Virus record (IMG/VR): IMGVR_UViG_3300043395_003089
Span: 1-64,000 of that record
Length of the DNA stretch: 64,000 bases
Origin: a virus
Strand: one strand, 5' to 3'
Part shown: positions 1 to 64,000 of the stretch, one piece after another
How the letters are laid out: each line of letters starts with the position of its first letter
Numbering within the stretch: position 1 is the first letter of the stretch
Position numbers and translations under genes: made by a program
The notes under the pieces: generated by a model
The model's database searches: none
What the model was told of the DNA's origin: nothing
The model's input: only the letters and a program-made list of their open reading frames with translations

Positions 1-70
1 TGGAGGCCCTCACCAGCGCTCGAAGCCTGATCGAGCGCTACGAGGCCGAGGAGCAGCTCCTACGTGAAGC

Positions 71-1018
71 TCAAGAGTCGCGGCCCCAAGAGGCCGACTT
101 GAGCGGTCCGTCGACGGCGGCGAGCACTTCGTCGAACGTGAGCCCGGCCGAGTAGCCGGTGTCGTCATGCCGACCGGCGAAAACGTAGTTATGAACGCCA
201 GACGCGTCGGACTCGAAGCCACGAAATCCGTGGCCACCCTGAAATTGCTGGGGGCCATGCCCCGAGATCGTGCGCGAGCGCATCACGCGCCGCCCGTTGC
301 AGAGCAACACGTATTCGTTCGGCTTGGCACCGTCGGTGTAGCCCTGGCCGTACGGCTGCGCGTAGACCGTGCAATGCCGTACTGGAACCGCTGGTAGCCC
401 GTTCTCGTCGGTTGTGATGCCTTCGAGGATGATATCGAATGCGAGTGGACCTGGCGCAAACCGTGTGACCTTGACGAGCTCGCGCTCGCGCAGCGCCTGT
501 TCGAGCGCCGTGTGCATCTGGTTCGCGTCGCCGCTCTCGCTCGGCAGTGAGATCGTCGTATACGCGTTCTGTTCGAGGATGCCAAGGCCGTAATCGCGTG
601 GCGCCTGATCCTCGTCGTGAGCAACCACAACCGGCTCGCGGCTTGGCTTGAACGCCACGTCTCGAACGTTGGGGACGCGCTCCCCGACCGAGAACATCTC
701 GCGGTTCAGATCCTCGACGTCGGCATGGCGAGCGATCAGCTCCTGCGCCATTGCAGTAACGCCTGGGTTGTACTTCTCTGCCAAGCCGTCGAGCCGAGCG
801 AGAACCTTGTCGGCGACGCGGTCTGCGAACAGATCGATCAACTCGTCGATCTTCGTCGCGATCTTCGAGGGCTGCTTGGGCTCGCCCTTGAGATCTCGCA
901 CGATCGGGGCGCCGGCTACCGTCGCGGGCGGCTTGGGTGGTGTCGGACCGGCGAGAGTGCCATTGTGGGGGATAACGGTCGCGCCGAAGGGATGCTCGTG
1001 GGCCTTGTTGATGGTCAT
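71..1018 (-). CDS. hypothetical phage protein
   Basis: Long ORF; the ATG at 1018 (MTINKAH) overlaps the stop of the upstream gene (ATGA coupling). Confidence 0.55.
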   Translation of the reverse strand: MTINKAHEHPFGATVIPHNGTLAGPTPPKPPATVAGAPIVRDLKGEPKQPSKIATKIDELIDLFADRVADKVLARLDGLAEKYNPGVTAMAQELIARHADVEDLNREMFSVGERVPNVRDVAFKPSREPVVVAHDEDQAPRDYGLGILEQNAYTTISLPSESGDANQMHTALEQALRERELVKVTRFAPGPLAFDIILEGITTDENGLPAVPVRHCTVYAQPYGQGYTDGAKPNEYVLLCNGRRVMRSRTISGHGPQQFQGGHGFRGFESDASGVHNYVFAGRHDDTGYSAGLTFDEVLAAVDGPLKSASWGRDS

Positions 1019-1530
1019 GCGCGCCAGCGTAAGACGCTCACGCGTCCGCGCCAACCACGCTCGATCAGGTTCGCTCGAAAAAGTCGGCTCTGCGGCATGA
1101 AACACGCGTGATGCTTGGCGCCCGACGCGCAGAGCTTGATCGCACGGTAGCCGCCGCCGTAGCCGAGCAGCTTGCAACGCTCGTTGTCGCGACATGCACG
1201 GCGCCACACGAGCAGATGCTGCGCGCCTTCTAGGTAGTTACTAACTAGATCGGAAGGCTGACAACGCGTCTGTGGGATCGGCGTCATCACGCCGCACGAG
1301 ACCTTGCCGCCGGCTTCGCGCGAGACGACGTTTTGCGTGTAGCGCGACTCGAACCACGCGATCGAGAGCAGGAGCGCCGGCCTGGTGTCCGTCACGATCC
1401 CGACGGCGAACGCCGAGGCCATGTGCTCGCGAGCGGTCTCGTGCGTCAGGTACGTCGGAGCTGTTCGTTGGAACGCCGCGACCTGCGCATCGTCGAGAAA
1501 CAACGAGACGAAGAAGGCTAGGAGCTGCAT
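1015..1530 (-). CDS. lytic transglycosylase (SLT/lysozyme-like) protein with N-terminal hydrophobic segment
   Basis: LLLSIAWFESRY catalytic-Glu motif followed by SCGVM (GxM-like); hydrophobic N-terminus. Confidence 0.55.
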   Translation of the reverse strand: MQLLAFFVSLFLDDAQVAAFQRTAPTYLTHETAREHMASAFAVGIVTDTRPALLLSIAWFESRYTQNVVSREAGGKVSCGVMTPIPQTRCQPSDLVSNYLEGAQHLLVWRRACRDNERCKLLGYGGGYRAIKLCASGAKHHACFMPQSRLFRANLIERGWRGRVSVLRWRA

Positions 1531-1554
1531 GTCGCGGACGCTAACACGCTCGCG

Positions 1555-1866
1555 CTAGCGCAGCGCCAAGTGATTCAACTCGGCCGTTTCGTGCCAGCGC
1601 TCGAAGCGCGCGAGCTTGGCCTTCGAGCGTTCCTCCATGCGCGGGCCGTCGAGATTGCAGTGCTGCACGACGAAGATCATCGCGGCTTTGAGATCCGCCA
1701 ACTCGTCTTCGAGCCGCTCGCGTAGGTTCGTGCCGTCCCAGTGCGCTTCTAGGCCACGCGTCTGGATCAGCTTGCCGATCACCTGCAATGTCTCGCCGGC
1801 TTCCTCGGCTAGTTTGCTGAGACCGGGCCACTCGGTGTCGCCGAGCGCGAACATCACTCGCTCCAA
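1555..1866 (-). CDS. MazG-like NTP pyrophosphohydrolase
   Basis: KLAEEAGETLQVIGK ... LEDELADL (ExxE/ExxD pattern); the true start may be 1857 or 1854. Confidence 0.75.
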   Translation of the reverse strand: MERVMFALGDTEWPGLSKLAEEAGETLQVIGKLIQTRGLEAHWDGTNLRERLEDELADLKAAMIFVVQHCNLDGPRMEERSKAKLARFERWHETAELNHLALR

Positions 1867-2312
1867 TGCGACGAGACACCGTCGATCTTGAACGGCACCG
1901 ACGCGGCCGTGTCATCGGCCTTCGATAGTCGCCGCAGGAAGTCGGCGATCTCGGCGTCGTAGTGCGAGTGGTACTGCGCGAGCGCGGGCGTGAAGATCGG
2001 CCGGTGTCGACCGGACATCACGATCAAGCGACCGAGCGTGAAGGCACGACCGAGCTCGACGTAGGCACCAACGGTCTCGCACTCGGGCAGGAGCAACCAG
2101 AACACGCCGGCTTGCTCGACTTCGTGCAAGCACTGGTTGATCGCCCACTGCTTGTACTGTTCGATCGTCGCGCCTTGTGGATTCGCCCTGCCGACCTTGC
2201 GGATGTTGTCGACCCACGTTGACGTGATCTCGATGCCGACTTCGCGCAACCGATTCATCCAGCGTTCCGCGCGCGTGATCTCTTTGCTCGCACCTGCGAT
2301 GTAGACTTTCAT
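1854..2312 (-). CDS. nucleoside 2-deoxyribosyltransferase-like protein
   Basis: MKVYIAGA N-terminus and GAYVELGRA motif. Confidence 0.65.
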   Translation of the reverse strand: MKVYIAGASKEITRAERWMNRLREVGIEITSTWVDNIRKVGRANPQGATIEQYKQWAINQCLHEVEQAGVFWLLLPECETVGAYVELGRAFTLGRLIVMSGRHRPIFTPALAQYHSHYDAEIADFLRRLSKADDTAASVPFKIDGVSSHWSE

Positions 2313-2342
2313 CGCAAGGGTTGTACCTCGGTGGTCTGCCAG

Positions 2343-2492
2343 CTAGCGATCTCGTCGGTTTCCGTCTCGGACGGCTTCCTCGACGCGCTCCAAAAGCTCC
2401 TTGAGCATTTGAAGCATCTCGTTGTGGCGCCTCTTTGCGTTCACGTCGAATTCGCGTAGCAGCGTGATCAATTCTTCTAGGTGATGGCTCAT
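2343..2492 (-). CDS. small 49-aa coiled-coil protein (not in ORF track)
   Basis: MSHHLEELITLLREFDVNAKRRHNEMLQMLKELLERVEEAVRDGNRRDR; fills the gap between coupled genes. Confidence 0.45.
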   Translation of the reverse strand: MSHHLEELITLLREFDVNAKRRHNEMLQMLKELLERVEEAVRDGNRRDR

Positions 2493-2809
2493 CAGCGGCC
2501 CTCCTTCGCTTGAGCGAGTTGTGATCGTCGACGCTCGGCCGCTTCGCGTTTGCGTCGCTCGACATTGCGCTCTGCGGCGGCTTGGGCGTCATCGCGTGAC
2601 TGATAGAGTGCCTTGCGGTCACGCGGGCAAACTTTCATGACGCGCGCGACGTGTTCGCACGTGGCGCACCAGTACAGCACCTGCACATACGCTCTTGGAT
2701 TGACAGGAACCTCCCAACCGAAGCCACGATAGCTCACGCGTTCGAGCACGCGGTAGCGTGTGACGAGTGGCCCACCGCAGATCGGACACGTGATCAACTT
2801 GCGTGCCAT
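2492..2809 (-). CDS. Zn-ribbon protein
   Basis: CPICG and CATCE pairs. Confidence 0.45.
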   Translation of the reverse strand: MARKLITCPICGGPLVTRYRVLERVSYRGFGWEVPVNPRAYVQVLYWCATCEHVARVMKVCPRDRKALYQSRDDAQAAAERNVERRKREAAERRRSQLAQAKEGR

Positions 2810-2811
2810 CA

Positions 2812-3333
2812 CTACTCCTGGCGCGGGAATTTCTTGCCGAGCCACTGCGCGAGCGCATCGAGCGCGCTCGTCACGTACGGAAACTCAGCGTCGCGGGTGT
2901 AGCCGTTGGGCTCGAATCGCGTGTGGCGCAGCTTGTCGAGCAGCGTGTGAAGATCTACGCCGTGTTGCAGCGCGATGCTCATGATCGTCGCCGTGGCATC
3001 GAGCGCACCGCTCGCGAGGCTGCCCGACCGATCGGCCTTGATGAAGATCTCGCCAGGTCGACCATCTTCGTAGAGCCCGACGTTGAAGTAGATCTTCATC
3101 AGCTCGACCGCAGGTGTCGGCGCGATCACGCCTTCTAGCCAGGCGCACGCCGAGTGCACACAATGCGAGACCGTGGGATCCAACTTGCCAGCAGCTTGTT
3201 CTTGTTCGGCGAGTCTCTTCAGATGCGCGAGGCCCTCTTTGATCTCGGGGGGTAGCCCGTCGTTGGCTTGGTAGGGCAGCGCGAAGCGACGGGTCATGCC
3301 CGTGCGTTCGGTCGCGAGCGATTGGCGTTTCAT
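2812..3333 (-). CDS. stand-alone TSCPD / NrdJb-like ribonucleotide reductase C-terminal domain protein
   Basis: KIYFNVGLYEDGRPGEIFI ... SIALQHGV ... TSALDALAQWL; start placed by the upstream 23-bp motif. Confidence 0.65.
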   Translation of the reverse strand: MKRQSLATERTGMTRRFALPYQANDGLPPEIKEGLAHLKRLAEQEQAAGKLDPTVSHCVHSACAWLEGVIAPTPAVELMKIYFNVGLYEDGRPGEIFIKADRSGSLASGALDATATIMSIALQHGVDLHTLLDKLRHTRFEPNGYTRDAEFPYVTSALDALAQWLGKKFPRQE

Positions 3334-3381
3334 CGTCGCGTTGTTGTAGCGCGCTGCTCTGCCAGCTACAGTTGAGCTCCG

Positions 3382-3606
3382 ATGAAGAAAATCAAAGCCA
3401 CGAAACTCACACTGCGCGCCGAGACCATCAAGTTGCTGACCGAGCCGGCGCTCAGAGAGGCCGCAGGTGGCATCTCGACCCAGGGCTGCATCACTACAAC
3501 GTGCCAGTACACCGTCGGCGTGACCTGCAACTCGGTCAACCCGTGCACGTATGGGCCGACGCAGACCATTTGCATCACCTACGTTCAACGAACTTGCGCT
3601 GCGTAG
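3382..3606 (+). CDS. RiPP (lanthipeptide-type) precursor peptide: 30-aa double-Gly leader plus 44-aa Cys/Thr-rich core
   Basis: Leader MKKIKATKLTLRAETIKLLTEPALREAAGG; core has 6 Cys, 11 Thr, 2 Ser; TACAGT -10-like box 9 nt before the ATG. Confidence 0.75.
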   Translation: MKKIKATKLTLRAETIKLLTEPALREAAGGISTQGCITTTCQYTVGVTCNSVNPCTYGPTQTICITYVQRTCAA

Positions 3607-3610
3607 GTCT

Positions 3611-3910
3611 TCATTTCTTGGGCTCCTTCGTGGGCTCCTTGCCGTAGATCAGCTCGCGGATCTCGATGGTCGTCTTGCCCTTGAGCTGCTCGAAGTCCTC
3701 ATCGGAGACATCGGCGCCGACCAACGGCCGCTGAGTGCACCAGCTCGTGCGGATGTTCTTGGCGAGCTTCGCCTCGTTGGCGACTTGTTCGCTCGGTGGA
3801 AGCGGATCTTCCTGTGCGCGCACGAGCGCGAGCGCGGCTTCATTGGCCGCTTCTGCGCTTTCGGCAACGGTGTAGACGTCGTAGATCACCAGCGTGTTGT
3901 AAAGGCGCAT
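3611..3910 (-). CDS. hypothetical protein
   Basis: Protein-like composition, tightly packed with neighbours. Confidence 0.55.
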   Translation of the reverse strand: MRLYNTLVIYDVYTVAESAEAANEAALALVRAQEDPLPPSEQVANEAKLAKNIRTSWCTQRPLVGADVSDEDFEQLKGKTTIEIRELIYGKEPTKEPKK

Positions 3911-3913
3911 CGA

Positions 3914-4405
3914 CTAATCACTCCCTCTCTGCGCTTGGCGCGCAGCTTTCTTTCGTGCGGTAACCGCACGATTGGCTTCATAGCGGCACTGGCGGCAGTA
4001 GCGCCCCTTGGTGCCATTACGCAACTCGTAGAGATAGGTATTTTCCGGCGTGTAGGCGTGACCATTTGGGCAAGCGTCAACGCGTGCGTTACGGCCAGCC
4101 CAACCGACCCCGCGTAGCAGATTTGTTTTGTTGGTCACTAGTTCTAGATGCGCCGGGTTCACGCAACAACGAACACGACATAGATGATCGATTACCAAGT
4201 CGTCACTAATCGGCCCACGCAGGCGCTGATAGCTATATCGATGCGCTAGCGTGTTGTTGTGCTTCAACTCTGGTAGGTAGACCACGCCATAACCGCAACG
4301 ATGCCAGCACCCGAGCCACAACCAGCACCCGGTGATTGGGCAAGGATATACTTGAGCCCAGAACGACTCCTCTAAACGATCGTCACCGAAGTTAATGTGG
4401 CTCAT
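3914..4405 (-). CDS. HNH homing endonuclease
   Basis: CWLWLG..GYG..AHRYSY..VIDHLCRVRCCVNPAHLE..N..N plus a C-terminal CPNGH/CRQC; visibly lower GC. Confidence 0.9.
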   Translation of the reverse strand: MSHINFGDDRLEESFWAQVYPCPITGCWLWLGCWHRCGYGVVYLPELKHNNTLAHRYSYQRLRGPISDDLVIDHLCRVRCCVNPAHLELVTNKTNLLRGVGWAGRNARVDACPNGHAYTPENTYLYELRNGTKGRYCRQCRYEANRAVTARKKAARQAQRGSD

Positions 4406-5043
4406 CGTGCTCGTGGCAGTGCGTAGGCCATCTGATAGAGCCCTCGATCCCACGCGATCGTGAAGGCCCGGCGAAGTCGATCGTTCTTGTCGTTGCGTAG
4501 CGTTGGTTCGAGACCGGTCACGTCGACGCAACGCGCATAGCGAATGTCATCTTGGAAGCGCTCGGCGGTCTCGCCGAGGCGCTCGAAGGTGCGGAGCCAC
4601 ACGTCGTTGTAGACCGTGCCGCCGCCGTGGCTGTTGGCGATCTTGAGCTCGATGCAGCGCTGGCCGGCGATGATGAACGGTAGGCTCTTAGCGTCCATAT
4701 CGATCGCGCAGAGCAGCGCTAGCCGCCACAATTGGTGCCGATCCATCTCGATCGTTTCGTAGGCGAGCATCGAATCGTCACGACGCCGTAGGATGTCAAT
4801 GAATCGCTCTACCTCATCGGTGTGCCCGAACGCCGGGGACGCGTGTTCTCGTACGCGTTGATAGCAGTCGAGCGCGAGCGTCGCGGCGTTCCAGCCGTCG
4901 CGCCATGGGATCGAGAACAGGTTCTCGGTCCAAGGCGCCTTCGCCGAGGAATCGAGCACGCTCACGAGCATCGCGAGATCGTCGTCGATCTTCGGGCGTC
5001 CGGGCTTACGCTTTGGTGGCTTGCGGCGTTGCTGCTTGGCCAT
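4402..5043 (-). CDS. hypothetical protein with basic N-terminus
   Basis: ORF; start set by the 23-bp motif at 5050-5072. Confidence 0.55.
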   Translation of the reverse strand: MAKQQRRKPPKRKPGRPKIDDDLAMLVSVLDSSAKAPWTENLFSIPWRDGWNAATLALDCYQRVREHASPAFGHTDEVERFIDILRRRDDSMLAYETIEMDRHQLWRLALLCAIDMDAKSLPFIIAGQRCIELKIANSHGGGTVYNDVWLRTFERLGETAERFQDDIRYARCVDVTGLEPTLRNDKNDRLRRAFTIAWDRGLYQMAYALPRAR

Positions 5044-6219
5044 GCGAGGGTTGTACCTCGCTGCTCTGACAGCTAATCCGTACGGCGCGCGGACCAAGGA
5101 TCTCGATCTGGCGCTCGCGGCTGAGCCCTCGGAAGGGGGTCCCTACGTGGTTCCAGATCTGCGCGTGACGTGCGCACAAGTAGATATCCGGCTCCTCGTC
5201 TGGCTCCTCGAATGTGTACTCGTCGTCGACGACAAACGTCGCAGGAGCGCCACAGATCCAATCGGCTTCGAGCCCGCCGTTCGCGATGCGTCGACGTTCC
5301 ATCTCACCGCGTGCAACGCCCATATACAACGCCTGATGGTTATCGAACACGCACGTACGCATCTTCAGAAGACCAATCGGCCGCTATAGATGTCGCGGCA
5401 TATGAACGGTACCTGGTAGTAGTCACACAACGCGCGGTTCACCAACCGCCGAACGTCTGGCGTTGCGCGGCTATCAATGTCGAGCAGCTTGACGAGGCAT
5501 GCGATCATGAATTGCTCGATCATCGCCCGCGTTCTTTCCTGATCAACGCGACGAACAGCCCGTGGCCAAACGGCAACAACTCCTTCGCGATCTTGTAGGC
5601 GTCCGGCGGGATGTCTTTGTCGGCCTGCAAGATCGCATCGCGGGCTACTTCGAGCTCGCCCTTCATTAGCTCATCGAGCCACAACTGGTGCACGAAGATC
5701 GTCACGATGTGGCTATCGCGCCGTAGAAACAACTCGCAAGGCCCGAGCGTACCGGTCCAATAGCGCGCGTAACGTGCCCAGTAGGACACGTTGCCGTGTC
5801 GTTCCTCGACAACGTTCGCGGTGTTCAGCTCGCCCGAATACACGTTGTAGACGTGCGCGTGGTCGCTGCGGTACCGCGGGATCTCGATCTTGATGTTCGG
5901 CGTGATCTGGATCGAGACACGCTCGGGCGAACCGCCGCCGGCAAGACGGATCATGTCAGCAAGCGGTTTCTCGATGCGTCGAATCGTGAACGCGACGTCT
6001 TTGGGCAGGGTCCACATCAGGCGATTTCGATTTGCGTGACTACCGAACAGACGCCTACGAGGTTTCGAGTTTCCCAATGCGTCTGAAGCTTTTGTAGGAA
6101 AACGAACGGATTTTCTCCCCAGGCGCGATTATCGACGCGATCACTGAATTCCTTGCCGCACTTCTCGCATGTCGCGTGCCAGTAGTTTCCGTCGTCGGTG
6201 CGTCGCAGGATGAACATCG

Positions 6220-8859
6220 TTACTCGTCCTCGGGCAACGCAACCTCGCCGTCGCCGGGCACCAACTCTAGCCGCGGATCAGTGTGGCGCCAGAGCCGAAA
6301 GTGCCGCTGCCCGTTGACGTTCTGTTGCTCGATGCGGAACACGCGTTCCACGTGCGTCGAGCGCAACTTGCTGACGAGCGTACGCGGCGTGTCTTTCCAC
6401 TGAATCTGCTTGCTCTGCGCGAACGTTTCTAGCTCGGCGTGGAGCACGTTCGCGTTGACCGTCCGGCCGATGTTCGTGGGCGCGTGACGCGACTTGTAAC
6501 CGATCCACTGTTCGAGCAGCTCGACCAACGGGTCTTCCTCGTTGACGAATGCGTCGCGCTCGCCTTGGAGCGCCGACAGAACGTGATCAACATCGTCGGT
6601 GCCCCATCCGAGCACGCGGCCAATCACGCGACCAAGCGCCGCGAACGACGCCATGCGGAAGCGCTCGTTGCGCGTCGAGAGTCCGCCCTCGGCACGGATG
6701 CGCGCGGAGATCTGGCCCAGAAACCAGAGGTATTCGCCGAACAGCGCCCCGCGGTTATCGAGTAGATCGTTGACGAGCGTGCCGCGATCGGTGAACGACT
6801 GACGACGATCGAAACGCAAGATCAAGCAACGATCGGCGACGTCATCACGGCGAAAGCTCGCCGGGTTGCGCGTCGCGACCGCGATGAAGCTCTGCGGCTT
6901 GATCACGAGGTTCTCGTCATCGGTGAATAGCCGCCGCTTGTGCCACTTCGCGCCGGTTGCGTACGCGGCGATCGCATCGGGCACCCAATCGATGAAGCTG
7001 TCCGTGTTGTCGAACAGCGCGATCGGCGAGCGCGTTAGGATCACGCCGAAGTCGTCTTCCTTGTTTCGTTGGAGCACCATCGGATGCTCGGCGCCGGTCA
7101 GAACCAACTGCGCGTGCGTCACGCATGACGTGTTGTGCGTGACCGTGAAGTCACCGAGCAAGAATCGGCCGTCGCCGTCGAGCTGGAAGCCGAAGTATTC
7201 GCCGTCGCCGATCGGCTCGATCTTGAACCCAGTACGTAGGACGTCTTTGACTTGTTGACGTGGCTTGGCTTGCTTGCGCTTGAGCTTGCACGGAATGCGA
7301 TCGATGTGACCACTGATCGTCACGCGATAGTAACTACCCTCGAAGCCGATCGACTTGATCGTCGCCCACTTGATCGTCGAGTACGCCGCGAAGCCTAGGC
7401 TGCGCGCCAAAAACAGCACGTCATCGCGAAGGCCGACATCCTTCATGGTGATCTCGTAGTAGTTGTTCCCGAGGTAGCCGTCGGTATCTAGAAGCCCAGC
7501 AAGCAGGTTTAGCCGCACGGGCTCGCTATTGATGAGGTACTCGCGTGGGATTCGTTTTTCTCCGTCGACGACACAGGTCTTGAAGAACGTACGGAGCGGG
7601 TTTCGTCCAGCGCCGCCGAGCGCCCCAGACGTGAAATGGCAAGTCACGACGCCGTTGCGTGGGTCGACATGCTTGCGGATAGTCAAGCCGTGTTGTGTCG
7701 CGATCTCCTCGCAATAGGCGTGGATCTCAGTGTCGTTTTTGGTGATCGCGGCGCCATCCTTGTGACCGTCACCAAGCCATAGCCCAACCAGATACGGCTC
7801 TACGCTTACGGCCCGCGTTGGGAAATAGACGGGGCAGCGAAACAACAGCGCCTGATCACGGCCGAGCGCCGTGTAGCGTTGGTAGCGCTTGAATTCACCG
7901 ATTTCTGCGTCGACGATCTTGTTTCGGTTGATCCATTCGTTGCGCTTGTTCTTGTGGCCGCTCAACACGACCGTTAGCACATGCGCATCGTTGCAGACGA
8001 ACGCGTCACCCTTGATCGGCGTTACGCGATAGAGCGGCCCGTGGCCTTTGGTGGTTCCAGAAACTCGACGCGGCTTCGAGTCGGGCCCCATCACAAGATC
8101 ACCGTCGACAACCCGCTCGACGGGCTTGACCGAGCCGTCGAACATCAACACAGGCGTTCCGCGGCCGAGACACTTACCCGCCCCCATCACGCCCTCGACG
8201 AGCAGGATCGGCTTGTCGATCAACAAGTCAGGAAACGCCAGCGCGAAGATCCAGATCGTGAGCGCCTTGCGTTGCAGCTCGGGCGTGATGCCCGCGAGCC
8301 CCGCCGCGGCGAAATTCGGGTTGGTCAGCCGTTCGAGCAGCATGCCGTGCGGCCCGATGTCGGGATTCGCGCATGGATGTCCGTCGTCGTCGTCGGCGAA
8401 GAACACGCCGTCCTCGCCGTTGGTGACGCGCGTGATCGCCTCGCCGTCGATCTTGTACATGCAGCCGTCGTAGTTCGAGATGTAGCCCGTCGTCGTGCGC
8501 GGATCGCACGCAGCGAACCGGCGCATCTCGGCCTTGACGCCCTTACGCTGGATGTAGTGCCGCACGGCATCGTGGATCGCCGTGGTCCACGGTTCGTGTT
8601 CGAGCAGCCCATAGGTCTCGTTGAGGTACCCGAACCACGCCGCGCCGCCGCGGTTCGGCACGCGCAAGACTTCATGCGACGCGCCGATCACCGCGTACAT
8701 CTGCCCGCCGGGCTGCGCGAGCACGAATTGCGTGCCGCTGACGAGCTCCTGTTCGAGCACGTAGTGCCAGATCGCGAGCCGCTTGTGGCGCGCGTCTAGC
8801 CGATCATCGCGCATGATGCGGCCGACGCGCATCCGGTGTTCGGCGCCACTAACAGACAC
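6220..8859 (-). CDS. P-loop helicase (primase-associated type) containing an intein
   Basis: Walker A LLVEGVMGAGK|T split by an intein; downstream LFDN, ATGAKWHKRRLFTD and DVADRCL motifs. Confidence 0.75.
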   Translation of the reverse strand: MSVSGAEHRMRVGRIMRDDRLDARHKRLAIWHYVLEQELVSGTQFVLAQPGGQMYAVIGASHEVLRVPNRGGAAWFGYLNETYGLLEHEPWTTAIHDAVRHYIQRKGVKAEMRRFAACDPRTTTGYISNYDGCMYKIDGEAITRVTNGEDGVFFADDDDGHPCANPDIGPHGMLLERLTNPNFAAAGLAGITPELQRKALTIWIFALAFPDLLIDKPILLVEGVMGAGKCLGRGTPVLMFDGSVKPVERVVDGDLVMGPDSKPRRVSGTTKGHGPLYRVTPIKGDAFVCNDAHVLTVVLSGHKNKRNEWINRNKIVDAEIGEFKRYQRYTALGRDQALLFRCPVYFPTRAVSVEPYLVGLWLGDGHKDGAAITKNDTEIHAYCEEIATQHGLTIRKHVDPRNGVVTCHFTSGALGGAGRNPLRTFFKTCVVDGEKRIPREYLINSEPVRLNLLAGLLDTDGYLGNNYYEITMKDVGLRDDVLFLARSLGFAAYSTIKWATIKSIGFEGSYYRVTISGHIDRIPCKLKRKQAKPRQQVKDVLRTGFKIEPIGDGEYFGFQLDGDGRFLLGDFTVTHNTSCVTHAQLVLTGAEHPMVLQRNKEDDFGVILTRSPIALFDNTDSFIDWVPDAIAAYATGAKWHKRRLFTDDENLVIKPQSFIAVATRNPASFRRDDVADRCLILRFDRRQSFTDRGTLVNDLLDNRGALFGEYLWFLGQISARIRAEGGLSTRNERFRMASFAALGRVIGRVLGWGTDDVDHVLSALQGERDAFVNEEDPLVELLEQWIGYKSRHAPTNIGRTVNANVLHAELETFAQSKQIQWKDTPRTLVSKLRSTHVERVFRIEQQNVNGQRHFRLWRHTDPRLELVPGDGEVALPEDE
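7132..8172 (-). mobile_element. intein with LAGLIDADG endonuclease (347 aa) in Walker A
   Basis: CLGRGTPVLMFDG ... VGLWLGDG ... LAGLLDTDG ... FTVTHN/T. Confidence 0.92.
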
Positions 8860-8932
8860 AGCTAGCTAGCCTACCTCACTGCCCTGCCAGCTCGCCAAGC
8901 ACTGGCAGCCCAGCGAGCTAAGGTGCTGCGCG

Positions 8933-9253
8933 ATGGCTCGTTACAACGTCTGCACGCAGCCGCGGTGCCGAAATCCGGTCGAAGTCACGCTTGAATCTCG
9001 ACGGTGCGGCATCCACGGCGGTGAAACCAAGCCCATGTGGGGCGTCTACCACGAGGAATACGGCTGGTTGACCGATACCGGCGTCGGTGGTTCGTACTCG
9101 TTCGATGTCGATCAGGTCTCGTGGTTCGAGAGCACCGATGACGCCGCTGCGAGCCTGCGCGCTTGTGATCTGCTCGAAGGCGAGGATCAGACCGAGGCTC
9201 GGGTCTCGCTCTGGCGCCGCATCGGGCCGTTTACGATCTTGCTGGTGAAGTGA
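8933..9253 (+). CDS. hypothetical protein
   Basis: First gene of the rightward operon, preceded by the 23-bp motif. Confidence 0.55.
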   Translation: MARYNVCTQPRCRNPVEVTLESRRCGIHGGETKPMWGVYHEEYGWLTDTGVGGSYSFDVDQVSWFESTDDAAASLRACDLLEGEDQTEARVSLWRRIGPFTILLVK

Positions 9254-9518
9254 TGGCGAACGAAGACTCGACACCCGGTATCTGGCAGAACGAGCGATGG
9301 ACCATCGTCTTGGCGCATGTCACGCACTGCATTTGGTCGCTCGGTTCAGCTTCAGCTTCCCGTGAGCATGCAGATCACCTAGTGATTCATTTTTCTGATG
9401 GCGGGATGCTTGAGCTATACGCGACAGACGCAACCGGCCCCGAGGCGCGAACCGCGGCGCGGCTAGAGATGGGTGATAGCTTCGTGCGAGCGCTCAACCA
9501 ATACTGGGAGACCAAGCG

Positions 9519-12128
9519 ATGATCACCGAGCTATCGAACAAGCCCGGCTTCTATCGCGTCTCGATGACCGAGCAACGCATCGCGCAGCTCGTCGGCGTGC
9601 CGGGCATCAAGTGGGATCTCGACGAAGATCTCTGCATCAAGGCCACGCATGCGACGATGCCGCGCAACGCGCTCGCGCTCCTCGATGATCCTGAAGCGAT
9701 CAAGATCCTCGAAGCCGCCAAGCAGCCCGGCGACTGGGAGGCGCGCGAAGCCCATTGGGCGCAGCTCGGCGTCAAGCCGCGTACGACGCAGCATCAGGCG
9801 ATCGACTTCATCGAAGGGCGCCGCGGCACGCTGCTCGCCGACGATATGCGCGTAGGCAAGGGGCATCCATTGTGGACACGCGTGCTCACCCCTGATGGCT
9901 GGATCACGATTGGCGCATTACAAGTCGGATCCGCCATTTTCGGTAGTGACGGCCGACAGCATCGCGTGACCGGTATTTTTGATCGTGGCCGACTACCCGT
10001 CTATCGTGTCCGGTTCTCGGACGGAGCATCTGTCCTAGTCGACGGGGATCATCTATGGCAAGCGTGGGATCATAACGCGTGGGCTCGTGGTGGTGCTCCA
10101 CAGATCCGATCGACGGATGTGCTGCTCGCGGATCTGACATACACGAATGGCAATCGAAAGTGGCGGATCCCGATGGTTCAGCCGATCGAGTTTCCGCCGT
10201 GCGAGTTGCCGATCGATCCTTACGTGCTTGGTGTGCTTCTCGGTGACGGCTCGTTCTGTGGTAGCTCTGTCGTGTTCACGCCCGGTGATGAACTAGTTCC
10301 GAAGGAAGTCGAGCGACGGCTACCGTCTGATGTGCGTCTCGTCGCAGACGCACGAGACGATCGCGCTACAACGTGGCGCATCAGCCGACGATCGGTTCAA
10401 AACAGCGTCCGAGCTGTACTCAACACCCTTGAGCTTTGGGGTTTGAGCTCAGCTGACAAATTTGTGCCCGACGTCTTCCTGTTCGCATCGATCGAACAAC
10501 GACTAGCGTTGCTGCGCGGCTTGATGGACACCGACGGCGAATTTTGTGATGGGCATGTCGCATTCTCGTCGGCGTCGAGAGCACTCGTAGATGCCGTCCG
10601 ATTTCTCGTCGAGAGTATGGGTGGTTGCGCGCGTGAGCCTAAGCCGAGAGAAGCGCCACGCTATACGTACCGCAACGAGAAACGAATCGGCCTTCCCTCG
10701 TTCCGCTTGAACATCTCGATGCCGGAAGGAATCTCGCCGTTCCTGACGCGCCAAGGCTACCAACCCCACTCTAAGTATTTTCCATCGAGGACGATCGCAG
10801 CGATCGAGCCTGCCGGTGTTGAGCACGTGCGCTGCATTTCTGTGGACGCGCCTGATCGCCTATACGTGACCGAGCACTGCATCGTCACACACAACACCGG
10901 TTCATGCGTCGGCGCGCACGATCCCGCGCGTGGCCCGCTTGTCGTCGTCGGGCCGCTTCCGTCGCGCGCTGTGTGGCTCGGCTGGTTCAAGCGGCTGTTT
11001 CCGGGCGTGCCCGTCGGCGTCGCGATCGGCCGCTCGTTCGATACGCAGGTCATGCACCAGCCGATCGTATTCGCGCACTACGACGTGATCCAGCACTGGC
11101 GTGCGATGTTCAAGATCGGCACGCTCGTGTTCGACGAGGCGCACGCGCTCTCGAATCCACGCGCGAAGCGCACCGAGGCCGCGGTGGTGCTACAGGCCTA
11201 CGCCGAATGCGTGGTCGCCGCGACCGGCACGCCGATCTGGAACCGACCGGCGACGATGCACTCGATCCTCGGGCTCGTCGCGCCCGGCGCGTGGGGTTCC
11301 GAGTACGACTTCGCGAATCGCTACGGCGCACCCGTGACGTCGGCCTACGGAACCAAGTACGAGGGGATCTCGAACGCCGAGGAGCTGCACGCGCGCCTCG
11401 GTGACGTGATGATCCGTCGACGGTGGCAGGATGTCAACCAAGACATCCCGCCGATCTCGCGCAGTGTGATCGTCGCCGAGGTGACCGAAGCCGAGCGCAA
11501 GCGGCTTGACATCCTCGCCGGAAAACTGAAGGGCGAGCGCTCGAACACGGCCGCGAATCTCGCCGCGTACCGACGGCAGATCACGAAGCTCAAGACCGTC
11601 GTGACGGTCGCCGAGGCCCAGAAGATCGTCTCGCGCGGCGAGCCTGTTGTCGTCTGGACGTGGCATCGCGACTTCGCGGAGCTACTCGCCGATCGTCTCG
11701 GTACGCCCTACGTGATCCACGGTGAGATCAACACCAACGAGCGCGAGCGACGCATGCAAGCGTGGAAAGACTCGCTCGTGCCGATGCCGCTCGTCGCGAC
11801 GATGGCCGTCGGGCAAGTCGCGATCGATCTCTCGCACGCGCGGTTCGCGATCTTCGCCGAAGTCGACTACATCCCGGCCGTGATCGCGCAGGCCGAGATG
11901 CGGACGTTCGAGGCCTCGCGGGCGATGTTCATCACGTTCGTGATCGCGAATCACATCGTTGATCAACGTCTCGTGCGTGCGCTCGTCGCCAAGTTGGCCT
12001 CGGCGGATCCGCTTGGCGTCGCGGCGGCGCGCGATTCGATCGATGCGTTGCGTGAGGCCCTCATGGGCCCCGAGGACCCGGGCGACTTGGATCGTTTGCT
12101 CGAAGATCTGATCGCGAGCGCGGCATGA
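9519..12128 (+). CDS. SNF2/SF2-like helicase containing an intein
   Basis: LLADDMRVGK|T, LVFDEAH, ATGTPIWN, QAEMR. Confidence 0.85.
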   Translation: MITELSNKPGFYRVSMTEQRIAQLVGVPGIKWDLDEDLCIKATHATMPRNALALLDDPEAIKILEAAKQPGDWEAREAHWAQLGVKPRTTQHQAIDFIEGRRGTLLADDMRVGKGHPLWTRVLTPDGWITIGALQVGSAIFGSDGRQHRVTGIFDRGRLPVYRVRFSDGASVLVDGDHLWQAWDHNAWARGGAPQIRSTDVLLADLTYTNGNRKWRIPMVQPIEFPPCELPIDPYVLGVLLGDGSFCGSSVVFTPGDELVPKEVERRLPSDVRLVADARDDRATTWRISRRSVQNSVRAVLNTLELWGLSSADKFVPDVFLFASIEQRLALLRGLMDTDGEFCDGHVAFSSASRALVDAVRFLVESMGGCAREPKPREAPRYTYRNEKRIGLPSFRLNISMPEGISPFLTRQGYQPHSKYFPSRTIAAIEPAGVEHVRCISVDAPDRLYVTEHCIVTHNTGSCVGAHDPARGPLVVVGPLPSRAVWLGWFKRLFPGVPVGVAIGRSFDTQVMHQPIVFAHYDVIQHWRAMFKIGTLVFDEAHALSNPRAKRTEAAVVLQAYAECVVAATGTPIWNRPATMHSILGLVAPGAWGSEYDFANRYGAPVTSAYGTKYEGISNAEELHARLGDVMIRRRWQDVNQDIPPISRSVIVAEVTEAERKRLDILAGKLKGERSNTAANLAAYRRQITKLKTVVTVAEAQKIVSRGEPVVVWTWHRDFAELLADRLGTPYVIHGEINTNERERRMQAWKDSLVPMPLVATMAVGQVAIDLSHARFAIFAEVDYIPAVIAQAEMRTFEASRAMFITFVIANHIVDQRLVRALVAKLASADPLGVAAARDSIDALREALMGPEDPGDLDRLLEDLIASAA
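9861..10895 (+). mobile_element. class 3-type intein with LAGLIDADG endonuclease (345 aa), starting with Gly
   Basis: GHPLWTRVLTPDG ... DHLW ... LGVLLGDG ... LRGLMDTDG ... VRCISV ... IVTHN/T. Confidence 0.88.
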
Positions 12129-12135
12129 GGCTAAG

Positions 12136-12459
12136 ATGCCCGACGTGAAGACGTACGTGCGAATCGATCTCGACACCAAAACGCTCGACGAGATCGATCG
12201 GCTGTCGCTCAAACACGGCCTCAGTCGCTCGGATTACATCGCGATGCTCGTCGAGAAACGCACGTTGCAGGACGAGCTGCAACCGTTACGCGATCTCGAA
12301 GTAATCGTGCGCGATATCCTCGGTCAGACTGGATATGGCTACGTAGCACGAGGCGAATTGAGTGATCGTGGCGCGCGTACCATCTTGCAGCGCCTTGATC
12401 TGCTTCGTAGCTGTCAGCCCAGCGAGGTAGCATCTCCGGGCAGTGACCCGCAGACCTAA
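12136..12459 (+). CDS. ribbon-helix-helix (CopG-like) DNA-binding protein
   Basis: VRIDLDTKTLDEIDRLSLKHGLSRSDYIAMLV. Confidence 0.6.
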   Translation: MPDVKTYVRIDLDTKTLDEIDRLSLKHGLSRSDYIAMLVEKRTLQDELQPLRDLEVIVRDILGQTGYGYVARGELSDRGARTILQRLDLLRSCQPSEVASPGSDPQT

Positions 12460-12965
12460 AGCCGTCAACACAGCCTACAACCAAGGCGATAGCGTGTTGC
12501 GCTTCGAGATCGTGCCACACGAAGATCACGAAGCGCTGCTCATGACCGTGCGTGAGCTCAAGCTCGACGGAAAGATCGTTGCCGTGCGGCTCAACGAGCA
12601 CGAACTAACGGTCACGATCAGCAAGTTGTTCGAGTGCTTGACCAATCTGCAAGCGAGGCGGCAATGACGTTGCGTTGTCAGATGTGGCTGCCTACGCCAG
12701 AGCCGCTAAGCAGCGCGGTTCAGCCAGAGCAATGCTCGCGCGAGGCGCGCTACATCGATACGGCCGGCGAGCTTCGCTGCTCGCTCTGCGACATGGCAAG
12801 CACGGCGACGAGCATCAGGCTTGGCGACATCCCGGAGTTGCTCCAAGCGCTCGAACGCTTGATCCATGATCCGGTCGCCTCGAAAGCCGACGAAGAAACC
12901 ATCAAGAGGCTGCTCTGGCGTAGCAACCTCGTTATCGCGCGACCCGAGAACCTGGAGGATCTTCT

Positions 12966-13421
12966 GTGACTCAAGACCCAAACCTGACCCGCCCCGAGTG
13001 GGATGCCTACTTTTTGAATATCGCGCGTGCCGTCGCGGCACGCGGCTCGTGTCGACGCAAGCGCGTCGGCGCGGTCATCGTCGACTCTGAGGCCGCGATC
13101 ATCAGCACGGGCTACAACGGAGCGCCACGCAAGATGCCCGATTGCCTGGAAGTCGGTTGCGACGTGCGCATGATCGACGGCCGCGAGAGCTGCGTGCGAA
13201 CGATCCACGCCGAGAGCAACGCGATCGATTGGGCGCGGCGTAGCCTCGTTGGCGCGACGCTCTACACCAACGTGATTCCGTGCCGGCTCTGCGCGCTGCG
13301 CATCATCCAGGTCGGGATCGATCGTGTCGTCTACGAGGAAGAGTACATCTCGCAGGGCACCCTCGAAGTTCCCGAGATTCTCCACAGGGCCGGTGTCGTG
13401 CTCATGCGGGGTAGCGTGTGA
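12966..13421 (+). CDS. dCMP deaminase
   Basis: WDAYFL, STGYNG, IHAESNAI, PCRLC zinc motifs. Confidence 0.92.
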   Translation: MTQDPNLTRPEWDAYFLNIARAVAARGSCRRKRVGAVIVDSEAAIISTGYNGAPRKMPDCLEVGCDVRMIDGRESCVRTIHAESNAIDWARRSLVGATLYTNVIPCRLCALRIIQVGIDRVVYEEEYISQGTLEVPEILHRAGVVLMRGSV

Positions 13422-13848
13422 AGCCCACCAAGTGCACGAAGTGCGGTCAGGAGTTTTGTTCCGATCATCTCGACATCGGAGCGCTCGTCGTATGGCGTCC
13501 TGACAGTGTCGAGATCAAGCTGTGCGTTGTCGCCGAAAATGGTGATCCGTTCACAATCACCGTCGACAAGCGAAACCATGTGCAGCTACGCAATCTCGCG
13601 ACCGATACCGAGATCGGAGCTGAGACCGAGATCGGCCAACGCTTGATCGGCTACGCGCTCCGTCGCGCGATCTGTCGTGGCATCGATACGAGCGAGTGCA
13701 TCCACGAGGAGCGCGACGTCGAGAACAGCAAGACACGCGTGACGATCAACCTCGGCAAGTTCAGCTTGCATCGTGCTGGTAGCCAGACCGGTCGTACGCC
13801 ACCGTTCCCGATCAAGTAGCTGTCAGACCACCGCGGTAGTGTTCTCAC

Positions 13849-14910
13849 GTGATCAAGCGCAACACGTGTTTCTTGTGCGGCGTCGAGCTCGAACCGGTCG
13901 TGCATGCACTCGCCAAGCAGCTCCATCCGCAGGTCGATGACTGCGAAGTCGAATACACCGACGAGTGGGGCATCTCGATCGAGCTGCCCGAAGTCGTCGA
14001 GCAGCCGTCGCTGATCACCGAAGCGGTCAACTCGGGCGTCGAGGATGGGATCCTGCTACAGCGCTTCCCGCCCGCCGACGAAGTCATCGCGGATTTCTTT
14101 CGCGAGCACGGGCTCGAAAAACTCGGTGGCCAGTCGTCGGGGCGCGGCTGGTCATCGTTCGCGCTCTACCAGCGTTGTCCGTACGCGTGGAAGCGCCGCT
14201 ACATCGATCAGGTTCGCTCGCCACTCTGGATCGAATCGCCGAGCCTCGCGATCGGCTCGCTCGTGCATGCGCTCCTCGCGTTGTACTACGGCAACATGAC
14301 CGAGAGCGCATACGCGCATCTGACGCCCGAGATGCTGTTCGAGTACGCGCGCTCGCGCGCCAACACCGAATTCGTCAACGAGGCGTGGCGGCTGTTCACG
14401 GCCTACGAGCTGTATTACCGCCACGAGCAAATCATCCCGCTAGCGATCGAGCACGACGTGCACGACCCGCGCACGCACGAATCGTGTCGCTACGATCTCG
14501 TCGCGTTCTTTCCCGAGGATCTGCCAGGCCGGCGCTCGGGGACGTACATCGTCGAGAGCAAGACCGCTGCGCGTTTCGACTACGAGACGCTCAACGGCTG
14601 GCAGAACGACGGTGAGTGCCTCGGCGAAGTCGCGCTCTGGAAGCGCCTCGGGCTAGACAAGCGCTTCGGCGAGCTGCGCGGCTTGATGGTCAACATCATC
14701 GGCAAGCAGAAAGAGCCGAAGATGCATCGCACGGTGATCGCGCCGTCGACGTGGCAGATCGATCAGCACTTGAAAGACCTGAAGCGCTGGGAGGGCCTGA
14801 TGAACCTCGCGCGCTCGACGGAAGTTTTCCCGCGCGCTCGTGGCGGCTGCATCAATCGCTACGGCATGTGCGGCGAATGGGACCACTGTTTGAACAACGA
14901 GGAGATTTGA
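13849..14910 (+). CDS. PD-(D/E)XK exonuclease (RecB/Cas4-like) with Fe-S-type cysteines
   Basis: QRCPYAW, GSLVH, RYDLV..IVESKT, C-terminal CINRYGMCGEWDHC. Confidence 0.8.
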   Translation: MIKRNTCFLCGVELEPVVHALAKQLHPQVDDCEVEYTDEWGISIELPEVVEQPSLITEAVNSGVEDGILLQRFPPADEVIADFFREHGLEKLGGQSSGRGWSSFALYQRCPYAWKRRYIDQVRSPLWIESPSLAIGSLVHALLALYYGNMTESAYAHLTPEMLFEYARSRANTEFVNEAWRLFTAYELYYRHEQIIPLAIEHDVHDPRTHESCRYDLVAFFPEDLPGRRSGTYIVESKTAARFDYETLNGWQNDGECLGEVALWKRLGLDKRFGELRGLMVNIIGKQKEPKMHRTVIAPSTWQIDQHLKDLKRWEGLMNLARSTEVFPRARGGCINRYGMCGEWDHCLNNEEI

Positions 14911-14911
14911 G

Positions 14912-15154
14912 ATGGCGAAGATCCAGAAGCGACGAGCGGTCAGCCTGTCGAGCAAATACTACGAGGCACTCAAGACCCACGCCGAACAACTTGGCGTGCC
15001 GCTGGTCTCGATCATCGAGCTCGCGGTCTTTCCGGTGCTGCGCGATGCTGGCCTACTGCGCGACGACGAAAAAATTCGACCGTCGGGTAAGTATTGGGAC
15101 CCACAAGTCAAACGCTGGCGCGTGCCGGCAACCAACAGCCGTTTCGCTCGCTGA
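14912..15154 (+). CDS. ribbon-helix-helix-like protein
   Basis: RRAVSLSSKYYEALKTHAEQLGVPLVSIIE. Confidence 0.5.
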   Translation: MAKIQKRRAVSLSSKYYEALKTHAEQLGVPLVSIIELAVFPVLRDAGLLRDDEKIRPSGKYWDPQVKRWRVPATNSRFAR

Positions 15155-15186
15155 GCTGTCAGCCCAGCGTGGTACATCCCTTGACC

Positions 15187-15402
15187 GTGAGTGGCGATGA
15201 CGATTTCAAGCCGTGTCGTGACGAGGAGTGCACGATCGAGCGCTTGCATCCAGCCCATCGCGACGTCGAGCGATGCCCGAGCTGCCAGGAACCCGTGATC
15301 AAGCTCAACCGCTTGCTGACCGTGTGCTCCAAGTGCACGTGGCGCTCGCAACGCAAGATGGCTCGTCGCGCCTCTACCAGAAAGACCAACGCGCATGCGT
15401 GA
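15187..15402 (+). CDS. small Zn-finger protein
   Basis: CRDEEC..HPAH plus two CxxC; GTG start 8 nt after the 23-bp motif. Confidence 0.5.
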   Translation: MSGDDDFKPCRDEECTIERLHPAHRDVERCPSCQEPVIKLNRLLTVCSKCTWRSQRKMARRASTRKTNAHA

Positions 15403-16327
15403 AATCTCGATGACACAACCGGCGACGCAGATCCCGGTGTTCTCGTTTCTACCCTACGGCGTCACGCGCTCGGGTAAGACACATTGGGCGGCGACCTTGC
15501 CGCGCCCGCTGATCATCGCCGACGTTGCCGAGTCTGGTTACAAGACGATCCTCAACATGGATCGCGAGCAGTGGTTCGAGCCTGACGTCGAGCCGTTGAT
15601 CATCGGCATCGATCAAATGAGTGACATCGCGAACCTGATGGCCGCCAACGGACGCGTCGATCAGTTGATCGCATGTGGGCGCATCAAGTCGATCGTGTTC
15701 GATGCGTTCACCTACTACTGCGACATGTTCCTCGCGTTCCTCACGCGGCTCGACACCAAGGGCGACAACCGTAAGATCTACGGCGATCTCGGCAAGCACC
15801 TACGCGAGCTGCGTACAATCACGGGCTCGAAGGGCGTCAACGTCGCCTATTGCTGTCTCGAACAGCCGCCCGATGCCGAGCAAGGCACCAAGGGCTTGCC
15901 GCAGATCCCGGGCAACCAGGGCGGCAAGTTTGCCGGCGGCGTTGACTTCCTGTGGCACGCGAAGTTCCGCAACGTGATCGATAAGGGCCAGGTCGTCGAC
16001 GTCGTGCGCGAGATGCGGACGCGCCCCGATGGCCCGTGGATCGCCGGTAACCGGCTAGGCCAGAACGCCGACATGTTGCCTGATCCGTTCGTCGGCTCGT
16101 ACAGCGATCTCCTCGCCGTGCTCGGCTACGACGTCGAGGTACTGCGCAAGAGCCTGAAGCCGATCAAGTCGATCATCGTGCCCAAGTTCGTCGCGCCCGC
16201 GCCCGTCGCAGCGCCCGCCACGCCACCCGTCGCGAAGCCGGTTGCTTCGCCCGTCGCGCGCCCCGTCAACAACGGCACGCGCCCCAACGTTCCCGCGCCG
16301 AAGGTGACTCCACCGCAGGCGAAATAA
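15395..16327 (+). CDS. Sak4-like AAA ATPase (single-strand annealing)
   Basis: YGVTRSGKT Walker A, IVFDA Walker B; lies between the exonuclease and the SSB. Confidence 0.75.
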   Translation: MREISMTQPATQIPVFSFLPYGVTRSGKTHWAATLPRPLIIADVAESGYKTILNMDREQWFEPDVEPLIIGIDQMSDIANLMAANGRVDQLIACGRIKSIVFDAFTYYCDMFLAFLTRLDTKGDNRKIYGDLGKHLRELRTITGSKGVNVAYCCLEQPPDAEQGTKGLPQIPGNQGGKFAGGVDFLWHAKFRNVIDKGQVVDVVREMRTRPDGPWIAGNRLGQNADMLPDPFVGSYSDLLAVLGYDVEVLRKSLKPIKSIIVPKFVAPAPVAAPATPPVAKPVASPVARPVNNGTRPNVPAPKVTPPQAK

Positions 16328-16374
16328 CCCGGCCTTTAGGGGGGCCATCGTCACGTTAGAAAGGCCAGCGTCAA

Positions 16375-16902
16375 ATGTCTCAGCAAGAATTCACCGATTT
16401 CGAGATCGAGCTCAACCTCGAAGCCACCGAAGCATGGAACGGCGAAAGTGCGCCGCTCCTCGATCCGGGCGACTACAACCTCACCGTCGTCGGCTTCGAA
16501 CAGAAGACCGGCAAGGACTCGAACCAGCCGTATATCGCGGTGACGTTCGAGGTGGCCGATGGCGAGCTCGCTGGCCGCAAGGTCTGGAACAACTACTCGT
16601 TGTCCCAGAAGGCCGTCGGTCGACTCAAGAGCCTGATGCTCGCGTGCAAGACCGAGCTGACGAAGGTCGTCGCGAGCCAGTTCATGGGCCAGACGATCCG
16701 CGCGTCGGTCGTGCACGAGGACATGCCGGCGTCGGTCGACACGAACGGCAACCCGCGCCCGGCGAAGCCAAGCGCGAAGGTCATCAACGAGCAGCCGCTC
16801 GAAGAGGCCCCGGTCGAGACCAAGCCCGCGACCAAGGCCCCGCCGATCACGAACAAGCCGGCGACCAAGCCCGTCAACAACGGGCAGGCACGGCGCGCGT
16901 AG
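16375..16902 (+). CDS. DUF669-like single-stranded DNA-binding protein
   Basis: LDPGDYNLTV..YIAVTFEV..GELAGRKVWNNY. Confidence 0.75.
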   Translation: MSQQEFTDFEIELNLEATEAWNGESAPLLDPGDYNLTVVGFEQKTGKDSNQPYIAVTFEVADGELAGRKVWNNYSLSQKAVGRLKSLMLACKTELTKVVASQFMGQTIRASVVHEDMPASVDTNGNPRPAKPSAKVINEQPLEEAPVETKPATKAPPITNKPATKPVNNGQARRA

Positions 16903-17201
16903 CGGGAGCGCACGGTTCGCAGTGGATCACGGCGCGTGAAGTTTCCTCGGAAGCTTCGCGCGCTGTGGTGCGGCTGTGAATTGTCGATTTTTGCGCGTGC
17001 GATCGGCTCGCGATGCCTCACGTTTTTGCGGGAGCGATCTCTCCACAAAGTTATTCACAGGCGAAAGAACTTGCCCAGTGACATCCGAACCAACTAAAGA
17101 CGAGCAAGCAAGCACACCGAGCGTCGATGCCACGGTGACTTGCTCGAACCGCTAACCAGCGGGCGCCGGGTGGCGTCTGCGTCTAGGGGGCTAGACGAGC
17201 C

Positions 17202-17678
17202 ATGTCTGATGATTGGGACCCAACCAAGATCTGTCGCGACGAGGAATGTGAGATCGAGGAAGTGCACCGCGCGCACCGTCGGCTGAAACGCCGACCGGTC
17301 CTGCACCATCGGCCCAAAGAACGGGCGCCGCTCTCGATCGAGCGTGGGCTACGCGCGATCGAACGCGGCGAGATGCCGACGATGAAAGAGCTGCTCGCCG
17401 AGCGCGTGCTCGCGGCAGTCGGCAAGCGGCCCACGTTCATGGCGTGGATCCAACGTGACGTCCGAGACGACTACGGGCACGTGTCCGAGCGCTCGATCTA
17501 CCGCTACGTCGGCCGGTTGATCGCCGACCGGCGCATCGTTAAGCTCGATCTCGGGCTCACGTTCGCGGTCTACATCGATCCGACGTCGCCGATGCTATCG
17601 GATCGCTCGGCGTTGCGCGAGTACATGCTCGCCAACGTCGATTGCATCCCGACGTGCACGAAAGAGGCGTTCGCATGA
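17202..17678 (+). CDS. putative DNA-binding protein (N-terminal Cys/His motif, wHTH-like C-terminal part)
   Basis: CRDEEC..HRAH; VSERSIYRYVGRLIADRRI. Confidence 0.5.
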   Translation: MSDDWDPTKICRDEECEIEEVHRAHRRLKRRPVLHHRPKERAPLSIERGLRAIERGEMPTMKELLAERVLAAVGKRPTFMAWIQRDVRDDYGHVSERSIYRYVGRLIADRRIVKLDLGLTFAVYIDPTSPMLSDRSALREYMLANVDCIPTCTKEAFA

Positions 17679-17919
17679 GCGACGTCAAGAAACGGCCCCA
17701 GCCGGCCGCGCTGCGGCTCGCGAACATGGGTAGGGCACTACGTCGTAGGTCGCGTGAGTACACGAAGGCCCTCGATCGGTATCACGCTGGCGACATGGCG
17801 TCTTCAGCTCCGTACGTCGAGGCCTGCGAGAGCGAGCTCGAACAGGCTGCACTCAAGTTCGCGAGGGCAGCCTACGACTGCAACAACGGCTTCTGGACTG
17901 ATCTGATCACGAGCTAGCT

Positions 17920-20900
17920 ATGGCAGATGGCGAGCGCGTTAGCTTGCCGTTGCTACGCGGCGTGACCGATGGTGCCGACTGCGGCTCGTGTCCGCTGTCG
18001 TCGCTCGGCATGCCCAATCGCCCGGTGTGCGGCGAGGGCCCCGAAGATCCCAAGTGGATCATCATCGGCGAGGGCCCTGGCGCGTTCGAGGTGAACCGCA
18101 ACAAGCCGTTCTGCGGCCCGAGCGGTCAAGTCGTCAACCAGATCCTCGGCAAGATCGGCGCGGATCGTTCTACGATCTGGGTTACCAACGCCACGTTGTG
18201 CGTCGAGGGCACAACACAGGTACGCCTCGGAGATGGCTCACTAGAACGTATCGATCGACTGGTCGCTAGCCGCTACACGGGGGAGGTTCAAACGATCGAC
18301 CACGACGGATCGATCACGACTCGACGTGTGACTGGCTGGCATAGAAACATGCGTGGCACTCGTGAGATGCGCAATGTCTCATTTCGTTGGGCTCAACGCG
18401 CGGGCGCGCGTGGCCGAACGCACGCAGTGCTAACCGAAGATCATCCGGTTTTGACGCCTGATGGTTGGCGTAACGCGGCTGAGATCACTGGTGGATTGAT
18501 CGCTACTGGTGACCGTGCGCCGTCGGAAATCGCACAGCAAATCGCCTGGGGCACATTGTTAGGTGATGGCACGTTCGCACGTGGAAGTTTGGTTGTCCGC
18601 CACGCGCGCGATCAACGCGAATACGTGGAAGCTAAAGCACGCGCACTCGCTGGCTTTGGGGTCTCGCCGATCTTTGCTCCTGCAACCGGTTTGCAGGTGC
18701 AAGATCAATTTGGGTTTAGGACACAGGCCGGCGCGTGGGGCCACGCTACACATGACTTGTTCTATCCCGACGGGAAAAAGCGGATCCCGCGAAGCGTTAT
18801 CGAGAACGCCACCGATCTTTTGTTCGCGATTTGGTACCTCGACGACGGTTCGATGCAACATCGAGGTAGCAGACGTCCAAATGCCGAGATTTGCGGGGCC
18901 GGATTCCCGGAGGAAGATCTACGTCTCGCAGGGGCGGCTCTAGCCGCGCGTGGGTTCGAGAATGTCGTTAGAAACGGGCGTATTCGATTCAACGTAGAAG
19001 CTGCCGCGAGATTCAGCCAGCGAATCGCGCGGTTTGTTCCACCAGCGCTCGATTACAAGCTACGTCCAGAAGATCGCGGTCAGTATGACCCGTCAACATA
19101 TGCCACTACTGCGGCGAGACCATTCTTCGATCAGGCCGAGAGTGTTTGCACGAGCCCCCGACGTAAAGGCGAGGGCGCAACCGTTTACTGCCTAGACGTC
19201 GAAGATACGCACAACTTCATCACGCCTGGCGCTGTCGTACACAACTGTCAGCCGCCATCCGGTGCCGACGTTCAGACGCGCGAGCGCGCCGCGGAAGCAT
19301 GTCGCGGGCGATTGATCAACGAGCTGTCGTGGTTTCCCGGCAAGCCGATCCTGACGTTCGGCGCCGTCGCGGCACGCGCTGTGATCCCGAAGGCCACGCT
19401 CGACATGATCGAGCCACCCGAGACGATCAAGGCGCTCAAGAAAGCCCAGAAGCTTCGGCAACAGCCATCGCTGAAAGCCGCGCGCACCAGGCGTAAGGCG
19501 ATCACCAAAGCCGCCGAGAAACGCCTCAAGTTTCTCATCAAGCAGCATCGCAAGAACCTGACGACGATCTACAAGGTCAGGCACAAGCAACGCCCGCCCG
19601 AGCACGTGCTCCGCGAGGAAGTGCTGCGCGTGCAGGCCAAGCTCGAACGCAAGGCCAACGAAGACGCGATCAAACTGGTTGATCTGCGCGCAAAAGAGCG
19701 CGCCCTCAAGGCCTTGCTCAAGGCCAAGCAGCCCAAGAAACCAAAGAAGCCCAAGCAGGTCAAGATCACCGACATCTGCGGGACGCTGTTCGACGTCGAC
19801 GTAGACGGCTCCGGCGAGCGACCCGTCGTGCCCGCGATTCATCCGGCGGCGCTTCTACGTGGCGGCGGCGCGTCGATCGGTGGCTCGCACACGCCAGACA
19901 TGGCGTTCGTCAACCTGATGTACGACGCGGGGAAAGTCCAGAGCCTCGCGAACGGCATCGATATCCGGCTGCGCCCGAACCTCGAATTCGCGCTCTACGA
20001 TCAACAGCACGTCGGCGAGCTGTTCCTCAAGATCTACCACAGCGCGCTCGAAGAGGGCGCGTGCTCGATCGACCTTGAGACCTACGTCGACGATCCCGAG
20101 CGGCACCACGCGCTCATGGCGTATGTCGCCAAGATCAAGGTCATCGGCATCGCGACGAGCGAGCTATCGGTCTCGCTGTCGTGGGAGCTGTTCCCGGCGT
20201 GGGCACAGACGCTACTACAGGTCTTGCTCTCACGCGTCTCGTGCACGTTCCACAACGGGCTCTACGATCGCACAGTCCTGCGCGCGTACGGCTTCGTGAT
20301 GTGCACCGAGAACTTCGAGGACACGCTCCTCGGGCACCACGCATCGTTTCCGGGCAACTCGCACCGGCTACAGATCGTCACGAGCCAGTTCTACGGCGTG
20401 GGCCCCTGGAAAAGCGAGTACCGCAACCAGGAAGAGACCCTCGAAGGCCTCGCGAAGTACAACGCGCTCGATACCGCCGCGACGCACGCGCTCCGTCGGC
20501 CGTTGTTCAAGCACATCGCGCGAACAAAAACTGAACGTGTTTATAACCTCGACAAGTACATGAGCGACTGCGCGAGCCACATGCATCTCGCGGGCATGCC
20601 GGTCGATCGCGATATCAACAGTCAGCTCCTCGCAACGTTCTCGAAAAACGTCGCCGAGGCACGGCGTCACGTCGAGGACATCGCGCGTGATCCCAAGCGG
20701 CGCGAGATGATCTGGCACTACCTCGCGATCGCGCAAGCGGGTAAGGCTCGCAAGCTGGACCCGCCCGACTTCGAGGCGCGCTACCAGCTGCGCCTATCGG
20801 CGATGCAGCTCGATCCCGACTGGAAGTGGAAGATCAACGCCGGCAAGCACATCGCGGCGCTGCTCCAAGCGATGGGCGTCGAGCTCATCGCGACGACAGA

Positions 20901-22788
20901 AGGCGGCGACATCTCGACGAAGAAAGACGTGCTCGAATCGCTCGTCGGTTACCCGATCGTGCGTGACATCCTCGCGTTTCGCGAGAACGACAAGCTGCTT
21001 TCAACGTTTTGTCTCGCACCGGAGACACGTGTACTAACCGGAGATCTGCGGTGGGTTGAGCTTGGTACGATCAGAGTCGGCGATGAGCTAATCGGCTTCG
21101 ACGAACACGGACGAGGGAAAGCATCCAAGCAAGGGCCGACTGCAACCTATCAACCAGCGCTCGTTGAGGGGACGATGCGCCTCAAGTTAGATTGCTATCG
21201 CGTAACGACAGATCGAGGTGTGTCTGTCGTTGCAAGCGATGACCATCTTTGGTTGGCACGAGATGGCAGCGCGAAAGGTCGCACGCGCTATTGGAAGAAG
21301 ACGTGCGATTTACAGCCTGGTGATCTGATCGCGACGTTCGTTGACCCGTGGGATGAAGACACGAGCTGGGAGGCTGGGTTCATCGCAGGATTCCTCGATG
21401 GCGAAGGTTGCGTCCTGAAGCATGGTGCATGTTTCACACAGAACCCGGGAACCGCTTTAAGTCACATGCTAGCGTTGCTCAAGACGAAGGGCTTTGACAC
21501 GTTCGTCAACAAGAAGGCCAACGCTAGGTCAGTGAACGTGTACCCACATGGTGGCGTTCCAGGTGCAATGCGGATGATCGGTCAGTTTCGAGCGCCTCGA
21601 TTGATCGAAAAAGCGCGCAAGCTTTGGAACGGAAAAAAAACTGGTGGACCGTGTAGCCCCGCAGCGATCGTGCGCTCAGTCGAGTTTGTAGGTCAGCGTG
21701 AAGTAGTTGCGATGAAGACGTCTACTAAGACGTTCATTGCTGAAGGAATGCTTACCCACAACTGCTGGCCGATCTTCGATCGTCGCGACCCACGAACTGG
21801 CGAGATCCAGACCTACGGCTTTGCCGACGAGCAATCGCGCATCAGGCCGATCTGGAACATCCACAGAATCACCGGTCGTTGGGCTTCGCAGTGGCCGGTG
21901 GTTTCAAACGTTCCGAAGGACAAATGGAAAAAGCTGACGCCAGAAGAATTGTTGACGCTTGGGATTCTGCCGGACGCTAAGAGGTTTCAAGTCGGCGGAA
22001 TTTGGTTTCGCGTCAACAAGGACAACTCCATCTCCAAGATGGTTCGACCGAATCTACGCGCGCAAATTCGAGCGCGTCCTGGCAGAAAATTGGTCGGCTT
22101 CGACTTCGCGCAGATCGAGGCACGTGTGATCGCGCTGATCTCTGGGACACCGTTTTTGATGGAGGTGTTCGCGGATCCAACGCGTGACATTCACATCGAG
22201 TGCGCGCAGATGATCTGGGAGCACTTCGATTCGCTAGATCCAGACACACGCAAGCAGCTTCGCGAGAACGTCAAGAACATCGAGTATGGCTACTTCTACA
22301 TGGCGCAGCTAGCGACGCTGCACCAGACGATGCTCAAAGCCGGCAACCTGATCAAGATCGAGGATCTCGCGAAGGCGATCGCTAAGCTAGCCAAGCGGCT
22401 ACCGGAGATCACGGAGTGGCAGCAATCGACGATCCGTGGCGCGTCGCAGCCGCCGTACGAGATCAAAGACTTCATTCTAGGCCGTCGTCGGACGTGGCCA
22501 ATGGGAAACATCGAGGCGCCGGAAGCCGTGAACTACGGCGTGCAGACCGCAGCGGCGTCTATCATGAACACTGGTATGGCGAACATGATGCCGCGTCTCG
22601 CGGAGTTTTGCGAAGCCGATCCGATCGCGCAGATCCACGACGCCGCGGTATTCGAGTGCTGGGAGGATGAAGCCGAGCGGCTTGCTTCTGTTTGTGTAGA
22701 AGCTTTCGAGCAAGTGTACGAGCGCGATGGACGCTCGGTACCGTTCAAGATCGAAACGAAGATCGGGCAGAGCTGGGATCAAGTATGA
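17920..22788 (+). CDS. polA: family-4 uracil-DNA glycosylase / 3'-5' exonuclease / family A DNA polymerase fusion with two inteins
   Basis: UDG CxxC, IGEGPG..E..PFCGPSG, HPAALLR; Exo SIDLET, FHNGLYD, YNALD; Pol motifs DFAQIEAR, RENVKNIEYG, QIHDA. Confidence 0.92.
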   Translation: MADGERVSLPLLRGVTDGADCGSCPLSSLGMPNRPVCGEGPEDPKWIIIGEGPGAFEVNRNKPFCGPSGQVVNQILGKIGADRSTIWVTNATLCVEGTTQVRLGDGSLERIDRLVASRYTGEVQTIDHDGSITTRRVTGWHRNMRGTREMRNVSFRWAQRAGARGRTHAVLTEDHPVLTPDGWRNAAEITGGLIATGDRAPSEIAQQIAWGTLLGDGTFARGSLVVRHARDQREYVEAKARALAGFGVSPIFAPATGLQVQDQFGFRTQAGAWGHATHDLFYPDGKKRIPRSVIENATDLLFAIWYLDDGSMQHRGSRRPNAEICGAGFPEEDLRLAGAALAARGFENVVRNGRIRFNVEAAARFSQRIARFVPPALDYKLRPEDRGQYDPSTYATTAARPFFDQAESVCTSPRRKGEGATVYCLDVEDTHNFITPGAVVHNCQPPSGADVQTRERAAEACRGRLINELSWFPGKPILTFGAVAARAVIPKATLDMIEPPETIKALKKAQKLRQQPSLKAARTRRKAITKAAEKRLKFLIKQHRKNLTTIYKVRHKQRPPEHVLREEVLRVQAKLERKANEDAIKLVDLRAKERALKALLKAKQPKKPKKPKQVKITDICGTLFDVDVDGSGERPVVPAIHPAALLRGGGASIGGSHTPDMAFVNLMYDAGKVQSLANGIDIRLRPNLEFALYDQQHVGELFLKIYHSALEEGACSIDLETYVDDPERHHALMAYVAKIKVIGIATSELSVSLSWELFPAWAQTLLQVLLSRVSCTFHNGLYDRTVLRAYGFVMCTENFEDTLLGHHASFPGNSHRLQIVTSQFYGVGPWKSEYRNQEETLEGLAKYNALDTAATHALRRPLFKHIARTKTERVYNLDKYMSDCASHMHLAGMPVDRDINSQLLATFSKNVAEARRHVEDIARDPKRREMIWHYLAIAQAGKARKLDPPDFEARYQLRLSAMQLDPDWKWKINAGKHIAALLQAMGVELIATTEGGDISTKKDVLESLVGYPIVRDILAFRENDKLLSTFCLAPETRVLTGDLRWVELGTIRVGDELIGFDEHGRGKASKQGPTATYQPALVEGTMRLKLDCYRVTTDRGVSVVASDDHLWLARDGSAKGRTRYWKKTCDLQPGDLIATFVDPWDEDTSWEAGFIAGFLDGEGCVLKHGACFTQNPGTALSHMLALLKTKGFDTFVNKKANARSVNVYPHGGVPGAMRMIGQFRAPRLIEKARKLWNGKKTGGPCSPAAIVRSVEFVGQREVVAMKTSTKTFIAEGMLTHNCWPIFDRRDPRTGEIQTYGFADEQSRIRPIWNIHRITGRWASQWPVVSNVPKDKWKKLTPEELLTLGILPDAKRFQVGGIWFRVNKDNSISKMVRPNLRAQIRARPGRKLVGFDFAQIEARVIALISGTPFLMEVFADPTRDIHIECAQMIWEHFDSLDPDTRKQLRENVKNIEYGYFYMAQLATLHQTMLKAGNLIKIEDLAKAIAKLAKRLPEITEWQQSTIRGASQPPYEIKDFILGRRRTWPMGNIEAPEAVNYGVQTAAASIMNTGMANMMPRLAEFCEADPIAQIHDAAVFECWEDEAERLASVCVEAFEQVYERDGRSVPFKIETKIGQSWDQV
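18199..19245 (+). mobile_element. intein with LAGLIDADG endonuclease (349 aa) in the UDG domain
   Basis: TNATL|CVEGTT ... GTLLGDG ... IWYLDDG ... AVVHN|CQPP. Confidence 0.92.
21010..21762 (+). mobile_element. intein (251 aa) in the polymerase domain, with a reduced endonuclease
   Basis: KLLSTF|CLAPETRVL ... DHLW ... IAGFLDGEG ... MLTHN|CW. Confidence 0.9.
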
Positions 22789-23248
22789 AACGAGATCTGC
22801 TGGACGTCGTTCACTTGCCAGTGGCCTCTCGTCACGATGGCTGCCTTGTTCGGGAGGGCGTGATGGGAGCAACGTTCGGCGTCTACGGGCACTGCACCGT
22901 GCGAAAGCCACCAACAATGAACCAGTGGCGTCCTTCAAGGGCGAGCGACATCACGTGGCAGCAGGCTGAGGCGAAACACCCGGAGTGTCTCGTTGCATGG
23001 GATCAACTCTGTCTCCGATTCATGGGTAAGTGGGAGATCCGAACGATGTACGAGAGCGCAGGGCTCTGCTTGGTCATCGGCGTCGCGGCGCTGGAGTCGG
23101 CGGAGTGGGCGTTCTTCAGTTACGAGCCGATCTCGCAGGAGTGGCTTGAGTCGCCCCGAAGGTCTCGATCTCCCAGGTCCTCGGCAAGCGGTTCAACGCC
23201 GAACTTCGAGGAGCCTTAGCTGGCAGAGCAGCGAGCTACCGTCACGCG

Positions 23249-23920
23249 ATGAACGAAATCGCTTGTCTCGATCATGGGTTCGTCGCGCTTGTAGACGTCA
23301 TGGGCAACGACCGTACGCCCGCGCAGTGCGCGCGTACGTCGTTCCGCAACGCGCAACAAGAACGCACCGAGGAACAAGACGCCAAGTTGACCGACTACCT
23401 CGTACGGCATCGACACACGACGCCCATCGAGTTTTGTCAGGTTCGGTTCTACATGAAGATGCCGATCTTCGTCGCGCGTCAGCTCGTACGGCACCGCACC
23501 GCGAGCATCAACGAAGTCTCGTATCGCTACGTGCAGGCGGCGCGCGAATTCTACGTGCCGGCGCCCGAGCGATGCCAGCGCAAGGCCGAGACGAACAAGC
23601 AGGGCTCATCGAGCGAGATCGTCGAGCGCCCGGATCTCGTGAGGCGCATGATCGAGAACGCGGGCAATCGCGCCTTCGATGACTACGAGCAGCTCCTCGC
23701 GTATGGACTCGCTCCCGAGCTGGCGCGTACGGTCTTGCCGTGCGGCACGTACACCGAGTGGTACTGGCAGAACGATCTCCACAACACGCTGCACATGCTC
23801 GGGCTACGTCTCGATGCGCATGCGCAGTACGAGATCCGCGTGTTCGCCGAGGCGATGCTCGCGCTACTTCGCCCGGTGTTCCCGACGATCCTCGGGGCAT
23901 GGGAGCGCGCCAGGACGTAG
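23249..23920 (+). CDS. thyX: flavin-dependent thymidylate synthase
   Basis: HTTPIE, RQLVRHRTASINEVSYRY, HAQYEIR. Confidence 0.96.
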   Translation: MNEIACLDHGFVALVDVMGNDRTPAQCARTSFRNAQQERTEEQDAKLTDYLVRHRHTTPIEFCQVRFYMKMPIFVARQLVRHRTASINEVSYRYVQAAREFYVPAPERCQRKAETNKQGSSSEIVERPDLVRRMIENAGNRAFDDYEQLLAYGLAPELARTVLPCGTYTEWYWQNDLHNTLHMLGLRLDAHAQYEIRVFAEAMLALLRPVFPTILGAWERART

Positions 23921-23950
23921 CTGTCAGACCAGCGAGCTAAGGTCGCCTGC

Positions 23951-24436
23951 ATGGGTTCAGACGACGCTTTCAGCTTCAAGTCCGGGTCACCGAACACGCC
24001 AGAGCCAGCGCCCAAGCCGAGCGAGTACACGCCGGCCTGGCCAAAGGTGATCAACATGGTCATCCGCGGGTTCACGAATCCGCAGGCGCCCGCCGATATC
24101 CACGAGATCGCCGGGCTCGTCGTCGCCGATATGCGCGAACGCGACGAACAAGGCGCTAAGAAATACGGTGTGCACCTACAAGCTGGCAACGGGCGGCGGC
24201 ATCTCGTCGACGCCTACCAAGAGGCGCTCGACAAGACCGTCTACTTGCAGGCCTGGATCGACGAGCACATCGCGATCGAGCAGTGGCTCGCCGTGGAGCG
24301 TGGCGAAATTGACGAAGCGAAGGCCCGAACGACTTTCAGCCGACTCCAACTAGAAGTTGTCGAGATGTTCGGTACCTCGGTACTCGATTGCCTCAAGCTG
24401 CGCTCGATGATCAAGCTCGAAGCCGAGACCAAGTAG
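23951..24436 (+). CDS. phage protein, possibly all-alpha NTP pyrophosphatase-like
   Basis: RDEQGAKKYG ... DAYQEALD..VYL motif. Confidence 0.5.
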   Translation: MGSDDAFSFKSGSPNTPEPAPKPSEYTPAWPKVINMVIRGFTNPQAPADIHEIAGLVVADMRERDEQGAKKYGVHLQAGNGRRHLVDAYQEALDKTVYLQAWIDEHIAIEQWLAVERGEIDEAKARTTFSRLQLEVVEMFGTSVLDCLKLRSMIKLEAETK

Positions 24437-24438
24437 AC

Positions 24439-26202
24439 ATGCAGCTCACCGATGAACAACTCGCGATCGTTGACGCCGGGCGTGGCAAAGACGACATCTT
24501 GATCGAAGCCGTTGCAGGCTCGGGCAAGACCAGCGCTTTGCTCGCGACGCTCGACGTCATGCCGCAACGCTCGATCTTGGTGACCGCGTACAACGCGCGG
24601 ATCGCCGACGAGTTGGTCAAGCGAGCGCCGAGGGCCAAGCGCGGCTCGGCGATCCACATCAAGACGTTTCACGCCGTCGGGCGCCAGATCGTGCTCAAAC
24701 ATTTTCCAGGAGCACAATTTGATCGTAGCGGCACCGACGAGATCATCGCGGCGGCTGCTGGCGAAGCCAGCCTCGCATATCCGCTGCGCCGCGCCGCCGT
24801 ACGATTGCTCCAACGCTACAAAGAGACGATGGGCGCCGATACGCTCGTTGTCGCCGAGCCCGAGGAGCTGCTCGAACTAGGCCACAACTACGATCTGTTC
24901 GGCAAGCTCACGGCCGCGCAGGTTGATCATGTGGTCGATGTCGCGGCGCGTGGCTACGAGCTCAGCTTCCATCCCGAAACCTTCAACAAGCTCGATTTCT
25001 GCGACATGCTGTGGTTGCCGATGGCGCTCAACCTCGCGCCGCCGTCGCGCTATCAGGCGATCGTCGTCGACGAGTGGCAGGACATCAACATCCCGCAGTT
25101 GGAGCTGATCCGCCGGCTCTGTCTGCCGTCGACGCGGCTGATCATGGCCGGCGACGGACACCAAGCGATCAACGCTTGGCGTGGCGCCGTCGCGGGCGTC
25201 GTGCGCCAGTTGATGTGCGACGAGCGCAAGGCGAAGGTCATGACGCTCACGATCTCGTTCCGTTGCAGCAAGGCCGTGATCGACGCTGCGCGAGCGCTCG
25301 TGCCCGAAGTCCGGGCGTTGCCCGACGCGCTCGAAGGCTCGGTCACGACTGTCGGCCTGCGCGACGTGCCACGCATGATCATCGCGCGGCCGAGCGACGA
25401 GATCCACACGTTCGTGTTGTCGCGCAACAACGCCGCGCTACTCGACACGGCGCTCTTGCTCTGGCGCGAGGGCGTGCGCTTTCAGCTCAATGCAGGTCAG
25501 GAGATGCTCGCGCCGCTGTTCGAGTTGCTCGACAAGTTGGATCTGCGTACGCCCGATCTGTTTCGCAAGTCGCTCAAGAAATGGCACGCCGAGGCGCTGG
25601 AGAAAGCCGAGACCGCGGGCTCGATCGAGCAGATCGAACGCGTCAACGAGCAACACTCGATGCTGCACTCGGCGGTGAGCTACGTCGCGCCGACGGGGCT
25701 TCGCAAGCTCCTCAACACGATCTTGGAAGTTGGCAAGACCGGTGTGCTGCTCTCGACCGTGCACAAGGTCAAGGGCCTCGAAGCCGATCGCGTGTTCTTG
25801 CTCAAGCAGACGTTCAATCGTCACAAGGCTGTGCCAGTGTGGCAGCGCGTTGGTGGTGACGAGCACGGCGACGAGCGGATCGATTACATCAAGGTCGGCG
25901 TGTTCAAAGCCGGTGACGACAGCGACGAGGCGAACATCGAATACGTCGCGATCACGCGCGCGAAGGAGCACTTGATCTGGGTCAACATGCCCGAGCGCGA
26001 GCACGAGGAGCTGCCCGCCGAGCCGCTGATCCCACAGATGCTCGCGTCGCTGACCGATGCGCAGCTCGCCGAGGAATTCGAGAAAGCGGAGGGCGAGTTG
26101 ATGCGCTACTCCTCGATGGGCGAGCAAGACAAGGCCGATCATTGGGCGAAGTACGCCAAGCTGATCGCAGCCGAACAATCCAAGCAGGAACGCGCACGAT
26201 GA
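24439..26202 (+). CDS. UvrD/Rep-like SF1 helicase
   Basis: AVAGSGKT, VVDEWQD, GDGHQAI, SFRCS, STVHKVKGLE, YVAITRAK. Confidence 0.92.
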   Translation: MQLTDEQLAIVDAGRGKDDILIEAVAGSGKTSALLATLDVMPQRSILVTAYNARIADELVKRAPRAKRGSAIHIKTFHAVGRQIVLKHFPGAQFDRSGTDEIIAAAAGEASLAYPLRRAAVRLLQRYKETMGADTLVVAEPEELLELGHNYDLFGKLTAAQVDHVVDVAARGYELSFHPETFNKLDFCDMLWLPMALNLAPPSRYQAIVVDEWQDINIPQLELIRRLCLPSTRLIMAGDGHQAINAWRGAVAGVVRQLMCDERKAKVMTLTISFRCSKAVIDAARALVPEVRALPDALEGSVTTVGLRDVPRMIIARPSDEIHTFVLSRNNAALLDTALLLWREGVRFQLNAGQEMLAPLFELLDKLDLRTPDLFRKSLKKWHAEALEKAETAGSIEQIERVNEQHSMLHSAVSYVAPTGLRKLLNTILEVGKTGVLLSTVHKVKGLEADRVFLLKQTFNRHKAVPVWQRVGGDEHGDERIDYIKVGVFKAGDDSDEANIEYVAITRAKEHLIWVNMPEREHEELPAEPLIPQMLASLTDAQLAEEFEKAEGELMRYSSMGEQDKADHWAKYAKLIAAEQSKQERAR

Positions 26203-26505
26203 GCAATCGCTACAAAGTCTGGCCGGCGCTTCCCGATGGCTCTCGCGACAGCGAACGCATCTTGCTGCGCACGGGCCTATCGAAAGACGCCCCCGACTTC
26301 GGCGAGAACGACATCGAAGACTTTTTCGGCTCGCTCGTCGAGCTGGCGCAGCTCGCGCGCGAGACGCGCGGCTACGTCGGGCGCGTGTACATCAGGCAGT
26401 TTTTCCCGGGCGAGATCACCACCAAGAGCTGGATCGTCGAGGCCGACGATACCGTTATCGAGGGCTGGCACTGACTGTCAGACCAGTGAGGTAGCGTAGG
26501 TCTCG

Positions 26506-27173
26506 ATGAAGACCAGCTATCAGATCGCACCGCGAGCGGCGTCAACCTGTTCGACAATGATCGCGGCGTGACCTGTATCGATCTGACGACGTTGCCGATC
26601 ATCAATCGCAAGATGGTCAAGAGCGTCGCGCTGAAAGACGCCGCGTCGATCGCGTGGAAGCTTCAGTACGCGCGGGCCTATCAGAAGGTCTACAAGGACT
26701 ACGTCAAGAACAAGTTCCCCGGCCTGACCGAGCACAACGGGTTCTCGCCGCCTCGAACGCAGGCCGAGGCCGTGAGAAGCTCGCGGGCTACATCATGGGC
26801 AAGGAGCTCGAATTCAAGATCAAGGGCTACTCGTCTGCCGCCAGTCTCGAAGGTCATCGAGAAAGTGAAAGCCAAGGGCAAGCTCAACGGGCCCGAGACG
26901 CTCATGGCCGAGGCGATCTTTGAAGTCGAGTCGTTCCTGAGCGCCAACCCGGCGAAGCTGCACCATGACTGGCTCGTCGGCAAAGAGAAGATGAACGGCG
27001 CGACCGTGCGCGGCCTAGCCTATCAGCTCTCGCAGATCGTGTTCTCGATCATCGTCGGTCAGACGTGGTTCAGCGATTGCCCGACGCCCGACGACAACAC
27101 GGTCACGCACAAGACGCAGCACGGCGACGTCGTGATCGCGGCCGAGCTGCGCGAGATCGAGATCAAGCTGTAG
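26506..27173 (+). pseudogene. degenerate gene with frameshifts
   Basis: The ATG after the 23-bp motif is out of frame with the gene body; an internal ~20-codon segment reads protein-like only in another frame (EKLAGYIMGKELEFKIKGYSS). Confidence 0.55.
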
Positions 27174-27205
27174 CTGGCAGACCAGCGAGCTAAGGTCGTT
27201 GCGCG

Positions 27206-28009
27206 ATGGCAAAGACCTGGTGTTCTGTTTGCGGCGAGCGGCAGTTTCACGTTCCTGACAACGAGCTGCCAACGTGCGCGAATGGTCACGGCGGCGCTCC
27301 CGGCCTCGATCAAAGTGAAGCGCAAGCGCTGGGCTACGACACGTCCAAGCGCTTGCGCCGGATCATTCGAGTGCCGCGCGCCGAGGTGCACAAGCGACCG
27401 ACGATCGCGAAGCGCTCGCAGGACGAACGCGATCTGTCCGATGCAACGTGCACGCCGAAGTGGCTCGCGGATTTTCTCTACAAGGCCCGAGGCAATCGGC
27501 CGTTCGATCTCGACCCGTGCAGCAACGAACGCTCGCACATCATCGCGCATTGGTCATTCTCGCTAGAGAAGAAGCTCGACGGGCTCAAGCTTCCGTGGCG
27601 CGGTGAAGTCTTCAAGAACAACCCGTTCTCGGCGCCGATGCTGTGGCAAGAGAAAGCCGTCTACGAGCTGACGCTCGGTCGTTGCACCGAGCTCGTCGAG
27701 CTGTGCAAGATGGATCCGAGCACCGAGTGGTGGGGCGTTATCGCGCAGCCGATCGTTGCCGGTGGCGCGGATTGGAGCCATCGCGAGATCGTCTACACGC
27801 CGGACTTGTGGCTGTTCCGCGATCGCATCCAATACGACGAGCACCCGCTGTTGATCGAGAAACGCCGCTGCGAGATCGCCGAGGGCAAGCGCAAGGGCAA
27901 CAAGAGCGGCAAGAGCTCGAACAACTTCTGCTCGGCGCTGATCCATCATCGGTTCGACAAGCCGCGCTTGCCGCTCGAAGAATTCGCCGACCTGTGGATC
28001 AGGCCGTAG
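27206..28009 (+). CDS. phage Dam-like DNA N6-adenine methyltransferase
   Basis: TPKWL..FDLDPC..VFKNNPFS..DPSTEWW; motif IV reads NNPF rather than NPPY/F. Confidence 0.7.
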   Translation: MAKTWCSVCGERQFHVPDNELPTCANGHGGAPGLDQSEAQALGYDTSKRLRRIIRVPRAEVHKRPTIAKRSQDERDLSDATCTPKWLADFLYKARGNRPFDLDPCSNERSHIIAHWSFSLEKKLDGLKLPWRGEVFKNNPFSAPMLWQEKAVYELTLGRCTELVELCKMDPSTEWWGVIAQPIVAGGADWSHREIVYTPDLWLFRDRIQYDEHPLLIEKRRCEIAEGKRKGNKSGKSSNNFCSALIHHRFDKPRLPLEEFADLWIRP

Positions 28010-28067
28010 CTATCAGCCTGGCGCACCACCACTTGACGTCGGATTTCTCTTGTGGGAGCTTTGGGGC

Positions 28068-28160
28068 ATGGCGAAAAAGCACTGCAAGTTTGGCAAGGTC
28101 TCTCGTGGTCGTCGCAAGGGCCAGTGCCGAAAGTCGCGCAAGACGCGACGCAAGCGCTAG
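28068..28160 (+). CDS. 30-aa protamine-like basic peptide (not in ORF track)
   Basis: MAKKHCKFGKVSRGRRKGQCRKSRKTRRKR. Confidence 0.6.
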   Translation: MAKKHCKFGKVSRGRRKGQCRKSRKTRRKR

Positions 28161-28211
28161 TCGATCGCTTTCTCGAAGCGGGCTATGATGTCCGCTAGTG
28201 GAGGCTGATCA

Positions 28212-28544
28212 ATGTACGCGCTGAGATCCTACGAACAGACCGCGGTGTATGACCCCACGAATCCCGATCAACGGATTCGTGAAGGCTACGCCAGCGACCC
28301 GGGGCGCTGGACTTCCTACTACTGGAACCCAGTGGACACGGGTGCGCAGTTGCGCGGCTCGGGTCTCGGGATCTCGTGGTCGTCGCTCGGCTCGACGGCG
28401 CAGATCGGCGTGATCGCGGTTGTCGGCGCGCTCGCCGGCTACTTCACGTGGAAGCAGTGGGGCGACAAGCTCCGTCCGACCATGAAAAAGATCCCGATCA
28501 TCGGCTCGCAATTCGCCGGCTACAAGCGGCGGGGGCGGCGCTGA
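28212..28544 (+). CDS. small membrane protein with basic tail (putative virion)
   Basis: GGAGG SD; TM IGVIAVVGALAGYFTW; LRGSGLG motif. Confidence 0.7.
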   Translation: MYALRSYEQTAVYDPTNPDQRIREGYASDPGRWTSYYWNPVDTGAQLRGSGLGISWSSLGSTAQIGVIAVVGALAGYFTWKQWGDKLRPTMKKIPIIGSQFAGYKRRGRR

Positions 28545-28865
28545 CCGATGGCTCGCGTATCTGGTCGAACGATTCGAGCCATCCCATCGTTCAAGGCATT
28601 TTGCGCGTCCGTACACTCGACCAAGGCAGCGCGAACGCGCTGCGTCCGTCAATTGATGGACAGCGCCGAGACCAAGGCAGAGATGCGAGGCCTAGGGGCT
28701 CCGGGCTGCGTCGAGACGGTGAAGACGATCACCAAGCGTGACGGTAAAAAGGTCACGTTCCGTACGCGCGTTGGTGATGATTGCCCCAAAAGGATGCGGC
28801 CATCCACGCAGCATCTTCGGCCGTGGCAGTACAAATCGCAGGGTCGGCGCTGACCGATGGCTCGC
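28536..28865 (+). repeat. 21-bp direct repeat CGGCGCTGACCGATGGCTCGC flanking one gene
   Basis: Exact copies at 28536-28556 and 28845-28865. Confidence 0.85.
28548..28853 (+). CDS. basic Cys-containing protein (putative core protein)
   Basis: Arg/Lys-rich; MRGLG motif; C-terminal half resembles 62728-62988. Confidence 0.65.
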   Translation: MARVSGRTIRAIPSFKAFCASVHSTKAARTRCVRQLMDSAETKAEMRGLGAPGCVETVKTITKRDGKKVTFRTRVGDDCPKRMRPSTQHLRPWQYKSQGRR

Positions 28866-29105
28866 ACCGTCACCAGCGAGAACGCGCGGATCAACCGGCG
28901 CTGCGAAACAGCGCTGAAGGCCTTGAGCCCGCGCGAGTGCGACGCCCGAGCGGCGCTGCGCGCGAGCAACGCATGCGCCCACGTTCAATGGGGCACGCGG
29001 CTCGACAAGCACGCCAAGCGCGTGCTCAAGCGGCACGGGACATCATGCCCGGCGTTGCGCTTCGATGGATTCCACGGAACCCGCCGACGTCGGCGCCGTC
29101 GGTGA
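28857..29105 (+). CDS. basic protein with poly-Arg C-terminus
   Basis: Ends FDGFHGTRRRRRRR. Confidence 0.65.
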   Translation: MARTVTSENARINRRCETALKALSPRECDARAALRASNACAHVQWGTRLDKHAKRVLKRHGTSCPALRFDGFHGTRRRRRRR

Positions 29106-29117
29106 TAGGCTAGGGCC

Positions 29118-29360
29118 ATGCCCGCGTTGATGTCATTGGAAGGCCCCCGGGTCACGCACCTGGACGAGATCCGCAATCAGCTCTACGCCGCAACACCGCG
29201 GAGCTGGTGGCGAGCACAGGCCTCGCTCAAGGGCTTCACCGAGCCGTTCATCGCGCACCCGGTGTGGCTGCTTCTTGGCATCTTCGGCGGCATGTGGCTC
29301 GCGGGCAGCAAGACGGGGCAGACGTTGATCGCGAAGGCGAAGTACAAGCCCGGGTCTTAG
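29118..29360 (+). CDS. small membrane protein
   Basis: TM PVWLLLGIFGGMWLA; TGATAGGCT box 6 nt upstream. Confidence 0.65.
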   Translation: MPALMSLEGPRVTHLDEIRNQLYAATPRSWWRAQASLKGFTEPFIAHPVWLLLGIFGGMWLAGSKTGQTLIAKAKYKPGS

Positions 29361-29505
29361 TCGTTGCCGTTCGAGCTCGCGTCTCGCTTGCACGATGGCG
29401 CGGATGAGCAGCGCGGCGCGATCTGGTTGGTTGGGCATGCTCGGGTTCTAGTCGGGAGCCGATCGGGAGGGCAAGCGGGAGCGATCTCGGTGTAGGCTAG
29501 ACCGC

Positions 29506-29823
29506 ATGGCCAAGCGGATCGACGATAGCCACCAGCCGTACAAGCGCACGCGCAAGCTCGGGCCCGGCCCCGATCGGAGCCCGCCCAAGCTTCAGGCGCG
29601 CGACTGGGAGTGTCATCGCGGGAAGCGGCCCTACGAGCAGATCTGCGTGTGGGTCGGCGAGGGCAAGCGCTCGAACACCACGAACCGGATGAATCGCGCG
29701 AAGAAAAAGCGCTACAACAAGCGCTATCGCGCGTGGGCGAAGACGCATCGCGCGGCGCTGCGCAACAAGGGCCGGATCGGCACGTATCGTTGCCACAAGA
29801 CCAAGCAGACGAGGTGCAAATGA
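29506..29823 (+). CDS. highly basic protein
   Basis: Arg/Lys-rich, with Cys/Trp. Confidence 0.6.
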   Translation: MAKRIDDSHQPYKRTRKLGPGPDRSPPKLQARDWECHRGKRPYEQICVWVGEGKRSNTTNRMNRAKKKRYNKRYRAWAKTHRAALRNKGRIGTYRCHKTKQTRCK

Positions 29824-29950
29824 GCGTATCGGGCAACAGCCGAGTCGTGCCGATCCGAGAGCGCGAGATCTTGGTGCTGCCGATCATAGACGCGACGCCG
29901 CCCGAGATGTATCGCCGGCTCGAAACTGACTTGCGGAAGGCGCTCAAGCG

Positions 29951-30121
29951 ATGAGCAAGCATCGCGTTGGACGCCCCAAGCGCACGAAGGCCGCGCGAGC
30001 TTGCCTCGCGCAGCGGATCCGCAAGCACTGTCGCAAAAAGAATTGCGAGCGGATCGAGCCCCGACGGCAAGCGATCGCGATCGCGTTCAGCCAGTGCCGG
30101 CGGCTTGGCTTCAAGGTCTGA
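29951..30121 (+). CDS. 56-aa basic protein (not in ORF track)
   Basis: MSKHRVGRPKRTKAARACLAQRIRKHCRKKNCERIEPRRQAIAIAFSQCRRLGFKV. Confidence 0.55.
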   Translation: MSKHRVGRPKRTKAARACLAQRIRKHCRKKNCERIEPRRQAIAIAFSQCRRLGFKV

Positions 30122-30232
30122 CTAAAACGTAGCCTTAGCAGCCTCGTCCAGATGGCAAGCATCCTTGCGTGTCTTGAGCTGCTTGAGTGTTTCGGTGTTG
30201 AGCGAGAGCTTGGTGTTCTTGATTTTCTTCAT
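30122..30232 (-). CDS. 36-aa RiPP-leader-like peptide without a modifiable core (not in ORF track)
   Basis: MKKIKNTKLSLNTETLKQLKTRKDACHLDEAAKATF; AAGGA SD upstream; matches the leader at 3382. Confidence 0.65.
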   Translation of the reverse strand: MKKIKNTKLSLNTETLKQLKTRKDACHLDEAAKATF

Positions 30233-30286
30233 CGACGCATTCCTTGGTTGGTTGTTTCATCAAGCCACGGCAGGTGCCGTAGGGCA

Positions 30287-30589
30287 TCAAGTAGCGTAAC
30301 CCAGCTCGTAGAGTAATCGCATGAGGATGTCGCCATGACAGGCAAGCGGCGCGCAGTAGCAAGCAAGCGGCTTGTCACCGTCGACGAGCTCAGGGAGCGC
30401 GGCCATGAGCTGAGGCGAGCTACGAAGCCACGGCTCGTAGGCTTGAATCGCGAGCGCGCGATTGAGAACTTTGAAGCGCGCGATCGTTGATGGCAGATGC
30501 GAGTACGGGTTACCCCACTTCGACGGTCGGCCGATATAGACGTACTGATCCGGCCGCAGTCGAGTCGTGTTGAGATTGATCAGCCGCAT
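30287..30589 (-). CDS. DUF4326-like protein
   Basis: YIGRPSKWGNPY ... LACYCAPLACHGDIL. Confidence 0.85.
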   Translation of the reverse strand: MRLINLNTTRLRPDQYVYIGRPSKWGNPYSHLPSTIARFKVLNRALAIQAYEPWLRSSPQLMAALPELVDGDKPLACYCAPLACHGDILMRLLYELGYAT

Positions 30590-30742
30590 CGCGCTTCCGG
30601 CCAGCCGAGCAATCGCCGCACGCGGCGTTGACGCTCTTGTGCCTCTTGCTCGACACGCGCGATCTCCAGGCGGCACCAGACGCAACCGCACGTCGGTGAC
30701 ACAGGATGATGGTCGTGTTTCTTCATGCCGCTCGTGCTCCTA

Positions 30743-31246
30743 TCACAACTCCTCGTCGAATTCTTCCTCGTCTTCGTCGTCGTGCATGCCGTGGAGCAGT
30801 GCCCGCATCTTGATCAACTCGGCTGCGCCCATCTCGCGTGGGTCATCCCAGAATTCGAGGATCGAGTACGAGACCACGTCGGGCGTCTTGCCGTTGGTCG
30901 ACGTCGGGAACAGCGGATCGAGCATCTCGCCCGCGAACTTGGCATTGACAGCCGACTCGCGCTCGCGCTCGTCGCGGATCTTGCGACGTAAGTCCGTCGT
31001 CGCGCGGCGCCTGGCCTCACGCGCGAGCTTGCGGCTCGACCGTGCCTGTCTGTAGTCGTAGACCAGCGCAGTCAGCCGGTTGTGGATCGGTTCGAGCGCC
31101 TTGAAGAATGCATCACGCTGTTGTTCACAGACATCGAGAACAGCTTGAGCGTCCTCGCGAGTCATGCGATACGCGACCGGCCACATGGTGTCGAGTGCCT
31201 CGGCAACGTACGTGTGGCGTCCAACGACGCAGTAGAGCGCGGGCAT
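30743..31246 (-). CDS. hypothetical protein with acidic tail
   Basis: Start set by the 23-bp motif at 31257-31279. Confidence 0.55.
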   Translation of the reverse strand: MPALYCVVGRHTYVAEALDTMWPVAYRMTREDAQAVLDVCEQQRDAFFKALEPIHNRLTALVYDYRQARSSRKLAREARRRATTDLRRKIRDERERESAVNAKFAGEMLDPLFPTSTNGKTPDVVSYSILEFWDDPREMGAAELIKMRALLHGMHDDEDEEEFDEEL

Positions 31247-31316
31247 CTCGACAGGGAGTCTAGCTCGCTGCTCTGACAGCAACGTTGGCAGCTCAGCGAG
31301 GTAGACTGGCTACGAC

Positions 31317-31574
31317 ATGAAACTACGCGAGCCCGAACCACTGCCGCACTTGCGCGACTGCCGAGCCGAGCCGTTACCGCTCGCGCGCTCGCATCCGCGC
31401 ACGATCTTGCCGCGTTGGGGTCGGCGCTTTTTCGCGTTCGTCGACAAGACACTCGCGCGGCGTGACGCCCCGTTGTCGTTGCTCTGCGCGTTGCTGCTCG
31501 GCCTCGTATTCGTCGTGATCCCGACGGTGTTCGCGCTGTGGATCTGGCGTGGAGATTATCGTGTCGAGACGTAG
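31317..31574 (+). CDS. small membrane protein
   Basis: Long hydrophobic segment; preceded by the 23-bp motif. Confidence 0.5.
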   Translation: MKLREPEPLPHLRDCRAEPLPLARSHPRTILPRWGRRFFAFVDKTLARRDAPLSLLCALLLGLVFVVIPTVFALWIWRGDYRVET

Positions 31575-31775
31575 ACGACGATGCGTCGGTTGCGGCGCGC
31601 TCTTTCTGATGCCGCGCGACCCGAGTCGCTACAACGATAGCTGCATGCGCTGCATGGGCTACACGGTGAAGACGCTCTTGCAACTACGCACGCTTCAGAG
31701 CCCGGCGCGCTACAACCGACAGTGCGAGGCCTGCACGCCGCGAGGAAGAACACTCAACGAGCGCCACGAGCTCGA

Positions 31776-34655
31776 CTAGCGTGGGCGCGCGTAGTCGGCC
31801 GTGAGCGTCGCGTGAACATCGCCGGGCCGCGCGTCGTCGTAGAAAGGCACCGGTCGCATGGCGCCCTTCACGGGCACGTGCTGGCCATCCATCGTCTCGA
31901 CCCAAGCGGTTCCCTGTTGCTTCCACTTGCGGCGCCACGCCTCGGCCTCGGGCAACGTCAGCGCCCGCGGGGCGTCGACGATCTTGCGGACGCTAACGAT
32001 CTTGCCGTCGCGGCGCGTGACGAGGTTGTAGGCGACGCGATAGCCGGTGGTGGAGCCCATGCCGGCATTCTTGCGCGCTGCTCTGCCACGAAGGCCGAAC
32101 AGATGGTGCTTGCTGAGTGTGTGGTGAGCAGCGGCGAAGCGTCGATCCGTCGAAGGCGATTGCTCGAAGTCTCGAAGGAGCTTGCGTGCATCATCGAGCG
32201 ACGCCGAACGCGGCAACGTACGGAGCAGCTTCGAGACCTGCCATGCGCCCATTGCGGCGACGCGGCGAGCTTCTTCCTCGGTATCAGCCGTGCCGAACGG
32301 GATCAGCGGCTTGGTCCATTCGCCGTTGCGAATGTGCGGCACGCTCGCGATCTCGTCGCGTTCAAGCCCCCATGCGAGGAGTAGCTCGGGTTCCCACTGG
32401 CCTGGATTTTTTGGATCCTCGTGAACGTCCCACCAGACGTTGTAGACATTGTTGGAGCCGTCCTGTGGATAGATTCTCACGGCGCCCGAGTCGGCGTGGT
32501 CATGATTCATCGTCGTCAGTACCGAGATCGGGATCTCGTTCTGCTCGGCGAAGTCTTCGGCGATGTCTAGCGCCTCGGGTCCTTCGTTGTTGATCAGCCG
32601 ACGAAACATGTTGCGCTGGTTCCTGAGATCCTCGTCGTCGAGCTCGAAGTACGTTACGTTCTCGTTCATGCGCCCCGCAGCCATCGCCTCTTCGCGGGTC
32701 GCGTAGCGCGACGTCTTGATCTTGCGGGCGCCGAGCCCGAACAGCTCGGGCTGCTCCTTCAAGTGATCGCGCGCGGAGTCGCGATAGATCGCGTCGACGA
32801 CACGTTGACGATAGGCTCCCTCGGTCAGATTTTTCCCGCGGTACAGCTTCAACTCGTTGGCGACTTCCCAAGCCTCGGCGCCGACGATCTGTTCGAGCTC
32901 GCGAAGCGACTTGGCTCGACGAGGGTAGCCAGCGCCGATGTGTAGCGGCTTGTTGTCAAGCAATGTATTCCACTCGACATCGTAGAGTTGTTTGCCGTCG
33001 ACGCTCCTCCCCGGGAGACGGGTGATCGTCCAACTCACGCGTGTCGCCGGATCGTCTGGGGCTCCAACCGGGCTCAAGTAAAGCGTACGCAGCTCGCCGA
33101 TCTTGATTCCGTGCTCTAGCGCGTAGTCGGTCGCAGCAACCAACTCGGCCGGCGTCTGCGCGGTCTGAGTGAGCATCTTGAAAGTCTCGGTCGGAAACTC
33201 GTTGCGGTCCTCGCGCTCGCCACGAAGCCCGAACAGCTCCTCGGGCTCGCTGTTGTCGCGATCGAGCGTATGGAAGATATCGCGTGCTTGCGGCGTGAAG
33301 CCTTGCGCACGCAGCTTCTTCGTCTCTTTCGCGAGTGCCCATGCCTGCGCGGTCGCCGCGCGTCGGCAGTAGTCCATGTTGCCTTGGTAGTGCTCCTCGA
33401 ACTTGACGTGATCGCTCTCGCGTTCTTCGCCGCCAACGCGCGCTCCATCGATACGAACATCGAAGACGGCTTTGCACTCGCCACCGTGGCGCTCGTTCAC
33501 GCGCTTGACGCGCCACGAGACACGGTCACGCTTGAAGATGTCCTCGTTGTTGTCGAGCCAGAACGTGCCGCGGTTGTCGGTGCCGCCTTTGGACAGCTCG
33601 CTCAGCTTGATCTCGTGTTGAAGCGCGAGATCCTCGGCGGGAACAAGCGCGCCCGGATCGGGGTCAGCGATCAGCTCCTTGATCTGCTTGCTCACGCGTT
33701 GACGTTCGGCCAACGGATCTTCGCCGAGGCCGCGTTTCTGGCGCGCGACGCAACGCTTGAACGCAGCGGGTGGCATGTTGACGCTACACGTCTCGCCGAG
33801 ATCGTCGAGCCCCTTTAGCTTGTAGCCTTTCTCTCGAAGTTTTTGCACTTCCCGCAGGCGCTCCTGCCACTCGTTGTGCGACTCATGCGGATGCCAGGCG
33901 TCGACCGGCGTCGAGCGCGTTGGTGGCGGCACTGGCGGCGTATCCTGTCGGCCGAGGCCTGAGATCATCGGCAGATCGATCTTGCCTTTCTTCCACCACG
34001 AGTAGGCCAGCGCGCCACCGACGGCGCCGAGGATGCCAATCGCGAACGGGAGCCACGTCTTGGGCTGCGCAGCGTCGAGCACGAGCTTTTGCAAGCCCTG
34101 CGCGGTCACGCGCGCGGCGTCGCCGCCGAAGTGCACGCCATCGCGAGCTCGACCGACCATCGCCGTGATCGGCCGCGGATCGATGTAGCGGTTCTTGCCG
34201 AACACGCTCTGCATCATCTCGATCACGGGCAGCGCCTGTTGGGTCAGCTGATCATTGGCGTACGCGAACGGCCCGATCGCCCACACGTCGGCGCCGAGGC
34301 CCTTGTAGAAGTCGCGGATCTTCGTCATCGCCTGCTTGTCGACGTCGAGATTGAGCCCGATGTCGTTGGTGCCAAGCACGACGAAAACCTTGGTCGGCAT
34401 GAACGCTTGATCGCTGCCGAGCAAGGCCTGGAAGTTCTCGCGGCCGAAGAAATTGTGCGCGCTGCGGCCCACACGCGCGTTGACACGCACGGCCGAGGCT
34501 CCCTGTTCGAGCAGCATGCTCGCGAGCAAGTCGCCGGGCTGGCCGGACGCGCGATTCGAGCCCGTGTCAACGTCCCAGATCTCGGGCCCGGCGTCGGGGC
34601 CGTGATGGCTCAACGAATCGCCAAAAATCAAGATGCGCTGCCCGCGGACGTCCAT
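31776..34655 (-). CDS. 959-aa modular protein: SGNH/GDSL hydrolase, TM segment, three internal repeats separated by xGL(R)G motifs
   Basis: IFGDSLS, GTND, DGVH; TM WLPFAIGILGAVGGALAYSWW; repeats ending LFGLRG/LFGLG/LFGLRG. Confidence 0.8.
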   Translation of the reverse strand: MDVRGQRILIFGDSLSHHGPDAGPEIWDVDTGSNRASGQPGDLLASMLLEQGASAVRVNARVGRSAHNFFGRENFQALLGSDQAFMPTKVFVVLGTNDIGLNLDVDKQAMTKIRDFYKGLGADVWAIGPFAYANDQLTQQALPVIEMMQSVFGKNRYIDPRPITAMVGRARDGVHFGGDAARVTAQGLQKLVLDAAQPKTWLPFAIGILGAVGGALAYSWWKKGKIDLPMISGLGRQDTPPVPPPTRSTPVDAWHPHESHNEWQERLREVQKLREKGYKLKGLDDLGETCSVNMPPAAFKRCVARQKRGLGEDPLAERQRVSKQIKELIADPDPGALVPAEDLALQHEIKLSELSKGGTDNRGTFWLDNNEDIFKRDRVSWRVKRVNERHGGECKAVFDVRIDGARVGGEERESDHVKFEEHYQGNMDYCRRAATAQAWALAKETKKLRAQGFTPQARDIFHTLDRDNSEPEELFGLRGEREDRNEFPTETFKMLTQTAQTPAELVAATDYALEHGIKIGELRTLYLSPVGAPDDPATRVSWTITRLPGRSVDGKQLYDVEWNTLLDNKPLHIGAGYPRRAKSLRELEQIVGAEAWEVANELKLYRGKNLTEGAYRQRVVDAIYRDSARDHLKEQPELFGLGARKIKTSRYATREEAMAAGRMNENVTYFELDDEDLRNQRNMFRRLINNEGPEALDIAEDFAEQNEIPISVLTTMNHDHADSGAVRIYPQDGSNNVYNVWWDVHEDPKNPGQWEPELLLAWGLERDEIASVPHIRNGEWTKPLIPFGTADTEEEARRVAAMGAWQVSKLLRTLPRSASLDDARKLLRDFEQSPSTDRRFAAAHHTLSKHHLFGLRGRAARKNAGMGSTTGYRVAYNLVTRRDGKIVSVRKIVDAPRALTLPEAEAWRRKWKQQGTAWVETMDGQHVPVKGAMRPVPFYDDARPGDVHATLTADYARPR

Positions 34656-34944
34656 GCCCTACAGGCTATCACGAGCGGAAATAGGCGAGCCGGCCGGGGT
34701 TTCACCGGCTGAGGGAGGAACGCGCACCGCTACGCGCCACAATGGGGCCCTCAACAGCGATCGGGACGCGACATCGCACGATCGAGGCCTAGCCAGCGAG
34801 GGAAGTCTCTGGGGTCGGCGTTCAGCTCAGAAGTGGCGGATACGATCGAGTGCGGGGTGCGCGAGAGTCAGGTCCATTACCTGATGCTTGTCGAGAGCAT
34901 CGTGCGTGTGGGCACCACGCGGCGGATCGTGTCCGAGGCTGGTT

Positions 34945-35457
34945 CTACGCCGCTCCTTCCTCGGCGTCAAGTTTCGGTAGTTCGAGCGCGCCTTTCAGGT
35001 TGAACTGGAACACGAAGCGCTGGTGTAGTGCCCGCGCCTCGGGCAGCTCGCCGACGAGCCCGACGATGTTGTTCGAGCTCTCATCGACGGCGTAGAGCAT
35101 CGGCCCGTGGCGATGGAACGTCACGATGCGCTCGACGCGTATGGCGTCGAGATCGAGCACCAGCGACAGCTCGTGGATCTTGGCCTGTGTGAACGGGCGA
35201 ATCTCGCCGAGCGTCTCGATCGTGCAGAACGTCGAGTGCTCTGATGGCGGCTTCGGTTCGTAGTAATAGCTCGGGCGTGGCGCTCGGTGCGGGCAGACGC
35301 CCGACACAGGCGGCACGTGATAGAGCTGATCGTCGATTCCGATGATCCCGGCGTTGCCCTTGTAGAGCTGAGTCAGGCGCTGCGTGCCGAGGAAGAAATC
35401 CAGCGGCACGGCCGGCGCTTCGTCGGCGTCGTCGGGCTCGTCGGTGTCGTGCACCAA
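34945..35457 (-). CDS. hypothetical protein
   Basis: ORF preceded by the 23-bp motif. Confidence 0.55.
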   Translation of the reverse strand: MVHDTDEPDDADEAPAVPLDFFLGTQRLTQLYKGNAGIIGIDDQLYHVPPVSGVCPHRAPRPSYYYEPKPPSEHSTFCTIETLGEIRPFTQAKIHELSLVLDLDAIRVERIVTFHRHGPMLYAVDESSNNIVGLVGELPEARALHQRFVFQFNLKGALELPKLDAEEGAA

Positions 35458-35463
35458 GAGAGC

Positions 35464-35985
35464 CTAGCTCGCTGCTCTGCCAGTCCTAGCTACGTCGAAA
35501 GCAACCGTAATGCGCGGAGTCTCGTGCGGGTGTTTCTCGACGGAATGCCCGAGCCGCGATGGGAAGAGAACGAGTAGATCGGTTACTGGCTCGACACGCT
35601 CGACGCAAACCTCGTATCTCGACGGGCACCACTCGAAGATCGTTGCGGCACTTCGAGGGCCCCCTGGTTCCAGGTAAACGATTCCTGACCATGCATAGCG
35701 CGCGTTGTGCGTGTGCGCTCGATGATGTGAGCCCAGACGATTCACGACGGCCCAGCCAACGAGCGAGGCTGGATCAGCTTCGAGCTCAGGTATCGAGGCA
35801 AGCAAGGCGCAGAGCCGCGCGTGCAGCCACGTCGTCTTGAGCCACGTAGGCGACGAGCGCCAACCGCCTCGGTTGTGTGAGGCGTGAGATTCCGTCGACG
35901 CGGCGAGCTGCAAGATGTCGGCGCAGAGCGCTTGGCGTTCGAGCTCGCCGAGGCCGAGCGACAAGCGCTTGATCGGCGACGTCAC
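35464..35985 (-). CDS. 2OG-Fe(II) oxygenase-like protein (TIGR02466 type)
   Basis: NRGGWRS, WAVVN..HTH..WSGIVYL, LFPSRLGHSV, RITVAFD. Confidence 0.75.
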   Translation of the reverse strand: MTSPIKRLSLGLGELERQALCADILQLAASTESHASHNRGGWRSSPTWLKTTWLHARLCALLASIPELEADPASLVGWAVVNRLGSHHRAHTHNARYAWSGIVYLEPGGPRSAATIFEWCPSRYEVCVERVEPVTDLLVLFPSRLGHSVEKHPHETPRITVAFDVARTGRAAS

Positions 35986-36383
35986 TCGGTCGGGTTGTAC
36001 GTGTCGCACTTGCCGGGGCCCGCGTTGGTGTGCGGAACCCAGAACAGCACGTTCGGTGCCGCAGCGCCTTCATCGCTGTTCGACAGCACGACATGCACCG
36101 TGTTGGTGTCGGTGTCGAGGTAGGGCTCGCCGACGATCGTGATGCTCGCCCATTCGCTCATCGGTGGTAGCGGGATCACCATGCAACGCGACGCGGGCGT
36201 CGTGCCATCGGATGGTGGCGTCGATTGCGCGACACCGAGCGGCGGATCGACGGGGTCCGATGGACCACCAGACGTGTTGTAGGCCTGATTGGCGACCTGC
36301 AACAGCGTATCCACGTTGGTGTCACCGCCAGGGAGGGAGAGTCGAGCTCGACGCCAATGGAGATTGCCAGCTTGTGCGCTCAT
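35982..36383 (-). CDS. putative virion beta-strand protein
   Basis: Composition; TGCTAGCGT box 6 nt upstream. Confidence 0.45.
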   Translation of the reverse strand: MSAQAGNLHWRRARLSLPGGDTNVDTLLQVANQAYNTSGGPSDPVDPPLGVAQSTPPSDGTTPASRCMVIPLPPMSEWASITIVGEPYLDTDTNTVHVVLSNSDEGAAAPNVLFWVPHTNAGPGKCDTYNPTE

Positions 36384-36416
36384 GGCACGACGCTAGCACG
36401 GCGCCGGAAGTACGCG

Positions 36417-36941
36417 CTAGCGGCGAACGAGCAACGCGGCGATGATCGCGACGACCGAGAGCCCGCCGATCACGAGGGCCCAGCGCGGGATCCGCGTCGC
36501 GTAGACCTGACTGGCAGGCACGGTCGCGACGATCTGTGTCCCCGGATTCGGGCTGACATCGACGGGAATCCCCGGTTGCGGCGGGTTGATGCCCGGCACG
36601 CTTGGCGCGTTCGGCGGCGCCGGCAACGCGGGCGCTGGGCCACATGCAGGCGTGCCGGTCTTGGCCTGGAACGCGAGGAGCTGATCGTAGCTGCACGTGC
36701 GGCCGTAGCCATCCATCACGACGCACTGCGAACGTCCGTCGATGCAGCCTTGCGACATGCAGACGCCGTTGTTCGAGACATAGCCATAGCCGCAGCCGCC
36801 ACCAACCGTCAGCCCGCCGCCGGTCGTGGCGTTCGGTGGCATCGTCGACGTTGGAGGCCTCGCTGCGCCCCCGCGCGAGACGGTCATCGGGTACGAGGCC
36901 GGCATGTACTGCGCGGGGCCGTTGAGGTTCAGCTGCAACAT
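36417..36941 (-). CDS. Cys/Pro-rich protein with C-terminal membrane anchor
   Basis: Six Cys, Pro-rich linker, TM WALVIGGLSVVAIIAALLV followed by RR. Confidence 0.65.
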   Translation of the reverse strand: MLQLNLNGPAQYMPASYPMTVSRGGAARPPTSTMPPNATTGGGLTVGGGCGYGYVSNNGVCMSQGCIDGRSQCVVMDGYGRTCSYDQLLAFQAKTGTPACGPAPALPAPPNAPSVPGINPPQPGIPVDVSPNPGTQIVATVPASQVYATRIPRWALVIGGLSVVAIIAALLVRR

Positions 36942-36953
36942 GCTGTCAGCCTA

Positions 36954-37316
36954 TCACGGCACGCGCTTGTGCTCACCCTCGTGGTTGAGCTTGAGCCCGC
37001 AACGATGTCGGGTCTTGCACTCGCCGCAGTAGACGTGTTCGCGGCACTGATCGAGCATCCGGCCGTATTCGTCGATCGGCATCAGGTTGTGCCCGAGATG
37101 CTTGCGAAACCACGCCGGGTCGATTGACCCGTAGCACCCGCTGTAGCCCAAGCGGAAGTTGAGTTGATCGCCAAGCTCGGTGGATAGCTCGGCGAGCGCT
37201 GCGATTGCGTCAGCATGCTTGATCAAGAGCAACATGCGATCGTCTTGGTGATTCGCGTCGTCGAAGTGGTGGATCTCATCGCAATCGACGCACTTGATGT
37301 TCCAGTCCGTGCTCAT
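36954..37316 (-). CDS. Cys/His-rich hypothetical protein
   Basis: CVDC, CGEC..CGLKLNHEGEH. Confidence 0.5.
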   Translation of the reverse strand: MSTDWNIKCVDCDEIHHFDDANHQDDRMLLLIKHADAIAALAELSTELGDQLNFRLGYSGCYGSIDPAWFRKHLGHNLMPIDEYGRMLDQCREHVYCGECKTRHRCGLKLNHEGEHKRVP

Positions 37317-38037
37317 CGCTTGCTCCAGATCTTGTGCACGCGAAGCGTCTCGCGCAGCACGGTCGGATGTGCACCTTCCGTGATCGCAGCGTCGGCGTGT
37401 TGTGCTGCGCGTTCCTGCGCCCACGCTTCGATGCACGCGTCGCATTGGCCCTGATCGAATGTCATCCAAGGCTCGCGCTCGTAAGGTTTCGAGCACACGA
37501 CGCAGGTTCGCGTCTCTTTCACGGCGCGACCTTGCGACGACGCACGAGGCTCGCGCCGTCGTAGATCAAACACGCCTTGTCGAGCGCCTTCGATGCCGGG
37601 CACTCCGCGTGGATCTTGCAATCGCAGTGGGCGACCCACGCCGACGCTTGACGCTCATCTTCGGGCCACTCGGCGTCTTCCTTCGAGATCCCGAAGAACG
37701 CGAGGCCTGGTTTTCCGTCGTCGGCCTTCCACCGGCCGTTCGGAAAGAGCTTGCGGACGTCGATCGCGCCGCTTGGTGGTCGACACAGCGGGTGTTTTTT
37801 GAGCATCGGCATCCTTCATGAATTTATAGGCGGCAGCCAATCGATCGCTGAACGCCTGAAGATTTTCTAGTGATTGCTCGACGAGCAGCTCGCGAGCGTA
37901 GTAGTTGCCGTCGTCGACTTCGAGCTGTACGTGATCACGTCGTAGACAGAGCCTGTCGCGCTGACGATGCGTGTGCAGCGAGATCTCGACGGTCCAGTGT
38001 CCGACGATGAACGTCGGCCGCGAGTAGCCCTCGCGCT

Positions 38038-38580
38038 TCATGGATTTTGCACCGACATCGCCTTTTTCCAGGTCTCGATCGCGCGAGCGTAAACCGCGAT
38101 CTGCTCGCGCATCTCGATTCGCCCAGTCCAGTGACCGGCGCTGCGTTGCACCATTCGCTCGTAGGCATCGAGCGCCGGCAATGCGGCGAACGCGGCTAAG
38201 AAGTCTTCGAGCGCCTTGATGTATGGCGTTACATGCGGCGCTTTCTCGACGAGCATCGCGACAGCTTCCGCGTCTCGCCCGAGACGGATCATGTCTGCGG
38301 CGATGCCACGCCACTCGTCGTCGGCGACGAGCGTCGGGTGCGTGACTTTGTAGACTTCCTGAAGCGCGATGATCAACTCGGGCAACGAATTGGTTTCGAG
38401 GATAATCGTGCGAGCTGTTTCGACGGTGCGCGATGGGATACTTAGCTGCGCGATCTTGACGCCGAACTTGATGTGAAAGCCATCGCGCGCAATCGCGCGA
38501 GCCTCGGTGTGCTGCGGGTCCTCGCAGCGTTCACACGGCAAGTGCGCGCGAAATTCCTCGGCGGTACGAAACGCGTGCAT
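38038..38580 (-). CDS. hypothetical protein
   Basis: Protein-like from MHAFRT onward. Confidence 0.5.
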   Translation of the reverse strand: MHAFRTAEEFRAHLPCERCEDPQHTEARAIARDGFHIKFGVKIAQLSIPSRTVETARTIILETNSLPELIIALQEVYKVTHPTLVADDEWRGIAADMIRLGRDAEAVAMLVEKAPHVTPYIKALEDFLAAFAALPALDAYERMVQRSAGHWTGRIEMREQIAVYARAIETWKKAMSVQNP

Positions 38581-38612
38581 TGACTCGATTACCCTTCGTG
38601 TTCGTCCGTCGC

Positions 38613-39566
38613 TCACTTGATCACCAGCTCGCGCAGCCACTGCGGTGTCGAGTTGCGAACTTTCTCGGCGATCGCCTTCATGTCGATGTAGCCGCCCATC
38701 GCGCCGAGGCCGGGCAACGTGTGACCGGTCATCGCGGCGATCTCGTGCGGCGCGAGCCCGGCGTCTGCGCGCCACGTCACGAACGTGTGACGAAACTGGT
38801 GGGGATGGATGTGGCCGATCTTCGCCTCAGCCGTGCGCTTGTTGAGCACCCGGTTGACGTGATCGGGGTAGAACGGCGTGCGCTCGATCGCGTATGCCGC
38901 ACCGAACGGCCCGATCTGGCGTTGCACACCGCAGAACACGGGGCCCGAGCCGCGACTTCGCCCCGAGAGCCACGCGAGCCACGGGCGCAGCGCCGCGATC
39001 GCGGTGTCCGAGAGCGGCACGGCGACGTCATCGAGCCCGGTGCCTTTCATCCGCACCCACGCGTGCGGGTAGTTGCCCTTGCTCAAGGCGATATCGAGAT
39101 GCGTACGCTCGACCGTCATCGAGCAGATCGACATCTTCCGCATGCCGGTTTCGAGCATGACGATCACCATCGCGTGATCGCGCAGCGCGAGCGGATCGCT
39201 GACGGCCGCGCGTGCGAGCGACTGCACAAGCTTGGTGACGGTCTCTTGCTGTAGCGCGTGCTTGGGGCGAGCCTTGCGGCCCTTGGCTTTCTGCACGTAC
39301 GCGAAGTCGAGCTCGGGCTTGTTCTGGTAGTGAGCGCGCCACTTCGAGGCGTACGCGACGCTCGCCATCAACCGATTCGCGCTCTGCGGGCGCAGCTCGC
39401 GCTCGTCGAGCAAGTGATCGTAGAACGCTTGAGCGCGCTCGCGCGTCCAGCCGCTCGGCGCCTCGCCTGCGAACGCGATCCACTGATCGATGTCGCGCAG
39501 GTAGCGCTTCCTCGACGATGGCGCGAGGTTGCGGCTTTTCTTGATGACGTCGTGTAGTTCGCTCAT
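38613..39566 (-). CDS. tyrosine recombinase / integrase
   Basis: ETGMR, HPHQFRHTF, TGH, GGY catalytic residues; SAM-like N-terminal domain. Confidence 0.9.
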   Translation of the reverse strand: MSELHDVIKKSRNLAPSSRKRYLRDIDQWIAFAGEAPSGWTRERAQAFYDHLLDERELRPQSANRLMASVAYASKWRAHYQNKPELDFAYVQKAKGRKARPKHALQQETVTKLVQSLARAAVSDPLALRDHAMVIVMLETGMRKMSICSMTVERTHLDIALSKGNYPHAWVRMKGTGLDDVAVPLSDTAIAALRPWLAWLSGRSRGSGPVFCGVQRQIGPFGAAYAIERTPFYPDHVNRVLNKRTAEAKIGHIHPHQFRHTFVTWRADAGLAPHEIAAMTGHTLPGLGAMGGYIDMKAIAEKVRNSTPQWLRELVIK

Positions 39567-40302
39567 GGATTACTCGTCGACGTCGAAGCGTGTTTCTTCG
39601 ATATCGTGTAGCTGCATACGCCAGCCCTTGCCACGAACGAAGTGCAATGAGGCTTTGGGCAGGCCCATCGATTCGCGCCACGCGTGCGCCTCGGCGCCAG
39701 TCTTGAACCAGCGCACCGGATGAAGTCGCATCGAGCAGCTCATTTGGGCGGCTTCCATTCTGGGCGCGGTTTGACGATGAGCGTGTTGCTCGCGTGCGTC
39801 TCGACGTCGAGCATGCAGTCGATCCCACGCACGTGCAGCCCGATCGAATGCTCTGGTCGCACGTACGCCTCGATCTCGATCACGTTGCCGTTAGGCAGGG
39901 TGAAGCGCAGCGGCCCACCGGATGTCGCGTACGCGGGCGCGGGGTCGCCACGACGCACGTGATGCGTGAACGCGATCGGAATCGGTGGCGGCGGTGGCGC
40001 GATCGATGATGCGCCGGTTGTCCATAGCTTGGGCTTGCGGCCCGGAATCCGCGGCATCTAGTTGAGCCTCGTGCGCTCGGCGTGCTCGGCTTCGGTGAGG
40101 CCGTACGCGACTCGCTCGGCGAGGTTACGCCACTTGTCGCGCTGCTCTATCCAGTATCGAATGTCGTCGGCGTGGAGCTTCGCGAGCTGCTTGTTCCGTC
40201 GACGCAACGAGATCGCGCACACGAACGCGAAGCCGGCGAGCGTGCCGCTACACACCGACACGACCCAACAAAGGTAGCTGTGCTCGAACATACGGATCCT
40301 TT

Positions 40303-40887
40303 CTAGCGCGCTGCCCTGCCAGCTCTCGCGCGAAGTCGCAGCCGAATCGCTTGGAACGTTGCCTTGAAAGCGCACGTGGGGCACGGTGCGGTCTTGTTCG
40401 CTCGCGGGTGTTCGCACGTGTAGGGCCTCGTCGCGGCGTTCACCGCATCGCGAAGCAACTTGTAGGCGTTGACGTTGGCGATGCAGCTCGCGCAGGTCTT
40501 GTTGCCGAGCTTGGGCCAGCCGTGGCCGCACTTCACGCAACGCCCGAGCGCGACCCAGCGTCGCGCGCGACGCTTGCGCGAGCTAGCCATCGTCGCGATG
40601 CAGCTCGGGCATCGCATCCGACCACGCGCCCGCTTGTTGCCACACGAGCAGAGCCCGGATGCGATGTAGCCGGCGGCGCGTTCGTTCTTCTTTGCGTTGC
40701 AGTGAGCGCAGATCTTCTGTCCGGCTTTCGGATAACGCATCCGGCACACGAGGCAAAGCCCTCGCTTGACCGCCTTTTTGCGTAGACGCCTCAGTCGAAT
40801 CGCATTGGGGGTTTGCGATAGCCGAGGTTGTCGGGCTTGCGATCGCGCTCGACGACGCTTCGGTACTTTGATCTTGCGCTTACCCAT
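40303..40887 (-). CDS. basic multi-CxxC zinc-finger protein
   Basis: Repeated GLC..C/C..C units. Confidence 0.6.
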   Translation of the reverse strand: MGKRKIKVPKRRRARSQARQPRLSQTPNAIRLRRLRKKAVKRGLCLVCRMRYPKAGQKICAHCNAKKNERAAGYIASGLCSCGNKRARGRMRCPSCIATMASSRKRRARRWVALGRCVKCGHGWPKLGNKTCASCIANVNAYKLLRDAVNAATRPYTCEHPRANKTAPCPTCAFKATFQAIRLRLRARAGRAAR

Positions 40888-40976
40888 GATTGTGGCCTAA
40901 GTAGTTGTTTTCATTGGTTAAATCGGATGCCCTGATATTATGAATATCACGACAACGCCCCACCGTCGAGCTAGAT

Positions 40977-41786
40977 CTAGAAGTTCGAGCGGCACTGCCC
41001 ATCGCAGTCGGGATCCTTGCATCCGAGTGAATGCAGGCTCGCAGCGCGCGTTGGCTTAGCCGTTCGCTTGCGCGCTGGGATGTTTTGCATCGGCGGATCC
41101 CGATGGTTCATGCGATCGATTCGCTTCGGTGGTGGGAGTAGCGGAGCCCAATCCAAATCGCGACGGCCCCACGCGCGAAACGCGAGCACACGCACGAACG
41201 GATCCGAGTGAATCCCACCGTGTTGCTGGCCGATGTATCGGCGAGCCTCGACAAGTGGCCCTGGCGACTTCCTAAAGGCCTTCGTGAGCTGCTCGAATTC
41301 CTTTAGCTCGCTCGGTGGTACGGCCCATCGTTCGAGCTCGTGGACGATCAAGTAGTCGGTCGATTCCTGCGACGTCATCTCGTACTCGATCTCGTCATGA
41401 ACCATCCCGACAGAGACCCAACCCGGGCGCGGTTCGAGTGCCTCGATCTCGCGCTCGCGCGGCGTGATGTCCGAGTCGAGCAACGTGCCTCGACGATGCA
41501 ACGCGATATGCATCACGAGATCGTCTTCAGGGTCGAGATCGAACGCAGCGATCTTGGGCTTGGTCATCCAACCACATTCGCAGCCGACGAGTACCGCTCG
41601 GCCTTGAGCGTCCATTCGCATGCGTGGCTGGTGTAGCGTCGCTACAGGCAGATCTTCCGTGATTGTCCCCTTGCCATGGCAACGCGGGCATGACGACCAT
41701 CCGTCAACGATCGAGCCGTAGCCCTTTTGCCCGAGGCAATCCGGGCAGAGCTTACTCGCGCCATTCTTGAATTCGATCGTCGTCAT
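40977..41786 (-). CDS. protein with DnaJ-type zinc finger at the N-terminus
   Basis: CPDCLGQKG..CPRCHGKG. Confidence 0.55.
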   Translation of the reverse strand: MTTIEFKNGASKLCPDCLGQKGYGSIVDGWSSCPRCHGKGTITEDLPVATLHQPRMRMDAQGRAVLVGCECGWMTKPKIAAFDLDPEDDLVMHIALHRRGTLLDSDITPREREIEALEPRPGWVSVGMVHDEIEYEMTSQESTDYLIVHELERWAVPPSELKEFEQLTKAFRKSPGPLVEARRYIGQQHGGIHSDPFVRVLAFRAWGRRDLDWAPLLPPPKRIDRMNHRDPPMQNIPARKRTAKPTRAASLHSLGCKDPDCDGQCRSNF

Positions 41787-42045
41787 GGCGCCTCGACTCG
41801 CTCGCTCGGATCTTCGTCGCCCGGATCGTGGTTCGCGAACGGGAACGCATCCAAGCGTTGCGGGTTGCTACACGTGCCGCACTTGATCCGGTTGTCGCTG
41901 TTCCAAGGCGCAAACCAGCCGACGAAGATCAACCGCCCGCATGCCATGCAGATCTGTTGCAGCCCGTCGAGATGCGCGCCCGTGAAGACGTCGCGATGCG
42001 TGATCTTTGGCATCTAGATCGTTCCTTCCTGTGCCCGCTTCCCGG

Positions 42046-42828
42046 TCACCGCTTCACCATTCGCAGCATGCAGGTCCGTACGCTCGTGCCCGATGGCTTG
42101 AACGCGTCGTCAGGTAGGTTCTCGATGCTGTTCTCGTCGTCGTTCGCGCGTAGCGCCCACTCGCGAAACTCGCGATGGCGCCTGTCCCGACGAAACTGCA
42201 CGCCAGCGGGCAACACGCTCACGAGCACGCCACCAGGCACGAGCATCGAGAACGCGTGGCGCACGTGATCGAGGTGATCGCCGAGCCCGACTTTGCAGAA
42301 CGGCGGGTTCATGACGACGCGATCGAACGGCTCATCCGGCACGTATTCGAGGAAGTCGTCTTCGGTTTTCTGTGACAGCACGGTCAGTGTCAGCATGCGT
42401 CGCGACAGGTCCATCAACCCGAGCTTGCGTTGTCGATCGCGCTCGATCGCGACCACGCCGCACTCGATTTCGAGTAGCACGCGCACGATCGCGCCGTCGC
42501 CCGCGCTCGGTTCGAGCACGATGTGCCCCGGGCGCACGTCGGCAGCCTCGACGAGCTGACGCGCGATCGGGTCGGGTGTCCTGAAGAAGCCTAGCTCTTG
42601 ATGCGTCGTGACTTCGCCGGTCGTGAGCGCGAGCTCGATGCGTTCGCGCGCGTCGCACGAGAACGAATGCGCCTTGAGCTTGCGTTGCCACTTGCCGCCG
42701 AGCGCTTCGAGGACTTGGTTTGTCTTCGTGTAGAGCGCGCGATCGAGCTGTTGCGCGATCACGACGTTGCCCGAGGCGTCGTATTCGACGGCCGAGAGCA
42801 CGCTTAGAACTTCGTCGCTGATCTTCAT
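42046..42828 (-). CDS. DNA N6-adenine methyltransferase
   Basis: FFRTP, VLEPSAGDG, VVMNPPF, FKPSGT. Confidence 0.88.
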   Translation of the reverse strand: MKISDEVLSVLSAVEYDASGNVVIAQQLDRALYTKTNQVLEALGGKWQRKLKAHSFSCDARERIELALTTGEVTTHQELGFFRTPDPIARQLVEAADVRPGHIVLEPSAGDGAIVRVLLEIECGVVAIERDRQRKLGLMDLSRRMLTLTVLSQKTEDDFLEYVPDEPFDRVVMNPPFCKVGLGDHLDHVRHAFSMLVPGGVLVSVLPAGVQFRRDRRHREFREWALRANDDENSIENLPDDAFKPSGTSVRTCMLRMVKR

Positions 42829-43027
42829 GGTCAGTCTCCAGCGGCGCCGCTGTTACGGTCACGCGCGTAGTTGGGTCGATAGTCGATAAACGGTGGCGGG
42901 TCGATGGCGTCGAGGATGATGGCGCGACAGCGCTCGTACTCCTCGATGTCGCCGGGCTGGGTCGGGCGCGAGCCCATGCGGAAGATTCTCCCGAGTGCTA
43001 GCGCCACCAGCCCGGAGCGTTCTTGGT

Positions 43028-43510
43028 TCATTGGAAGACTTCCAGCTTGACGGTGAACGTCGTCTCGCTCGAATTCGTCAGCGTGCCCGAGCCCGAGTAG
43101 CGCTCGGTGCGTGTGCCGCACAAGATCGTCAACGCGCCATCGTAGAACGACGCGCTCCCTCGCGAGACGCCGCAGACCTGCGATGCCGCCGGTTCGAGCG
43201 AGCCCGTGCAGACGTCGCTACCCGAGCACGTCGGCGTGCTCTGCGTGTCGCACTTCGACAGCACGAAATCGGCCCCCGGCGCGAGCGCGACGGTCGCGAA
43301 GCGATTGATCGTCACGTCGCGCGAATTGTCGGTAGAGACGTGGTGGACTTCGCGCATGAACGGCTGACAGTCGAGCGGCATCTCGACGAGCCCCGGAGTC
43401 GGCGGCGGCATCACGTGTGGCGCGTCGGTGATCGGGTTGCCGGCGTCGTCGAGCGGCGTTGCGCTCGAACCACAGCCAAGGACGAATAGGGCGATTGCGA
43501 TGATCTTCAT
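43028..43510 (-). CDS. lipoprotein, Cys-rich
   Basis: MKIIAIALFVLGC lipobox, DDAG..DAP linker. Confidence 0.7.
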   Translation of the reverse strand: MKIIAIALFVLGCGSSATPLDDAGNPITDAPHVMPPPTPGLVEMPLDCQPFMREVHHVSTDNSRDVTINRFATVALAPGADFVLSKCDTQSTPTCSGSDVCTGSLEPAASQVCGVSRGSASFYDGALTILCGTRTERYSGSGTLTNSSETTFTVKLEVFQ

Positions 43511-43899
43511 GGATGCCTCTTGCAAGGAAGTTGGTTGCCGCAGATCCGCTCGTCGGGATCGTTGGTGTAGTTATCGACGATGTACGCGCAACGGCCGGGT
43601 GGATGCGGCAACACCGTGCGCACCATGCCGTTCCCGTCGACGCAGAACATGATCCGCGTGGTCTCGTCACGCCACGTGGATTGTCCGAGGCCGTCGAGAT
43701 CGTTCGGCTGCCAATCGATGAATTGCGAGCGAGCCATCAGCTCAAACAGGAATGGGGTATGTCTCTTTCGCTGGGGTTGTCGTGTCGTCGCTCAAGTCGC
43801 GCTCGAAGGATTTGACGCTCGGGGCCGACATACCCCTATGCATCCCCGAGGGTTTGATCCTTCGGGCGCGGCTTGAACAGCGAGCGCTGTTCGTCAGAT

Positions 43900-44472
43900 C
43901 TAGATCGCGTATTTCGACAGCGCGTGCTTGGTCCAGAACGCGATCGCCTCGGGCTTGCGCACGTCGGGGATCTTGGGGTCGGTCGGCTCTTGCGGCGCGA
44001 GCGGGCCCCCGTAGCACGTGTAAAGGATGCACGCGTGTTCCTCGTGTGGCCCGGCGATGACGGTGATCTGCCGGGTCGGCCGCATCGGCAGATCGATCAG
44101 CCGTGATTCCCAGCCACGCGCGCCGCGCTTGCCGAGCGTGATCGCGCCCGTGAACGTCGGAAGCTGCACGAACATGCTCGCGATGCCGCCGCGCTTGAAC
44201 GCTTCCTCCATGCGCTCGACGTTCGCGAGCATGATCGAGCCCGTCGGCATGAGGTAATCACCGGGCCCCAGCGGCATCAACTCGGTGCCGTTCAGGATCT
44301 CGGGGTCGCCCATCGCCGGGCCCCACAGCCCGCACGGCACGGTGCCTAGCTCGGGCGGTAGTTCGATCGTCTCGATGAAGAACGCGCGGCGATCCTCGAA
44401 ACGCGTGAACAGGAAATCGATCTGTGCCGAGTTGAGGCCGTGATCGAGGTGGGATTCTCGGTGTCGTTGCAT
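43900..44472 (-). CDS. hypothetical phage protein
   Basis: Protein-like: TVIAGP..LYTCYGGPLAPQEP..FWTKHAL. Confidence 0.6.
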   Translation of the reverse strand: MQRHRESHLDHGLNSAQIDFLFTRFEDRRAFFIETIELPPELGTVPCGLWGPAMGDPEILNGTELMPLGPGDYLMPTGSIMLANVERMEEAFKRGGIASMFVQLPTFTGAITLGKRGARGWESRLIDLPMRPTRQITVIAGPHEEHACILYTCYGGPLAPQEPTDPKIPDVRKPEAIAFWTKHALSKYAI

Positions 44473-44754
44473 CACTTGATCCTTTCGATGATTTCGAGCG
44501 CAGATTGCAGCGTGCGCACGCGCTGAATGTCTTTGTGAGAAGTCGCGATCCAGCAATCGATCGCGTGGCCACTCGAATGAACGCGTGCGCCGCGGTACAC
44601 GCCGGTTACGTCGGCGCTAACACACGAGCACAAGTTTTCGAGCGCGGCGTGCAAGATCTTGGCGAGCGCCTTGGAGAGCTTCATACGCAGCGCTCCAACG
44701 GCTCGATCTCGCCCGCGTCTAGGCATCGATAGAGGGCCATGCCGATCGCGGGCT

Positions 44755-45315
44755 TCACGACACGTGCCTCCACGCGGTGATGTAGAGGTAGCCGTGCGAG
44801 CCGTTCGGGTTGGCCACGATCGTGTATTCGCCGTCGGTGAAGCGCACGAGCGCCTCGGGGCCGTCCATCTCGGGATGCCGCGAGCCCATCGCGCGGCAGA
44901 GCGTCACGAGCATCGGGCGCGCGGTGTCGTCGATCCACTTGCCCATCGTCTGCACGCGAGTCTTGCCCTCGGCGTCGAGCGCACCGAACGAGGACCAGCC
45001 CATGCGATCCCAGAGCAGATCGATCGACGGCTCGTAGGTCGTGCTCGTCAGCTTGCGCCCGCGGCTGATCTTGATCTTGCCGGTCGCGGTGTGCACGGGC
45101 TTGGTGACGGAACGCCACGAGTAGATCGCGCGAGCGCCCCATGCGAGCGTCACGCCCTCGGGAATCGCGTGGGTCAGTCCCCACGGCGGTTTGATGAACG
45201 TGCGTTCGTGCTCGGGCGCGACCTTGCTGGTTTCGATCGGGCACTTCTCTTGAAGATGCGCGGTGCCGGTAGTTCCCGGACAATCGTCGCGCCCGCATTC
45301 GTAGATCGGTTTCAT
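44755..45315 (-). CDS. hypothetical early-region protein
   Basis: Start follows the repeated leader; NPNGSHGYLYITAW C-terminus. Confidence 0.55.
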   Translation of the reverse strand: MKPIYECGRDDCPGTTGTAHLQEKCPIETSKVAPEHERTFIKPPWGLTHAIPEGVTLAWGARAIYSWRSVTKPVHTATGKIKISRGRKLTSTTYEPSIDLLWDRMGWSSFGALDAEGKTRVQTMGKWIDDTARPMLVTLCRAMGSRHPEMDGPEALVRFTDGEYTIVANPNGSHGYLYITAWRHVS

Positions 45316-45318
45316 GGG

Positions 45319-46186
45319 GGTATGTCCTTGGTTGTGGTTGCGAGCTAGAGCTACTCGGCCGCGCCGCGAGCTGTCTCGCGGCACCGACGAACGCGCTAGG
45401 TCAGATACGGCACGCGCCCGGAGCGCGAAGCGAACCAATAGATCAACTGATCGACGGTGAGATTGCCCGGCACGCGCTCGGGCCATGCGAGCGTCCACAC
45501 GTCGTCATCGTCGGGGCGCACGGCGAAGGCTTCGAGCCGACGCGGCTTGTAGTAGACATACAGCGCGAGCGTCGGATCGCGCATCAACAGCGCGTGCGCG
45601 GCGCGTGCCGCTCGTGCGGTCTCGTTGTTGTGGAACAGTGCATCGCTCGACATGGCTAGCCCTCCATCGCTTGGACAGAGACTCGGTTCTCGATCAGCTC
45701 GATCACCGGAGCGATCACGTCGTTCGTGGTCAGCTCGTCAGCCTCGGGCTCGAAAGGCTCGTATAGCTCACGAGCGAATTCCTGCGCCGCTTCGAGCAAC
45801 GTGCTCGAATCGAGATCGTCGTGCGCGTCGATCTCGATCTGGTACCGCGTGAAACCCTCGGGGGGCGCTTCGCCCTTGTCATGCGGCTTCGCGAGCGTTT
45901 GCCCCGTCGCGCGCTCGGCGAGCGACACGAGCCCCTCGGCGAGCGATTCGAGGTACTCGCCTTGATCCCACGAATCGCCGCATGAAGGGCCCCAGTCGGC
46001 CGTGACGAACGGGTGATCGTCGTCGGGGCGATGCACGAGCACCACGAGTTGGTGCCCGACGTTGATCGAGCCCTTGGACTTGAGCATGGCGCCCGTGACG
46101 CGCGGCAACGCCGCGATCACCGAGTGCCCGTTGAGTGTCTGAGGAATCATGAGGTATGTCTTTCGTTGGTGGTTGCGAGCTAGAGC
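45319..46186 (-). repeat. duplicated upstream leader GCTCTAGCTCGCAACCAC...GACATACC
   Basis: 18-bp exact copies at 45334-45351 and 46169-46186, each followed by GACATACC just before an ATG. Confidence 0.75.
45656..46150 (-). CDS. acidic hypothetical early-region protein
   Basis: Start follows the repeated leader. Confidence 0.55.
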   Translation of the reverse strand: MIPQTLNGHSVIAALPRVTGAMLKSKGSINVGHQLVVLVHRPDDDHPFVTADWGPSCGDSWDQGEYLESLAEGLVSLAERATGQTLAKPHDKGEAPPEGFTRYQIEIDAHDDLDSSTLLEAAQEFARELYEPFEPEADELTTNDVIAPVIELIENRVSVQAMEG

Positions 46187-47112
46187 CTCTAGTGAGCGCA
46201 CGAGCCATCGCGGCTAGGCTTTCCCGTTCTTTGACCGCACGTTCAAGCGATGGCCGGTTCGCGGATCCGGCGACGCTTGCCCGCTTGTGATGTTCAACTC
46301 GTGCGCTCGCTACAGCCTCCAGCGCAGCGACGCGGCGACGCGCACGCGCTCTAAGTTGAACGGGTTCTCCGCAGCGTGCGGTGTGTCCGCGAACATCGCC
46401 GCTTCATCGAACGAGCGCCCGCCGACAAGGGCCGCGAGGCGCACGACTTCGCGTTGAAGTCTCGCGCGCTCGTCGATCGCGTACTGCGGTTGCTCGGTGT
46501 CAGGGATGACGGCGCGCGGGTCGCCCTCGGGGTACGAGAGATCGATCCACCGTTGTTCGTAGACTCGCAACTGCATCATGGCAGTCTTGAGCGTGGCGAG
46601 ATGTCGGTTGTAGCGGATCATGATCGAGTGCCCCCTGCGCACCACGCGCGATAGAGGCGCGCGGCGCGCTTGTTCTTGGTCCAGTCCGGCACGAAGCCAC
46701 CCCGCGCGATCCACGCCGCGAGATCGCGGCATGCGTCGCGCCGCTCGGTCGCGTCGCTCGCGTCGCCGATACGGTTAAGGCACGCTTGCGGGTCCATCGC
46801 TACACGCGCCCTTTCCAGGCTTCCGGCTTGTCGCCGCGATCCCACGCGTCGCGGAGCACGCGAGCGCTCGCGCCCCACAAATCATCGTCGGTCGCCTCGC
46901 GCCCGAGCACGAGCACGAGCCACGCGCCGAACGTGGGCCGTTCTTCGATCGCGACGCGATGCGTGTAGCCCTTGTCGCGGATCATGGCGCGATGGTTGTT
47001 CGCGGCGTGCTCGGCTTGCTTCGCCGTCATCCAACGCGAGGTATGCACGGGCGCGGGGGCGCCCTCGACGCGAACCGTCACGCGATGCGTAGCGTTGTCG
47101 CTCGCCACGGGC

Positions 47113-49188
47113 CTACTCCAACTCCAACATCGCGCCACGAAGCGCGGTGTCATCGGTGAGCGGTTCGAGCGCGCGGCGCAGGTCGTTGATCAGCGCTTTC
47201 GCGTTGGTGACCGACTCGGCGCCGAGCACGGTCTCATAGCCAGCGACGCGCGCCGCGACCGTGCCGATCTCGCGCAAGAGGCGCGCGGCGATCGTGGGAC
47301 TCACGGTCGCGCGCTTGTACGCCGCTTCGCCCTCGGCATCAATATAGGCTTCGCTCGCGTTGTGCCGCTTCGCCGCTTTCTCGCGCGCTTTCTCGCGCGC
47401 CGCTTCGCGCGCCTTGATGGTCTGCTCGGCGTAGTCATCGGCGATCGCTTGCGCCTCGACGGTGAGACCGCGGGTCAGCGACGAGAACAGATCCGGGCCC
47501 GTCGTGACGCTGATCGTTTCGTGGTCGCCCCACAAAGGCGAGATCGCCGCGATCAGCGCGCGAACGGCTGTCGCGTGGCCCGGCGGGACGTACCACACGT
47601 GACCGCGCTTGACCGCGCCGTGCCGCGTGCGCAGCACGCGACCGAGCCACGGGGTGAGCACGCGCGACGTCAGAGCCACGCTCGCGACGCTCGCGCTGTA
47701 GGCGTCGCGGACCATGTCCGCGAGCCGCGGGTTGCCGCGGAACTTGAGCAAGCCGGATTCCGCGTCGCCCTCGACGAGATCGACGAACAGCTCAGCCGTA
47801 CCGTAGGCATCGCCCGGCAACGCCGCGCGATCACCGCCGAGGGCGCGACCCACGAGCCACGTAGCCTTGACGCCCGCGGGCGTCGCGCTCTTGCTGAGGC
47901 GCTTAACGTCCCAATCGCGCCCGCGGAGCGTATCGACGGCAAGCCCCGCGTAGTGTTCCGCGCTCGGCACTCCGGGCGCGTCGCTCTCGCGCTCGATCGC
48001 GATCAGCCCGTCGGTGACCTTACCGTGCTCCGTCGAGCCGGCACCCGTCCAAGAGACCTGCAACCAACCATCGGCCGCGATAGCGCCCGCGATCAAGTCG
48101 CGCTCCGACAGCAAGCGCTGACGCTCGGTCAACGTCGCGCCGCGCGTGGCGTTCGTCGGCACGAACGCGCGTTGTGCACGGGGCAGGGCGAAGATCCCGA
48201 TGCTCGCGCCGCTGTCGACGGACGCGCTACCGTTGCCGCGTGTCGTCGGTTCCACGTAGGCCGCTTCGCGTTGCGCCGTCGCGATATTCGCGCCCTCGGT
48301 TGCGATGTTCGCGAGCGCGCTTTCGACGGCCGCGATCTCGCTCGCGAGACCCTGGATCGCCGTGTCGTCGCGGAGTGCCGCGGGGATCATGCTCGCGGGG
48401 ATCGCATCGGGCATGAGGGACGAGAGCGGAATCGCGCCCTCGGGCGTGTTGATCACGGGCGCCGTGCGCTCGTCGCGAACCGTCACGACGGGCGCGCTAC
48501 CCGCAGCGACACGAGGGCGCGGCGCCATATCGGCGTCGGTCGTATCGCGGACGGTCACGTAGGCCACGCCGGGCTCGGAGTGCACGATTCCCGTGACGGT
48601 CTTACGCTGCGACTGGCCACCGTTCGCGCGCTGCACGCGCAGCACGGTCCCGACGGTGACAGGATCGGTCGGGTCGTGGTCGACCCGCGCGCCCCACATA
48701 TCGGGCGACACGCGGCGCGCTTTCTCGCTACCCGTCGCCGGGCGGAACGAGGCGCCCTGCGCCATGAGGGGCACCCACGTGGCCGGGCGCACCACGGGAA
48801 CAGACAGCACGGGTGCGCTCGGGGCGTCCGTCACGACGGGGATCGCCTGTCGTTCGGTGGCCGGCGGGGGCGCGCTCGCGCTCGGCGCGCTACGCGCCGC
48901 TTGGATCGCCTCGAACTTGGCGTTGTACGCCTCGGTAAGCAGCGCCCGATGGGCCTTCGAGAGCGCTTCCACGCGCTCGCGCTCCGGGCCCCCCTTGCTG
49001 TAGGGGCGCACGAGCGCTTGGAGGGCCGCGAGCGCGATCTCCGGGGGGAGCGGCACGATCGCGCCGATCGCCACGAGCAGCGTCGCGAGCCACGCGGGCG
49101 GGTCGAGATCGAGCATGAACGTTTCGTTGTTGTCGGTCGGGGGGAGCGCGGGAGTGGCCATGTCGGGGGTACCTTTCGGGTCCTGCAT
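47113..49188 (-). CDS. large early protein of unknown function
   Basis: 691-aa Ala-rich ORF directly downstream of a consensus sigma70 promoter. Confidence 0.65.
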   Translation of the reverse strand: MQDPKGTPDMATPALPPTDNNETFMLDLDPPAWLATLLVAIGAIVPLPPEIALAALQALVRPYSKGGPERERVEALSKAHRALLTEAYNAKFEAIQAARSAPSASAPPPATERQAIPVVTDAPSAPVLSVPVVRPATWVPLMAQGASFRPATGSEKARRVSPDMWGARVDHDPTDPVTVGTVLRVQRANGGQSQRKTVTGIVHSEPGVAYVTVRDTTDADMAPRPRVAAGSAPVVTVRDERTAPVINTPEGAIPLSSLMPDAIPASMIPAALRDDTAIQGLASEIAAVESALANIATEGANIATAQREAAYVEPTTRGNGSASVDSGASIGIFALPRAQRAFVPTNATRGATLTERQRLLSERDLIAGAIAADGWLQVSWTGAGSTEHGKVTDGLIAIERESDAPGVPSAEHYAGLAVDTLRGRDWDVKRLSKSATPAGVKATWLVGRALGGDRAALPGDAYGTAELFVDLVEGDAESGLLKFRGNPRLADMVRDAYSASVASVALTSRVLTPWLGRVLRTRHGAVKRGHVWYVPPGHATAVRALIAAISPLWGDHETISVTTGPDLFSSLTRGLTVEAQAIADDYAEQTIKAREAAREKAREKAAKRHNASEAYIDAEGEAAYKRATVSPTIAARLLREIGTVAARVAGYETVLGAESVTNAKALINDLRRALEPLTDDTALRGAMLELE

Positions 49189-49211
49189 AGGGGTTTTTGG
49201 GGTGGACTCGA

Positions 49212-49240
49212 ACGATATCCATCCGGCGGGCGATTGTCAA
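49212..49240 (-). promoter_or_regulatory. sigma70-type promoter (leftward)
   Basis: TTGACA-17nt-TATCGT on the minus strand. Confidence 0.8.
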
Positions 49241-49284
49241 ACACATTGTTTTCCTCCTTAGATTTCGCATAGTTACAAGGACGG

Positions 49285-49583
49285 ATCCGAGTCGTCGAAT
49301 CGGATAATAGCCGCGTTCGAGGCATGGGATCCCGCTCGGATCTGACCGGATCTCGCGCTTTCCAGACTCGGATCACGCGGTTGCGCGCTCGGATAGTTCC
49401 GCGTGGAACTATCCGAAATCACTCGGATTTATCCGAGTCACGCCCGCGCGCCGGGCGCCACGGATCGCGCGGGTGGGGGGCTTCGAGCTTCCAGCCAGAC
49501 GCATTGTTTGACACTCGGATTCGAGCTCGCTAAAGTCGACGCCAGCGTTGACCATTTTCGAGTGGAGCTCGAATGACTCGGAT
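49285..49583. repeat. cluster of CTCGGAT motifs with two palindromes
   Basis: CTCGGAT at 49335, 49367, 49388, 49422, 49514, 49577; inverted at 49285 and 49431; 12-bp-arm inverted repeat at 49389-49416. Confidence 0.8.
49508..49536 (+). promoter_or_regulatory. sigma70-type promoter (rightward)
   Basis: TTGACA-17nt-TAAAGT, with CTCGGAT in the spacer. Confidence 0.8.
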
Positions 49584-49588
49584 CTAAA

Positions 49589-49957
49589 ATGCCTCGGCAC
49601 TACCAGCGGCAGACGCCATTCGATCACTCGTCAGGGCGCAGCCCGCGCGTGGTCGACTACGTTGGCGTGCGCCTCGGCGTCGAGCTTCGCCAGCGCGCGA
49701 TCATGGCAGCCGAGCAGCTCGGGATCCCGCTCTCGGAGTGGGTCCGGCTCGTGGTCGCCAACGCGCTCGCGAACGGCAACGCCGGCATGAACGGGATCGG
49801 CGATCCGACGAACGCCGGCTATCTACATGGCCGCTCGCTCGGCTTCGCGCTCGCGCAACAGCAAGTGGCCAACGCGGTACGCGCCGCGATCGAGGGCTCG
49901 CCGAGCAGCGTCGAGGAAGCGACCGCGCGCGGGATGCTGCCGCCTGCGACCTACTAG
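49589..49957 (+). CDS. ribbon-helix-helix/Arc-like regulator
   Basis: YVGVRLGVELRQRAIMAAEQLGIPLSEWVRLVV. Confidence 0.65.
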   Translation: MPRHYQRQTPFDHSSGRSPRVVDYVGVRLGVELRQRAIMAAEQLGIPLSEWVRLVVANALANGNAGMNGIGDPTNAGYLHGRSLGFALAQQQVANAVRAAIEGSPSSVEEATARGMLPPATY

Positions 49958-50226
49958 CTGTCAGCCCAGCGAGCTAGTCTCGTATGCATGATCGCAACCG
50001 TGAAGACGCGGCGCTCGCCAAAGCCGTGCATCGTGTTTCGTACTGCCAAGACCGGCTTCGTCACCGTCGAGACGCAAACGTATTGCGGTGAGACCGTGCC
50101 GGCGGCAGACGGCGTCACGCAGCTCCCTGACGAGATCGAGTGCTGCACCGATTGCGAAACTGCCGTCAAGCAAGCCATCGAGGCTCTGAAGGCAGTCGCT
50201 TCGACGTGAAACTCCGCAGCGAAGCC

Positions 50227-50604
50227 TTAGCGCTCCGGTGTCACGTGCGCGCGGAGCTCGACGATCGCGAGATCGCCGTTGCCGAGCCCGACGCCAGTGA
50301 CGCGCAGCGAGCGCGCTGTCGCCGTGTTGAACTTGCCGGCGATCGTCGAGGCTGCCGTCGACTGGATGACCGGCGTGATGAGCAACGAGAAAAGCCCCGT
50401 GCCCGGCGCCGCTGCCCAGATCGTGTTGTCGGTGATCGCTTCGAGGAGCTGCTTGAGCAAGCTTGGCCCCGGGCCTGCTGTCGCGGCATCGGTGATGAGC
50501 TGCGTTTGCAGCACGTCGCCCACCAACGAGCCCGAGCCATCGTAGGCGTACTCGTATTTGAGGGCGTTGGGGGTCGCGGACTTGAGGGTCATTGTTGCAG
50601 CCAT
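50227..50604 (-). CDS. putative virion protein
   Basis: Thr/Ala/Gly-rich; TGGTAGGGT box 6 nt upstream. Confidence 0.5.
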   Translation of the reverse strand: MAATMTLKSATPNALKYEYAYDGSGSLVGDVLQTQLITDAATAGPGPSLLKQLLEAITDNTIWAAAPGTGLFSLLITPVIQSTAASTIAGKFNTATARSLRVTGVGLGNGDLAIVELRAHVTPER

Positions 50605-50643
50605 GGCCTGACCCTACCACAATAGGCTGACGCGTTGTCAGCC

Positions 50644-51543
50644 CTACGCGGGCGCAGGGTTCAGCCACGTCAGGAGCGTCAACGTATCGCAGCCGACGAT
50701 GCCATCGGCCGAAAGCCCATAGCAGCTCTGGACGTCTTTGATCCGCGCCTCGGTCGCTGGGCCAAAGTCTCCGTCGATAGCGAGCTTGCCCGCGCGAGCT
50801 TGGATCCATTTGACCATCTCGCCGGTCGCGCCGCGCTTCACGAGATTGATCGTGTTGGTGTCGACGGCGCCCGGCGAGAATCCGGGCATCCCGAGCGCGT
50901 CGCCCGCGTACTGGTAGATCAACCACTGGTTGCCCCACGCCGGGATGTACGTCGGATGCGCCGGCATGCCGGTGAAGCGCACGGGCTGACCAACATCCCA
51001 GAGCCACGGCTTGGCGAGCCAGAGTGGGCAGTTGATCAACTTGCCGGGCGCGTGGTTCTTGAGAACTTCATTCCATACGCGTGCACTCGTGTACATGCCG
51101 GGCCATGCGCCGTAGTACAGGCGCAACGCGATCGCGGCTTCGAGGATCCACGCGAAGTATTGATCCGACGAGAGCACATCGGATTCCTGTTCGACGTCGA
51201 AGAACGGCACCATGTTGCGCGCGGGCGAGCCGAGCACCGGAGCTTTCAGCTCGGCGCCAACGTAATCAATGAAGGCCTTGACCTGTTCTTTCGGGCTCGG
51301 AACATTCGGCGCTTTCTTCGTCGGTACGGTGATGAAGATGTAGGCGCTGCGGTTGAGCCCAGCGGCGAGGATCGTCGCCTTGTCGCGGTCCCAGTAGCTG
51401 TCTCGAATCGGCGCCGTGAAGCCACCGAAGATCGCGCGCGGGATGATGAGGCGTGTACCGACGGCCTTCGCCTGCGTTAGCCCTGCGACGGTTAACGCTT
51501 TGATCGTGTCGGTGTTCGCGTAATCGACGCCGAATTGGGTCAT
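50644..51543 (-). CDS. endolysin: GH25-like muramidase plus C-terminal peptidoglycan-binding domain
   Basis: FGVDY, FFDVE, GMYTS, PLWLA, YQY; DGDFGPATE..GLSADGIVG. Confidence 0.85.
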   Translation of the reverse strand: MTQFGVDYANTDTIKALTVAGLTQAKAVGTRLIIPRAIFGGFTAPIRDSYWDRDKATILAAGLNRSAYIFITVPTKKAPNVPSPKEQVKAFIDYVGAELKAPVLGSPARNMVPFFDVEQESDVLSSDQYFAWILEAAIALRLYYGAWPGMYTSARVWNEVLKNHAPGKLINCPLWLAKPWLWDVGQPVRFTGMPAHPTYIPAWGNQWLIYQYAGDALGMPGFSPGAVDTNTINLVKRGATGEMVKWIQARAGKLAIDGDFGPATEARIKDVQSCYGLSADGIVGCDTLTLLTWLNPAPA

Positions 51544-51872
51544 GGCTTGATCTCCTCGATATCGAGGATCTCGTTGAGCTTGGGGAACGCTGGATCGATC
51601 TTGTCGAACGAGTCGAGCACGTGCTGTTGCGGGGGCCCGAGCTTGGAGAGCTGCAACGCGAGGTTCGTGACAGCCGCTTGCTGTTCGAGCTCGTCTTGCA
51701 TCGCGCGCACGTAGGCCTCTTGCGCGCGGCGCCGGATCTTGTCGATCTTGGCCTTGGCGTCATCGCTCGACGTGTCGCCTTGGAGCGCGTGCCAGAGGAA
51801 GCGTACGAGCTCCTCGCCACCATCGATGAACAGGCGAAGGATCTGGGGATCGATTTCGGGCCAGCCTGACAT
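51540..51872 (-). CDS. hypothetical protein coupled to the endolysin
   Basis: ATGA overlap; TGGTAGGCT box upstream. Confidence 0.55.
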   Translation of the reverse strand: MSGWPEIDPQILRLFIDGGEELVRFLWHALQGDTSSDDAKAKIDKIRRRAQEAYVRAMQDELEQQAAVTNLALQLSKLGPPQQHVLDSFDKIDPAFPKLNEILDIEEIKP

Positions 51873-51897
51873 GCTGTCAGCCTACCACGTAGATACG

Positions 51898-52929
51898 CTA
51901 GCTCGCGTAGAGGACGAATTCGATGACGTCGTTCGAGACAAGCGCATTGGACGGCTCGGCGATGAATGCCGTCGTCGAACGCGAACCCTTGGGACAATCC
52001 CAGCCAACGATCGAAGCGACACCCGCGTTGGTTGGCTGCACAGCGTAGTTGGTGTTCGCGACAGCGGCCATCGTGACAGTGAGCCGTGTCTCGCCGCCAG
52101 TCGCCGTGATCGCGACGACGCGTTGCACGCTCGGGAGGTTCGCGCTCGCCGTGATCGTGTTGCCAGCAACGCCGAACGAGATGCTGTTGCTGTTCGAGAA
52201 CACGACTTCGCCGTTGGTTGCACGCGTGGTGCCGCCCGAGATCGACTTGATCGCTGCAAACGTCGCCGTCAGCGTCTGTGCGTTGAGCCCGAACGAGATG
52301 TTGTTCGAGTTGCTGAAGATGACCGCGCCCGTCGTCGCGACTTCGGTTCCGGCGCTGATCGCGACACCCGTCGCCGTGCCACCGACGGTCTGCACGCTTG
52401 CCGTGATCGTGTTACCGTTCATGCCAAACGTCACGCCGTTGCCGTTGAGGAAGCTGACGGTTGGTCCGGTTGCCGTCGAGCCCAGCGCGATTACGCTGCG
52501 GAACGCGTCACCGGACATCGTCATCTGCGAGCTGCCCGAGAGCCCGAACGAGTAGCCGTTCGAGTTGCTGAACACGACGGTGCCAGTCGCTGCGGTTTGT
52601 GTACCGCCTGCGAGCGCGACGCCCGCGCCCGCGCCCGAACCGCCGCCCGCACCTTGCATGATAAACGGTAGGGCTGTGATGCCACCGGGCGGCTCGGCGT
52701 CTTCGATCGAGTGCCAGAGCTCGACGGCGGCATCGACGGCCGCTTGACCGCTTGGCGTTCGCTCGATGGTCAGGTTGGACGCATCGACCGAGACGTTGAA
52801 TCCGCCACCGTTGAGCCAGACATTGTCCGGCGCCAGTGGCAACGCGTTGCGATTCAGGCTGTGGGCTTGCGAAGCGGTGACCCCGATCGCAAGGCCGGTG
52901 AACCGCAGGACGTTTTTGAGGATTGACAC
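51898..52929 (-). CDS. fibre-like protein with VVFSNSNxxSFG repeats
   Basis: Four ~38-aa repeats shared with 59259-60554. Confidence 0.7.
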   Translation of the reverse strand: MSILKNVLRFTGLAIGVTASQAHSLNRNALPLAPDNVWLNGGGFNVSVDASNLTIERTPSGQAAVDAAVELWHSIEDAEPPGGITALPFIMQGAGGGSGAGAGVALAGGTQTAATGTVVFSNSNGYSFGLSGSSQMTMSGDAFRSVIALGSTATGPTVSFLNGNGVTFGMNGNTITASVQTVGGTATGVAISAGTEVATTGAVIFSNSNNISFGLNAQTLTATFAAIKSISGGTTRATNGEVVFSNSNSISFGVAGNTITASANLPSVQRVVAITATGGETRLTVTMAAVANTNYAVQPTNAGVASIVGWDCPKGSRSTTAFIAEPSNALVSNDVIEFVLYAS

Positions 52930-52961
52930 GAAACGACGATATCACATCGTCGAAACGCGGC

Positions 52962-53801
52962 CTACGCAGCCTTGAAGCGCTTGGCGTATTGCTCCATGCA
53001 AGCCCGCAGCGCCGTCGAGACCGGGCGCATCTCGACGCCTAGGGCTGACAGCCGCGTGTTTTGCAAGATGCAATTCGAGCGACCCTTAGAGATCAGGCCT
53101 AGGGACAAGAGCTTGTCGCTGGAGATCCATTCGTTGGTGTGCGTCGGGTCGACGAGCTGCTCGTAGAGAGCAATCAAGTCGCGGTGCCGCATGGCGCCAT
53201 CGTTGACGGCATGGAACACGCCTGTCGCCTGTTGCTCGACGATCGCTTGCACCGCGCGCACGAGATCATCGATCACTGTCACCGAGTTTTCGACATCGAT
53301 GATCTTGGGGTAGCCCGCGAGCTTGGTGATCAGGTTGCGGGGCCCTGGGATGCTGTCGATCGGCATGCGTAGCCGTACGACCGCGACGTTATCGAGATCC
53401 GACAACACGATGTCGCTCGCATACTTCGAGCGCGAGTAGAACGCCGACGGGTTCGCGTGATCGGTTTCGTGCCAGCCCTTGGGGTCCGGCGACTGCCCGT
53501 AGAAAATACAGCCCGAGCTAAGGTGCGTCAGATGGATATCAAGCTCGGCACAAGCGTCCGCGAGCACGAGCGCGCCGATCGTGTTCGAGCGCATCGTGAT
53601 CGTCTTGTTCGCTTCGCACCAGTCGACGTTCGGTAGCCCGGTCTTGCCCGCTGCGTTGATGACGGCTCGCGGCTCGTGGTAGCGCAGCAACGTCGTCATG
53701 AAATTGCGATCGCTGATGTCCTGCGAGATCAAGCGAGCGTCGGGAATCACCGACGCTAGCTTGTGGCCCAGAAACCCGGCGCCGAAGATCAAGACGGTCA
53801 T
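52962..53801 (-). CDS. NDP-4-keto-6-deoxyglucose epimerase/reductase (NRS/ER / RmlD-like SDR)
   Basis: IFGAGFLG, NAAGKTGLPNVDWCE, SSGCIF, YSRSK, LRMPI. Confidence 0.85.
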   Translation of the reverse strand: MTVLIFGAGFLGHKLASVIPDARLISQDISDRNFMTTLLRYHEPRAVINAAGKTGLPNVDWCEANKTITMRSNTIGALVLADACAELDIHLTHLSSGCIFYGQSPDPKGWHETDHANPSAFYSRSKYASDIVLSDLDNVAVVRLRMPIDSIPGPRNLITKLAGYPKIIDVENSVTVIDDLVRAVQAIVEQQATGVFHAVNDGAMRHRDLIALYEQLVDPTHTNEWISSDKLLSLGLISKGRSNCILQNTRLSALGVEMRPVSTALRACMEQYAKRFKAA

Positions 53802-54271
53802 TCGTTGTTGTCCCGCGATTGCCCGTAGCGTGGCGAGATACCAAAGGAGACGCCACTCACTCCTGAATAAACGATCGCGCTTGTCACCGTTGCCGCTGGA
53901 CGCGTCGCTGCCTCGACCGGCTTGTTCGCGAACACGACTTCCGCTGTTGGCGGCGCGAGCGCTTTCGCCGCGTCTTCCTCGTCACGCTTGCGCCTTGCAA
54001 TCGCCGCTCGTGCAAGCAACTCGCTCGCGCGTTCGAGCATCTCCTCCGAGCAGTCGCCAAGCTCGGCACTCGCGATGATCTTGAGCAGCCGCTCCTCGTC
54101 AGCCTTGCGCGCTTTTTCGTAGGCCTGTGCGATCGCCTGTAGGATGGGCTCGACGATGGTTTCTACTTCGTGGCGTCGGTTGGTAGCCTGCGAGTTATAT
54201 TCGGTGATGCGGCTCGCTCGAAGCGAGAGCACCATATCGACTACCGAGAAGACATCGAGCTCCAACTTCAC
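53798..54271 (-). CDS. coiled-coil hypothetical protein
   Basis: Translationally coupled on both sides. Confidence 0.45.
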   Translation of the reverse strand: MKLELDVFSVVDMVLSLRASRITEYNSQATNRRHEVETIVEPILQAIAQAYEKARKADEERLLKIIASAELGDCSEEMLERASELLARAAIARRKRDEEDAAKALAPPTAEVVFANKPVEAATRPAATVTSAIVYSGVSGVSFGISPRYGQSRDNNE

Positions 54272-54903
54272 GGCTTGATCGCTTTCATGAACGCATGGAA
54301 GTCGATCGCCGTGTTCCAGTAGTTGCGCAGCTCGCGCTGCGCGACCTGCGGATGCTTGGTGTTGAGCACCGAATCGACGGTGGTCTGTACGTTGACATCG
54401 AAGTCGCACTTGACGTTGTAGTGATCGAGCAACTGGCTCTTGCGCCACGCGGCCGAGAAATATGCGAACGTCTCTTCGACGAAGAACCGGCGATGCGTCG
54501 GGTCTTGAAATGCGCGGTTGCTACGCCCGGCTGGCACGATCACCGTGAACAAGCCGCCCGGCACGAGCACGCGCCACGCCTCGTCCATGAAGCGAAACAG
54601 TGCATCTTGGCCACCGTGAGCGACAGGCTGACCACGTTCGTCGACATGCACCATCGGGATGTGCTCGGCGAAGTGACTGCTACGCAGCTCGGCGATCGAG
54701 CTGTCCGCAAACGGCCACGGATACGTCATCAGATCGACGACATGTTGCGCGCCCTCCCAGATGTCGACGCCCTCGAAGCCTTCGCGTGGGCGTTGACCGC
54801 ACGCGAGATCGAGCTTGCGCCCGGATGGTGACGCGGCGATCACTGGTGCAGCCGTGTTTGCGGCACGAGCAAGTGTCTTAGCCAACTTGGATTTCTTTTT
54901 CAC
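54268..54903 (-). CDS. SAM-dependent methyltransferase (type 11-like)
   Basis: KLDLACG, WPFADSS, HFAEHI, RVLVPGG, DPTH. Confidence 0.85.
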   Translation of the reverse strand: MKKKSKLAKTLARAANTAAPVIAASPSGRKLDLACGQRPREGFEGVDIWEGAQHVVDLMTYPWPFADSSIAELRSSHFAEHIPMVHVDERGQPVAHGGQDALFRFMDEAWRVLVPGGLFTVIVPAGRSNRAFQDPTHRRFFVEETFAYFSAAWRKSQLLDHYNVKCDFDVNVQTTVDSVLNTKHPQVAQRELRNYWNTAIDFHAFMKAIKP

Positions 54904-54914
54904 GGTGATTTTCC

Positions 54915-55718
54915 TCAGTAGATGATGCCGGTCGCGAGATCGAGATGGCCGACGACCACTCGAAAGTCGACGGCGAAGCGCTTACCCTTCGAGCGCGCGT
55001 TCTTGCAGAAGTAGAGATCTTGCGTGAACGCGATCGGGCTACCGTCGACGACGTCAGCGACGGTGACGAACCAAGGCGGTTCGAGCTGACGGAACAACTC
55101 CATACGATAGAGCGAGCAGCCCATCGCGATGCCGTTCACCTCCATCACATGGCCCTTGGCCTGCGCCTCGCGCACATCGCGTGGCCTGAAGTCGAGCACG
55201 CCAGTTCGCGCGTACTCCTCGGGGTCGCCGTACGCCATCGGCATGTTGATGTCGCCTTTGGTGTAGTAGATCCCAGACACGCCGTCATAGGGCCCAGCTT
55301 CGATCGTCTGTAGGAGCTTGATGTGCGCGTCGGGCGGCTGGAGGTTGTCGGTTTCCATCGTCATGATGTACTTCCACTTCGACAGCTCCGGGTCGGCGAG
55401 TACCTGTTGGATCACTCGCGTATATGCAACACCGACTTCATCGCCGGTCGCGAACAGCATCGCGCGCTTCTGATTCATCGGCGCCATCAGACCCTGCCAC
55501 GTCTGTTGGACGCGCAGATCGACCATCGTGTCTCGTGCTGGGACGATGATCACCGTCGAGTTGTCTTTGTAGGTCGAGCCCGGAAGATGCGTGACGCGCT
55601 CGAAGCCAAGGCCCTCGAAGGAGCCGATATCGACTTGGCCCTTGGGGGGCAGATGATATCGAACACCGTGAGGCGTTGACGCGGGCTGAGGCTTTCCAGC
55701 CGGCTTCTTTTTCTTCAC
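54915..55718 (-). CDS. GT-A fold (GT2-like) glycosyltransferase
   Basis: YIMTMETDN (DxD-like), AMGCSL, QDLYFC, VGHL. Confidence 0.7.
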   Translation of the reverse strand: MKKKKPAGKPQPASTPHGVRYHLPPKGQVDIGSFEGLGFERVTHLPGSTYKDNSTVIIVPARDTMVDLRVQQTWQGLMAPMNQKRAMLFATGDEVGVAYTRVIQQVLADPELSKWKYIMTMETDNLQPPDAHIKLLQTIEAGPYDGVSGIYYTKGDINMPMAYGDPEEYARTGVLDFRPRDVREAQAKGHVMEVNGIAMGCSLYRMELFRQLEPPWFVTVADVVDGSPIAFTQDLYFCKNARSKGKRFAVDFRVVVGHLDLATGIIY

Positions 55719-55748
55719 GCAGCGGACGCTACCACGCTGCTCTGCCAG

Positions 55749-57467
55749 CTACTTCGCGGCCCAACCCGTGTTCCCGGTGCCCGATTCCTTGATGTACATC
55801 GAAGTGCCGGCGCCGCCGTCGAGACGCAGAAACTGGGACCCGATTCGTGCCGTGACGTTGCTCTCTGGGTCACCGTTGCCGGCGATGATCTGCGGGCCGA
55901 ACGTGCACGCGTTCGAGGCGATGCGAACGTAGACACCCGCTGGCATCGAGAACGCGGCGACCGAGGCATTGATCGCCACACCCGCGACCATCAAGAAATC
56001 GGTGAACGCTGCCGCGTTGGGGCCGTCGAAGTTGACGCCGGTCGCGACCGCATCGAACGTGCCGCCCGTCACTTGAATCGCGCCGATGTTCGCGCCGTTC
56101 GACAGCACGTGCACGCCATTCGCCCAGGTGCCAGCGTCTGCGGCGATCAAGCTGTTCGAGACCTGGATGTTATCGGCGACGACGGCAACCGCCTCGATCA
56201 AGATCGCGTCGGCAACGGAAGCCCCCGCGTCGGCGACGAGCGGAACGTTCGCCTGGATCTGCGTCGTGTGACAGTCGAGCGCATGCAGAAGCCCGGACGT
56301 CGCGCCCGTCGTGTCTTGGATCCAGTGGTTTCGTTGGACCTGGACCTGCGAACAGGTATCGAGCTTGACGATGAGGCCATCGGCGCAAGTCGACGCACGC
56401 GAGACGATGTTGCCTTGCACCTGCGAGTTGGTGGTGTCCTCGACGGTGATGCAGGCATCGGTGATCGCGGCGACCGAACACACGATCTGGTTGTGCTGCA
56501 ATTGCAGCTTGGTCGCGTCAGCGATCGCGACAAAGCCCGAGATGTCGTTGATCGCGATCGACACACGTTCCAGAATCGCCGTCGAGCCCAGCTTGATGGC
56601 ACACTTGGTCGCGTTCGTGATCCGGTTGCCGATGATCTTGATGTCGGCGATGTCCTCGCCGACGGTGTCTTCGATCAAGATCGTATTGTCTTCGGCCGTC
56701 GTGTTGATGACGTCCGAATCGATGATCCACACCGTGCTGACGTTGCCGTCGAGCCAGATGTTCGGCCCACCAGCGTCGCGCATGTCACAGCCGTCGATCC
56801 ACACGACATCGACTGGATCAGCCGTGCCGCCCATGAACACGTAGGCACCCGCGTTCGCGACGCCACCCGTGTAGCGGCAGTTGATGAACTTGACGATCGA
56901 CGCCTCGATCACGTTGATCAGATGGCACTGATTCGCGCCGACGTTCGAGAGCCCAGATTGATCGAACGTCAAGAGCTCGAATTCGGTCGAGTTGGAGCCA
57001 CCGTCGATCCTGAACAGGTTGTAGGCGCCGCCGCCAGCGCTGCCGGATTGCTTGAGCGTCGATCCCTGCCAGCCCGTGCCGAGGAAGCGCACGTTGTCAA
57101 TATTGTCGAGCAGAAACGAATACGGGTTCGCGCCGTTCTTGCCGCACAAGTACGTGCCGGGCGGAAAGTACACCGTCCCGCCGATCACGGCCGCATCGTC
57201 GATCGCGAGTTGGATCGCTGCGCGATCGTCGGTCACGCCGTCGCCGGTTGCGCCATAGTCCTTGACGTTGAAGTAGATGCCGGTCGGAACGAGCGTCCAC
57301 GCGGTGTCGCCTGCACCGGTCTTGGTGTAGTCGCCAGCTGTCCCAGAGCGCCAATACTTACTGCCGACCGCCGCCGCGATGCCCGCGCCAGCTGTCGGAT
57401 CGACGGTGTCGGAGATGAGATCGACGGTGTTGAGCTTGCCGCGAACGAAGGAAAGTGTTTTGGACAT
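55749..57467 (-). CDS. spike/receptor-binding protein with pectate-lyase-like beta-helix
   Basis: FNVKDYGATGDGVTDDRAAIQ..VYFPPGTY followed by parallel beta-helix repeats. Confidence 0.85.
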   Translation of the reverse strand: MSKTLSFVRGKLNTVDLISDTVDPTAGAGIAAAVGSKYWRSGTAGDYTKTGAGDTAWTLVPTGIYFNVKDYGATGDGVTDDRAAIQLAIDDAAVIGGTVYFPPGTYLCGKNGANPYSFLLDNIDNVRFLGTGWQGSTLKQSGSAGGGAYNLFRIDGGSNSTEFELLTFDQSGLSNVGANQCHLINVIEASIVKFINCRYTGGVANAGAYVFMGGTADPVDVVWIDGCDMRDAGGPNIWLDGNVSTVWIIDSDVINTTAEDNTILIEDTVGEDIADIKIIGNRITNATKCAIKLGSTAILERVSIAINDISGFVAIADATKLQLQHNQIVCSVAAITDACITVEDTTNSQVQGNIVSRASTCADGLIVKLDTCSQVQVQRNHWIQDTTGATSGLLHALDCHTTQIQANVPLVADAGASVADAILIEAVAVVADNIQVSNSLIAADAGTWANGVHVLSNGANIGAIQVTGGTFDAVATGVNFDGPNAAAFTDFLMVAGVAINASVAAFSMPAGVYVRIASNACTFGPQIIAGNGDPESNVTARIGSQFLRLDGGAGTSMYIKESGTGNTGWAAK

Positions 57468-57477
57468 CGCTTAGCTC

Positions 57478-59262
57478 CTACTTGGCATCCCAACCCGTGT
57501 TGCCGCCGCTGTCGCCTTCCTTGACGTAGAGCGTGGTGCCAGCGCCGCCGCCGGTCGAGCGAAGGCCGTACGAGCCGATCGCAGCATCGACGACGCCCGC
57601 GGGGTCGACCTGGAGTTGATAGATCGTTGGCCCAAGATCGGTGCCGGTGCCGTCGATCGGAATCGACGTCAGCGGCGCGTTCAAGACCACTGCGCCGACG
57701 TTGGCATCCGCGAACACGTTGCGGCCGAACACCGATGCATCGGTGACCTGCGAGAGTCGCGCACCGCGTTGCGTGTGCCGAATGAAGTTGTCGGTGCAGC
57801 TCACCGGGCCACAGTCGAAACCGGTCGCACCAACAATAATCGCGTTCTCGAACCGTGCGTCAATACCGATGCCCATATTGGCCGTGACCGCGAGATCGAA
57901 GATGTCACGGTTGTTGGCGATGAATTGCGTCGCTTGGCCATTGTCGGCGGGGAATTCGAGGCGGATTAGGTTCGCGACGATGAGCCCGCGACGGACATCC
58001 TGATATGACACACCTGCGCCGTCGCTCGCGCCCGACAGGTTTTGCACGATGTTGCTATCGGTGACGATGCCCTCGACGTCGCCATCGCCACCGAGATTCG
58101 CGACGTCGACCATCAATACAGTCGACGTGTTGCCGTCGACGTAGATCTGATTGCAATCGATCACGAGATCGTGCGCGAACTTGAAGAAACTGATCGCGAA
58201 GGCTTCCGAGGCTGCGGGCGGCGAGATGTTGATGTCGACGATGTTTCCGGTGAATAGGAGCCTGGAAATATTGCCGCCCGAGACATTGCCCTCACCAGCT
58301 TGCGAGACACCCTGCATTGTCGTGTTGTGCGCGTAGATCGTATCGGAATGCGACTGGTCATCAGAGCCGTTGCCCGATAGCGTGACCGAGCCCTCGAAGT
58401 GGTTGCGTAGGATGCGCATGCTCGTATTCGAGCCGACGCCCGATGGCTCGAAGTCGACCGGGCCCGCACCCGTGCAGTAGTTCGCGTCGAGCGTGACGTC
58501 GTCGACGGCGCGTTGGAACGAGAAACACGTACGTGACGCAGGCGTGTTGTCCATCTCGAACACGCAGCGCTTGCAGAGAATGTCGCGTACGCGATTCGTG
58601 TTGTTGGCGCCGAGGAAGCGCACGGCGTCGCCACGCGTGTGGCCGAAGTAGCAATCGAGGATGAATGATTGCCCGGTCTCGACGATCACCGAGGCGACCG
58701 TGTTCTCGAAGTGAATCAGGTGTTGCTGCTCGTTCTCGTTGGTGAGCGCCGAGCGCATCATCAGGCTCTTGAAGCCAATGCGCTTGCAGCCCGCGGTCAT
58801 GTTGAACAAGCGACGATCTGTCGAAGTGCCGTTACCTGACATCACGAGCGCGCTCGAACGCCCGCAGCCCATGAACAAGACGCCCGAGCTCGCGGAGCCC
58901 GACATCGTAAAGATGGTGATTCCTGCAACGACGAAACACGCGTACGTGCCCGGCGGGAAGAACACGACACCGCCACCAGCGGCGATCGCTGCATTGATCG
59001 CGAGTTGAATCGCTGCACGATCGTCGGTGACTCCGTCACCGGTCGCCCCGAACGTCTTGACGTTGAAGTACGGCGCACGTAGAAGCTCTTGCGTCCACGA
59101 GGTATCCGTCGAGCCCATCTTGAGCCACGGAATACCGATCGTCTGCTCGTATTGGCTGCCGACGGGAGCGGCGACGCCAGCACCAGCGATCGGGGATGCC
59201 ACACCCGACACGAGATCGAGCGCGTTGAGCCGCGCCCGAATCATGGAGAGTGCCTTGCTCAT
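57478..59262 (-). CDS. second spike/receptor-binding protein with pectate-lyase-like beta-helix
   Basis: FNVKTFGATGDGVTDDRAAIQ..VFFPPGTY; same terminal modules as its neighbour. Confidence 0.85.
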   Translation of the reverse strand: MSKALSMIRARLNALDLVSGVASPIAGAGVAAPVGSQYEQTIGIPWLKMGSTDTSWTQELLRAPYFNVKTFGATGDGVTDDRAAIQLAINAAIAAGGGVVFFPPGTYACFVVAGITIFTMSGSASSGVLFMGCGRSSALVMSGNGTSTDRRLFNMTAGCKRIGFKSLMMRSALTNENEQQHLIHFENTVASVIVETGQSFILDCYFGHTRGDAVRFLGANNTNRVRDILCKRCVFEMDNTPASRTCFSFQRAVDDVTLDANYCTGAGPVDFEPSGVGSNTSMRILRNHFEGSVTLSGNGSDDQSHSDTIYAHNTTMQGVSQAGEGNVSGGNISRLLFTGNIVDINISPPAASEAFAISFFKFAHDLVIDCNQIYVDGNTSTVLMVDVANLGGDGDVEGIVTDSNIVQNLSGASDGAGVSYQDVRRGLIVANLIRLEFPADNGQATQFIANNRDIFDLAVTANMGIGIDARFENAIIVGATGFDCGPVSCTDNFIRHTQRGARLSQVTDASVFGRNVFADANVGAVVLNAPLTSIPIDGTGTDLGPTIYQLQVDPAGVVDAAIGSYGLRSTGGGAGTTLYVKEGDSGGNTGWDAK

Positions 59263-60554
59263 ACGCTTTGCCCGAGCTGAATGATCGGTAAGCTGCCAGC
59301 GGCGATTGCAGTGCCGCGGATATCGCTGAACGCGACCGAGCTCGGAAGCGCGGCGGTTTGCACGCTGAGGAAGCCACGACCAAGATACTCTTGATTGGTC
59401 GCGTTGTTTGCCGCACCGAGGAAGCCCGACAACGCCGAGGCTTGCGTCGCGTCAACTAGAAGCTGACGGAATGACGCGTTCTGACTCGAAAACGTCGAGG
59501 CCGCGAGCACGCCGAACCAGTAGTCGTTTTTGGGCAACGTCGATGACCAAGCACCCGACGTGAGACGGATACCGTTGTTGATCGACGAGTTGACGGTGCC
59601 GCTATGGTTGACCGTGCCCGAGATCGACGACGACATCAGGAGCGAAAGCGTGCTGACGTTCTTGGTGTAAACGCCGAGCTGATAGCTCCACGAGATCGTG
59701 CCGGTCGAGTCGGTCGCGCCCGAGAAGTGCACGAGCGCGTTGAACTGGCTGAACACGACGTTTGGCGCCGTGAGCGGCTGGATGTGCAGCGAGCTTTGTT
59801 GAAGGTTCTGTAGGCCTGCGCTTTGAATCGAGAGCGGATAGAATTGCGAGTGGCTGAACGTGTCGCCGCCGGCTGCGACCGACGCCGTGATCACGTTCGA
59901 GCCGGCCATGCCGAATGTCACGCCGTTGCTGTTGGCGAAGCTCACGGTGCCCGTCGAGACGCTCTGCGTACCCGCGGAAAGCGCGAACGGCGTTTCAGCC
60001 GCGACGCTCGCCGTGATCGTATTGCCGTTGACGCCGAACGACACGCCGGAGCCGTTCGCGAACGAGACGCCCTGTCCGGTCGCGTTCGTCGTGCCGCCCG
60101 AGATCGACTTGATCGCCGCGACTGACGCCGAGGCCGTCATCGTCGCCGAGCCCGCCATGCCGAACGAGACGTTGCCGGCGTTCGAGAACACGACGGTGCC
60201 CGTCGAGACGCTCTGCGTGCCGCCCGAGATCGCGAACGGGGTCTCGGCTGCGACGCTCGCCGTGATCGTCGAGGCGTTCAGCCCAAACGAGACGCCGTTC
60301 GAGTTGCTGAAAACAGCCGTACCCGTGGCCATCGATTGCGTACCCGCGGACAGGCCGATGCCGGCCTCGGGCACCACGCTCGCCGTGATCGTGTTGCCGT
60401 TGATCCCGAACGACACGTTGTTCGAGTTGGCGAAGCTGACGCCCGGTCCGGTGGCGTTGGTCGTGCCTCCCGAGATCGCGGTGATGCCGCCAGCGCCGCC
60501 GCTAGCACCACCAGCGCCCGCGTTTGGGGTAAAGCCATCACAACAGCCGCTCAT
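59259..60554 (-). CDS. fibre-like protein: five repeats plus a C-terminal globular domain
   Basis: xSxGTxxxxxxVxFxNxxxVSFGxxxxTITASV repeats. Confidence 0.75.
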   Translation of the reverse strand: MSGCCDGFTPNAGAGGASGGAGGITAISGGTTNATGPGVSFANSNNVSFGINGNTITASVVPEAGIGLSAGTQSMATGTAVFSNSNGVSFGLNASTITASVAAETPFAISGGTQSVSTGTVVFSNAGNVSFGMAGSATMTASASVAAIKSISGGTTNATGQGVSFANGSGVSFGVNGNTITASVAAETPFALSAGTQSVSTGTVSFANSNGVTFGMAGSNVITASVAAGGDTFSHSQFYPLSIQSAGLQNLQQSSLHIQPLTAPNVVFSQFNALVHFSGATDSTGTISWSYQLGVYTKNVSTLSLLMSSSISGTVNHSGTVNSSINNGIRLTSGAWSSTLPKNDYWFGVLAASTFSSQNASFRQLLVDATQASALSGFLGAANNATNQEYLGRGFLSVQTAALPSSVAFSDIRGTAIAAGSLPIIQLGQSV

Positions 60555-60557
60555 GAT

Positions 60558-61082
60558 TCACCCCAGATATTCGCGTGCGCGAATCGGCCGCGCACGAACC
60601 GTGACGGTCTCGCCGCCGGGGATAGCGATGTCGCCAGCAACGCCGCCGACACTGATGAAGTCGTATAGCGATAGATCGCTGACCATCTCGGTGTAGCCAA
60701 CGAGCTCGCCGCTTCCAACGTTCAAGACGATCGGAATCTGTGGCGCAACACCACCCCGCGCCATCCCGAGCGCACCAAGCAACGTTCGTTGCAAGTTGCC
60801 TGCGGCGTCGACGATCGCGCCGTAGAGGCCGATCTGTTCCGCGAACGTGCCGTTACCGATCACGAGGGCGGCACTCGCCGTGAATTCGAGCGCGAAACAC
60901 GTGTACGGCGATTCGGTCGCGCGACGAAGCGTCTTCCAGACTTCGCAGCTCACGTAACCGCCGTTGGCGCCGCCGAGAGACAGGACGGGCGCGTTGGTGA
61001 GTACGTTCACGACGAGCGACGATTCGTCCCTCCCGACCGAAGGGACGTTGCGCAGAAGCGGAAAGCGGATCGTCTTGCTCAT
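60558..61082 (-). CDS. putative virion beta-sandwich protein
   Basis: Beta-rich composition; lies immediately upstream of the fibre/spike genes. Confidence 0.5.
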   Translation of the reverse strand: MSKTIRFPLLRNVPSVGRDESSLVVNVLTNAPVLSLGGANGGYVSCEVWKTLRRATESPYTCFALEFTASAALVIGNGTFAEQIGLYGAIVDAAGNLQRTLLGALGMARGGVAPQIPIVLNVGSGELVGYTEMVSDLSLYDFISVGGVAGDIAIPGGETVTVRARPIRAREYLG

Positions 61083-61085
61083 CGC

Positions 61086-61643
61086 TTAGCGGCCCTTCTT
61101 TGCCGGCTTGCGGAACTTGGTGAACGCGATCAGGAGCGCGATGCCGCCGCCGATGCCGATGCCGGCTTGCTGCCACTGTGGGAGCTGAGTGAACCAGAGC
61201 CGCGTCTTCATCCACGTGCCGGCGCCAGGTGGCGCTTGGACGTTGAACGCGCCGCGGTCGGGCAACGTGCCACCGCTTGGGGGCCGCACGAGGCTGACCG
61301 TCGCCGCTGGTTGAAGGTCGACGCCGTCTGCTACTTTCGTCAGGAACGTGTTGAGCCCGACGTTGGCTTGCATGACCTTAGTGTGATCGAGCGCGCCGCT
61401 GTCGGTGATCAGCGACGTCAATAGGCTGCGCGCGGTCTCTTTGTCGTTCTGATCGACGCAGAGCTCGACGCCACCATCGCCGTCGACGCAGCCATCGGTG
61501 CCGCCCACCCAACCGAGCGCCCGAAAGACGCCGTTGGACGTCTTGTCGCCCATGCCGCCATCGATCGCGAGCTGCGAGAAGCCGGCCTCGCTGGCGTATC
61601 GATTCAGCGTCGCTTGCAGCTTGGCCAGATTCTCGCTTGCCAT
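61086..61643 (-). CDS. peptidoglycan-binding-like protein with C-terminal membrane anchor
   Basis: LQATLN..LAIDGGMGDKT; TM GIGIGGGIALLIAF followed by a basic tail. Confidence 0.6.
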   Translation of the reverse strand: MASENLAKLQATLNRYASEAGFSQLAIDGGMGDKTSNGVFRALGWVGGTDGCVDGDGGVELCVDQNDKETARSLLTSLITDSGALDHTKVMQANVGLNTFLTKVADGVDLQPAATVSLVRPPSGGTLPDRGAFNVQAPPGAGTWMKTRLWFTQLPQWQQAGIGIGGGIALLIAFTKFRKPAKKGR

Positions 61644-61685
61644 GTTGCTTTGACCCTACCACAACAGCCGGGCTATCTTGCTTGT

Positions 61686-62537
61686 ATGTCAGCCCTACGC
61701 GGTAGCTCTACGGCCTGCTACCCGTATTTTCATGGTCAGTACGCGCCGCTCGCCGCCGGGCCGCAGACGTACATTCGATCGGGATGCAGCGTCGGCAGTA
61801 ACGGCAACGTCAACTGCGACCCCGAAGACATGCGCGCGAACGCCGAGCTGCAACTGGCACAACTCGGCTTCCCTCGCGAGCTGTCACTAGAGACCTACAC
61901 GCTCGCGCGCTACATGCAGGGCGAGGTTGGTAGCGGCACCGTCGAGGAACGCGTCGCCGTCGGTGAAGCCGCCGTCAATCGCGCGAAGCGTGAACGCACG
62001 ACGGTCAACGGGCTGTTGCTGTTTCGCCAGCCACAAGGCCACCCGAACCGCGGATGGTACGGGCCGATCCATGGCGTCGGGACTGGCGTCTCGACGGCGC
62101 CGTACGGCCGATGGGCGACGACAAGCGCCGACCCGACACTCCTGACGTTGCTGCTCGCCGAGCTGGTGATGTCGGGCAAGAGCTACGATTTCTCGCGCGG
62201 CGCCGACGATCAAGATGGGCCCGAGGCCTGGATCGGCCAGGGCCAGGCGTCGCTCGATGGCTACGTGCGGCGGCTCGCGAGCTCGAACAAGTTCTGGGTC
62301 GGGCCGTTGCCCGGCGTCGACCACTGGCACACGTTCCTACAATTCACCGCGGGGCCGTTCGACGACAAGCAAGCGCTCTTGCAACGAGGTCTCGAAGCAC
62401 TCAGCCTGCCGGCGCAGCGCCCGCAATGGCCGGCGGATCTGCCGCTCTGTAGCAAGCCCGCGGGCGGGGCGTTGCTATGGACCGTCGGCGTACTCGCGAC
62501 GATCTTCGGTGGGTGGTGGGCTGCAAATCGAGCCTAG
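61686..62537 (+). CDS. cell-wall hydrolase (SleB/Hydrolase_2-like) with C-terminal membrane anchor
   Basis: YTLARYMQGEVG..ERVAVGEAAVNRA; TM LLWTVGVLATIFGGWW. Confidence 0.6.
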   Translation: MSALRGSSTACYPYFHGQYAPLAAGPQTYIRSGCSVGSNGNVNCDPEDMRANAELQLAQLGFPRELSLETYTLARYMQGEVGSGTVEERVAVGEAAVNRAKRERTTVNGLLLFRQPQGHPNRGWYGPIHGVGTGVSTAPYGRWATTSADPTLLTLLLAELVMSGKSYDFSRGADDQDGPEAWIGQGQASLDGYVRRLASSNKFWVGPLPGVDHWHTFLQFTAGPFDDKQALLQRGLEALSLPAQRPQWPADLPLCSKPAGGALLWTVGVLATIFGGWWAANRA

Positions 62538-62727
62538 TTCGCACGCACTGGAAACGGTGATAGGCTGACAGCTCAGATGAGCAACACGCCCAACAAGTCG
62601 TGCTGCACGCGGCCGATCGTCAGGCCGGCAGTGCCGCCTGCCCGTCCCGCGATTCGACCGGTCGCCCCCAAACCACGCCCGATCCGCCCCCTCGGCACTC
62701 GGCCTGTGCGCTAGTATCGGAGTCACT

Positions 62728-62988
62728 ATGGCAAAGGCATGCACCACTCGTCGCGTCGTCATTCGCAAGAAGCACGGCCGCAAGCTCAAGAGCCCGATCA
62801 CGTTCACGGCACACAAGGGGACCGGATGCCCGAAGCCGCGCCGCTCGACGGGCCACCTGAAGGAGTACAAGCAGATCTTCAGGATCGAGGCGAAGGCTTG
62901 CGCGAAGCGCCAGGGCAAGAACTGGAACCGCAAGACCTACGCGCACTGTATCGGCCAAGGCATGAAGACCGCCTTCAAGAACCGCTAG
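62728..62988 (+). CDS. basic Cys-containing protein (paralogue of 28548-28853)
   Basis: Shared C..I.K+.G+K..TF...G..CPK...ST.HL pattern. Confidence 0.65.
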   Translation: MAKACTTRRVVIRKKHGRKLKSPITFTAHKGTGCPKPRRSTGHLKEYKQIFRIEAKACAKRQGKNWNRKTYAHCIGQGMKTAFKNR

Positions 62989-63084
62989 AGCTGCGCTGGC
63001 TGTTCGTGATCTTCGGGCCGACGTTGCTCGTCATCGTCGGCGTAGCGGTAGCGCTGGTGGCGTGGCTCGGTTAGCGAGCCGCGC

Positions 63085-63327
63085 TCACTTCGAGGCCGAT
63101 GCGTTCGCTACGAGCGCGTCTTTGACGACGACGACGAGCGAGTCTTCCTCGTGTAGCTCGACATGAGGGACGCCACCGGTTCCGGTGATGTCGTCGAGCT
63201 CGGCGTTGATCTCATCGGCGAGCGCGCGGTTGCGCTTGTACGCATCGCAGGCTCGCTTGCCGGCCGCTTGCATCCGATGCGTTGCGACGACGCCCGACTC
63301 CCGTTTGGTGCCGTTCGTGGGGGGCAT
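63085..63327 (-). CDS. hypothetical protein
   Basis: TACAGT box 6 nt before the ATG. Confidence 0.45.
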   Translation of the reverse strand: MPPTNGTKRESGVVATHRMQAAGKRACDAYKRNRALADEINAELDDITGTGGVPHVELHEEDSLVVVVKDALVANASASK

Positions 63328-63371
63328 GGCTCTACTGTAAGCGATCCACGGGCCAAAAAGCGAAGGACGCT

Positions 63372-63749
63372 CTAACGGCGAGGCATCAGGAAGCGCTCGT
63401 AGACCTTGTTGAGCACCTCGGTGTTCGATTGTGCGGTCTTGGTCGCCTCGTCGGCCATGCGATCAACCACATCGGAAAATTCTTTCCTGATCATGTCTTC
63501 GCGCTCTTGCGCCGACTCGCGCAAAGCTTGCAGCTGCCTCGCGTACTCGACGAGCGCAGCGACGTGCTTGGCCTCGTACTCGGCGCGTAGCGACTGCTCC
63601 TTAGCGGCCCACGCGACACGATCGGCTGTGATCTTGTCGTCCTTCGCCTCGGAGCGCTTGTAGAGCGCGAGGATCACGTAAGCGAACACGAACACGAAGA
63701 CGCCGAGGAGCCCGTATTGCAACGCGGTGCTTTTGGCGATCTCTTCCAC
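63372..63749 (-). CDS. single-TM plus coiled-coil protein (BhlA/holin-like)
   Basis: LQYGLLGVFVFVFAYVILALY followed by a coiled coil. Confidence 0.55.
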   Translation of the reverse strand: MEEIAKSTALQYGLLGVFVFVFAYVILALYKRSEAKDDKITADRVAWAAKEQSLRAEYEAKHVAALVEYARQLQALRESAQEREDMIRKEFSDVVDRMADEATKTAQSNTEVLNKVYERFLMPRR

Positions 63750-63787
63750 AGCCCGAGATTACCATCAGGGGGTGACAGCCCGCGATG

Positions 63788-64000
63788 TTAGCGATTGGCC
63801 AGATGCGCCGACGCCAGGATCTCGTGGATTTGCTGGTCGTCTAGAGCGCCTTCGAGCTTCACCGGGCGCCGGTTGCGCGTCAGGAGTAGCGTCGTCGGTA
63901 CGGCTTGGATCTCGTACTGATCGGCGAGCCCGACCACGCTCGGATCTTCGCTCGATGCATCGAGCATGAGCACCGGGATCATGCGTGGCGGTACTTGGCC
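63788..64000 (-). CDS. thioredoxin-fold protein (C-terminal part; runs off the window)
   Basis: LADQYEIQAVPTTLLL..LEGA cis-Pro motif. Confidence 0.6.
   Translation of the reverse strand, partial: GQVPPRMIPVLMLDASSEDPSVVGLADQYEIQAVPTTLLLTRNRRPVKLEGALDDQQIHEILASAHLANR

What the first reader, a model, noticed from the sequence alone, without database searches (positions are those of the whole stretch)
28068..30121. Cluster of protamine-like and small membrane proteins resembling a viral core kit
Seen: seven or more tiny ORFs, either very Arg/Lys-rich with Cys or single-TM with basic tails. Several carry the same Gly motif (LRGS/G, MRGL/G, FDGFHG before poly-Arg, FAG before KRRGRR). Established: adenovirus condenses DNA with protease-processed basic core proteins (pVII, mu), whereas tailed phages normally do not. 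Inference: DNA-condensing core proteins that are matured by cleavage.
Basis: inference. Interest (0 to 1): 0.72.

Follow-up and report, generated by a model that had tools for sequence, protein, structure and literature searches.

The report
Conserved small basic and membrane protein module
A 2-kb run of eight tiny genes in an uncultured 89-kb bacterial virus is a real gene module, conserved across related viruses, that encodes very basic cysteine-bearing proteins and membrane proteins with poly-arginine tails; they may coat and anchor the viral DNA inside the particle, but this has not been shown.

Summary
Eight small + strand ORFs (28068-30121) have coding-type GC3. Five are extremely basic (net +16 to +26; four Cys each, two in the 30-aa one). 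Two are single-pass membrane proteins. Five of the eight have homologues in metagenomes, and gene order is conserved in relatives (77-126 kb viral contigs, two with terminal repeats).

The 110-aa protein founds a family of at least 51 clusters. It has an N-terminal beta domain, a flexible linker with a near-invariant Leu-x-Gly, a TM helix, and often a second Leu-x-Gly followed by RRRRR.

The 105-aa protein has four invariant Cys and an invariant non-basic N-terminus, so it is a specific conserved protein rather than a loose protamine.

No Pfam, PHROG, PDB or BFVD match explains any of them.

No terminase, A32-type ATPase or adenain was found. A membrane-anchored transglutaminase-like Cys protease co-occurs with the module. 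Leu-x-Gly-Leu-(x)-Gly motifs are about 3-fold enriched in the proteome. A leaderless-type promoter motif links two of these genes to the virus's membrane-protein and protease genes.

Best reading (about 0.4): internal virion proteins that bind DNA and anchor it to a membrane, some trimmed at Leu-x-Gly. Virion location, DNA condensation and cleavage are all inferred. Earlier notes of this scan concern this same genome only.

The parts
28068..28160 (+). s30: 30-aa protein, 16 of 30 residues K/R, two conserved Cys (CKFG...RKGxC)
   Evidence: GC3 0.74. Homologues lie directly upstream of the s110 homologue in L004, L005 and L006. A GGAG-type ribosome-binding site is conserved upstream in all four.
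28212..28544 (+). s110: single-pass membrane protein. N-terminal 3-stranded beta domain, linker with LRGSG, TM helix, tail ending YKRRGRR
   Evidence: 51 representative clusters at E<=1e-3. Alignments A3/A8 show P15, P18, Q20, L47, G49 near-invariant. AF2 pLDDT 75.7: strands 6-41, low-confidence linker 42-58, helix 61-91. No Foldseek, PDB, Pfam or PHROG match. Ribosome-binding site conserved in five of six loci.
28521..28556 (.). First copy of a 36-nt direct repeat spanning the s110 stop / s101 start junction
   Evidence: the repeat finder family D1, 86% identical to the second copy, spacing 309 nt.
28548..28853 (+). s101: basic 4-Cys protein. N-terminal 45 residues, then MRGLG, then a domain paralogous to the 62728-62988 protein
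   Evidence: GC3 0.67. Residues 51-94 align with residues 2-48 of the 86-aa protein, E 8e-5, starting right after MRGLG. Bracketed by the direct repeat. No homologue found in the related loci.
28830..28865 (.). Second copy of the 36-nt direct repeat spanning the s101 stop / s82 start junction
28857..29105 (+). s82: basic 4-Cys protein ending FDGFHGTRRRRRRR
   Evidence: GC3 0.81. No homologue found in the related loci.
29102..29111 (+). Promoter-like motif GTGATAGGCT, 6 nt before the s80 start codon (extended -10 type, leaderless)
   Evidence: Pattern GTGRTAGSST: 8 matches in the window against 0.33 expected. All lie 6-10 nt before ORF starts. The motif is conserved before the s80 homologue in L005.
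29118..29360 (+). s80: single-pass membrane protein (MSLEGP... HP-TM-GGxWLAGSKTGQ)
   Evidence: GC3 0.88. Seven database entries incl. the window's own at E<=0.01 (six homologues), plus L005, L006, L009.
29490..29498 (+). Variant promoter-like motif GTGTAGGCT, 7 nt before the s105 start codon
   Evidence: TGnTA(G/C)GCT-type elements sit 6-7 nt before the start in L007, L008 and L009 as well.
29506..29823 (+). s105: 105-aa protein, net +26, four invariant Cys, invariant N-terminus RIDDSHxPxKR...GPGP
   Evidence: GC3 0.88. Homologues at 46-81% identity and in 8 IMG/VR loci. Alignment A7. AF2 pLDDT 58.8: three strands 34-61 plus helix 64-86. No PDB, Pfam or PHROG match.
29820..29954 (+). s44: 44-aa, not basic; start overlaps the s105 stop and stop overlaps the s56 start (ATGA)
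   Evidence: GC3 0.80. Overlaps read from the sequence. No homologue found.
29951..30121 (+). s56: 56-aa protein, net +17, 4 Cys; its C-terminus weakly resembles Pfam DUF6496
   Evidence: GC3 0.79. L007 homologue E 6e-12 with all four Cys kept and an N-terminal extension ending LAGLG. PF20106 scores 19.2 bits, below its cut-off of 24.

Best explanation
The stretch is a conserved module of an uncultured clade of large, high-GC bacterial viruses in which no terminase or other packaging ATPase was found. It encodes two single-pass membrane proteins with basic tails (s110, s80) and five very basic, Cys-bearing small proteins (s30, s101, s82, s105, s56).

Proposed role: they are internal virion components. 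The soluble basic proteins bind the genome and neutralise its charge. The membrane proteins hold the DNA against a viral membrane through their arginine tails. Some members are probably trimmed at exposed Leu-x-Gly sites by the virus's own membrane-anchored transglutaminase-like cysteine protease, which would release N-terminal pieces or short arginine peptides.

Shown: the genes, their conservation, composition, predicted topology, motifs and promoter motif.

Inferred: DNA binding (from charge, and from one relative's weak winged-helix match), virion location, condensation and cleavage.
For: 1. The genes are real and conserved.
- GC3 is 0.67-0.88.
- The s110 family has 51 clusters.
- Gene order Dam-like -> s30 -> s110 -> (variable basic genes) -> s80 -> s105 -> s56 is kept, in part or whole, in L004, L005, L006, L007 and L009.
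- In distant G403 and G404, the s110 homologue is again followed by small basic 2-Cys proteins with poly-R tails.

2. There are links to morphogenesis-type genes.
- In L008 and L010, s105 sits inside the block homologous to this genome's 65-84 kb region. That region holds the protease, many small TM proteins and conserved beta-rich proteins.
- In L006 the module is followed on the same strand by beta-rich proteins and a fibre homologue.
- The paralogue p86 lies next to the spike genes.

3. The module shares a promoter motif with other genes. GTG(A/G)TAG(G/C)(G/C)T, 6-9 nt before the start codon, precedes s80 and (as a variant) s105. It also precedes the 959-aa membrane esterase, the protease and several TM-protein genes. 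There are 8 matches in the window against 0.33 expected, and 17 promoter-plus-ORF pairs against 3 in reversed sequence.

4. The Leu-x-Gly motifs look functional.
- [LMIF]xGL(x)G occurs 14 times against 4.5+-2.1 in residue shuffles, and [LMI]xGxG 45 times against 22.8.
- L47/G49 are near-invariant and lie in a low-confidence linker.
- Homology of s101 to p86 begins right after MRGLG, and the L007 s56 homologue carries an extension ending LAGLG.
- The protease has L-x-G right after its own TM helix in three genomes.

5. LxG-x-R(4-7) C-termini recur in unrelated proteins of the clade.

6. The protease co-occurs with s110 in all four large genomes that have s110.

7. No TerL (two Pfam families, five genomes, two of them with terminal repeats), A32 ATPase, portal or HK97 capsid hit appeared among the proteins scanned. 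A virus without a packaging motor would need another way to compact its DNA. The archaeal virus SPV1 does this with a VP1-DNA nucleoprotein core under a membrane (PMC8459092).
Against: - There are no proteomic, expression or biochemical data. No RNA run holds the stretch.
- In the closest relatives the module follows the replication genes (PolA, UvrD, Dam-like), where non-structural DNA-binding proteins are also common.
- s30 and s110 lack the shared promoter motif and use ordinary ribosome-binding sites.
- s105 is too well conserved at non-basic positions for a generic condensing protein.
- The Cys spacings are not CxxC zinc knuckles, so the role of the Cys residues is unknown.
- The protease specificity is unknown, and no adenain-type enzyme exists.
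- Residue shuffles ignore local Gly-rich composition, so the motif enrichment may be overstated.
- Topology is a problem. By the positive-inside rule the arginine tails face the cytoplasm. In a PRD1-like vesicle budded inward from the cell membrane (PMC6356626), that face would point to the capsid, not to the DNA.
- The tailless, membrane-containing architecture itself rests on absence of hits and on earlier AI notes that I did not re-test by structure.
Confidence: 0.4

Rival explanations
1. The proteins are non-structural DNA-binding proteins of the replication or middle gene block. The basic Cys proteins would be regulators, nucleoid-associated or replication-accessory factors acting on viral or host DNA inside the cell. 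The two membrane proteins would serve an unrelated role such as superinfection exclusion or anchoring replication to the membrane.
For: - The module directly follows PolA, ThyX, UvrD and the Dam-like methylase on the same strand here and in L004, L006, L007 and L009.
- s105 has specific invariant non-basic residues and a partly folded model.
- A variable basic gene in L006 weakly matches a winged-helix regulator domain (AbiEi_4, E 9e-5, below cut-off).
- s30 and s110 use ordinary ribosome-binding sites rather than the shared promoter motif.
Against: - s105 moves into the protease and membrane-protein block in L008 and L010, and in L005 the module follows sugar-modifying enzymes, so the link to replication genes is not fixed.
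- s80 and s105 share a promoter motif with the membrane-protein and protease genes.
- LxG motifs and poly-R tails are shared with many predicted membrane proteins of the same viruses.
- Five or more extremely basic proteins is many for a set of regulators.
Confidence: 0.3
2. The two membrane proteins form a lysis or membrane-remodelling cassette as holin- or antiholin-like proteins with charged C-terminal tails, and the basic proteins are unrelated passengers.
For: s110 and s80 are small, have a single TM helix and carry basic C-termini, as many holins do.
Against: - There is no holin hit in Pfam or PHROGs.
- The endolysin-like gene is 20 kb away on the other strand.
- No lysin lies next to the module in any relative.
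- The N-terminal domain of s110 is highly conserved across 51 clusters, unlike typical holins.
Confidence: 0.05
3. The small basic proteins are ribosome-associated proteins. They would be viral analogues of tiny basic ribosomal proteins that bias translation toward the virus's leaderless mRNAs.
For: - s30 has the size and composition of the smallest ribosomal proteins.
- The virus appears to use many leaderless-type promoters.
Against: There is no match to any ribosomal protein family in Pfam. The idea rests on composition alone.
Confidence: 0.05
4. Some of the ORFs (s101, s82, s44) are not genes but chance open frames in GC-rich DNA.
For: - No homologue was found for them in the related loci.
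- s101 has the lowest GC3 of the set (0.67).
Against: - GC3 is still above that of the other frames.
- Starts and stops are tightly coupled to neighbouring conserved genes.
- s101 has an in-genome paralogue (E 8e-5).
- Relatives carry different small basic genes in the same slot.
- This rival does not apply to s30, s110, s80, s105 or s56.
Confidence: 0.1

Closest known systems
Adenovirus core and maturation system: pVII, pre-mu, pVI with its C-terminal pVIc peptide, and the protease AVP (PMC4246237, PMC7998265)
   Same: - Both have several small, very basic proteins.
- Some motifs here fit AVP's (M/I/L)XGX-G or (M/I/L)XGG-X consensus: LRGSG and MRGLG, and IVGG before the tail in s110 relatives.
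- A short basic C-terminal peptive lies beyond a Gly-containing site, as pVIc (GVQSLKRRRCF) does at the end of pVI.
   Different: - No adenain (Pfam C5) or Ulp1-like (C48) gene was found. The candidate protease has a transglutaminase-like Cys-His-Asp fold and is membrane-anchored.
- There is no sequence similarity to any adenoviral family.
- The conserved core of the motif here is only Leu-x-Gly.
- The host is a bacterium.
- Cleavage and virion location are unproven.
Portogloboviridae (Sulfolobus polyhedral virus 1): VP1-DNA nucleoprotein core under an inner membrane and a single jelly-roll shell (PMC8459092)
   Same: A membrane-containing particle whose DNA is compacted by a small protein rather than, as far as is known, pumped in by a motor. 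That logic would explain why this clade has many basic proteins and no recognisable packaging ATPase.
   Different: - SPV1 infects archaea and has a 20-kb circular genome and one nucleocapsid protein.
- Here there are 77-126 kb genomes, five or more different basic proteins, and membrane proteins with poly-R tails.
- The jelly-roll capsid claim comes from earlier AI notes that I did not re-test.
Protamine-like or basic DNA-condensing proteins of large eukaryotic dsDNA viruses (baculovirus P6.9, ascovirus P64, chlorella virus basic proteins; PMC6163548, PMC6669607, PMC3281028)
   Same: Small (under 15 kDa), arginine- and lysine-rich proteins encoded by large dsDNA viruses, some of which have internal membranes.
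   Different: - Those proteins are mostly low-complexity.
- s105, s56 and s30 have conserved Cys patterns and conserved non-basic residues.
- No homology was found.
- None is known from bacterial viruses.
Small internal-membrane proteins of membrane-containing phages (PRD1, PM2 and relatives; PMC6356626)
   Same: Clusters of small single-pass membrane proteins encoded by a virus that seems to lack tailed-phage hallmark genes.
   Different: - PRD1 packages DNA with the ATPase P9. The review does not use the terms 'condens', 'DNA-binding' or 'histone-like' at all.
- There is no similarity to s110 or s80.
- Poly-R tails preceded by Leu-x-Gly are not a described feature of those phages, to my knowledge.
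Pfam DUF6496 (PF20106), small basic bacterial proteins of unknown function
   Same: The C-terminal 23 residues of s56 align with the end of the model (E 0.0015).
   Different: - The score of 19.2 bits is below the 24-bit cut-off.
- The L007 homologue gives no hit.
- The family has no known function, so a match would explain nothing.

Membership tests
Adenovirus-type core/maturation system | Adenain (MEROPS C5) or related clan CE protease encoded by the virus | tested here: not met
   PF00770 and PF02902 were searched six-frame in the 89-kb genome with no match at E<=1. The only protease-like gene is transglutaminase-like (PF01841, E 4.6e-5).
Adenovirus-type core/maturation system | Precursors carry (M/I/L)XGX-G or (M/I/L)XGG-X sites at conserved positions | tested here: inconclusive
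   LRGSG (s110) and MRGLG (s101) fit. 22 of 36 s110-family members have an XGX-G site and 18 of 36 an XGG site. The motif is enriched 2-3 fold in the proteome. Only Leu-x-Gly is near-invariant. FDGFHG and FAG do not fit.
Adenovirus-type core/maturation system | Sequence homology to pVII, pre-mu, V or pVI | tested here: not met
   No Pfam family at E<=1 other than noise.
Adenovirus-type core/maturation system | Proteins are present in virions bound to DNA and are cut during maturation | not testable with these tools
   Needs particles and mass spectrometry.
Portogloboviridae-like nucleoprotein core | Abundant nucleocapsid protein wrapping the genome; no packaging ATPase | tested here: inconclusive
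   No A32, Terminase_6N or TerL_ATPase hit was found in this genome or four relatives, and no such hit among about 50 proteins scanned. Absence of hits is weak evidence. VP1 similarity was not tested.
Holins | Match to a holin family and adjacency to an endolysin | tested here: not met
   No holin family in Pfam or PHROGs. The endolysin-like gene is at 50644-51543 on the other strand.
Zinc-ribbon / zinc-knuckle DNA-binding proteins | Paired CxxC or CxxH knuckles | tested here: not met
   Read from the sequences. Cys spacings are C-x10-C...C-x7-C (s105), C-x8-C-x4-C-x16-C (s56) and C-x11-C-x11-C-x23-C (s82). There is no CxxC pair. Metal binding or disulfides both remain possible.
Pfam DUF6496 (PF20106) | Score above the gathering cut-off of 24 bits | tested here: not met
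   19.2 bits for s56. No hit for the L007 homologue.
Tailed phages (Caudoviricetes) | Terminase large subunit, portal and HK97-fold capsid protein | tested here: not met
   PHROG 'terminase' hits fall only on intein segments. There are no TerL Pfam hits in five clade genomes, including two with terminal repeats. Portal and capsid families were not searched one by one. The tail-spike-like N-terminal segments at 55749-59262 are the only tail-type signal.

The most novel reading that the evidence does not exclude
A lineage of large (77-126 kb) bacterial viruses builds particles without a DNA-packaging motor. The genome would be co-condensed by a set of small basic Cys proteins and pinned to a viral membrane by arginine-tailed membrane proteins. 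These precursors would be matured at Leu-x-Gly sites by a membrane-anchored transglutaminase-like cysteine protease. This would be a bacterial, convergent counterpart of the adenovirus core-maturation system and of the SPV1 nucleoprotein core.
Probability: 0.2. Interest if true: 0.85.

Novelty: new variant of a known kind. Interest (0 to 1): 0.62.

Why it matters
Bacterial dsDNA viruses are thought to compact their genomes by motor-driven packaging into preformed shells. Protein-mediated condensation with a proteolytically matured core is known from eukaryotic viruses (adenovirus, baculovirus, giant viruses) and from one archaeal family.

A bacterial clade with such a core would add a third way of building a bacterial virion. 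It would also give a new protease-and-recognition-motif pair (Leu-x-Gly with a transglutaminase-like enzyme).

Even if the structural reading is wrong, several results stand:
- New conserved protein families (s110 with at least 51 clusters, s105, s80, s30, s56) that mark an unstudied viral clade found in freshwater and activated sludge.
- A recurrent 'Leu-x-Gly plus poly-Arg' C-terminal tag.
- A leaderless-type promoter motif that defines a regulon.

Tried and rejected
The 4.7-kb, 29-kb and 80-kb contigs that carry close homologues could therefore not be fetched.

**Searches that found no relatives**
- Single-protein scans of IMG/VR with s110, s105, the Dam-like protein and P0055 found nothing. 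Alignment A3 was too diverse to seed a scan.
- Megablast of 23000-32000, and tblastn of s105, s110 and the capsid candidate, against cultured phages gave no match.
- The s105 profile was not found in 401 genomes sampled from the phylum of the Polyangiales MAG that carries contig L005.

**Family, fold and literature searches**
- Pfam and PHROGs on all eight ORFs gave only noise. PHROGs on 37 s110-family members gave scattered single hits to unnamed families. Pfam on ten small proteins of relatives gave one sub-threshold winged-helix hit.
- The ESM Atlas gave no usable hit for s105.
- Foldseek of the s110 model against BFVD and PDB gave nothing at E<=0.001. PDB profile searches for s105, s110 and the 264-aa capsid candidate gave nothing. 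The s105 model was too uncertain (pLDDT 58.8) to search by fold.
- Literature searches found no description of this clade.

**Sequencing runs**
- No RNA holder is listed.
- Contigs from an activated-sludge study are identical to the window where they cover it, so they gave no variants for a selection test.

**Other**
- The simple sigma-70 and terminator scans gave nothing above chance.
- A six-frame in-genome tblastn without composition correction was mostly low-complexity noise.
Full report
**1. What is there**

The + strand between 28068 and 30121 holds eight short ORFs, back to back.
- s30: 28068-28160.
- s110: 28212-28544.
- s101: 28548-28853.
- s82: 28857-29105.
- s80: 29118-29360.
- s105: 29506-29823.
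- s44: 29820-29954.
- s56: 29951-30121.

In a 62% GC genome, third-position GC in these frames is 0.67-0.88 and the other frames are near 0.5-0.6. The long antisense ORF 29357-30070 has the non-coding pattern.

Five proteins are extremely basic: net +16, +17, +16, +26 and +17 for s30, s101, s82, s105 and s56. Each has exactly four Cys, except s30 with two. s110 and s80 each have one hydrophobic helix.

s105, s44 and s56 are joined by overlapping ATGA stop/start codons. Five of the genome's eight strongly basic small proteins fall within these eight consecutive genes (permutation p about 0.001).

**2. The virus**

The window is the first 64 kb of an 89,167-bp IMG/VR virus record.

Upstream on the same strand lie replication genes:
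- an SNF2 helicase with an intein;
- a PD-(D/E)XK nuclease;
- a Sak4-like protein;
- a UDG-PolA fusion with inteins;
- ThyX;
- a UvrD-like helicase;
- a Dam-like methylase.

Downstream on the other strand lie a DUF4326 protein, a 959-aa GDSL-type membrane protein, an integrase, an endolysin-like protein and two proteins with tail-spike-like N-terminal segments.

I found no terminase, portal, HK97 capsid or A32-type ATPase:
- None appeared among about 50 proteins scanned.
- The PHROG 'terminase' hits fall only on intein parts.
- Two TerL Pfam families gave nothing in this genome or in four relatives, two of which have direct terminal repeats and so are probably complete.

Earlier notes of this scan on the same genome read the virus as tailless, membrane-containing and jelly-roll-based. 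I confirm only the absence of tailed-phage hallmarks and the abundance of small TM proteins. I did not test the capsid fold.

The same sequence occurs, identical where covered, in an independent activated-sludge study.

**3. Conservation**

- **s110.** Close homologues are P0002 (75% identity) and metagenome contig L004 (47%). A profile found 51 representative clusters at E<=1e-3, nearly all about 100 aa.
- **s105.** Homologues at 46-81% identity, plus eight IMG/VR loci on contigs up to 126 kb.
- **s80.** Six homologues (seven entries incl. the window's own) at E<=0.01.
- **s30.** A homologue sits immediately upstream of the s110 homologue in L004, L005 and L006.
- **s56.** One homologue in L007 (E 6e-12).

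Gene order is conserved:
- L006: UvrD -> Dam-like -> s30 -> s110 -> ... -> s80 -> ... -> s105.
- L007: Dam-like -> s110 -> ... -> s105 -> ... -> s56.
- L009: Dam-like -> s110 -> ... -> s105 -> s80-like.
- L004: Dam-like -> s30 -> s110.
- L005: a contig binned in a Polyangiales MAG, with sugar-modifying enzymes -> s30 -> s110 -> a 'MARV...' protein -> s80.

The slot after s110 is variable and is always filled with other small basic proteins. In this genome s101 sits in that slot, bracketed by a 36-nt direct repeat over both stop/start junctions. That looks like a cassette insertion.

In the distant genomes G403 and G404, s110 lies far from s105. It is nevertheless again followed by small basic 2-Cys proteins with poly-R tails.

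**4. Anatomy of the families**

*s110*:
- The N-terminal domain (consensus WEQT..FDP.NP.Q) is modelled with pLDDT about 90 as a three-stranded sheet.
- A low-confidence linker carries the near-invariant L47-x-G49, usually L-x-G-L-(R)-G.
- A TM helix spans residues 61-91.
- A short basic segment follows. In 19 of 36 members it ends with a hydrophobic-x-Gly followed by a run of K/R, for example LSGHRRRRR or LAGPRRRRRR.
- Close relatives have IVGG before this tail.

*s105*:
- The N-terminus RIDDSHxPxKR...GPGP is invariant, as are Cys 36, 47, 96 and 104.
- There is a conserved YNKxYRxWA helix.
- The model is of modest confidence (pLDDT 58.8): three strands and a helix.
- This is a specific conserved protein rather than a low-complexity protamine.

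*s80*: MSLEGP, then HP, a TM helix and GGxWLAGSKTGQ.

*s30*: CKFG...RKGxC, with both Cys conserved.

None of these matches Pfam, PHROGs, PDB sequences, PDB folds or BFVD folds. s56 scores below threshold on DUF6496.

**5. The Gly motifs**

[LMIF]xGL(x)G occurs 14 times in the predicted proteome against 4.5+-2.1 in residue shuffles (0 of 300 shuffles reach 14). [LMI]xGxG occurs 45 times against 22.8. GLGAP occurs three times against 0.1.

The carriers are:
- s101;
- the 959-aa protein (four sites);
- the transglutaminase-like protease (two sites);
- the proteins at 68764, 71371 and 73113;
- five others, including the integrase and four uncharacterised proteins.

Two boundaries coincide with the motif.
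- s101 residues 51-94 align with residues 2-48 of the paralogue p86 (62728-62988), so homology starts right after MRGLG.
- The L007 s56 homologue has an N-terminal extension ending LAGLG, roughly at the position where the window's s56 begins.

The protease orthologues keep L-x-G just after their own TM helix. Poly-R tails preceded by x-Gly recur in unrelated proteins of relatives (ISGFRRRRRR, SLSGRRRKRRH, LAGRRKRRRR) and in this genome's 79036 protein (NLAGLRRR).

The protease is found in all four large genomes that have s110 (G000, G402, G403, G404). It is not found in the two that have only a distant s105-like domain.

**6. Regulation**

- It occurs 8 times in the window against 0.33 expected.
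- Across the genome, 17 TGnTA(G/C)(G/C)(G/C)T sites are followed 5-9 nt later by the start of an ORF of at least 28 aa with coding-type GC3. The reversed sequence gives 3.
- The motif has the form of an extended -10 element placed so that transcripts would start at or next to the AUG, that is, leaderless. This is an inference.
- It precedes s80. A one-base-shorter variant precedes s105.
- It also precedes the 959-aa protein, the protease, the 426-, 163- and 204-aa membrane proteins, and genes near the endolysin.
- It is conserved before the s80 homologue in L005 and, as TGnTA(G/C)GCT, before s105 homologues in L007, L008 and L009.
- s30 and s110 instead have conserved GGAG-type ribosome-binding sites.

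**7. Most likely mechanism**

*Shown:* a conserved module of very basic Cys proteins and tail-charged membrane proteins. It shares motifs and, in part, a promoter type with the virus's membrane-protein and protease genes. The viruses have no recognisable packaging motor.

*Inferred:*
- (a) The basic proteins bind DNA.
- (b) They and the arginine tails neutralise the genome and tether it to a viral membrane during assembly.
- (c) Exposed Leu-x-Gly sites are cut by the membrane-anchored transglutaminase-like protease.

My estimates are about 0.7 for (a), 0.45 for virion location and 0.3 for cleavage. The combined statement stands at about 0.4.

*Caveat on topology.* By the positive-inside rule the tails face the cytoplasm. 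That suits recruiting cytoplasmic DNA to a membrane. In a PRD1-style inward-budded vesicle, however, that face points to the capsid. The route of membrane acquisition therefore decides whether the tails can touch packaged DNA.

**8. Rivals**

- The main rival (0.3) is a set of non-structural DNA-binding proteins at the end of the replication block.
- Holin-like (0.05) and ribosome-associated (0.05) roles have little support.
- Chance ORFs are excluded for s30, s110, s80, s105 and s56, but remain possible at a low level for s101, s82 and s44.

**9. Comparison with known systems**

The closest in working logic are:
- the adenovirus core with AVP maturation, where cleavage is at (M/I/L)XGG-X or (M/I/L)XGX-G and pVIc is a basic C-terminal peptide (PMC4246237);
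- the SPV1 nucleoprotein core (PMC8459092);
- the protamine-like proteins of large eukaryotic viruses (PMC6163548).

Membership in the adenovirus system fails on the protease and on homology. The resemblance is functional and, if real, convergent.

**10. Verdict**

- These are new protein families.
- As a system it would be a new, bacterial variant of a known kind (a protein-condensed, protease-matured viral core).

Noticed in passing
window 28521-28556 and 28830-28865: A 36-nt direct repeat (86% identical) covers the stop/start junctions on both sides of the s101 gene. The gene therefore looks like a cassette inserted or duplicated between s110 and s82. Relatives carry different small basic genes in the same slot.
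   Followed up: partly
window 29102-29111, 34663-34672, 36948-36957, 50611-50620, 51879-51888, 55726-55735, 61653-61662, 62557-62566; more beyond the window (genome 73077, 73096, 74403, 76594, 76839, 77122, 77339): The motif GTG(A/G)TAG(G/C)(G/C)T lies 6-10 nt before start codons (8 in the window against 0.33 expected). It is probably an extended -10 promoter giving leaderless mRNAs, and it defines a regulon of membrane-protein, protease and lysis-region genes.
   Followed up: yes
window 6220-8859 (-): An 879-aa protein has an intein that splits a P-loop (GVMGAGK | TS). The PHROG 'terminase' hits fall only on the intein. The extein is not identified by Pfam. In L006 the homologous intein-bearing N-terminal part and a UvrD-like helicase lie in one 939-aa ORF (own 879-aa protein and own UvrD both hit it).
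   Followed up: partly
window 63788-64000 (gene runs to genome 64141, - strand): A thioredoxin-like protein with a PGCEAC motif is encoded among the small membrane-protein genes. Together with the 4-Cys pattern of all the very basic small proteins, it raises the possibility of virus-directed disulfide formation.
   Followed up: no
genome 72372-73061 (-), outside the window (L002:12372-13061): A membrane-anchored transglutaminase-like Cys-His-Asp protein (PF01841, E 4.6e-5) has L-x-G motifs just after its TM helix. It is conserved in G402 (59% identity), G403 and G404.
   Followed up: partly
genome 76594-77969 (+), outside the window (L003:1594-2969): Four copies of GTGATAGCCT lie within 750 nt, and the N-terminus MLRSVFAPYGKIPGS is duplicated (ORFs starting at 76855 and 77355). 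This is a local duplication of a promoter plus gene start.
   Followed up: no
genome 67002-67796 (-) and 75968-76225 (+); L008:18336-19046 and L008:7992-8876: The peptide VGVAPGTTT recurs at the N-termini of a conserved 264-aa beta-rich protein, an 85-aa membrane protein and a membrane protein of relatives. L004 also has a homologue of the 264-aa protein directly upstream of its Dam-like gene.
   Followed up: no
L010:9981-10819: The s105 homologue of the 124-kb relative is split over two overlapping frames. This is a frameshift or an assembly error.
   Followed up: no
L005 (JBBSAB010000142.1, 18-kb contig binned in a Polyangiales MAG): This is the only link to a cellular genome bin. The contig carries the s30-s110-s80 module after glycosyl- and methyltransferase genes. 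It may be a viral contig binned by composition, or it may hint at a Myxococcota host.
   Followed up: partly
window 27200-30200: Low-coverage contigs from two runs of a 2021 activated-sludge study match this stretch with essentially no differences (one differing letter in one contig; two short unrelated matches set aside). The same virus therefore occurs outside the source freshwater sample.
   Followed up: yes

Follow-up and report, generated by a model that had tools for sequence, protein, structure and literature searches.

Many eukaryotic viruses depend centrally on polyprotein processing and on tag-directed maturation of their particles. In phage T4 (gp21) and in phiKZ/SPN3US, a virus protease strips short shared peptides from unrelated particle proteins at assembly; these T4/phiKZ prohead proteases are herpesvirus-assemblin-type serine enzymes that cut after Glu. 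The adenovirus protease adenain (AVP, MEROPS C5) cuts at (M/I/L)XGX-G and (M/I/L)XGG-X, e.g., IVGL-G in pVI (PMC4246237). Polyvalent proteins, described by Iyer et al. (2017, PMC5512222), are mosaic proteins of phages and conjugative elements, such as DdrB of P1, which is processed before packaging. For membrane-containing tailless bacterial viruses, the searchable literature yielded no report of polyprotein processing or tag-directed maturation.

The window (the whole 64-kb stretch of DNA analyzed here, from an uncultured bacterial virus) encodes P0001, a protein composed of an SGNH esterase domain, one transmembrane (TM) helix, three diverged repeats of ~165 aa, and a basic C-terminal domain, a layout confirmed on the translation (Table 1). 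A sequence-only reading of the same DNA had listed the open reading frame and seven glycine-containing motifs, all of which were recovered on the translation at the positions it gave; its parse into esterase, helix, and Gly-delimited modules was likewise borne out. Based on sequence patterns, we tentatively favor the view that P0001 is processed into a tail-anchored esterase and free cargo.

The P0001 gene sits between a replication block and an integrase, and its GC3 of 0.79 is typical for genes of the same genome. An 89,167-bp contig record, estimated to be 86% complete, encodes an identical protein. P0001 retrieved no PHROGs family, was unmatched by protein and by DNA among INPHARED phages, and as a single protein gave no match in an IMG/VR locus search; the related IMG/VR loci discussed below came from an alignment-based search. 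Among 1.84 billion representative proteins, the family counts just 48. Assignment to an Actinomycetes host was rejected as too weak, the sole match being a 9-kb contig of an Actinomycetes metagenome-assembled genome. The reading as an ordinary tailed phage, suggested by tail-spike-like and "terminase" PHROG matches, was dropped because the "terminase" matches span intein regions only and neither an HK97 capsid nor a terminase is detectable in the genome.

Table 1. Features of P0001, its upstream element, and the candidate enzyme P0059 (window positions unless stated otherwise; delimiters listed with the unit that they close or follow)
Feature	Residues (aa)	Position	Strand	Basis or remark
P0001, whole ORF, stop included	1-959	31776..34655	(-)	959 aa, open throughout
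Class II promoter-like element GTGATAGCCT		34663..34672	(-)	17 nt upstream of P0001 ATG
SGNH/GDSL esterase domain	1-195	34071..34655	(-)	invariant GDS/GTND/DxxH, pLDDT about 90, Foldseek
Single transmembrane helix	201-223	33987..34055	(-)	model; hydrophobic at same place in most homologues
Juxtamembrane basic cluster KKGK, then first delimiter	224-235	33951..33986	(-)	disordered stretch
Delimiter ISGLG	231-235	33951-33965	(-)	translation
Delimiter LKGLDDLG	279-286	33798-33821	(-)	low-confidence segment after helix 260-275
Small two-Cys unit (C..N...F.RC..RQKR), end KRGLG	287-311	33723..33797	(-)	
Delimiter KRGLG	307-311	33723-33737	(-)	translation
Module copy 1, end EPEELFGLRG	312-479	33219..33722	(-)	jackhmmer, model
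Delimiter LFGLRG	474-479	33219-33236	(-)	translation
Module copy 2, end EQPELFGLG	480-642	32730..33218	(-)	jackhmmer, model
Delimiter LFGLG	638-642	32730-32744	(-)	translation
Low-confidence linker	643-680	32616..32729	(-)	model
Module copy 3, end KHHLFGLRG	681-857	32085..32615	(-)	most diverged copy
Delimiter LFGLRG	852-857	32085-32102	(-)	translation
Short basic linker RAARKNAGMG	858-867	32055..32084	(-)	bears last delimiter
Delimiter NAGMG	863-867	32055-32069	(-)	translation
Basic C-terminal "GYRV...VPVKGAM" domain	868-959	31779..32054	(-)	pI 10.1
P0059, membrane-anchored transglutaminase-like (papain-fold) Cys-His-Asp protein		genome 72372-73061	(-)	outside the 64-kb window

The N-terminal domain of P0001 is confirmed as an SGNH fold with intact catalytic blocks. 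Block I (G12-D13-S14, with the catalytic Ser), block III (G95-T96-N97-D98), and block V (D172-x-x-H175, the Asp-His of the triad) are invariant across 20 homologues. Foldseek matched the fold to Axe2, PatB, TesA, and phage tail-fibre esterases (probability 1.00, target TM-score 0.55-0.71). Both Pfam scores of P0001 fall below the curated cut-off (PF13472, 25.0 bits against a threshold of 32.9; PF00657, 22.7 against 23.6); those of its homologue P0018 lie above the GDSL thresholds (42 and 34.8 bits). The active-looking domain is most likely an O-acetyl or acyl esterase whose substrate would be a cell-surface sugar polymer or a lipid. It shares its fold and catalytic blocks with Axe2, PatB/Ape, and the SGNH esterases of phage particles (tail-fibre structures 9lna and 9d81); the latter are fibre parts, whereas in P0001 a TM helix serves as the anchor. 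It begins at the first residues of the protein, with no signal peptide. The SGNH-TM core is kept across the virus group and, in several related viruses, constitutes the entire protein, in effect a tail-anchored enzyme. At locus L007, this short form comes after two tail-spike-like genes with polysaccharide-lyase folds.

Behind the helix, P0001 carries a series of units that recur in other combinations among its relatives. The two-Cys unit is also present in P0002, P0003, P0005, P0006, and P0009. As the sequence-only reading had proposed, the three modules are diverged repeats (jackhmmer domain E-values of 1e-32 to 1e-61), and copy 2 shares 59% identity with the final module of P0002. Structure prediction, which the same reading had called for, gave a good model of copy 1 alone (pLDDT 84, pTM 0.80), in which the ELF turn forms a short helix of moderate confidence that is part of the domain; no fold was assigned, as the Foldseek, BFVD, and VIA-align matches were weak. 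Searches against PDB sequences returned nothing below an E-value of 0.06, the best VIA-align match (Z 5.1) lay below the tool's stated noise range, and ESM Atlas scores for the module and the GYRV domain (0.83-0.85) were inside the noise range. The best Foldseek E-values were 0.02 in the PDB and 0.015 in BFVD, and a levivirus coat-like fold was rejected at TM-scores of only 0.3-0.45. The module appears to be a new acidic alpha/beta family of ~165 aa. It is absent from five related genomes and is thus accessory. The GYRV domain occurs in at least 12 family members at varying positions and also as stand-alone proteins of 106-118 aa; stand-alone modules likewise exist, so the cargo can evidently function as individual polypeptides. 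At least four unrelated unit types in the family are shuffled between homologues, and EncFtn-like and DUF5661 domains are further cargo in relatives. The shuffling of unrelated units within one polypeptide, with proposed proteolytic release, resembles polyvalent proteins as portrayed in the 2017 account. These are associated with a zincin MPTase (PF18818), which is absent from P0001 and its genome; no catalogued polyvalent or LPD domain was found in P0001 by Pfam, and P0001 differs in its N-terminal esterase, its TM anchor, and a conserved delimiter that explicitly marks the units. A term search of that account found no discussion of SGNH or transglutaminase-like domains.

The delimiter recurs in P0001 far beyond chance: L[FY]GL occurs three times against 0.03 expected (none of 2000 shuffles reached three) and GL(x)G six times against 1.0 expected (0/2000 shuffles). 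The sequence-only reading had likened these motifs to adenovirus protease sites. ISGLG and LFGLG indeed match the type-1 pattern exactly, and adenovirus, too, places a hydrophobic-x-Gly-x-Gly tag on several particle precursors; the generic adenain pattern [MIL]xGxG, however, is not enriched in P0001 (two against 0.9 expected, the same density as in the rest of the proteome), although the narrower hydrophobic-x-G-[LM]-G is. In the alignments the core is instead L-x-G, usually in the form (E/D)-L-(F/Y)-G-L-(x)-G, whose invariant part is L-[F/Y]-G rather than LxGxG and which often holds an extra residue, as in LFGLRG. Conservation in homologues, another point of that reading, was found at all 45 module ends of relatives, which carry L-[FYWL]-G, three of the 45 being chain ends at ...LF. 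Across the family, post-TM regions hold about four times as many GL(x)G motifs as expected (36 observed against 8.7); as the family members are related, such counts are not independent. LKGLDDLG of P0001 aligns with LKGLG of P0002, its closest homologue.

How much of this motif belongs to the modules themselves bears on a serious rival, which we consider somewhat unlikely: P0001 may be an intact bead-on-string membrane protein in which E-L-[F/Y]-G is a C-terminal cap, its Leu and Phe packing on the domain and its Gly ending it, and GL(x)G a flexible linker. Stand-alone modules naturally finish in E-L-[F/Y]-G as well, four proteins ending exactly there, so at least this part of the motif is a property of the fold or serves the module itself; the modeled ELF turn agrees with such a cap. 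Moreover, KRGLG aligns with KRALA in P0002, and hence not every tag site is conserved. A cap would not account for residues past the fold, which are still constrained at the 37 internal junctions, where Leu occupies +1 in 19 (background 7%) and Gly +2 or +3 in 16. Nor would it explain why the tag borders cargo of unrelated types (the two-Cys unit, the module, a VDGKRW...CW..GGLG unit, and the GYRV domain) and also comes after the TM helix. In P0001, each of the six motifs beyond the helix falls within or beside an inter-domain segment modeled with low pLDDT. Among 34 cargo-bearing homologues, 23 have L.G within 20 aa past the helix (11% expected) and 28 have [LFMVI].G there (23% expected), L.G being missing from these first 20 residues in the other 11. 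TM-only anchors ahead of single modules show the same post-helix pattern. In the five cargo-less homologues, counting found no G[LM]x0-1G after the helix, and reading of their listed 4-19-residue tails found no L-x-G. Finally, a single helix would not easily position in a membrane, each correctly, both 730 aa of cargo and a 200-aa N-terminal domain devoid of a signal peptide.

The intact-protein alternative also draws on searches in which no protease of a known virion-processing family turned up. The sequence-only reading had proposed searching for a Ulp1/adenain-like or other protease; the former part found nothing and the latter yielded a cysteine-protease-like candidate. Adenain (C5) and Ulp1 (C48) gave no match at E <= 1 in a six-frame Pfam search of the 89-kb record, an estimated 86% complete, and prohead-type proteases of the S77, S78, and ClpP families, to which the T4/phiKZ comparison would point, likewise had no match at E <= 1 in the genome. 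The candidate, P0059, passes the Pfam Transglut_core threshold marginally (24.1 bits against 23), and all five viral homologues match this model (best E-value 4.2e-8). Its Cys153-His186-Asp201 triad is invariant in the five viral homologues, all of which have (G)LG after their own TM helix. A P0059 homologue was found in four of five related viruses, including all four that are at least 90% complete. P0059 matched no PDB sequence. Cell-wall peptidases and cross-linkers, too, are found among papain-fold and transglutaminase-like proteins. As in adenovirus, the enzyme is a virus-encoded Cys-His-Asp protein, and the basic GYRV domain recalls the basic adenovirus core proteins; P0059 differs from adenain in belonging to another papain-fold family than C5 and in being membrane-anchored. 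The P0001 system further differs in its substrate, a membrane-anchored multiunit chain, and in its bacterial host, and cutting is only proposed here. Judged from the charges around the helices, with no tool, the membrane could separate the enzyme domain from the cargo.

The only annotated-phage relative of P0059 retrieved was gp34 of Salisaeta icosahedral phage 1 (SSIP-1; JN880423), a very distant protein (E-value 3e-4, 24.7% identity over 77% of the query) in which Cys, His, and Asp align with the P0059 triad and the hydrophobic anchor is C-terminal. SSIP-1 is a tailless membrane-containing phage, and gp34 is a virion structural protein by annotation ("structural protein"). The searchable literature held no relevant report on the function of gp34 or on a transglutaminase-like maturation protease in phages.

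P0001 and P0059 share a class II promoter-like element, found by direct enumeration, which also heads genes of the 73-78 kb block and occurs in 16 copies against 1.2 expected. The element upstream of P0001 is of the particle-gene block type and not of the replication/early-gene type, which is the sole, indirect support for late or virion expression of P0001. The tag itself appears on P0059 and on numerous late proteins that are unrelated to one another, frequently close to an end, which argues further against a module cap. For example, a 426-aa late protein bears an N-terminal GLG leader that is kept on a 35%-identical homologue in a related virus. The expectation that the motif is commoner in virion than in replication proteins was upheld: hydrophobic-x-G-[LM]-G occurs five times in the putative late/virion set (0.7 expected), a set partly defined after the data were seen, and not at all in the replication set.

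This regulatory context weighs on the location of P0001. The protein might be a host-membrane accessory for lysogenic conversion or exclusion, its esterase remodeling a surface polymer and its cytoplasmic modules serving as decoys or inhibitors of host defenses. An integrase lies nearby here and in four related loci, the cargo is hypervariable and dispensable as expected of arms-race genes, and the short form of L007 stands behind the lyase-fold genes. We regard this as improbable given the particle-gene type of promoter-like element and the retention of the SGNH-TM core across the group; it also leaves the tags unexplained, is compatible with processing, and competes on location only.

Phage T4 capsid-targeting peptides and encapsulin cargo peptides are models for tags that act as addresses. 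A docking signal that binds a particle or membrane component, possibly P0059 in a non-proteolytic role, and recruits tagged proteins to the particle would suit a tag on many late proteins, often near an end, with several tags in one chain giving multivalent binding, and the stand-alone cargo proteins of other viruses, whose different shared N-terminal leader (QL[DE]REI, found nowhere in the genome of P0001) hints at an addressing logic; it is nevertheless improbable, since one tag would suffice and tags between every domain pair would be superfluous, the conserved triad in a co-regulated enzyme suggests catalysis, and no binding partner was identified.

Returning to the favored reading of P0001 as a processed, membrane-anchored precursor, its constant part would be the SGNH esterase with one TM helix, behind which a string of accessory cargo is added: the two-Cys unit, three modules, and a basic domain of ~90 aa. 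Each junction bears the tag, the first ~8 residues past the post-helix basic cluster, and the tag would most likely be a recognition and cutting site. P0059, tagged after its own helix and headed by the same promoter-like element, would most likely be the cutting enzyme. After the cut, the tail-anchored esterase would stay in the membrane and the cargo units would be released as individual proteins. We infer cutting, the role of P0059, and the presence of the products in virus particles from sequence patterns entirely. On a broader scale, it is possible, if doubtful, that a so far undescribed group of 85-220 kb, probably tailless membrane-containing bacterial viruses matures its particles by a membrane-anchored papain-fold protease acting at L-x-G-L-G tags, with P0001 as the most elaborate substrate, delivering a tail-anchored entry esterase and swappable cargo.

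Even without cutting, the family, its conserved end motif, and the TM-basic-LxG-cargo architecture are new as descriptions. If particles are matured in this way, the polyprotein strategy would be convergent with that of adenovirus and, as far as the searchable literature goes, unreported for bacterial viruses. If the tags are cut sites, P0001 would provide a compact substrate with several sites, whose products would be easy to tell apart by size, together with a candidate enzyme, and hence a new protease-and-site pair. Bacterial viruses would then be seen to attach exchangeable cargo behind a membrane anchor that is conserved, a new form of accessory-protein packaging that would also bring a new family of ~165 aa.

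The protein under study (P0001) is encoded by 959 open codons at 31776-34655 (-), which share their codon bias with the remaining genes of the genome, in an IMG/VR virus record of 89,167 bp that is estimated to be 86% complete and whose first 64 kb form the window. On one side of the gene is the replication block, on the other an integrase; in one relative, a short SGNH-TM form follows two tail-spike-like genes. The most economical reading of P0001 would be a precursor cut at short Gly motifs (tags) that end an esterase-helix anchor and successive cargo units. Recomputed from the translation, every motif coordinate in the sequence-only reading was correct.

Features of P0001 and of the surrounding genome
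Feature	Position	Strand	Remark
SGNH esterase	P0001 aa 1-195		starts at first residues, without signal peptide
Single hydrophobic helix	P0001 aa 201-223
Basic cluster KKGK, then ISGLG	P0001 aa 224-235
Disordered Pro-rich stretch and one helix	P0001 aa 236-286		ends LKGLDDLG
Small two-Cys unit	P0001 aa 287-311		ends KRGLG
Module copy 1	P0001 aa 312-479		ends EELFGLRG
Module copy 2	P0001 aa 480-642		ends PELFGLG
Module copy 3	P0001 aa 681-857		ends HHLFGLRG
Linker RAARKNAGMG	P0001 aa 858-867
Basic domain (GYRV domain)	P0001 aa 868-959		pI 10.1, begins GYRV
Second promoter-like element	window 34663-34672	-
Second promoter-like element	window 36948-36957	-
Second promoter-like element	window 29102-29111	+
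Second promoter-like element	window 62557-62566	+
Second promoter-like element	genome, e.g. 73096, 74403, 76594, 76839, 77122, 77339		12 further copies
2OG-Fe(II) oxygenase	window 35464-36009	-	few kb from P0001 gene
Tyrosine-type integrase	window 38613-39566	-	few kb from P0001 gene
DNA methyltransferase-like protein	window 42046-42828	-	few kb from P0001 gene; its relatives in PHROGs are parts of very large proteins
Intein-bearing 879-aa protein	window 6220-8859	-	'terminase' PHROG hits on intein part only
Intein-bearing SNF2 helicase	window 9519-12128	+	'terminase' PHROG hits on intein part only
Intein-bearing UDG/DNA polymerase A fusion	window 17920-22788	+
P0059, membrane-anchored transglutaminase-like Cys-His-Asp enzyme, 229 aa	genome 72372-73061 = L002:8372-9061	-	outside window

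The proposal of adenovirus-protease-like sites held in part: specific forms of the motif exceed chance in P0001 (0.03 L[FY]GL expected, 3 observed; 1.0 GL(x)G expected, 6 observed), whereas [MIL]xGxG, the general adenain consensus, occurs at the background rate. Across the family, the post-TM regions contain 36 GL(x)G against 8.7 expected (about 4-fold over-represented). The motif is kept in homologues, with L-[F/Y/W/L]-G at 45 module ends, usually preceded by (E/Q)-P-x-E.

The main rival is that P0001 stays intact as beads on a string, ELFG capping each module. Two findings support this rival: ELF(G) is a natural protein end, and one tag site is not conserved between the two closest homologues. 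Four proteins terminate exactly at E-L-[F/Y]-(G), and TM-plus-module proteins terminate in ELYG and a few Arg residues; this core is part of the module itself. The continuation of the tag falls outside the module fold, yet remains constrained at internal junctions: of 37, 19 have L at +1 (background 7%) and 16 have G at +2 or +3. The tag is also not confined to the module; in many homologues it stands on either side of the GYRV domain, and a VDGKRW...CW..GGLG unit and the two-Cys unit are likewise flanked.

Beside the membrane helix, 23 of 34 proteins that bear cargo have L.G no more than 20 residues beyond the basic cluster, versus 11% expected. Five cargo-less homologues consist of SGNH and helix only (219-274 aa); G[LM]x0-1G after the helix was counted in 0/5 of these, and L-x-G was likewise not seen when their 4-19-residue tails were read by eye. 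Proteins with an N-terminal helix and one module run from helix to basic residues, to QLGA, AGLSG or LLGD, and then to cargo. In the P0001 model, each post-TM tag lies in or adjoins a low-confidence inter-domain segment.

The genome is divided between two promoter-like elements. One, CTGKCAG...GCTA, lies upstream of about 22 genes, mostly for replication. The second, the distinct GTG[AG]TAG[GC][CG]T, is located 16-20 nt upstream of start codons (16 copies versus 1.2 expected), precedes the genes for P0001 and P0059 and those of the 73-78 kb block, and is kept before a homologous gene in the related virus G001 (locus L017). Genes with the second element and the 64-78 kb block were taken together as a late set. 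The expected enrichment over replication proteins was borne out for the putative late or virion proteins, with hydrophobic-x-G-[LM]-G found 5 times in the late set (0.7 expected) and 0 times in the replication set, and G[LM]G 10 times (3.8 expected) against 0 (2.8 expected), all small counts for a set defined partly post hoc. A 426-aa late protein (genome 73113-74393 (+), L002:9113-10393) with the N-terminus MLLARDGFGGLG has a 35%-identical homologue (L017) whose leader is non-homologous and also ends in GLCGLG. Here an N-terminal GLG tag is conserved on leaders that are otherwise unrelated, a clear case in support of the tag outside P0001. A near-identical QLRGSGLG...WS segment is common to two small proteins (window 28212-28544 (+) and genome 75222-75647 (+)); one has the tag at residue 51, the other at residue 8, and homologues of the protein at 28212-28544 lie near the SGNH-TM gene in the related loci L004 and L005.

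The module is about 165 aa long. A jackhmmer search from copy 2 recovered all three P0001 copies (E 1e-32 to 1e-61); among 21 homologues, 15 contained the module, in 28 copies altogether. A profile built from the three copies matched only 48 of 1.84 billion representative proteins, among them single-module proteins of 176-231 aa. The module-only model is confident (pLDDT 84, pTM 0.80) and predicts a helical hairpin, a four-stranded sheet and a long helix. Fold searches of PDB and BFVD yielded no convincing structural relative, and the sequence had no match in Pfam, PHROGs or PDB sequences. Because no nucleophile-type residue is conserved, the module is probably a binding module rather than an enzyme. 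It was not found in five related viral genomes (four at least 95% complete) or in the rest of its own genome, and is therefore accessory cargo rather than a core component.

Stand-alone modules (P0036, P0054 and P0055) and stand-alone GYRV domains (P0060-P0062) occur in other metagenomes. These two unrelated cargo types share an N-terminal leader, K..AQL[D/E]REIxxxL, which may be an alternative addressing signal and was not found in P0001's genome. Other cargo includes an EncFtn-like domain in P0007 and DUF5661 in P0015. Behind the SGNH-TM anchor of L009:9932-11755 (+) and P0018 lies a Gly-rich loop, GAGAEGIVFC...AYKVG, that by eye resembles a protein-kinase ATP loop.

Pfam GDSL models match P0001, but under curated thresholds, which P0018 and similar homologues exceed. 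All three SGNH catalytic blocks are invariant in 20 homologues, and the domain's AlphaFold model (pLDDT about 90) can be superposed on the acetylxylan esterase Axe2, the peptidoglycan O-acetyl enzymes PatB and Ape, TesA, and two phage tail-fibre esterases. On these grounds the domain is assigned as an SGNH esterase and looks active; the best guess at its substrate would be an O-acetyl sugar polymer.

The processing enzyme suggested by the sequence-only reading was sought by a six-frame Pfam search of the whole 89-kb record, which detected no adenain (C5) or Ulp1 (C48), no S78 (HK97-type), S77 (T4-type) or ClpP-type prohead protease, and no zincin peptidase of polyvalent proteins. A different candidate is present, the membrane-anchored Cys enzyme P0059. 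It has an N-terminal helix and barely passes the cut-off of the Pfam family Transglut_core; 5/5 viral homologues also match that family (best E 4.2e-8), and Cys153, His186 and Asp201 are invariant. A homologue occurs in four of five related viruses and in 4/4 of those at least 90% complete. Each family copy has (G)LG a few residues past its own helix, LMGLG in P0059. One relative, L006 (IMGVR_UViG_3300024054_000362), carries a short SGNH-TM gene and the Cys enzyme and, at 221,422 bp, is far larger than the others (85-102 kb).

Only one relative of P0059 was found in 50,697 annotated phage records, namely gp34 of Salisaeta icosahedral phage 1 (SSIP-1), a tailless, membrane-containing phage in which it is annotated as a structural protein; this relationship points to a membrane-containing, tailless virion. 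An ordinary tailed phage was rejected, the 'terminase' PHROG hits covering only inteins, which interrupt three genes and carry LAGLIDADG homing-endonuclease domains, and HK97 capsid, terminase and prohead protease being undetectable in the genome.

Adenovirus maturation, in which pVI is cut at IVGL|G (PMC4246237), is alike in logic and partly in site pattern; unlike it, P0001's virus has no clan-CE enzyme in the six-frame search, and P0001 is therefore not placed in that system. Polyvalent proteins (PMC5512222) share the mosaic, processed multi-domain theme; neither their MPTase nor any catalogued polyvalent domain is present here, and P0001 additionally has a membrane anchor and an explicit delimiter.

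In P0001 aa 196-235 (window 33951-34070), the single helix is followed by basic residues, and the esterase lacks a signal peptide. By a simple positive-inside rule, the enzyme (200 aa) would be outside and the cargo (730 aa) inside. One helix seems poorly suited to placing both, a problem that cutting would ease, and the topology would be explicable if cutting preceded membrane insertion. For a precursor cut at the tags, three steps are inferred: the cutting itself, the role of P0059 as the enzyme responsible, and the packaging of the products. Separate small proteins are known for both cargo types looked for, the module and the GYRV domain. Cutting at the juxtamembrane tag would leave a tail-anchored esterase, exactly what the short homologues encode, and cuts at the tags would set the cargo units free.

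Follow-up and report, generated by a model that had tools for sequence, protein, structure and literature searches.

What kind of particle is made by a virus that carries fibres, spikes and an endolysin, and in which no tail gene can be recognised? This question is raised by positions 50227-64000 of a contig from a freshwater metagenome, the first 64,000 nucleotides of which (the window) had been read from the sequence alone. That sequence-only reading proposed a large, tailless, membrane-containing virus of the PRD1 type, with a PolA-based replication module. The contig totals 89,167 bp, so the sequence next to the window is readable, and the flanks were searched in the whole contig and in four complete relatives.

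The genome and its relatives

CheckV estimates the completeness of the 89-kb contig at 86% and calls it linear; its first 127 bp are found again 246 bp before its end, and the core genes are all present. In the four complete relatives (85-138 kb), the ends overlap by 90-127 bp, so that each assembles as a circle. No description of such a virus was found in a literature search.

Spikes, fibres and lysis genes

The genes at 50.2-64 kb are as follows:

50644-51543 (-): endolysin, a GH25 muramidase
51898-52929 (-): fibre protein 1
52962-53801 (-): RmlD-like NAD-dependent sugar reductase/epimerase
54268-54903 (-): methyltransferase-like protein
54915-55718 (-): possible GT2-like glycosyltransferase
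55749-57467 (-): spike 1
57478-59262 (-): spike 2
59259-60554 (-): fibre protein 2
60558-61082 (-): 174-aa conserved protein adjoining the fibres
61086-61643 (-): tail-anchored membrane protein
61686-62537 (+): conserved tail-anchored 283-aa protein
63372-63749 (-): small protein with an N-terminal transmembrane (TM) segment and a coiled coil
63788-64000 in the window, full gene 63788-64141 (-): thioredoxin-like protein

The fibres, spikes and endolysin of the sequence-only reading are all borne out, the endolysin and both spikes by Pfam and PHROG matches and the two fibres by the repeats read in their sequences. The endolysin combines Glyco_hydro_25 (E 3.6e-8) with a C-terminal PG_binding_1 domain (E 2.6e-9), a combination indicating a bacterial host with peptidoglycan, and also matches seven endolysin PHROGs. 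Both spikes match Pect-lyase_RHGA_epim (E 2.4e-16 and 2.5e-13, respectively) and tail-spike PHROGs, with 13 tail-spike or depolymerase PHROGs for spike 2. Spike 1 consists of an N-terminal adapter of about 60 aa, a pectate-lyase-type beta-helix and a C-terminal module of about 50 aa that is shared with its paralogue, spike 2; the two are 37% identical in the first 210 aa and 52% identical in the last 50. Fibre protein 1 is built from repeats of about 30 residues (...GTVVFSNSNGVSFGLNG.TITASV...) and takes variable forms in the relatives. Fibre protein 2 shares this repeat and is a paralogue (48% identity over 165 aa); neither fibre has a match in PHROG or Pfam. The 174-aa protein, also without a match in either, is 33-43% identical in five related loci and may be a vertex or adapter protein.

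Sugar enzymes lie between these genes. The reductase/epimerase matches RmlD_sub_bind (E 5.8e-22) and Epimerase (E 2.3e-13). The methyltransferase-like protein matches phrog_6636 (E 2.3e-11) and nothing in Pfam, and has 52-55% identity in three relatives (G001, G005 and L003). The glycosyltransferase assignment is a weak one, from phrog_1574 (E 9e-9) and the glycosyltransferase phrog_12406 (E 4e-4), with Glycos_transf_2 (E 0.009) below the Pfam cut-off.

The endolysin, spikes and fibres support both a viral nature and a bacterial host. A plasmid or other mobile element carrying phage-like lysis, depolymerase and replication genes would be compatible with the circular assembly of the relatives, with the tyrosine recombinase kept in all five genomes (the contig and the four complete relatives) and with the failure of sequence searches to detect a classical virion hallmark. 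It seems extremely improbable, however, given that no scanned ORF of at least 140 aa matches a relaxase, type IV secretion or partition protein, that the endolysin, the repeat fibres, both beta-helix spikes and a pair of conserved jelly-roll proteins (described below) amount to a virion-like block, and that the family is found almost wholly on free contigs of 40-220 kb, from metagenomes and viromes.

Predicted jelly-roll proteins beyond the window

A conserved block, termed here the shell block, starts at the end of the window and spans 63.8-87 kb in the same numbering. Its first gene encodes the thioredoxin-like protein, a core gene of the family with 39-45% identity in all four complete relatives; its matches to Thioredoxin_2 (E 2e-5) and Thioredoxin (E 3.5e-4) fall slightly below the Pfam cut-off. 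The other genes relevant here are:

65763-66260 (-): 165-aa jelly-roll protein (predicted model and fold matches)
67002-67706 (-): 234-aa jelly-roll protein, capsid candidate (predicted model and fold matches)
67885-68526 (-): Gly/Ala-rich membrane protein
72372-73061 (-): membrane-anchored transglutaminase-like protein (Transglut_core; protease)
75968-76225 (+): small anchor protein with the N-terminal peptide of the capsid candidate
81929-84094 (-): 721-aa low-complexity coiled-coil protein

The two jelly-roll genes sit 2-4 kb beyond the end of the window, amid some twelve small membrane proteins with tail anchors, and both products are modelled confidently as single jelly rolls (pLDDT 86.9 for the 234-aa and 93.1 for the 165-aa protein). 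The 234-aa protein is the most conserved gene product of the family. When the 1,000 best PDB chains from Foldseek were examined a second time, its first four matches were Sulfolobus polyhedral virus 1 (SPV1; Z 8.3 over 142 aligned residues, 3.6 A), HHIV-2 (Z 7.4), P23-77 (Z 6.8) and SH1 (Z 6.7). Each is a capsid protein with a single jelly roll, from an icosahedral virus that contains a membrane. The best structural matches of the 165-aa protein are capsid proteins of algal giant viruses, SPV1 (Z 6.9) and HHIV-2. Values of Z 7-8 are middling by the search tool's own scale, and cement proteins, fibre tips and non-viral jelly rolls were also matched, just 1-2 Z units lower. Profile searches gave no sequence link to any PDB chain, and profile comparison with VP16 or VP17 of P23-77 gave no similarity (probability below 1%). 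The nonapeptide VGVAPGTTT is common to the N-terminus of the capsid candidate and the small anchor protein, both here and in relative G003.

These middling matches, with PHM and GOLD domains, nucleoplasmin and Ena fibres within 1-2 Z of the capsids, would also suit a virus with another particle, enveloped, pleomorphic or of unknown architecture, in which the jelly rolls are spikes, nucleoplasmin-like chaperones or matrix proteins; the numerous membrane proteins and the failure to find a packaging ATPase (see below) point the same way. Such a particle nevertheless seems unlikely, because the top four matches of the 234-aa protein are capsids of one architectural class and because its extreme conservation and abundance suit a major shell protein. 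In addition, the neighbouring 165-aa and 234-aa genes mirror the P23-77 pair, VP16 (173 aa) and VP17 (291 aa), as well as VP10/VP4 of SPV1 (PMC8459092). The most likely arrangement, with moderate confidence, is a tailless shell in which two small jelly-roll proteins enclose an inner membrane.

Membrane-anchored proteins

The many C-terminal TM anchors of the sequence-only reading are real at the level of a crude hydropathy script, which found 14 single anchors clustered at 61-80 kb. Only two of them (61086 and 61686) lie inside 50-64 kb; the majority are past the window at 70-80 kb, where 10 of 20 genes encode a TM segment. It is these many TM proteins that suggest an inner membrane.

The protein at 61086 ends in a TM segment and a basic tail. 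By eye, its N-terminal head resembles PG_binding_1, as had been proposed; it has no Pfam match, and its family profile reaches E 0.15-0.3 against the peptidoglycan-binding domains of an endolysin and a D-Ala-D-Ala carboxypeptidase in the PDB, so this resemblance is weak. The 283-aa protein has a C-terminal TM segment, a start set at 61686 by a database copy of the same length, and 45-87% identity in relatives; the gene is real. It had been called SleB-like from a motif seen by eye, a label that finds no profile support: the protein and five relatives have no Pfam match (Hydrolase_2 included) and no PDB profile match, and none of its best 120 homologues has a precomputed Pfam domain. The small TM protein at 63372-63749 has no Pfam match either.

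Replication genes and the search for tailed-phage hallmarks

The replication and recombination genes lie in the first part of the window:

6220-8859 (-): SF3/VapE-like replicative helicase, with an intein
13849-16902 (+): recombination set of PD-(D/E)XK nuclease, Sak4-like AAA_24 ATPase and DUF669 protein
17920-22788 (+): family A DNA polymerase, with two inteins

The polymerase (phrog_17, E 9e-64, plus a LAGLIDADG PHROG) confirms the proposed PolA-based module. Comparison with an intein-free homologue in G001 places its inteins at residues 96-442 and 1044-1281, each ending in HN and followed by Cys. The helicase matches Pfam Hint and LAGLIDADG; its intein (7132-8172) lies within the Walker A loop, with the boundaries GAGK/C...HN/T, and an intein-free homologue in the Atlas has DUF5906/VapE features and TM-scores of 0.7-0.8 to Toprim-fused primase-helicases. 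The recombination set matches PDDEXK_1 (E 4.5e-8), AAA_24 (E 5e-5, full length) and DUF669 (E 2e-9), with phrog_124 (E 6e-20) for the ATPase. Together with SNF2 and UvrD helicases, these proteins make up the replication kit of the family.

Six-frame Pfam searches of the contig and the four complete relatives, in each of which positive controls matched, revealed no Terminase_6N, TerL_ATPase, Terminase_3, Phage_portal, SPP1_portal or Phage_capsid. As the sequence-only reading had stated, PHROG and Pfam scans found no terminase, portal, HK97 capsid, tail tube or tape measure among the ORFs covered (every ORF of at least 300 aa and most of at least 140 aa, about 50 ORFs, all below 270 aa, being left out). 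Matches to a "terminase large subunit" PHROG at 6220-8859 and 9519-12128 are to inteins (Hint and LAGLIDADG), and neither is a terminase. The genes above 250 aa that are common to all five genomes encode replication or recombination proteins or the tyrosine recombinase, except for the 721-aa coiled-coil protein, and there is thus no common gene left for a portal, large terminase or HK97 capsid.

A very divergent tailed phage (Duplodnaviria), with hallmark genes missed by profiles and jelly rolls serving in decoration, cement or receptor binding, would account for the tail-spike PHROGs that match the spikes, for a replication module of a type common among tailed phages and for the presence in the fold lists of tailed-phage fibre domains and jelly-roll cement proteins (Z 5-6.6). 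Most neighbouring protein clusters in the Atlas are also labelled "Uroviricota", although these labels are automatic. This explanation seems very unlikely, given that the six Pfam families are absent in all frames of five genomes, that the large ORFs have no hallmark PHROG match and that the unexplained genes common to the five genomes, bar the coiled-coil gene, are all of 250 aa or less. In phages, conservation is normally highest in the large terminase, whereas here it is highest in the 234-aa jelly roll.

An FtsK/A32 packaging ATPase was also searched for, and not found. There are just two conserved P-loop proteins, the SF3/VapE-like helicase and the Sak4-like AAA_24 protein, both of replication or recombination. 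The latter was rejected as a packaging ATPase: its alignment with the P23-77 ATPase is limited to the P-loop, and its gene adjoins those of the DUF669 protein and the PD-(D/E)XK nuclease. The flanking sequence thus provided the jelly rolls and no terminase, portal or HK97 capsid, as expected of a large tailless virus, but not the ATPase.

Comparison with known viruses

Tectiviridae and other PRD1-like viruses lack a tail and have an inner membrane; their entry proteins are muralytic and membrane-associated, and spikes stand at their vertices. The 15-kb linear genome of PRD1 itself encodes one double-jelly-roll capsid protein, a protein-primed PolB and P9, an ATPase of the FtsK/A32 type. In the virus described here, each of the two shell candidates (165 and 234 aa) has a single jelly roll, the polymerase is of family A and the genome is six-fold larger, and the PRD1-type assignment is not upheld: no double jelly roll, FtsK/A32 ATPase or protein-primed PolB was found. 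The FtsK/A32 ATPase is a hallmark of both PRD1-like and sphaerolipo-like viruses, so the particle cannot simply be filed with either.

Members of the Sphaerolipoviridae, Simuloviridae and Matshushitaviridae (HHIV-2, HCIV-1, SH1, P23-77; kingdom Helvetiavirae; PMC12643093) rank second to fourth among the matches of the 234-aa protein and head the Foldseek list of the 165-aa protein, and P23-77 likewise has genes for a virion-associated lysozyme and a transglycosylase. Their genomes, however, are of 16-31 kb, as opposed to 89 kb, with a conserved A32-type packaging ATPase beside the capsid genes (PMC12643093), gene order is different, and replication in the present virus is PolA-based instead of protein-primed or Rep-based.

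SPV1 (Portogloboviridae) builds its capsid from two single-jelly-roll proteins, VP4 and VP10, with hexamers from one and pentamers from the other. Inside the capsid is a lipid layer with sub-capsomer proteins; the vertices carry complexes, and the circular dsDNA genome is stored as a nucleoprotein core (PMC8459092). The 234-aa protein matches SPV1 (PDB 6OJ0) best, and the 165-aa protein has it among its high matches; the relatives of the present virus also assemble as circles, and a packaging ATPase was not found here. No sequence similarity to SPV1 was found, and SPV1 has a 20-kb genome and a hyperthermophilic archaeal host, whereas the virus described here has 89 kb, a PolA replisome of its own and a peptidoglycan-directed endolysin, which indicates a bacterial host.

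Proposed particle

It is fairly probable that 50.2-64 kb is a host-recognition, entry and lysis block, and that it belongs to a particle, known from its genes alone, with a tailless icosahedral jelly-roll shell over an inner membrane. The 234-aa and 165-aa proteins would form this shell, over a protein-rich membrane, and its vertices would carry the beta-helix spikes and repeat fibres, by which surface polysaccharide may be bound or cut. The interleaved sugar enzymes may modify the fibres or the host surface. At entry, tail-anchored proteins with putative wall-binding heads (61086, 61686 and 74469) would attack peptidoglycan from the viral membrane, and progeny would be released by the soluble GH25 endolysin. 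Since nothing was recognisable as a packaging motor, it may be that the DNA is condensed with protein and enclosed in this state, in the manner of SPV1, and is not pumped in; this step is the most speculative of all.

The family is widespread and uncultured, with genomes of 85-138 kb, and its member of about 89 kb is a dsDNA virus of a bacterium. This virus would be unusually large, tailless and probably membrane-containing; to our knowledge, a jelly-roll shell over an inner membrane has so far been seen only in viruses several times smaller.

The spike, fibre and lysis block

The window makes up bases 1-64,000 of a contig of 89,167 bp (G+C content 62%, no tRNA genes) that is catalogued as a virus and derives from a freshwater metagenome; a codon-bias script called 141 genes on it. 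What the sequence-only reading observed is for the most part correct, and its inference of a large tailless, membrane-containing virus of the PRD1 type is partly supported: the results are consistent with a large tailless virus with candidate jelly-roll shell proteins, a PolA replisome and, probably, a membrane, and they argue against the PRD1 type. All but two of the genes in 50227-64000 lie on the minus strand, and the main features of this stretch are listed below (positions beyond 64000 continue the contig numbering).

50644-51543: endolysin with GH25 and PG_binding_1 domains (PHROG and Pfam)
51898-52929: fibre protein 1, with a repeat of ~30 residues; paralogue of 59259-60554
55749-57467: spike 1, with an adapter of ~60 residues, a pectate-lyase-type beta-helix and a C-terminal module common to both spikes
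57478-59262: spike 2, likewise with an adapter of ~60 residues, a pectate-lyase-type beta-helix and the common C-terminal module; paralogue of 55749-57467
59259-60554: fibre protein 2, with a repeat of ~30 residues; paralogue of 51898-52929
61086-61643: tail-anchored protein with a weak peptidoglycan-binding-like head (E 0.15-0.3) and a C-terminal anchor according to the hydropathy script
61686-62537, plus strand: conserved tail-anchored protein of 283 aa
63788-64141: thioredoxin-like protein, just under the Pfam cut-offs, kept in all four complete relatives

The spikes, fibres and endolysin noticed in the sequence were recovered with PHROG, Pfam and paralogue comparisons as two spikes, two fibres and one endolysin, and the GH25 and PG_binding_1 domains of the endolysin indicate that the host is a bacterium with peptidoglycan. 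The genes between the spikes and fibres encode an RmlD-like sugar reductase, a methyltransferase-like protein and, with weak support, a GT2-like protein (PHROG and Pfam). Amid these sugar enzymes, a 157-aa protein (53798-54271) has one copy of the fibre repeat at its end (...VYSGVSGVSFGISP...) and in this resembles a truncated fibre or an adapter. The set of spikes and fibres differs from relative to relative; receptor-binding genes are usually variable between relatives. The protein at 61086, described as peptidoglycan-binding-like, retains its C-terminal anchor, its head being a weak match, whereas the SleB-like hydrolase proposed at 61686 received no profile support in the protein itself, five relatives, PDB or its 120 best homologues, and only its tail anchor and conservation stand.

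The search for tailed-phage hallmarks

PHROG or Pfam scans of every ORF of at least 300 aa and most ORFs of at least 140 aa on the whole contig yielded no capsid, portal, terminase, tube, sheath, tape measure or baseplate. Six-frame searches of five genomes (the contig and four complete relatives of 85-138 kb), all with positive controls, gave no match to the Pfam HK97-fold capsid profile (Phage_capsid), to Phage_portal or SPP1_portal, or to the large terminase profiles Terminase_6N, TerL_ATPase and Terminase_3. No scanned ORF matched a capsid or portal PHROG. In these searches the absence of terminase, portal, HK97 and tail genes of tailed phages (Caudoviricetes, Duplodnaviria) noted in the window extends to the whole contig, and that of terminase, portal and capsid to the four relatives, the HK97 capsid being judged by sequence profile and protein size. 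For the size argument, the four relatives were taken whole and all their genes compared with the contig. The common genes of more than 250 aa encode PolA, an SF3-type helicase, an SNF2 helicase, a PD-(D/E)XK nuclease, a Sak4-like ATPase, a tyrosine recombinase and a low-complexity coiled-coil protein (650-720 aa in the five genomes), and no other conserved unexplained ORF of 250-700 aa was found in these genomes. The proteins kept in all five genomes also include those at 60558-61082, 65358-65717, 66377-66718, 68764-69219, 78323-79006, 81929-84094, 84168-84695 and 85768-86148. Given these sizes and identities, no common gene is left over for a portal, a large terminase or an HK97 capsid.

Three of the replication genes carry inteins, four in all, and their homologues in the related genome G001 lack all four:

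6220-8859: SF3-type helicase, one intein (residues 221-567) inside the Walker A loop (GVMGAGK/C...HN/TS)
9519-12128: SNF2 helicase, one intein (about residues 115-458)
17920-22788: PolA, two inteins (residues 96-442 and 1044-1281)

The PHROG 'terminase large subunit' matches at 6220-8859 fall on the intein inserted in the Walker A loop, and those at 9519-12128 likewise fall on an intein; neither gene is retained as a terminase. A 502-aa P-loop protein found only in the related genome G003 is a DNA helicase. The DNA polymerase belongs to family A (phrog_17, E 9e-64), which bears out the PolA-based replication module that had been recognized from the sequence. Neither the exteins of the SF3-type helicase alone nor its intein-free form had a Pfam or PDB match; its identity was taken from the intein-free G001 homologue, which has Atlas feature matches to DUF5906/VapE and Atlas TM-scores of 0.7-0.8 against the helicase halves of Toprim primase-helicases. 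Nothing significant came from searching PDB sequences with the 413-aa protein, the 682-aa protein or the Sak4-like profile.

Two jelly-roll proteins as capsid candidates

The family's most conserved gene lies three kilobases beyond the end of the window and encodes a 234-aa protein (67002-67706), 62-87% identical in related loci and up to 95% identical in its best database homologues. It has 460 homologues (126 clusters at 50% identity), on contigs of up to 60-220 kb. None of 59 family members matched a PHROG, and the family profile had no match among PDB sequences. Its AlphaFold model is confident and all-beta (pLDDT 86.9, pTM 0.79). In an all-against-representatives structural search, this model matched best the capsid protein of Sulfolobus polyhedral virus 1 (SPV1; Z 8.0), then those of HHIV-2 (7.1) and HCIV-1 (6.6), while VP17 of P23-77 reached 6.0. 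Among Foldseek's best 1,000 PDB chains, SPV1 was again the top match (Z 8.3 over 142 residues, 3.6 A), followed by HHIV-2 (7.4), P23-77 (6.8) and SH1 (6.7). Each of these last four builds the shell of a tailless, inner-membrane virus and has a single jelly roll.

A second protein, of 165 aa (65763-66260; 299 homologues), is also confidently modelled as a jelly roll (pLDDT 93, pTM 0.86). Its best matches are capsid proteins (EhV-201, Z 7.9; PBCV-1, 7.3; SPV1, 6.9; HHIV-2 and HCIV-1, 6.8), the top Foldseek chains being those of HHIV-2. Profile comparison detected no homology between the two families, nor any similarity of either to VP16/VP17 of P23-77. The Z values lie in the range that the tool calls 'middling', with non-capsid jelly rolls just 1-2 units below. 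The models support the jelly-roll fold of both proteins well, and a capsid role may be inferred for both: capsid proteins are enriched among the highest-ranking matches, the genes are conserved, a small jelly-roll gene is paired with a large one, and no other candidate shell gene was found. Double-jelly-roll capsid proteins match both models only partially, over one of their two barrels; each model is a single jelly roll. An Atlas lead from the 234-aa protein to the PM2 capsid domains P2_N/P2_C was weak (0.76-0.77) and was set aside because this score is under the tool's trusted level.

A 42-codon ORF at 64151-64279 (locus coordinates L001:2151-2279) contains 17 residues that are 65% identical to a core strand of the 234-aa protein (WEMYIYGIGI region), and also matches the capsid genes of the related genomes G001, G003 and G004 by tblastn. 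This ORF may be what is left of a second copy of the capsid gene.

Membrane proteins

The hydropathy script found an uncharged hydrophobic 17-mer in 30 of the 141 proteins, a few of them false positives within enzymes. The C-terminal transmembrane anchors remarked upon in the window were confirmed by this script: in 14 proteins a single C-terminal anchor precedes a basic tail, and these proteins cluster at 61-80 kb. Three further proteins of the region are as follows.

67885-68526: Gly/Ala-rich hydrophobic protein, directly upstream of the capsid candidate and kept in 15 related loci
72372-73061: conserved transglutaminase-core protein with an N-terminal anchor
74469-74912: protein with a weak PG_binding_1 head and a putative anchor (hydrophobic C-terminal stretch by eye; segment placed mid-protein by the script)

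An 85-aa anchor protein (75968-76225; L002:3968-4225) contains VGVAPGTTT, a nonapeptide of the N-terminus of the capsid candidate, and this pairing of anchor protein and capsid candidate recurs in G003. A 65-aa ORF (76922-77119; L002:4922-5119) is 97% identical to the C-terminal 65 residues of the 75968-76225 protein and lacks the N-terminal capsid-like arm. The many small tail-anchored proteins predicted in the structural block point indirectly to a probable inner membrane.

Packaging

The flanking sequence, in which a jelly-roll capsid and an FtsK/A32-type packaging ATPase were to be sought against terminase, portal and HK97, provided two predicted single jelly rolls past the window, none of the tailed-phage genes and no ATPase of this type. 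Pox_A32 had no match, no FtsK/HerA/A32 ATPase was found, and FtsK_SpoIIIE matched only the P-loop of one relative's Sak4-like gene, with 12 bits. Conserved P-loop proteins are limited to the SF3 helicase and the Sak4-like protein (15395-16327). The latter was considered as a hidden packaging ATPase and rejected, as AAA_24 matches it over its full length and its neighbours are those of a recombination set: the gene is flanked by a PD-(D/E)XK nuclease and a DUF669 protein, and these three form a standard recombination set. In an hhalign comparison of the Sak4-like family with the P23-77 ATPase, only 22 columns aligned, covering the P-loop alone. Small basic proteins are also encoded here:

62728-62988: small basic protein
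68563-68742: small basic protein

Genome form, relatives and distribution

Positions 1-127 of the window are an exact direct repeat of contig positions 88795-88921; this second copy lies 246 bp before the contig end, and the final 246 bp diverge after it. The repeat resembles the k-mer overlap that an assembler leaves on a circular molecule, here followed by a strain variant. All four complete relatives have overlapping ends (90-127 bp) and therefore assemble as circles. CheckV estimated the completeness of the contig at 86%, yet it has all the genes common to the four complete relatives, and the length of its junction region is not below expectation. The 35-49 kb block is mostly without counterpart in the relatives and reads as accessory; it includes a DNA methyltransferase-like protein (42046-42828; phrog_9133, E 5e-45). 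The tyrosine recombinase (38613-39566; Phage_integrase, E 8e-19) is kept in all five genomes at 36-44% identity, and may serve in circular dimer resolution or in integration.

Neither megablast with 50227-64000 nor tblastn with the proteins of 959, 721 and 234 aa matched any of 50,697 phage records, and no published description of the family was found in the literature searched. The sequencing runs listed included no RNA holder. In a set of 185,579 genomes, the capsid-candidate gene has close relatives on just three MAG contigs, all of them short. The labels of the MAG contigs with close relatives (Actinomycetes, Polyangiales and Woesearchaeota) are mixed, indicating binning noise. The capsid profile matched 2 of 400 other Myxococcota genomes and none of 400 other Actinomycetota genomes, too few for a host to be named. 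A 92.7-kb contig of a Myxococcota MAG (G355:C152; L048-L051) holds a distant relative of the family, which may be integrated or a binned free genome, with homologues of the capsid candidate, the transglutaminase-like protein, the SNF2 helicase and the recombinase at 23-30% identity.

Comparison with known viruses

The results speak against the PRD1 type: the polymerase is of family A, whereas Tectiviridae such as PRD1 (Bamfordvirae) have a protein-primed family B DNA polymerase, and no FtsK/HerA/A32 ATPase, a defining feature of PRD1-like and sphaerolipo-like viruses, was found. Each of the two capsid candidates is modelled as one jelly roll. The closest known architectures are those of SPV1 and of the sphaerolipovirus/P23-77 group. 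Helvetiavirae-type viruses (Sphaerolipoviridae, Matshushitaviridae, Simuloviridae) have two vertical single-jelly-roll major capsid proteins and an internal lipid membrane. Their capsid proteins are among the best matches of both jelly-roll models (Z 6-8), without sequence-profile similarity; the A32/FtsK packaging ATPase of those viruses was not found here. In respect of packaging, the virus seems to work more like SPV1, where a nucleocapsid protein packs the circular dsDNA into a coiled core within membrane and shell (PMC8459092): no ATPase was found and the relatives assemble as circles. SPV1 has single-jelly-roll proteins for hexamers (VP4) and for pentons (VP10), and VP4 gives the best fold match to the model of the 234-aa protein (Z 8.0-8.3). 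The virus belongs to neither SPV1 nor the sphaerolipovirus/P23-77 group by sequence, genome size and host, and is further separated from the latter group by the ATPase.

Implications

A bolder proposal, which we consider rather unlikely as a whole, is that the family is a new lineage of high rank, made up of large viruses of bacteria (genomes of 85-138 kb or more), in which two small single-jelly-roll proteins would form a shell of high T number over an inner membrane. The genome would be pre-condensed and would enter without a packaging motor, the conserved 700-aa coiled-coil protein would set facet length, as tape-measure proteins do in giant eukaryotic viruses, and maturation of the particle would rely on thioredoxin-like disulfide chemistry and on a membrane-anchored protease. 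To our knowledge, the genomes of tailless membrane-containing jelly-roll viruses of prokaryotes have so far been of about 10-45 kb, and this small size is taken as a limit of the jelly-roll/membrane design. If the family is indeed tailless, with a membrane and a jelly-roll shell, its genomes of 85-138 kb and its frequent occurrence in metagenomes from freshwater, sludge and soil would lift this limit for bacteria. The family has a PolA replisome of its own and several inteins, and no packaging motor could be recognised in it. It would also reveal a large blind spot in virome surveys, where big phage-like contigs default to tailed phages. The family would, finally, provide a bacterial system for asking what sets the size of a big jelly-roll shell and how such a shell is filled, a question that, as far as we know, could until now be addressed only with giant eukaryotic viruses and one archaeal virus.
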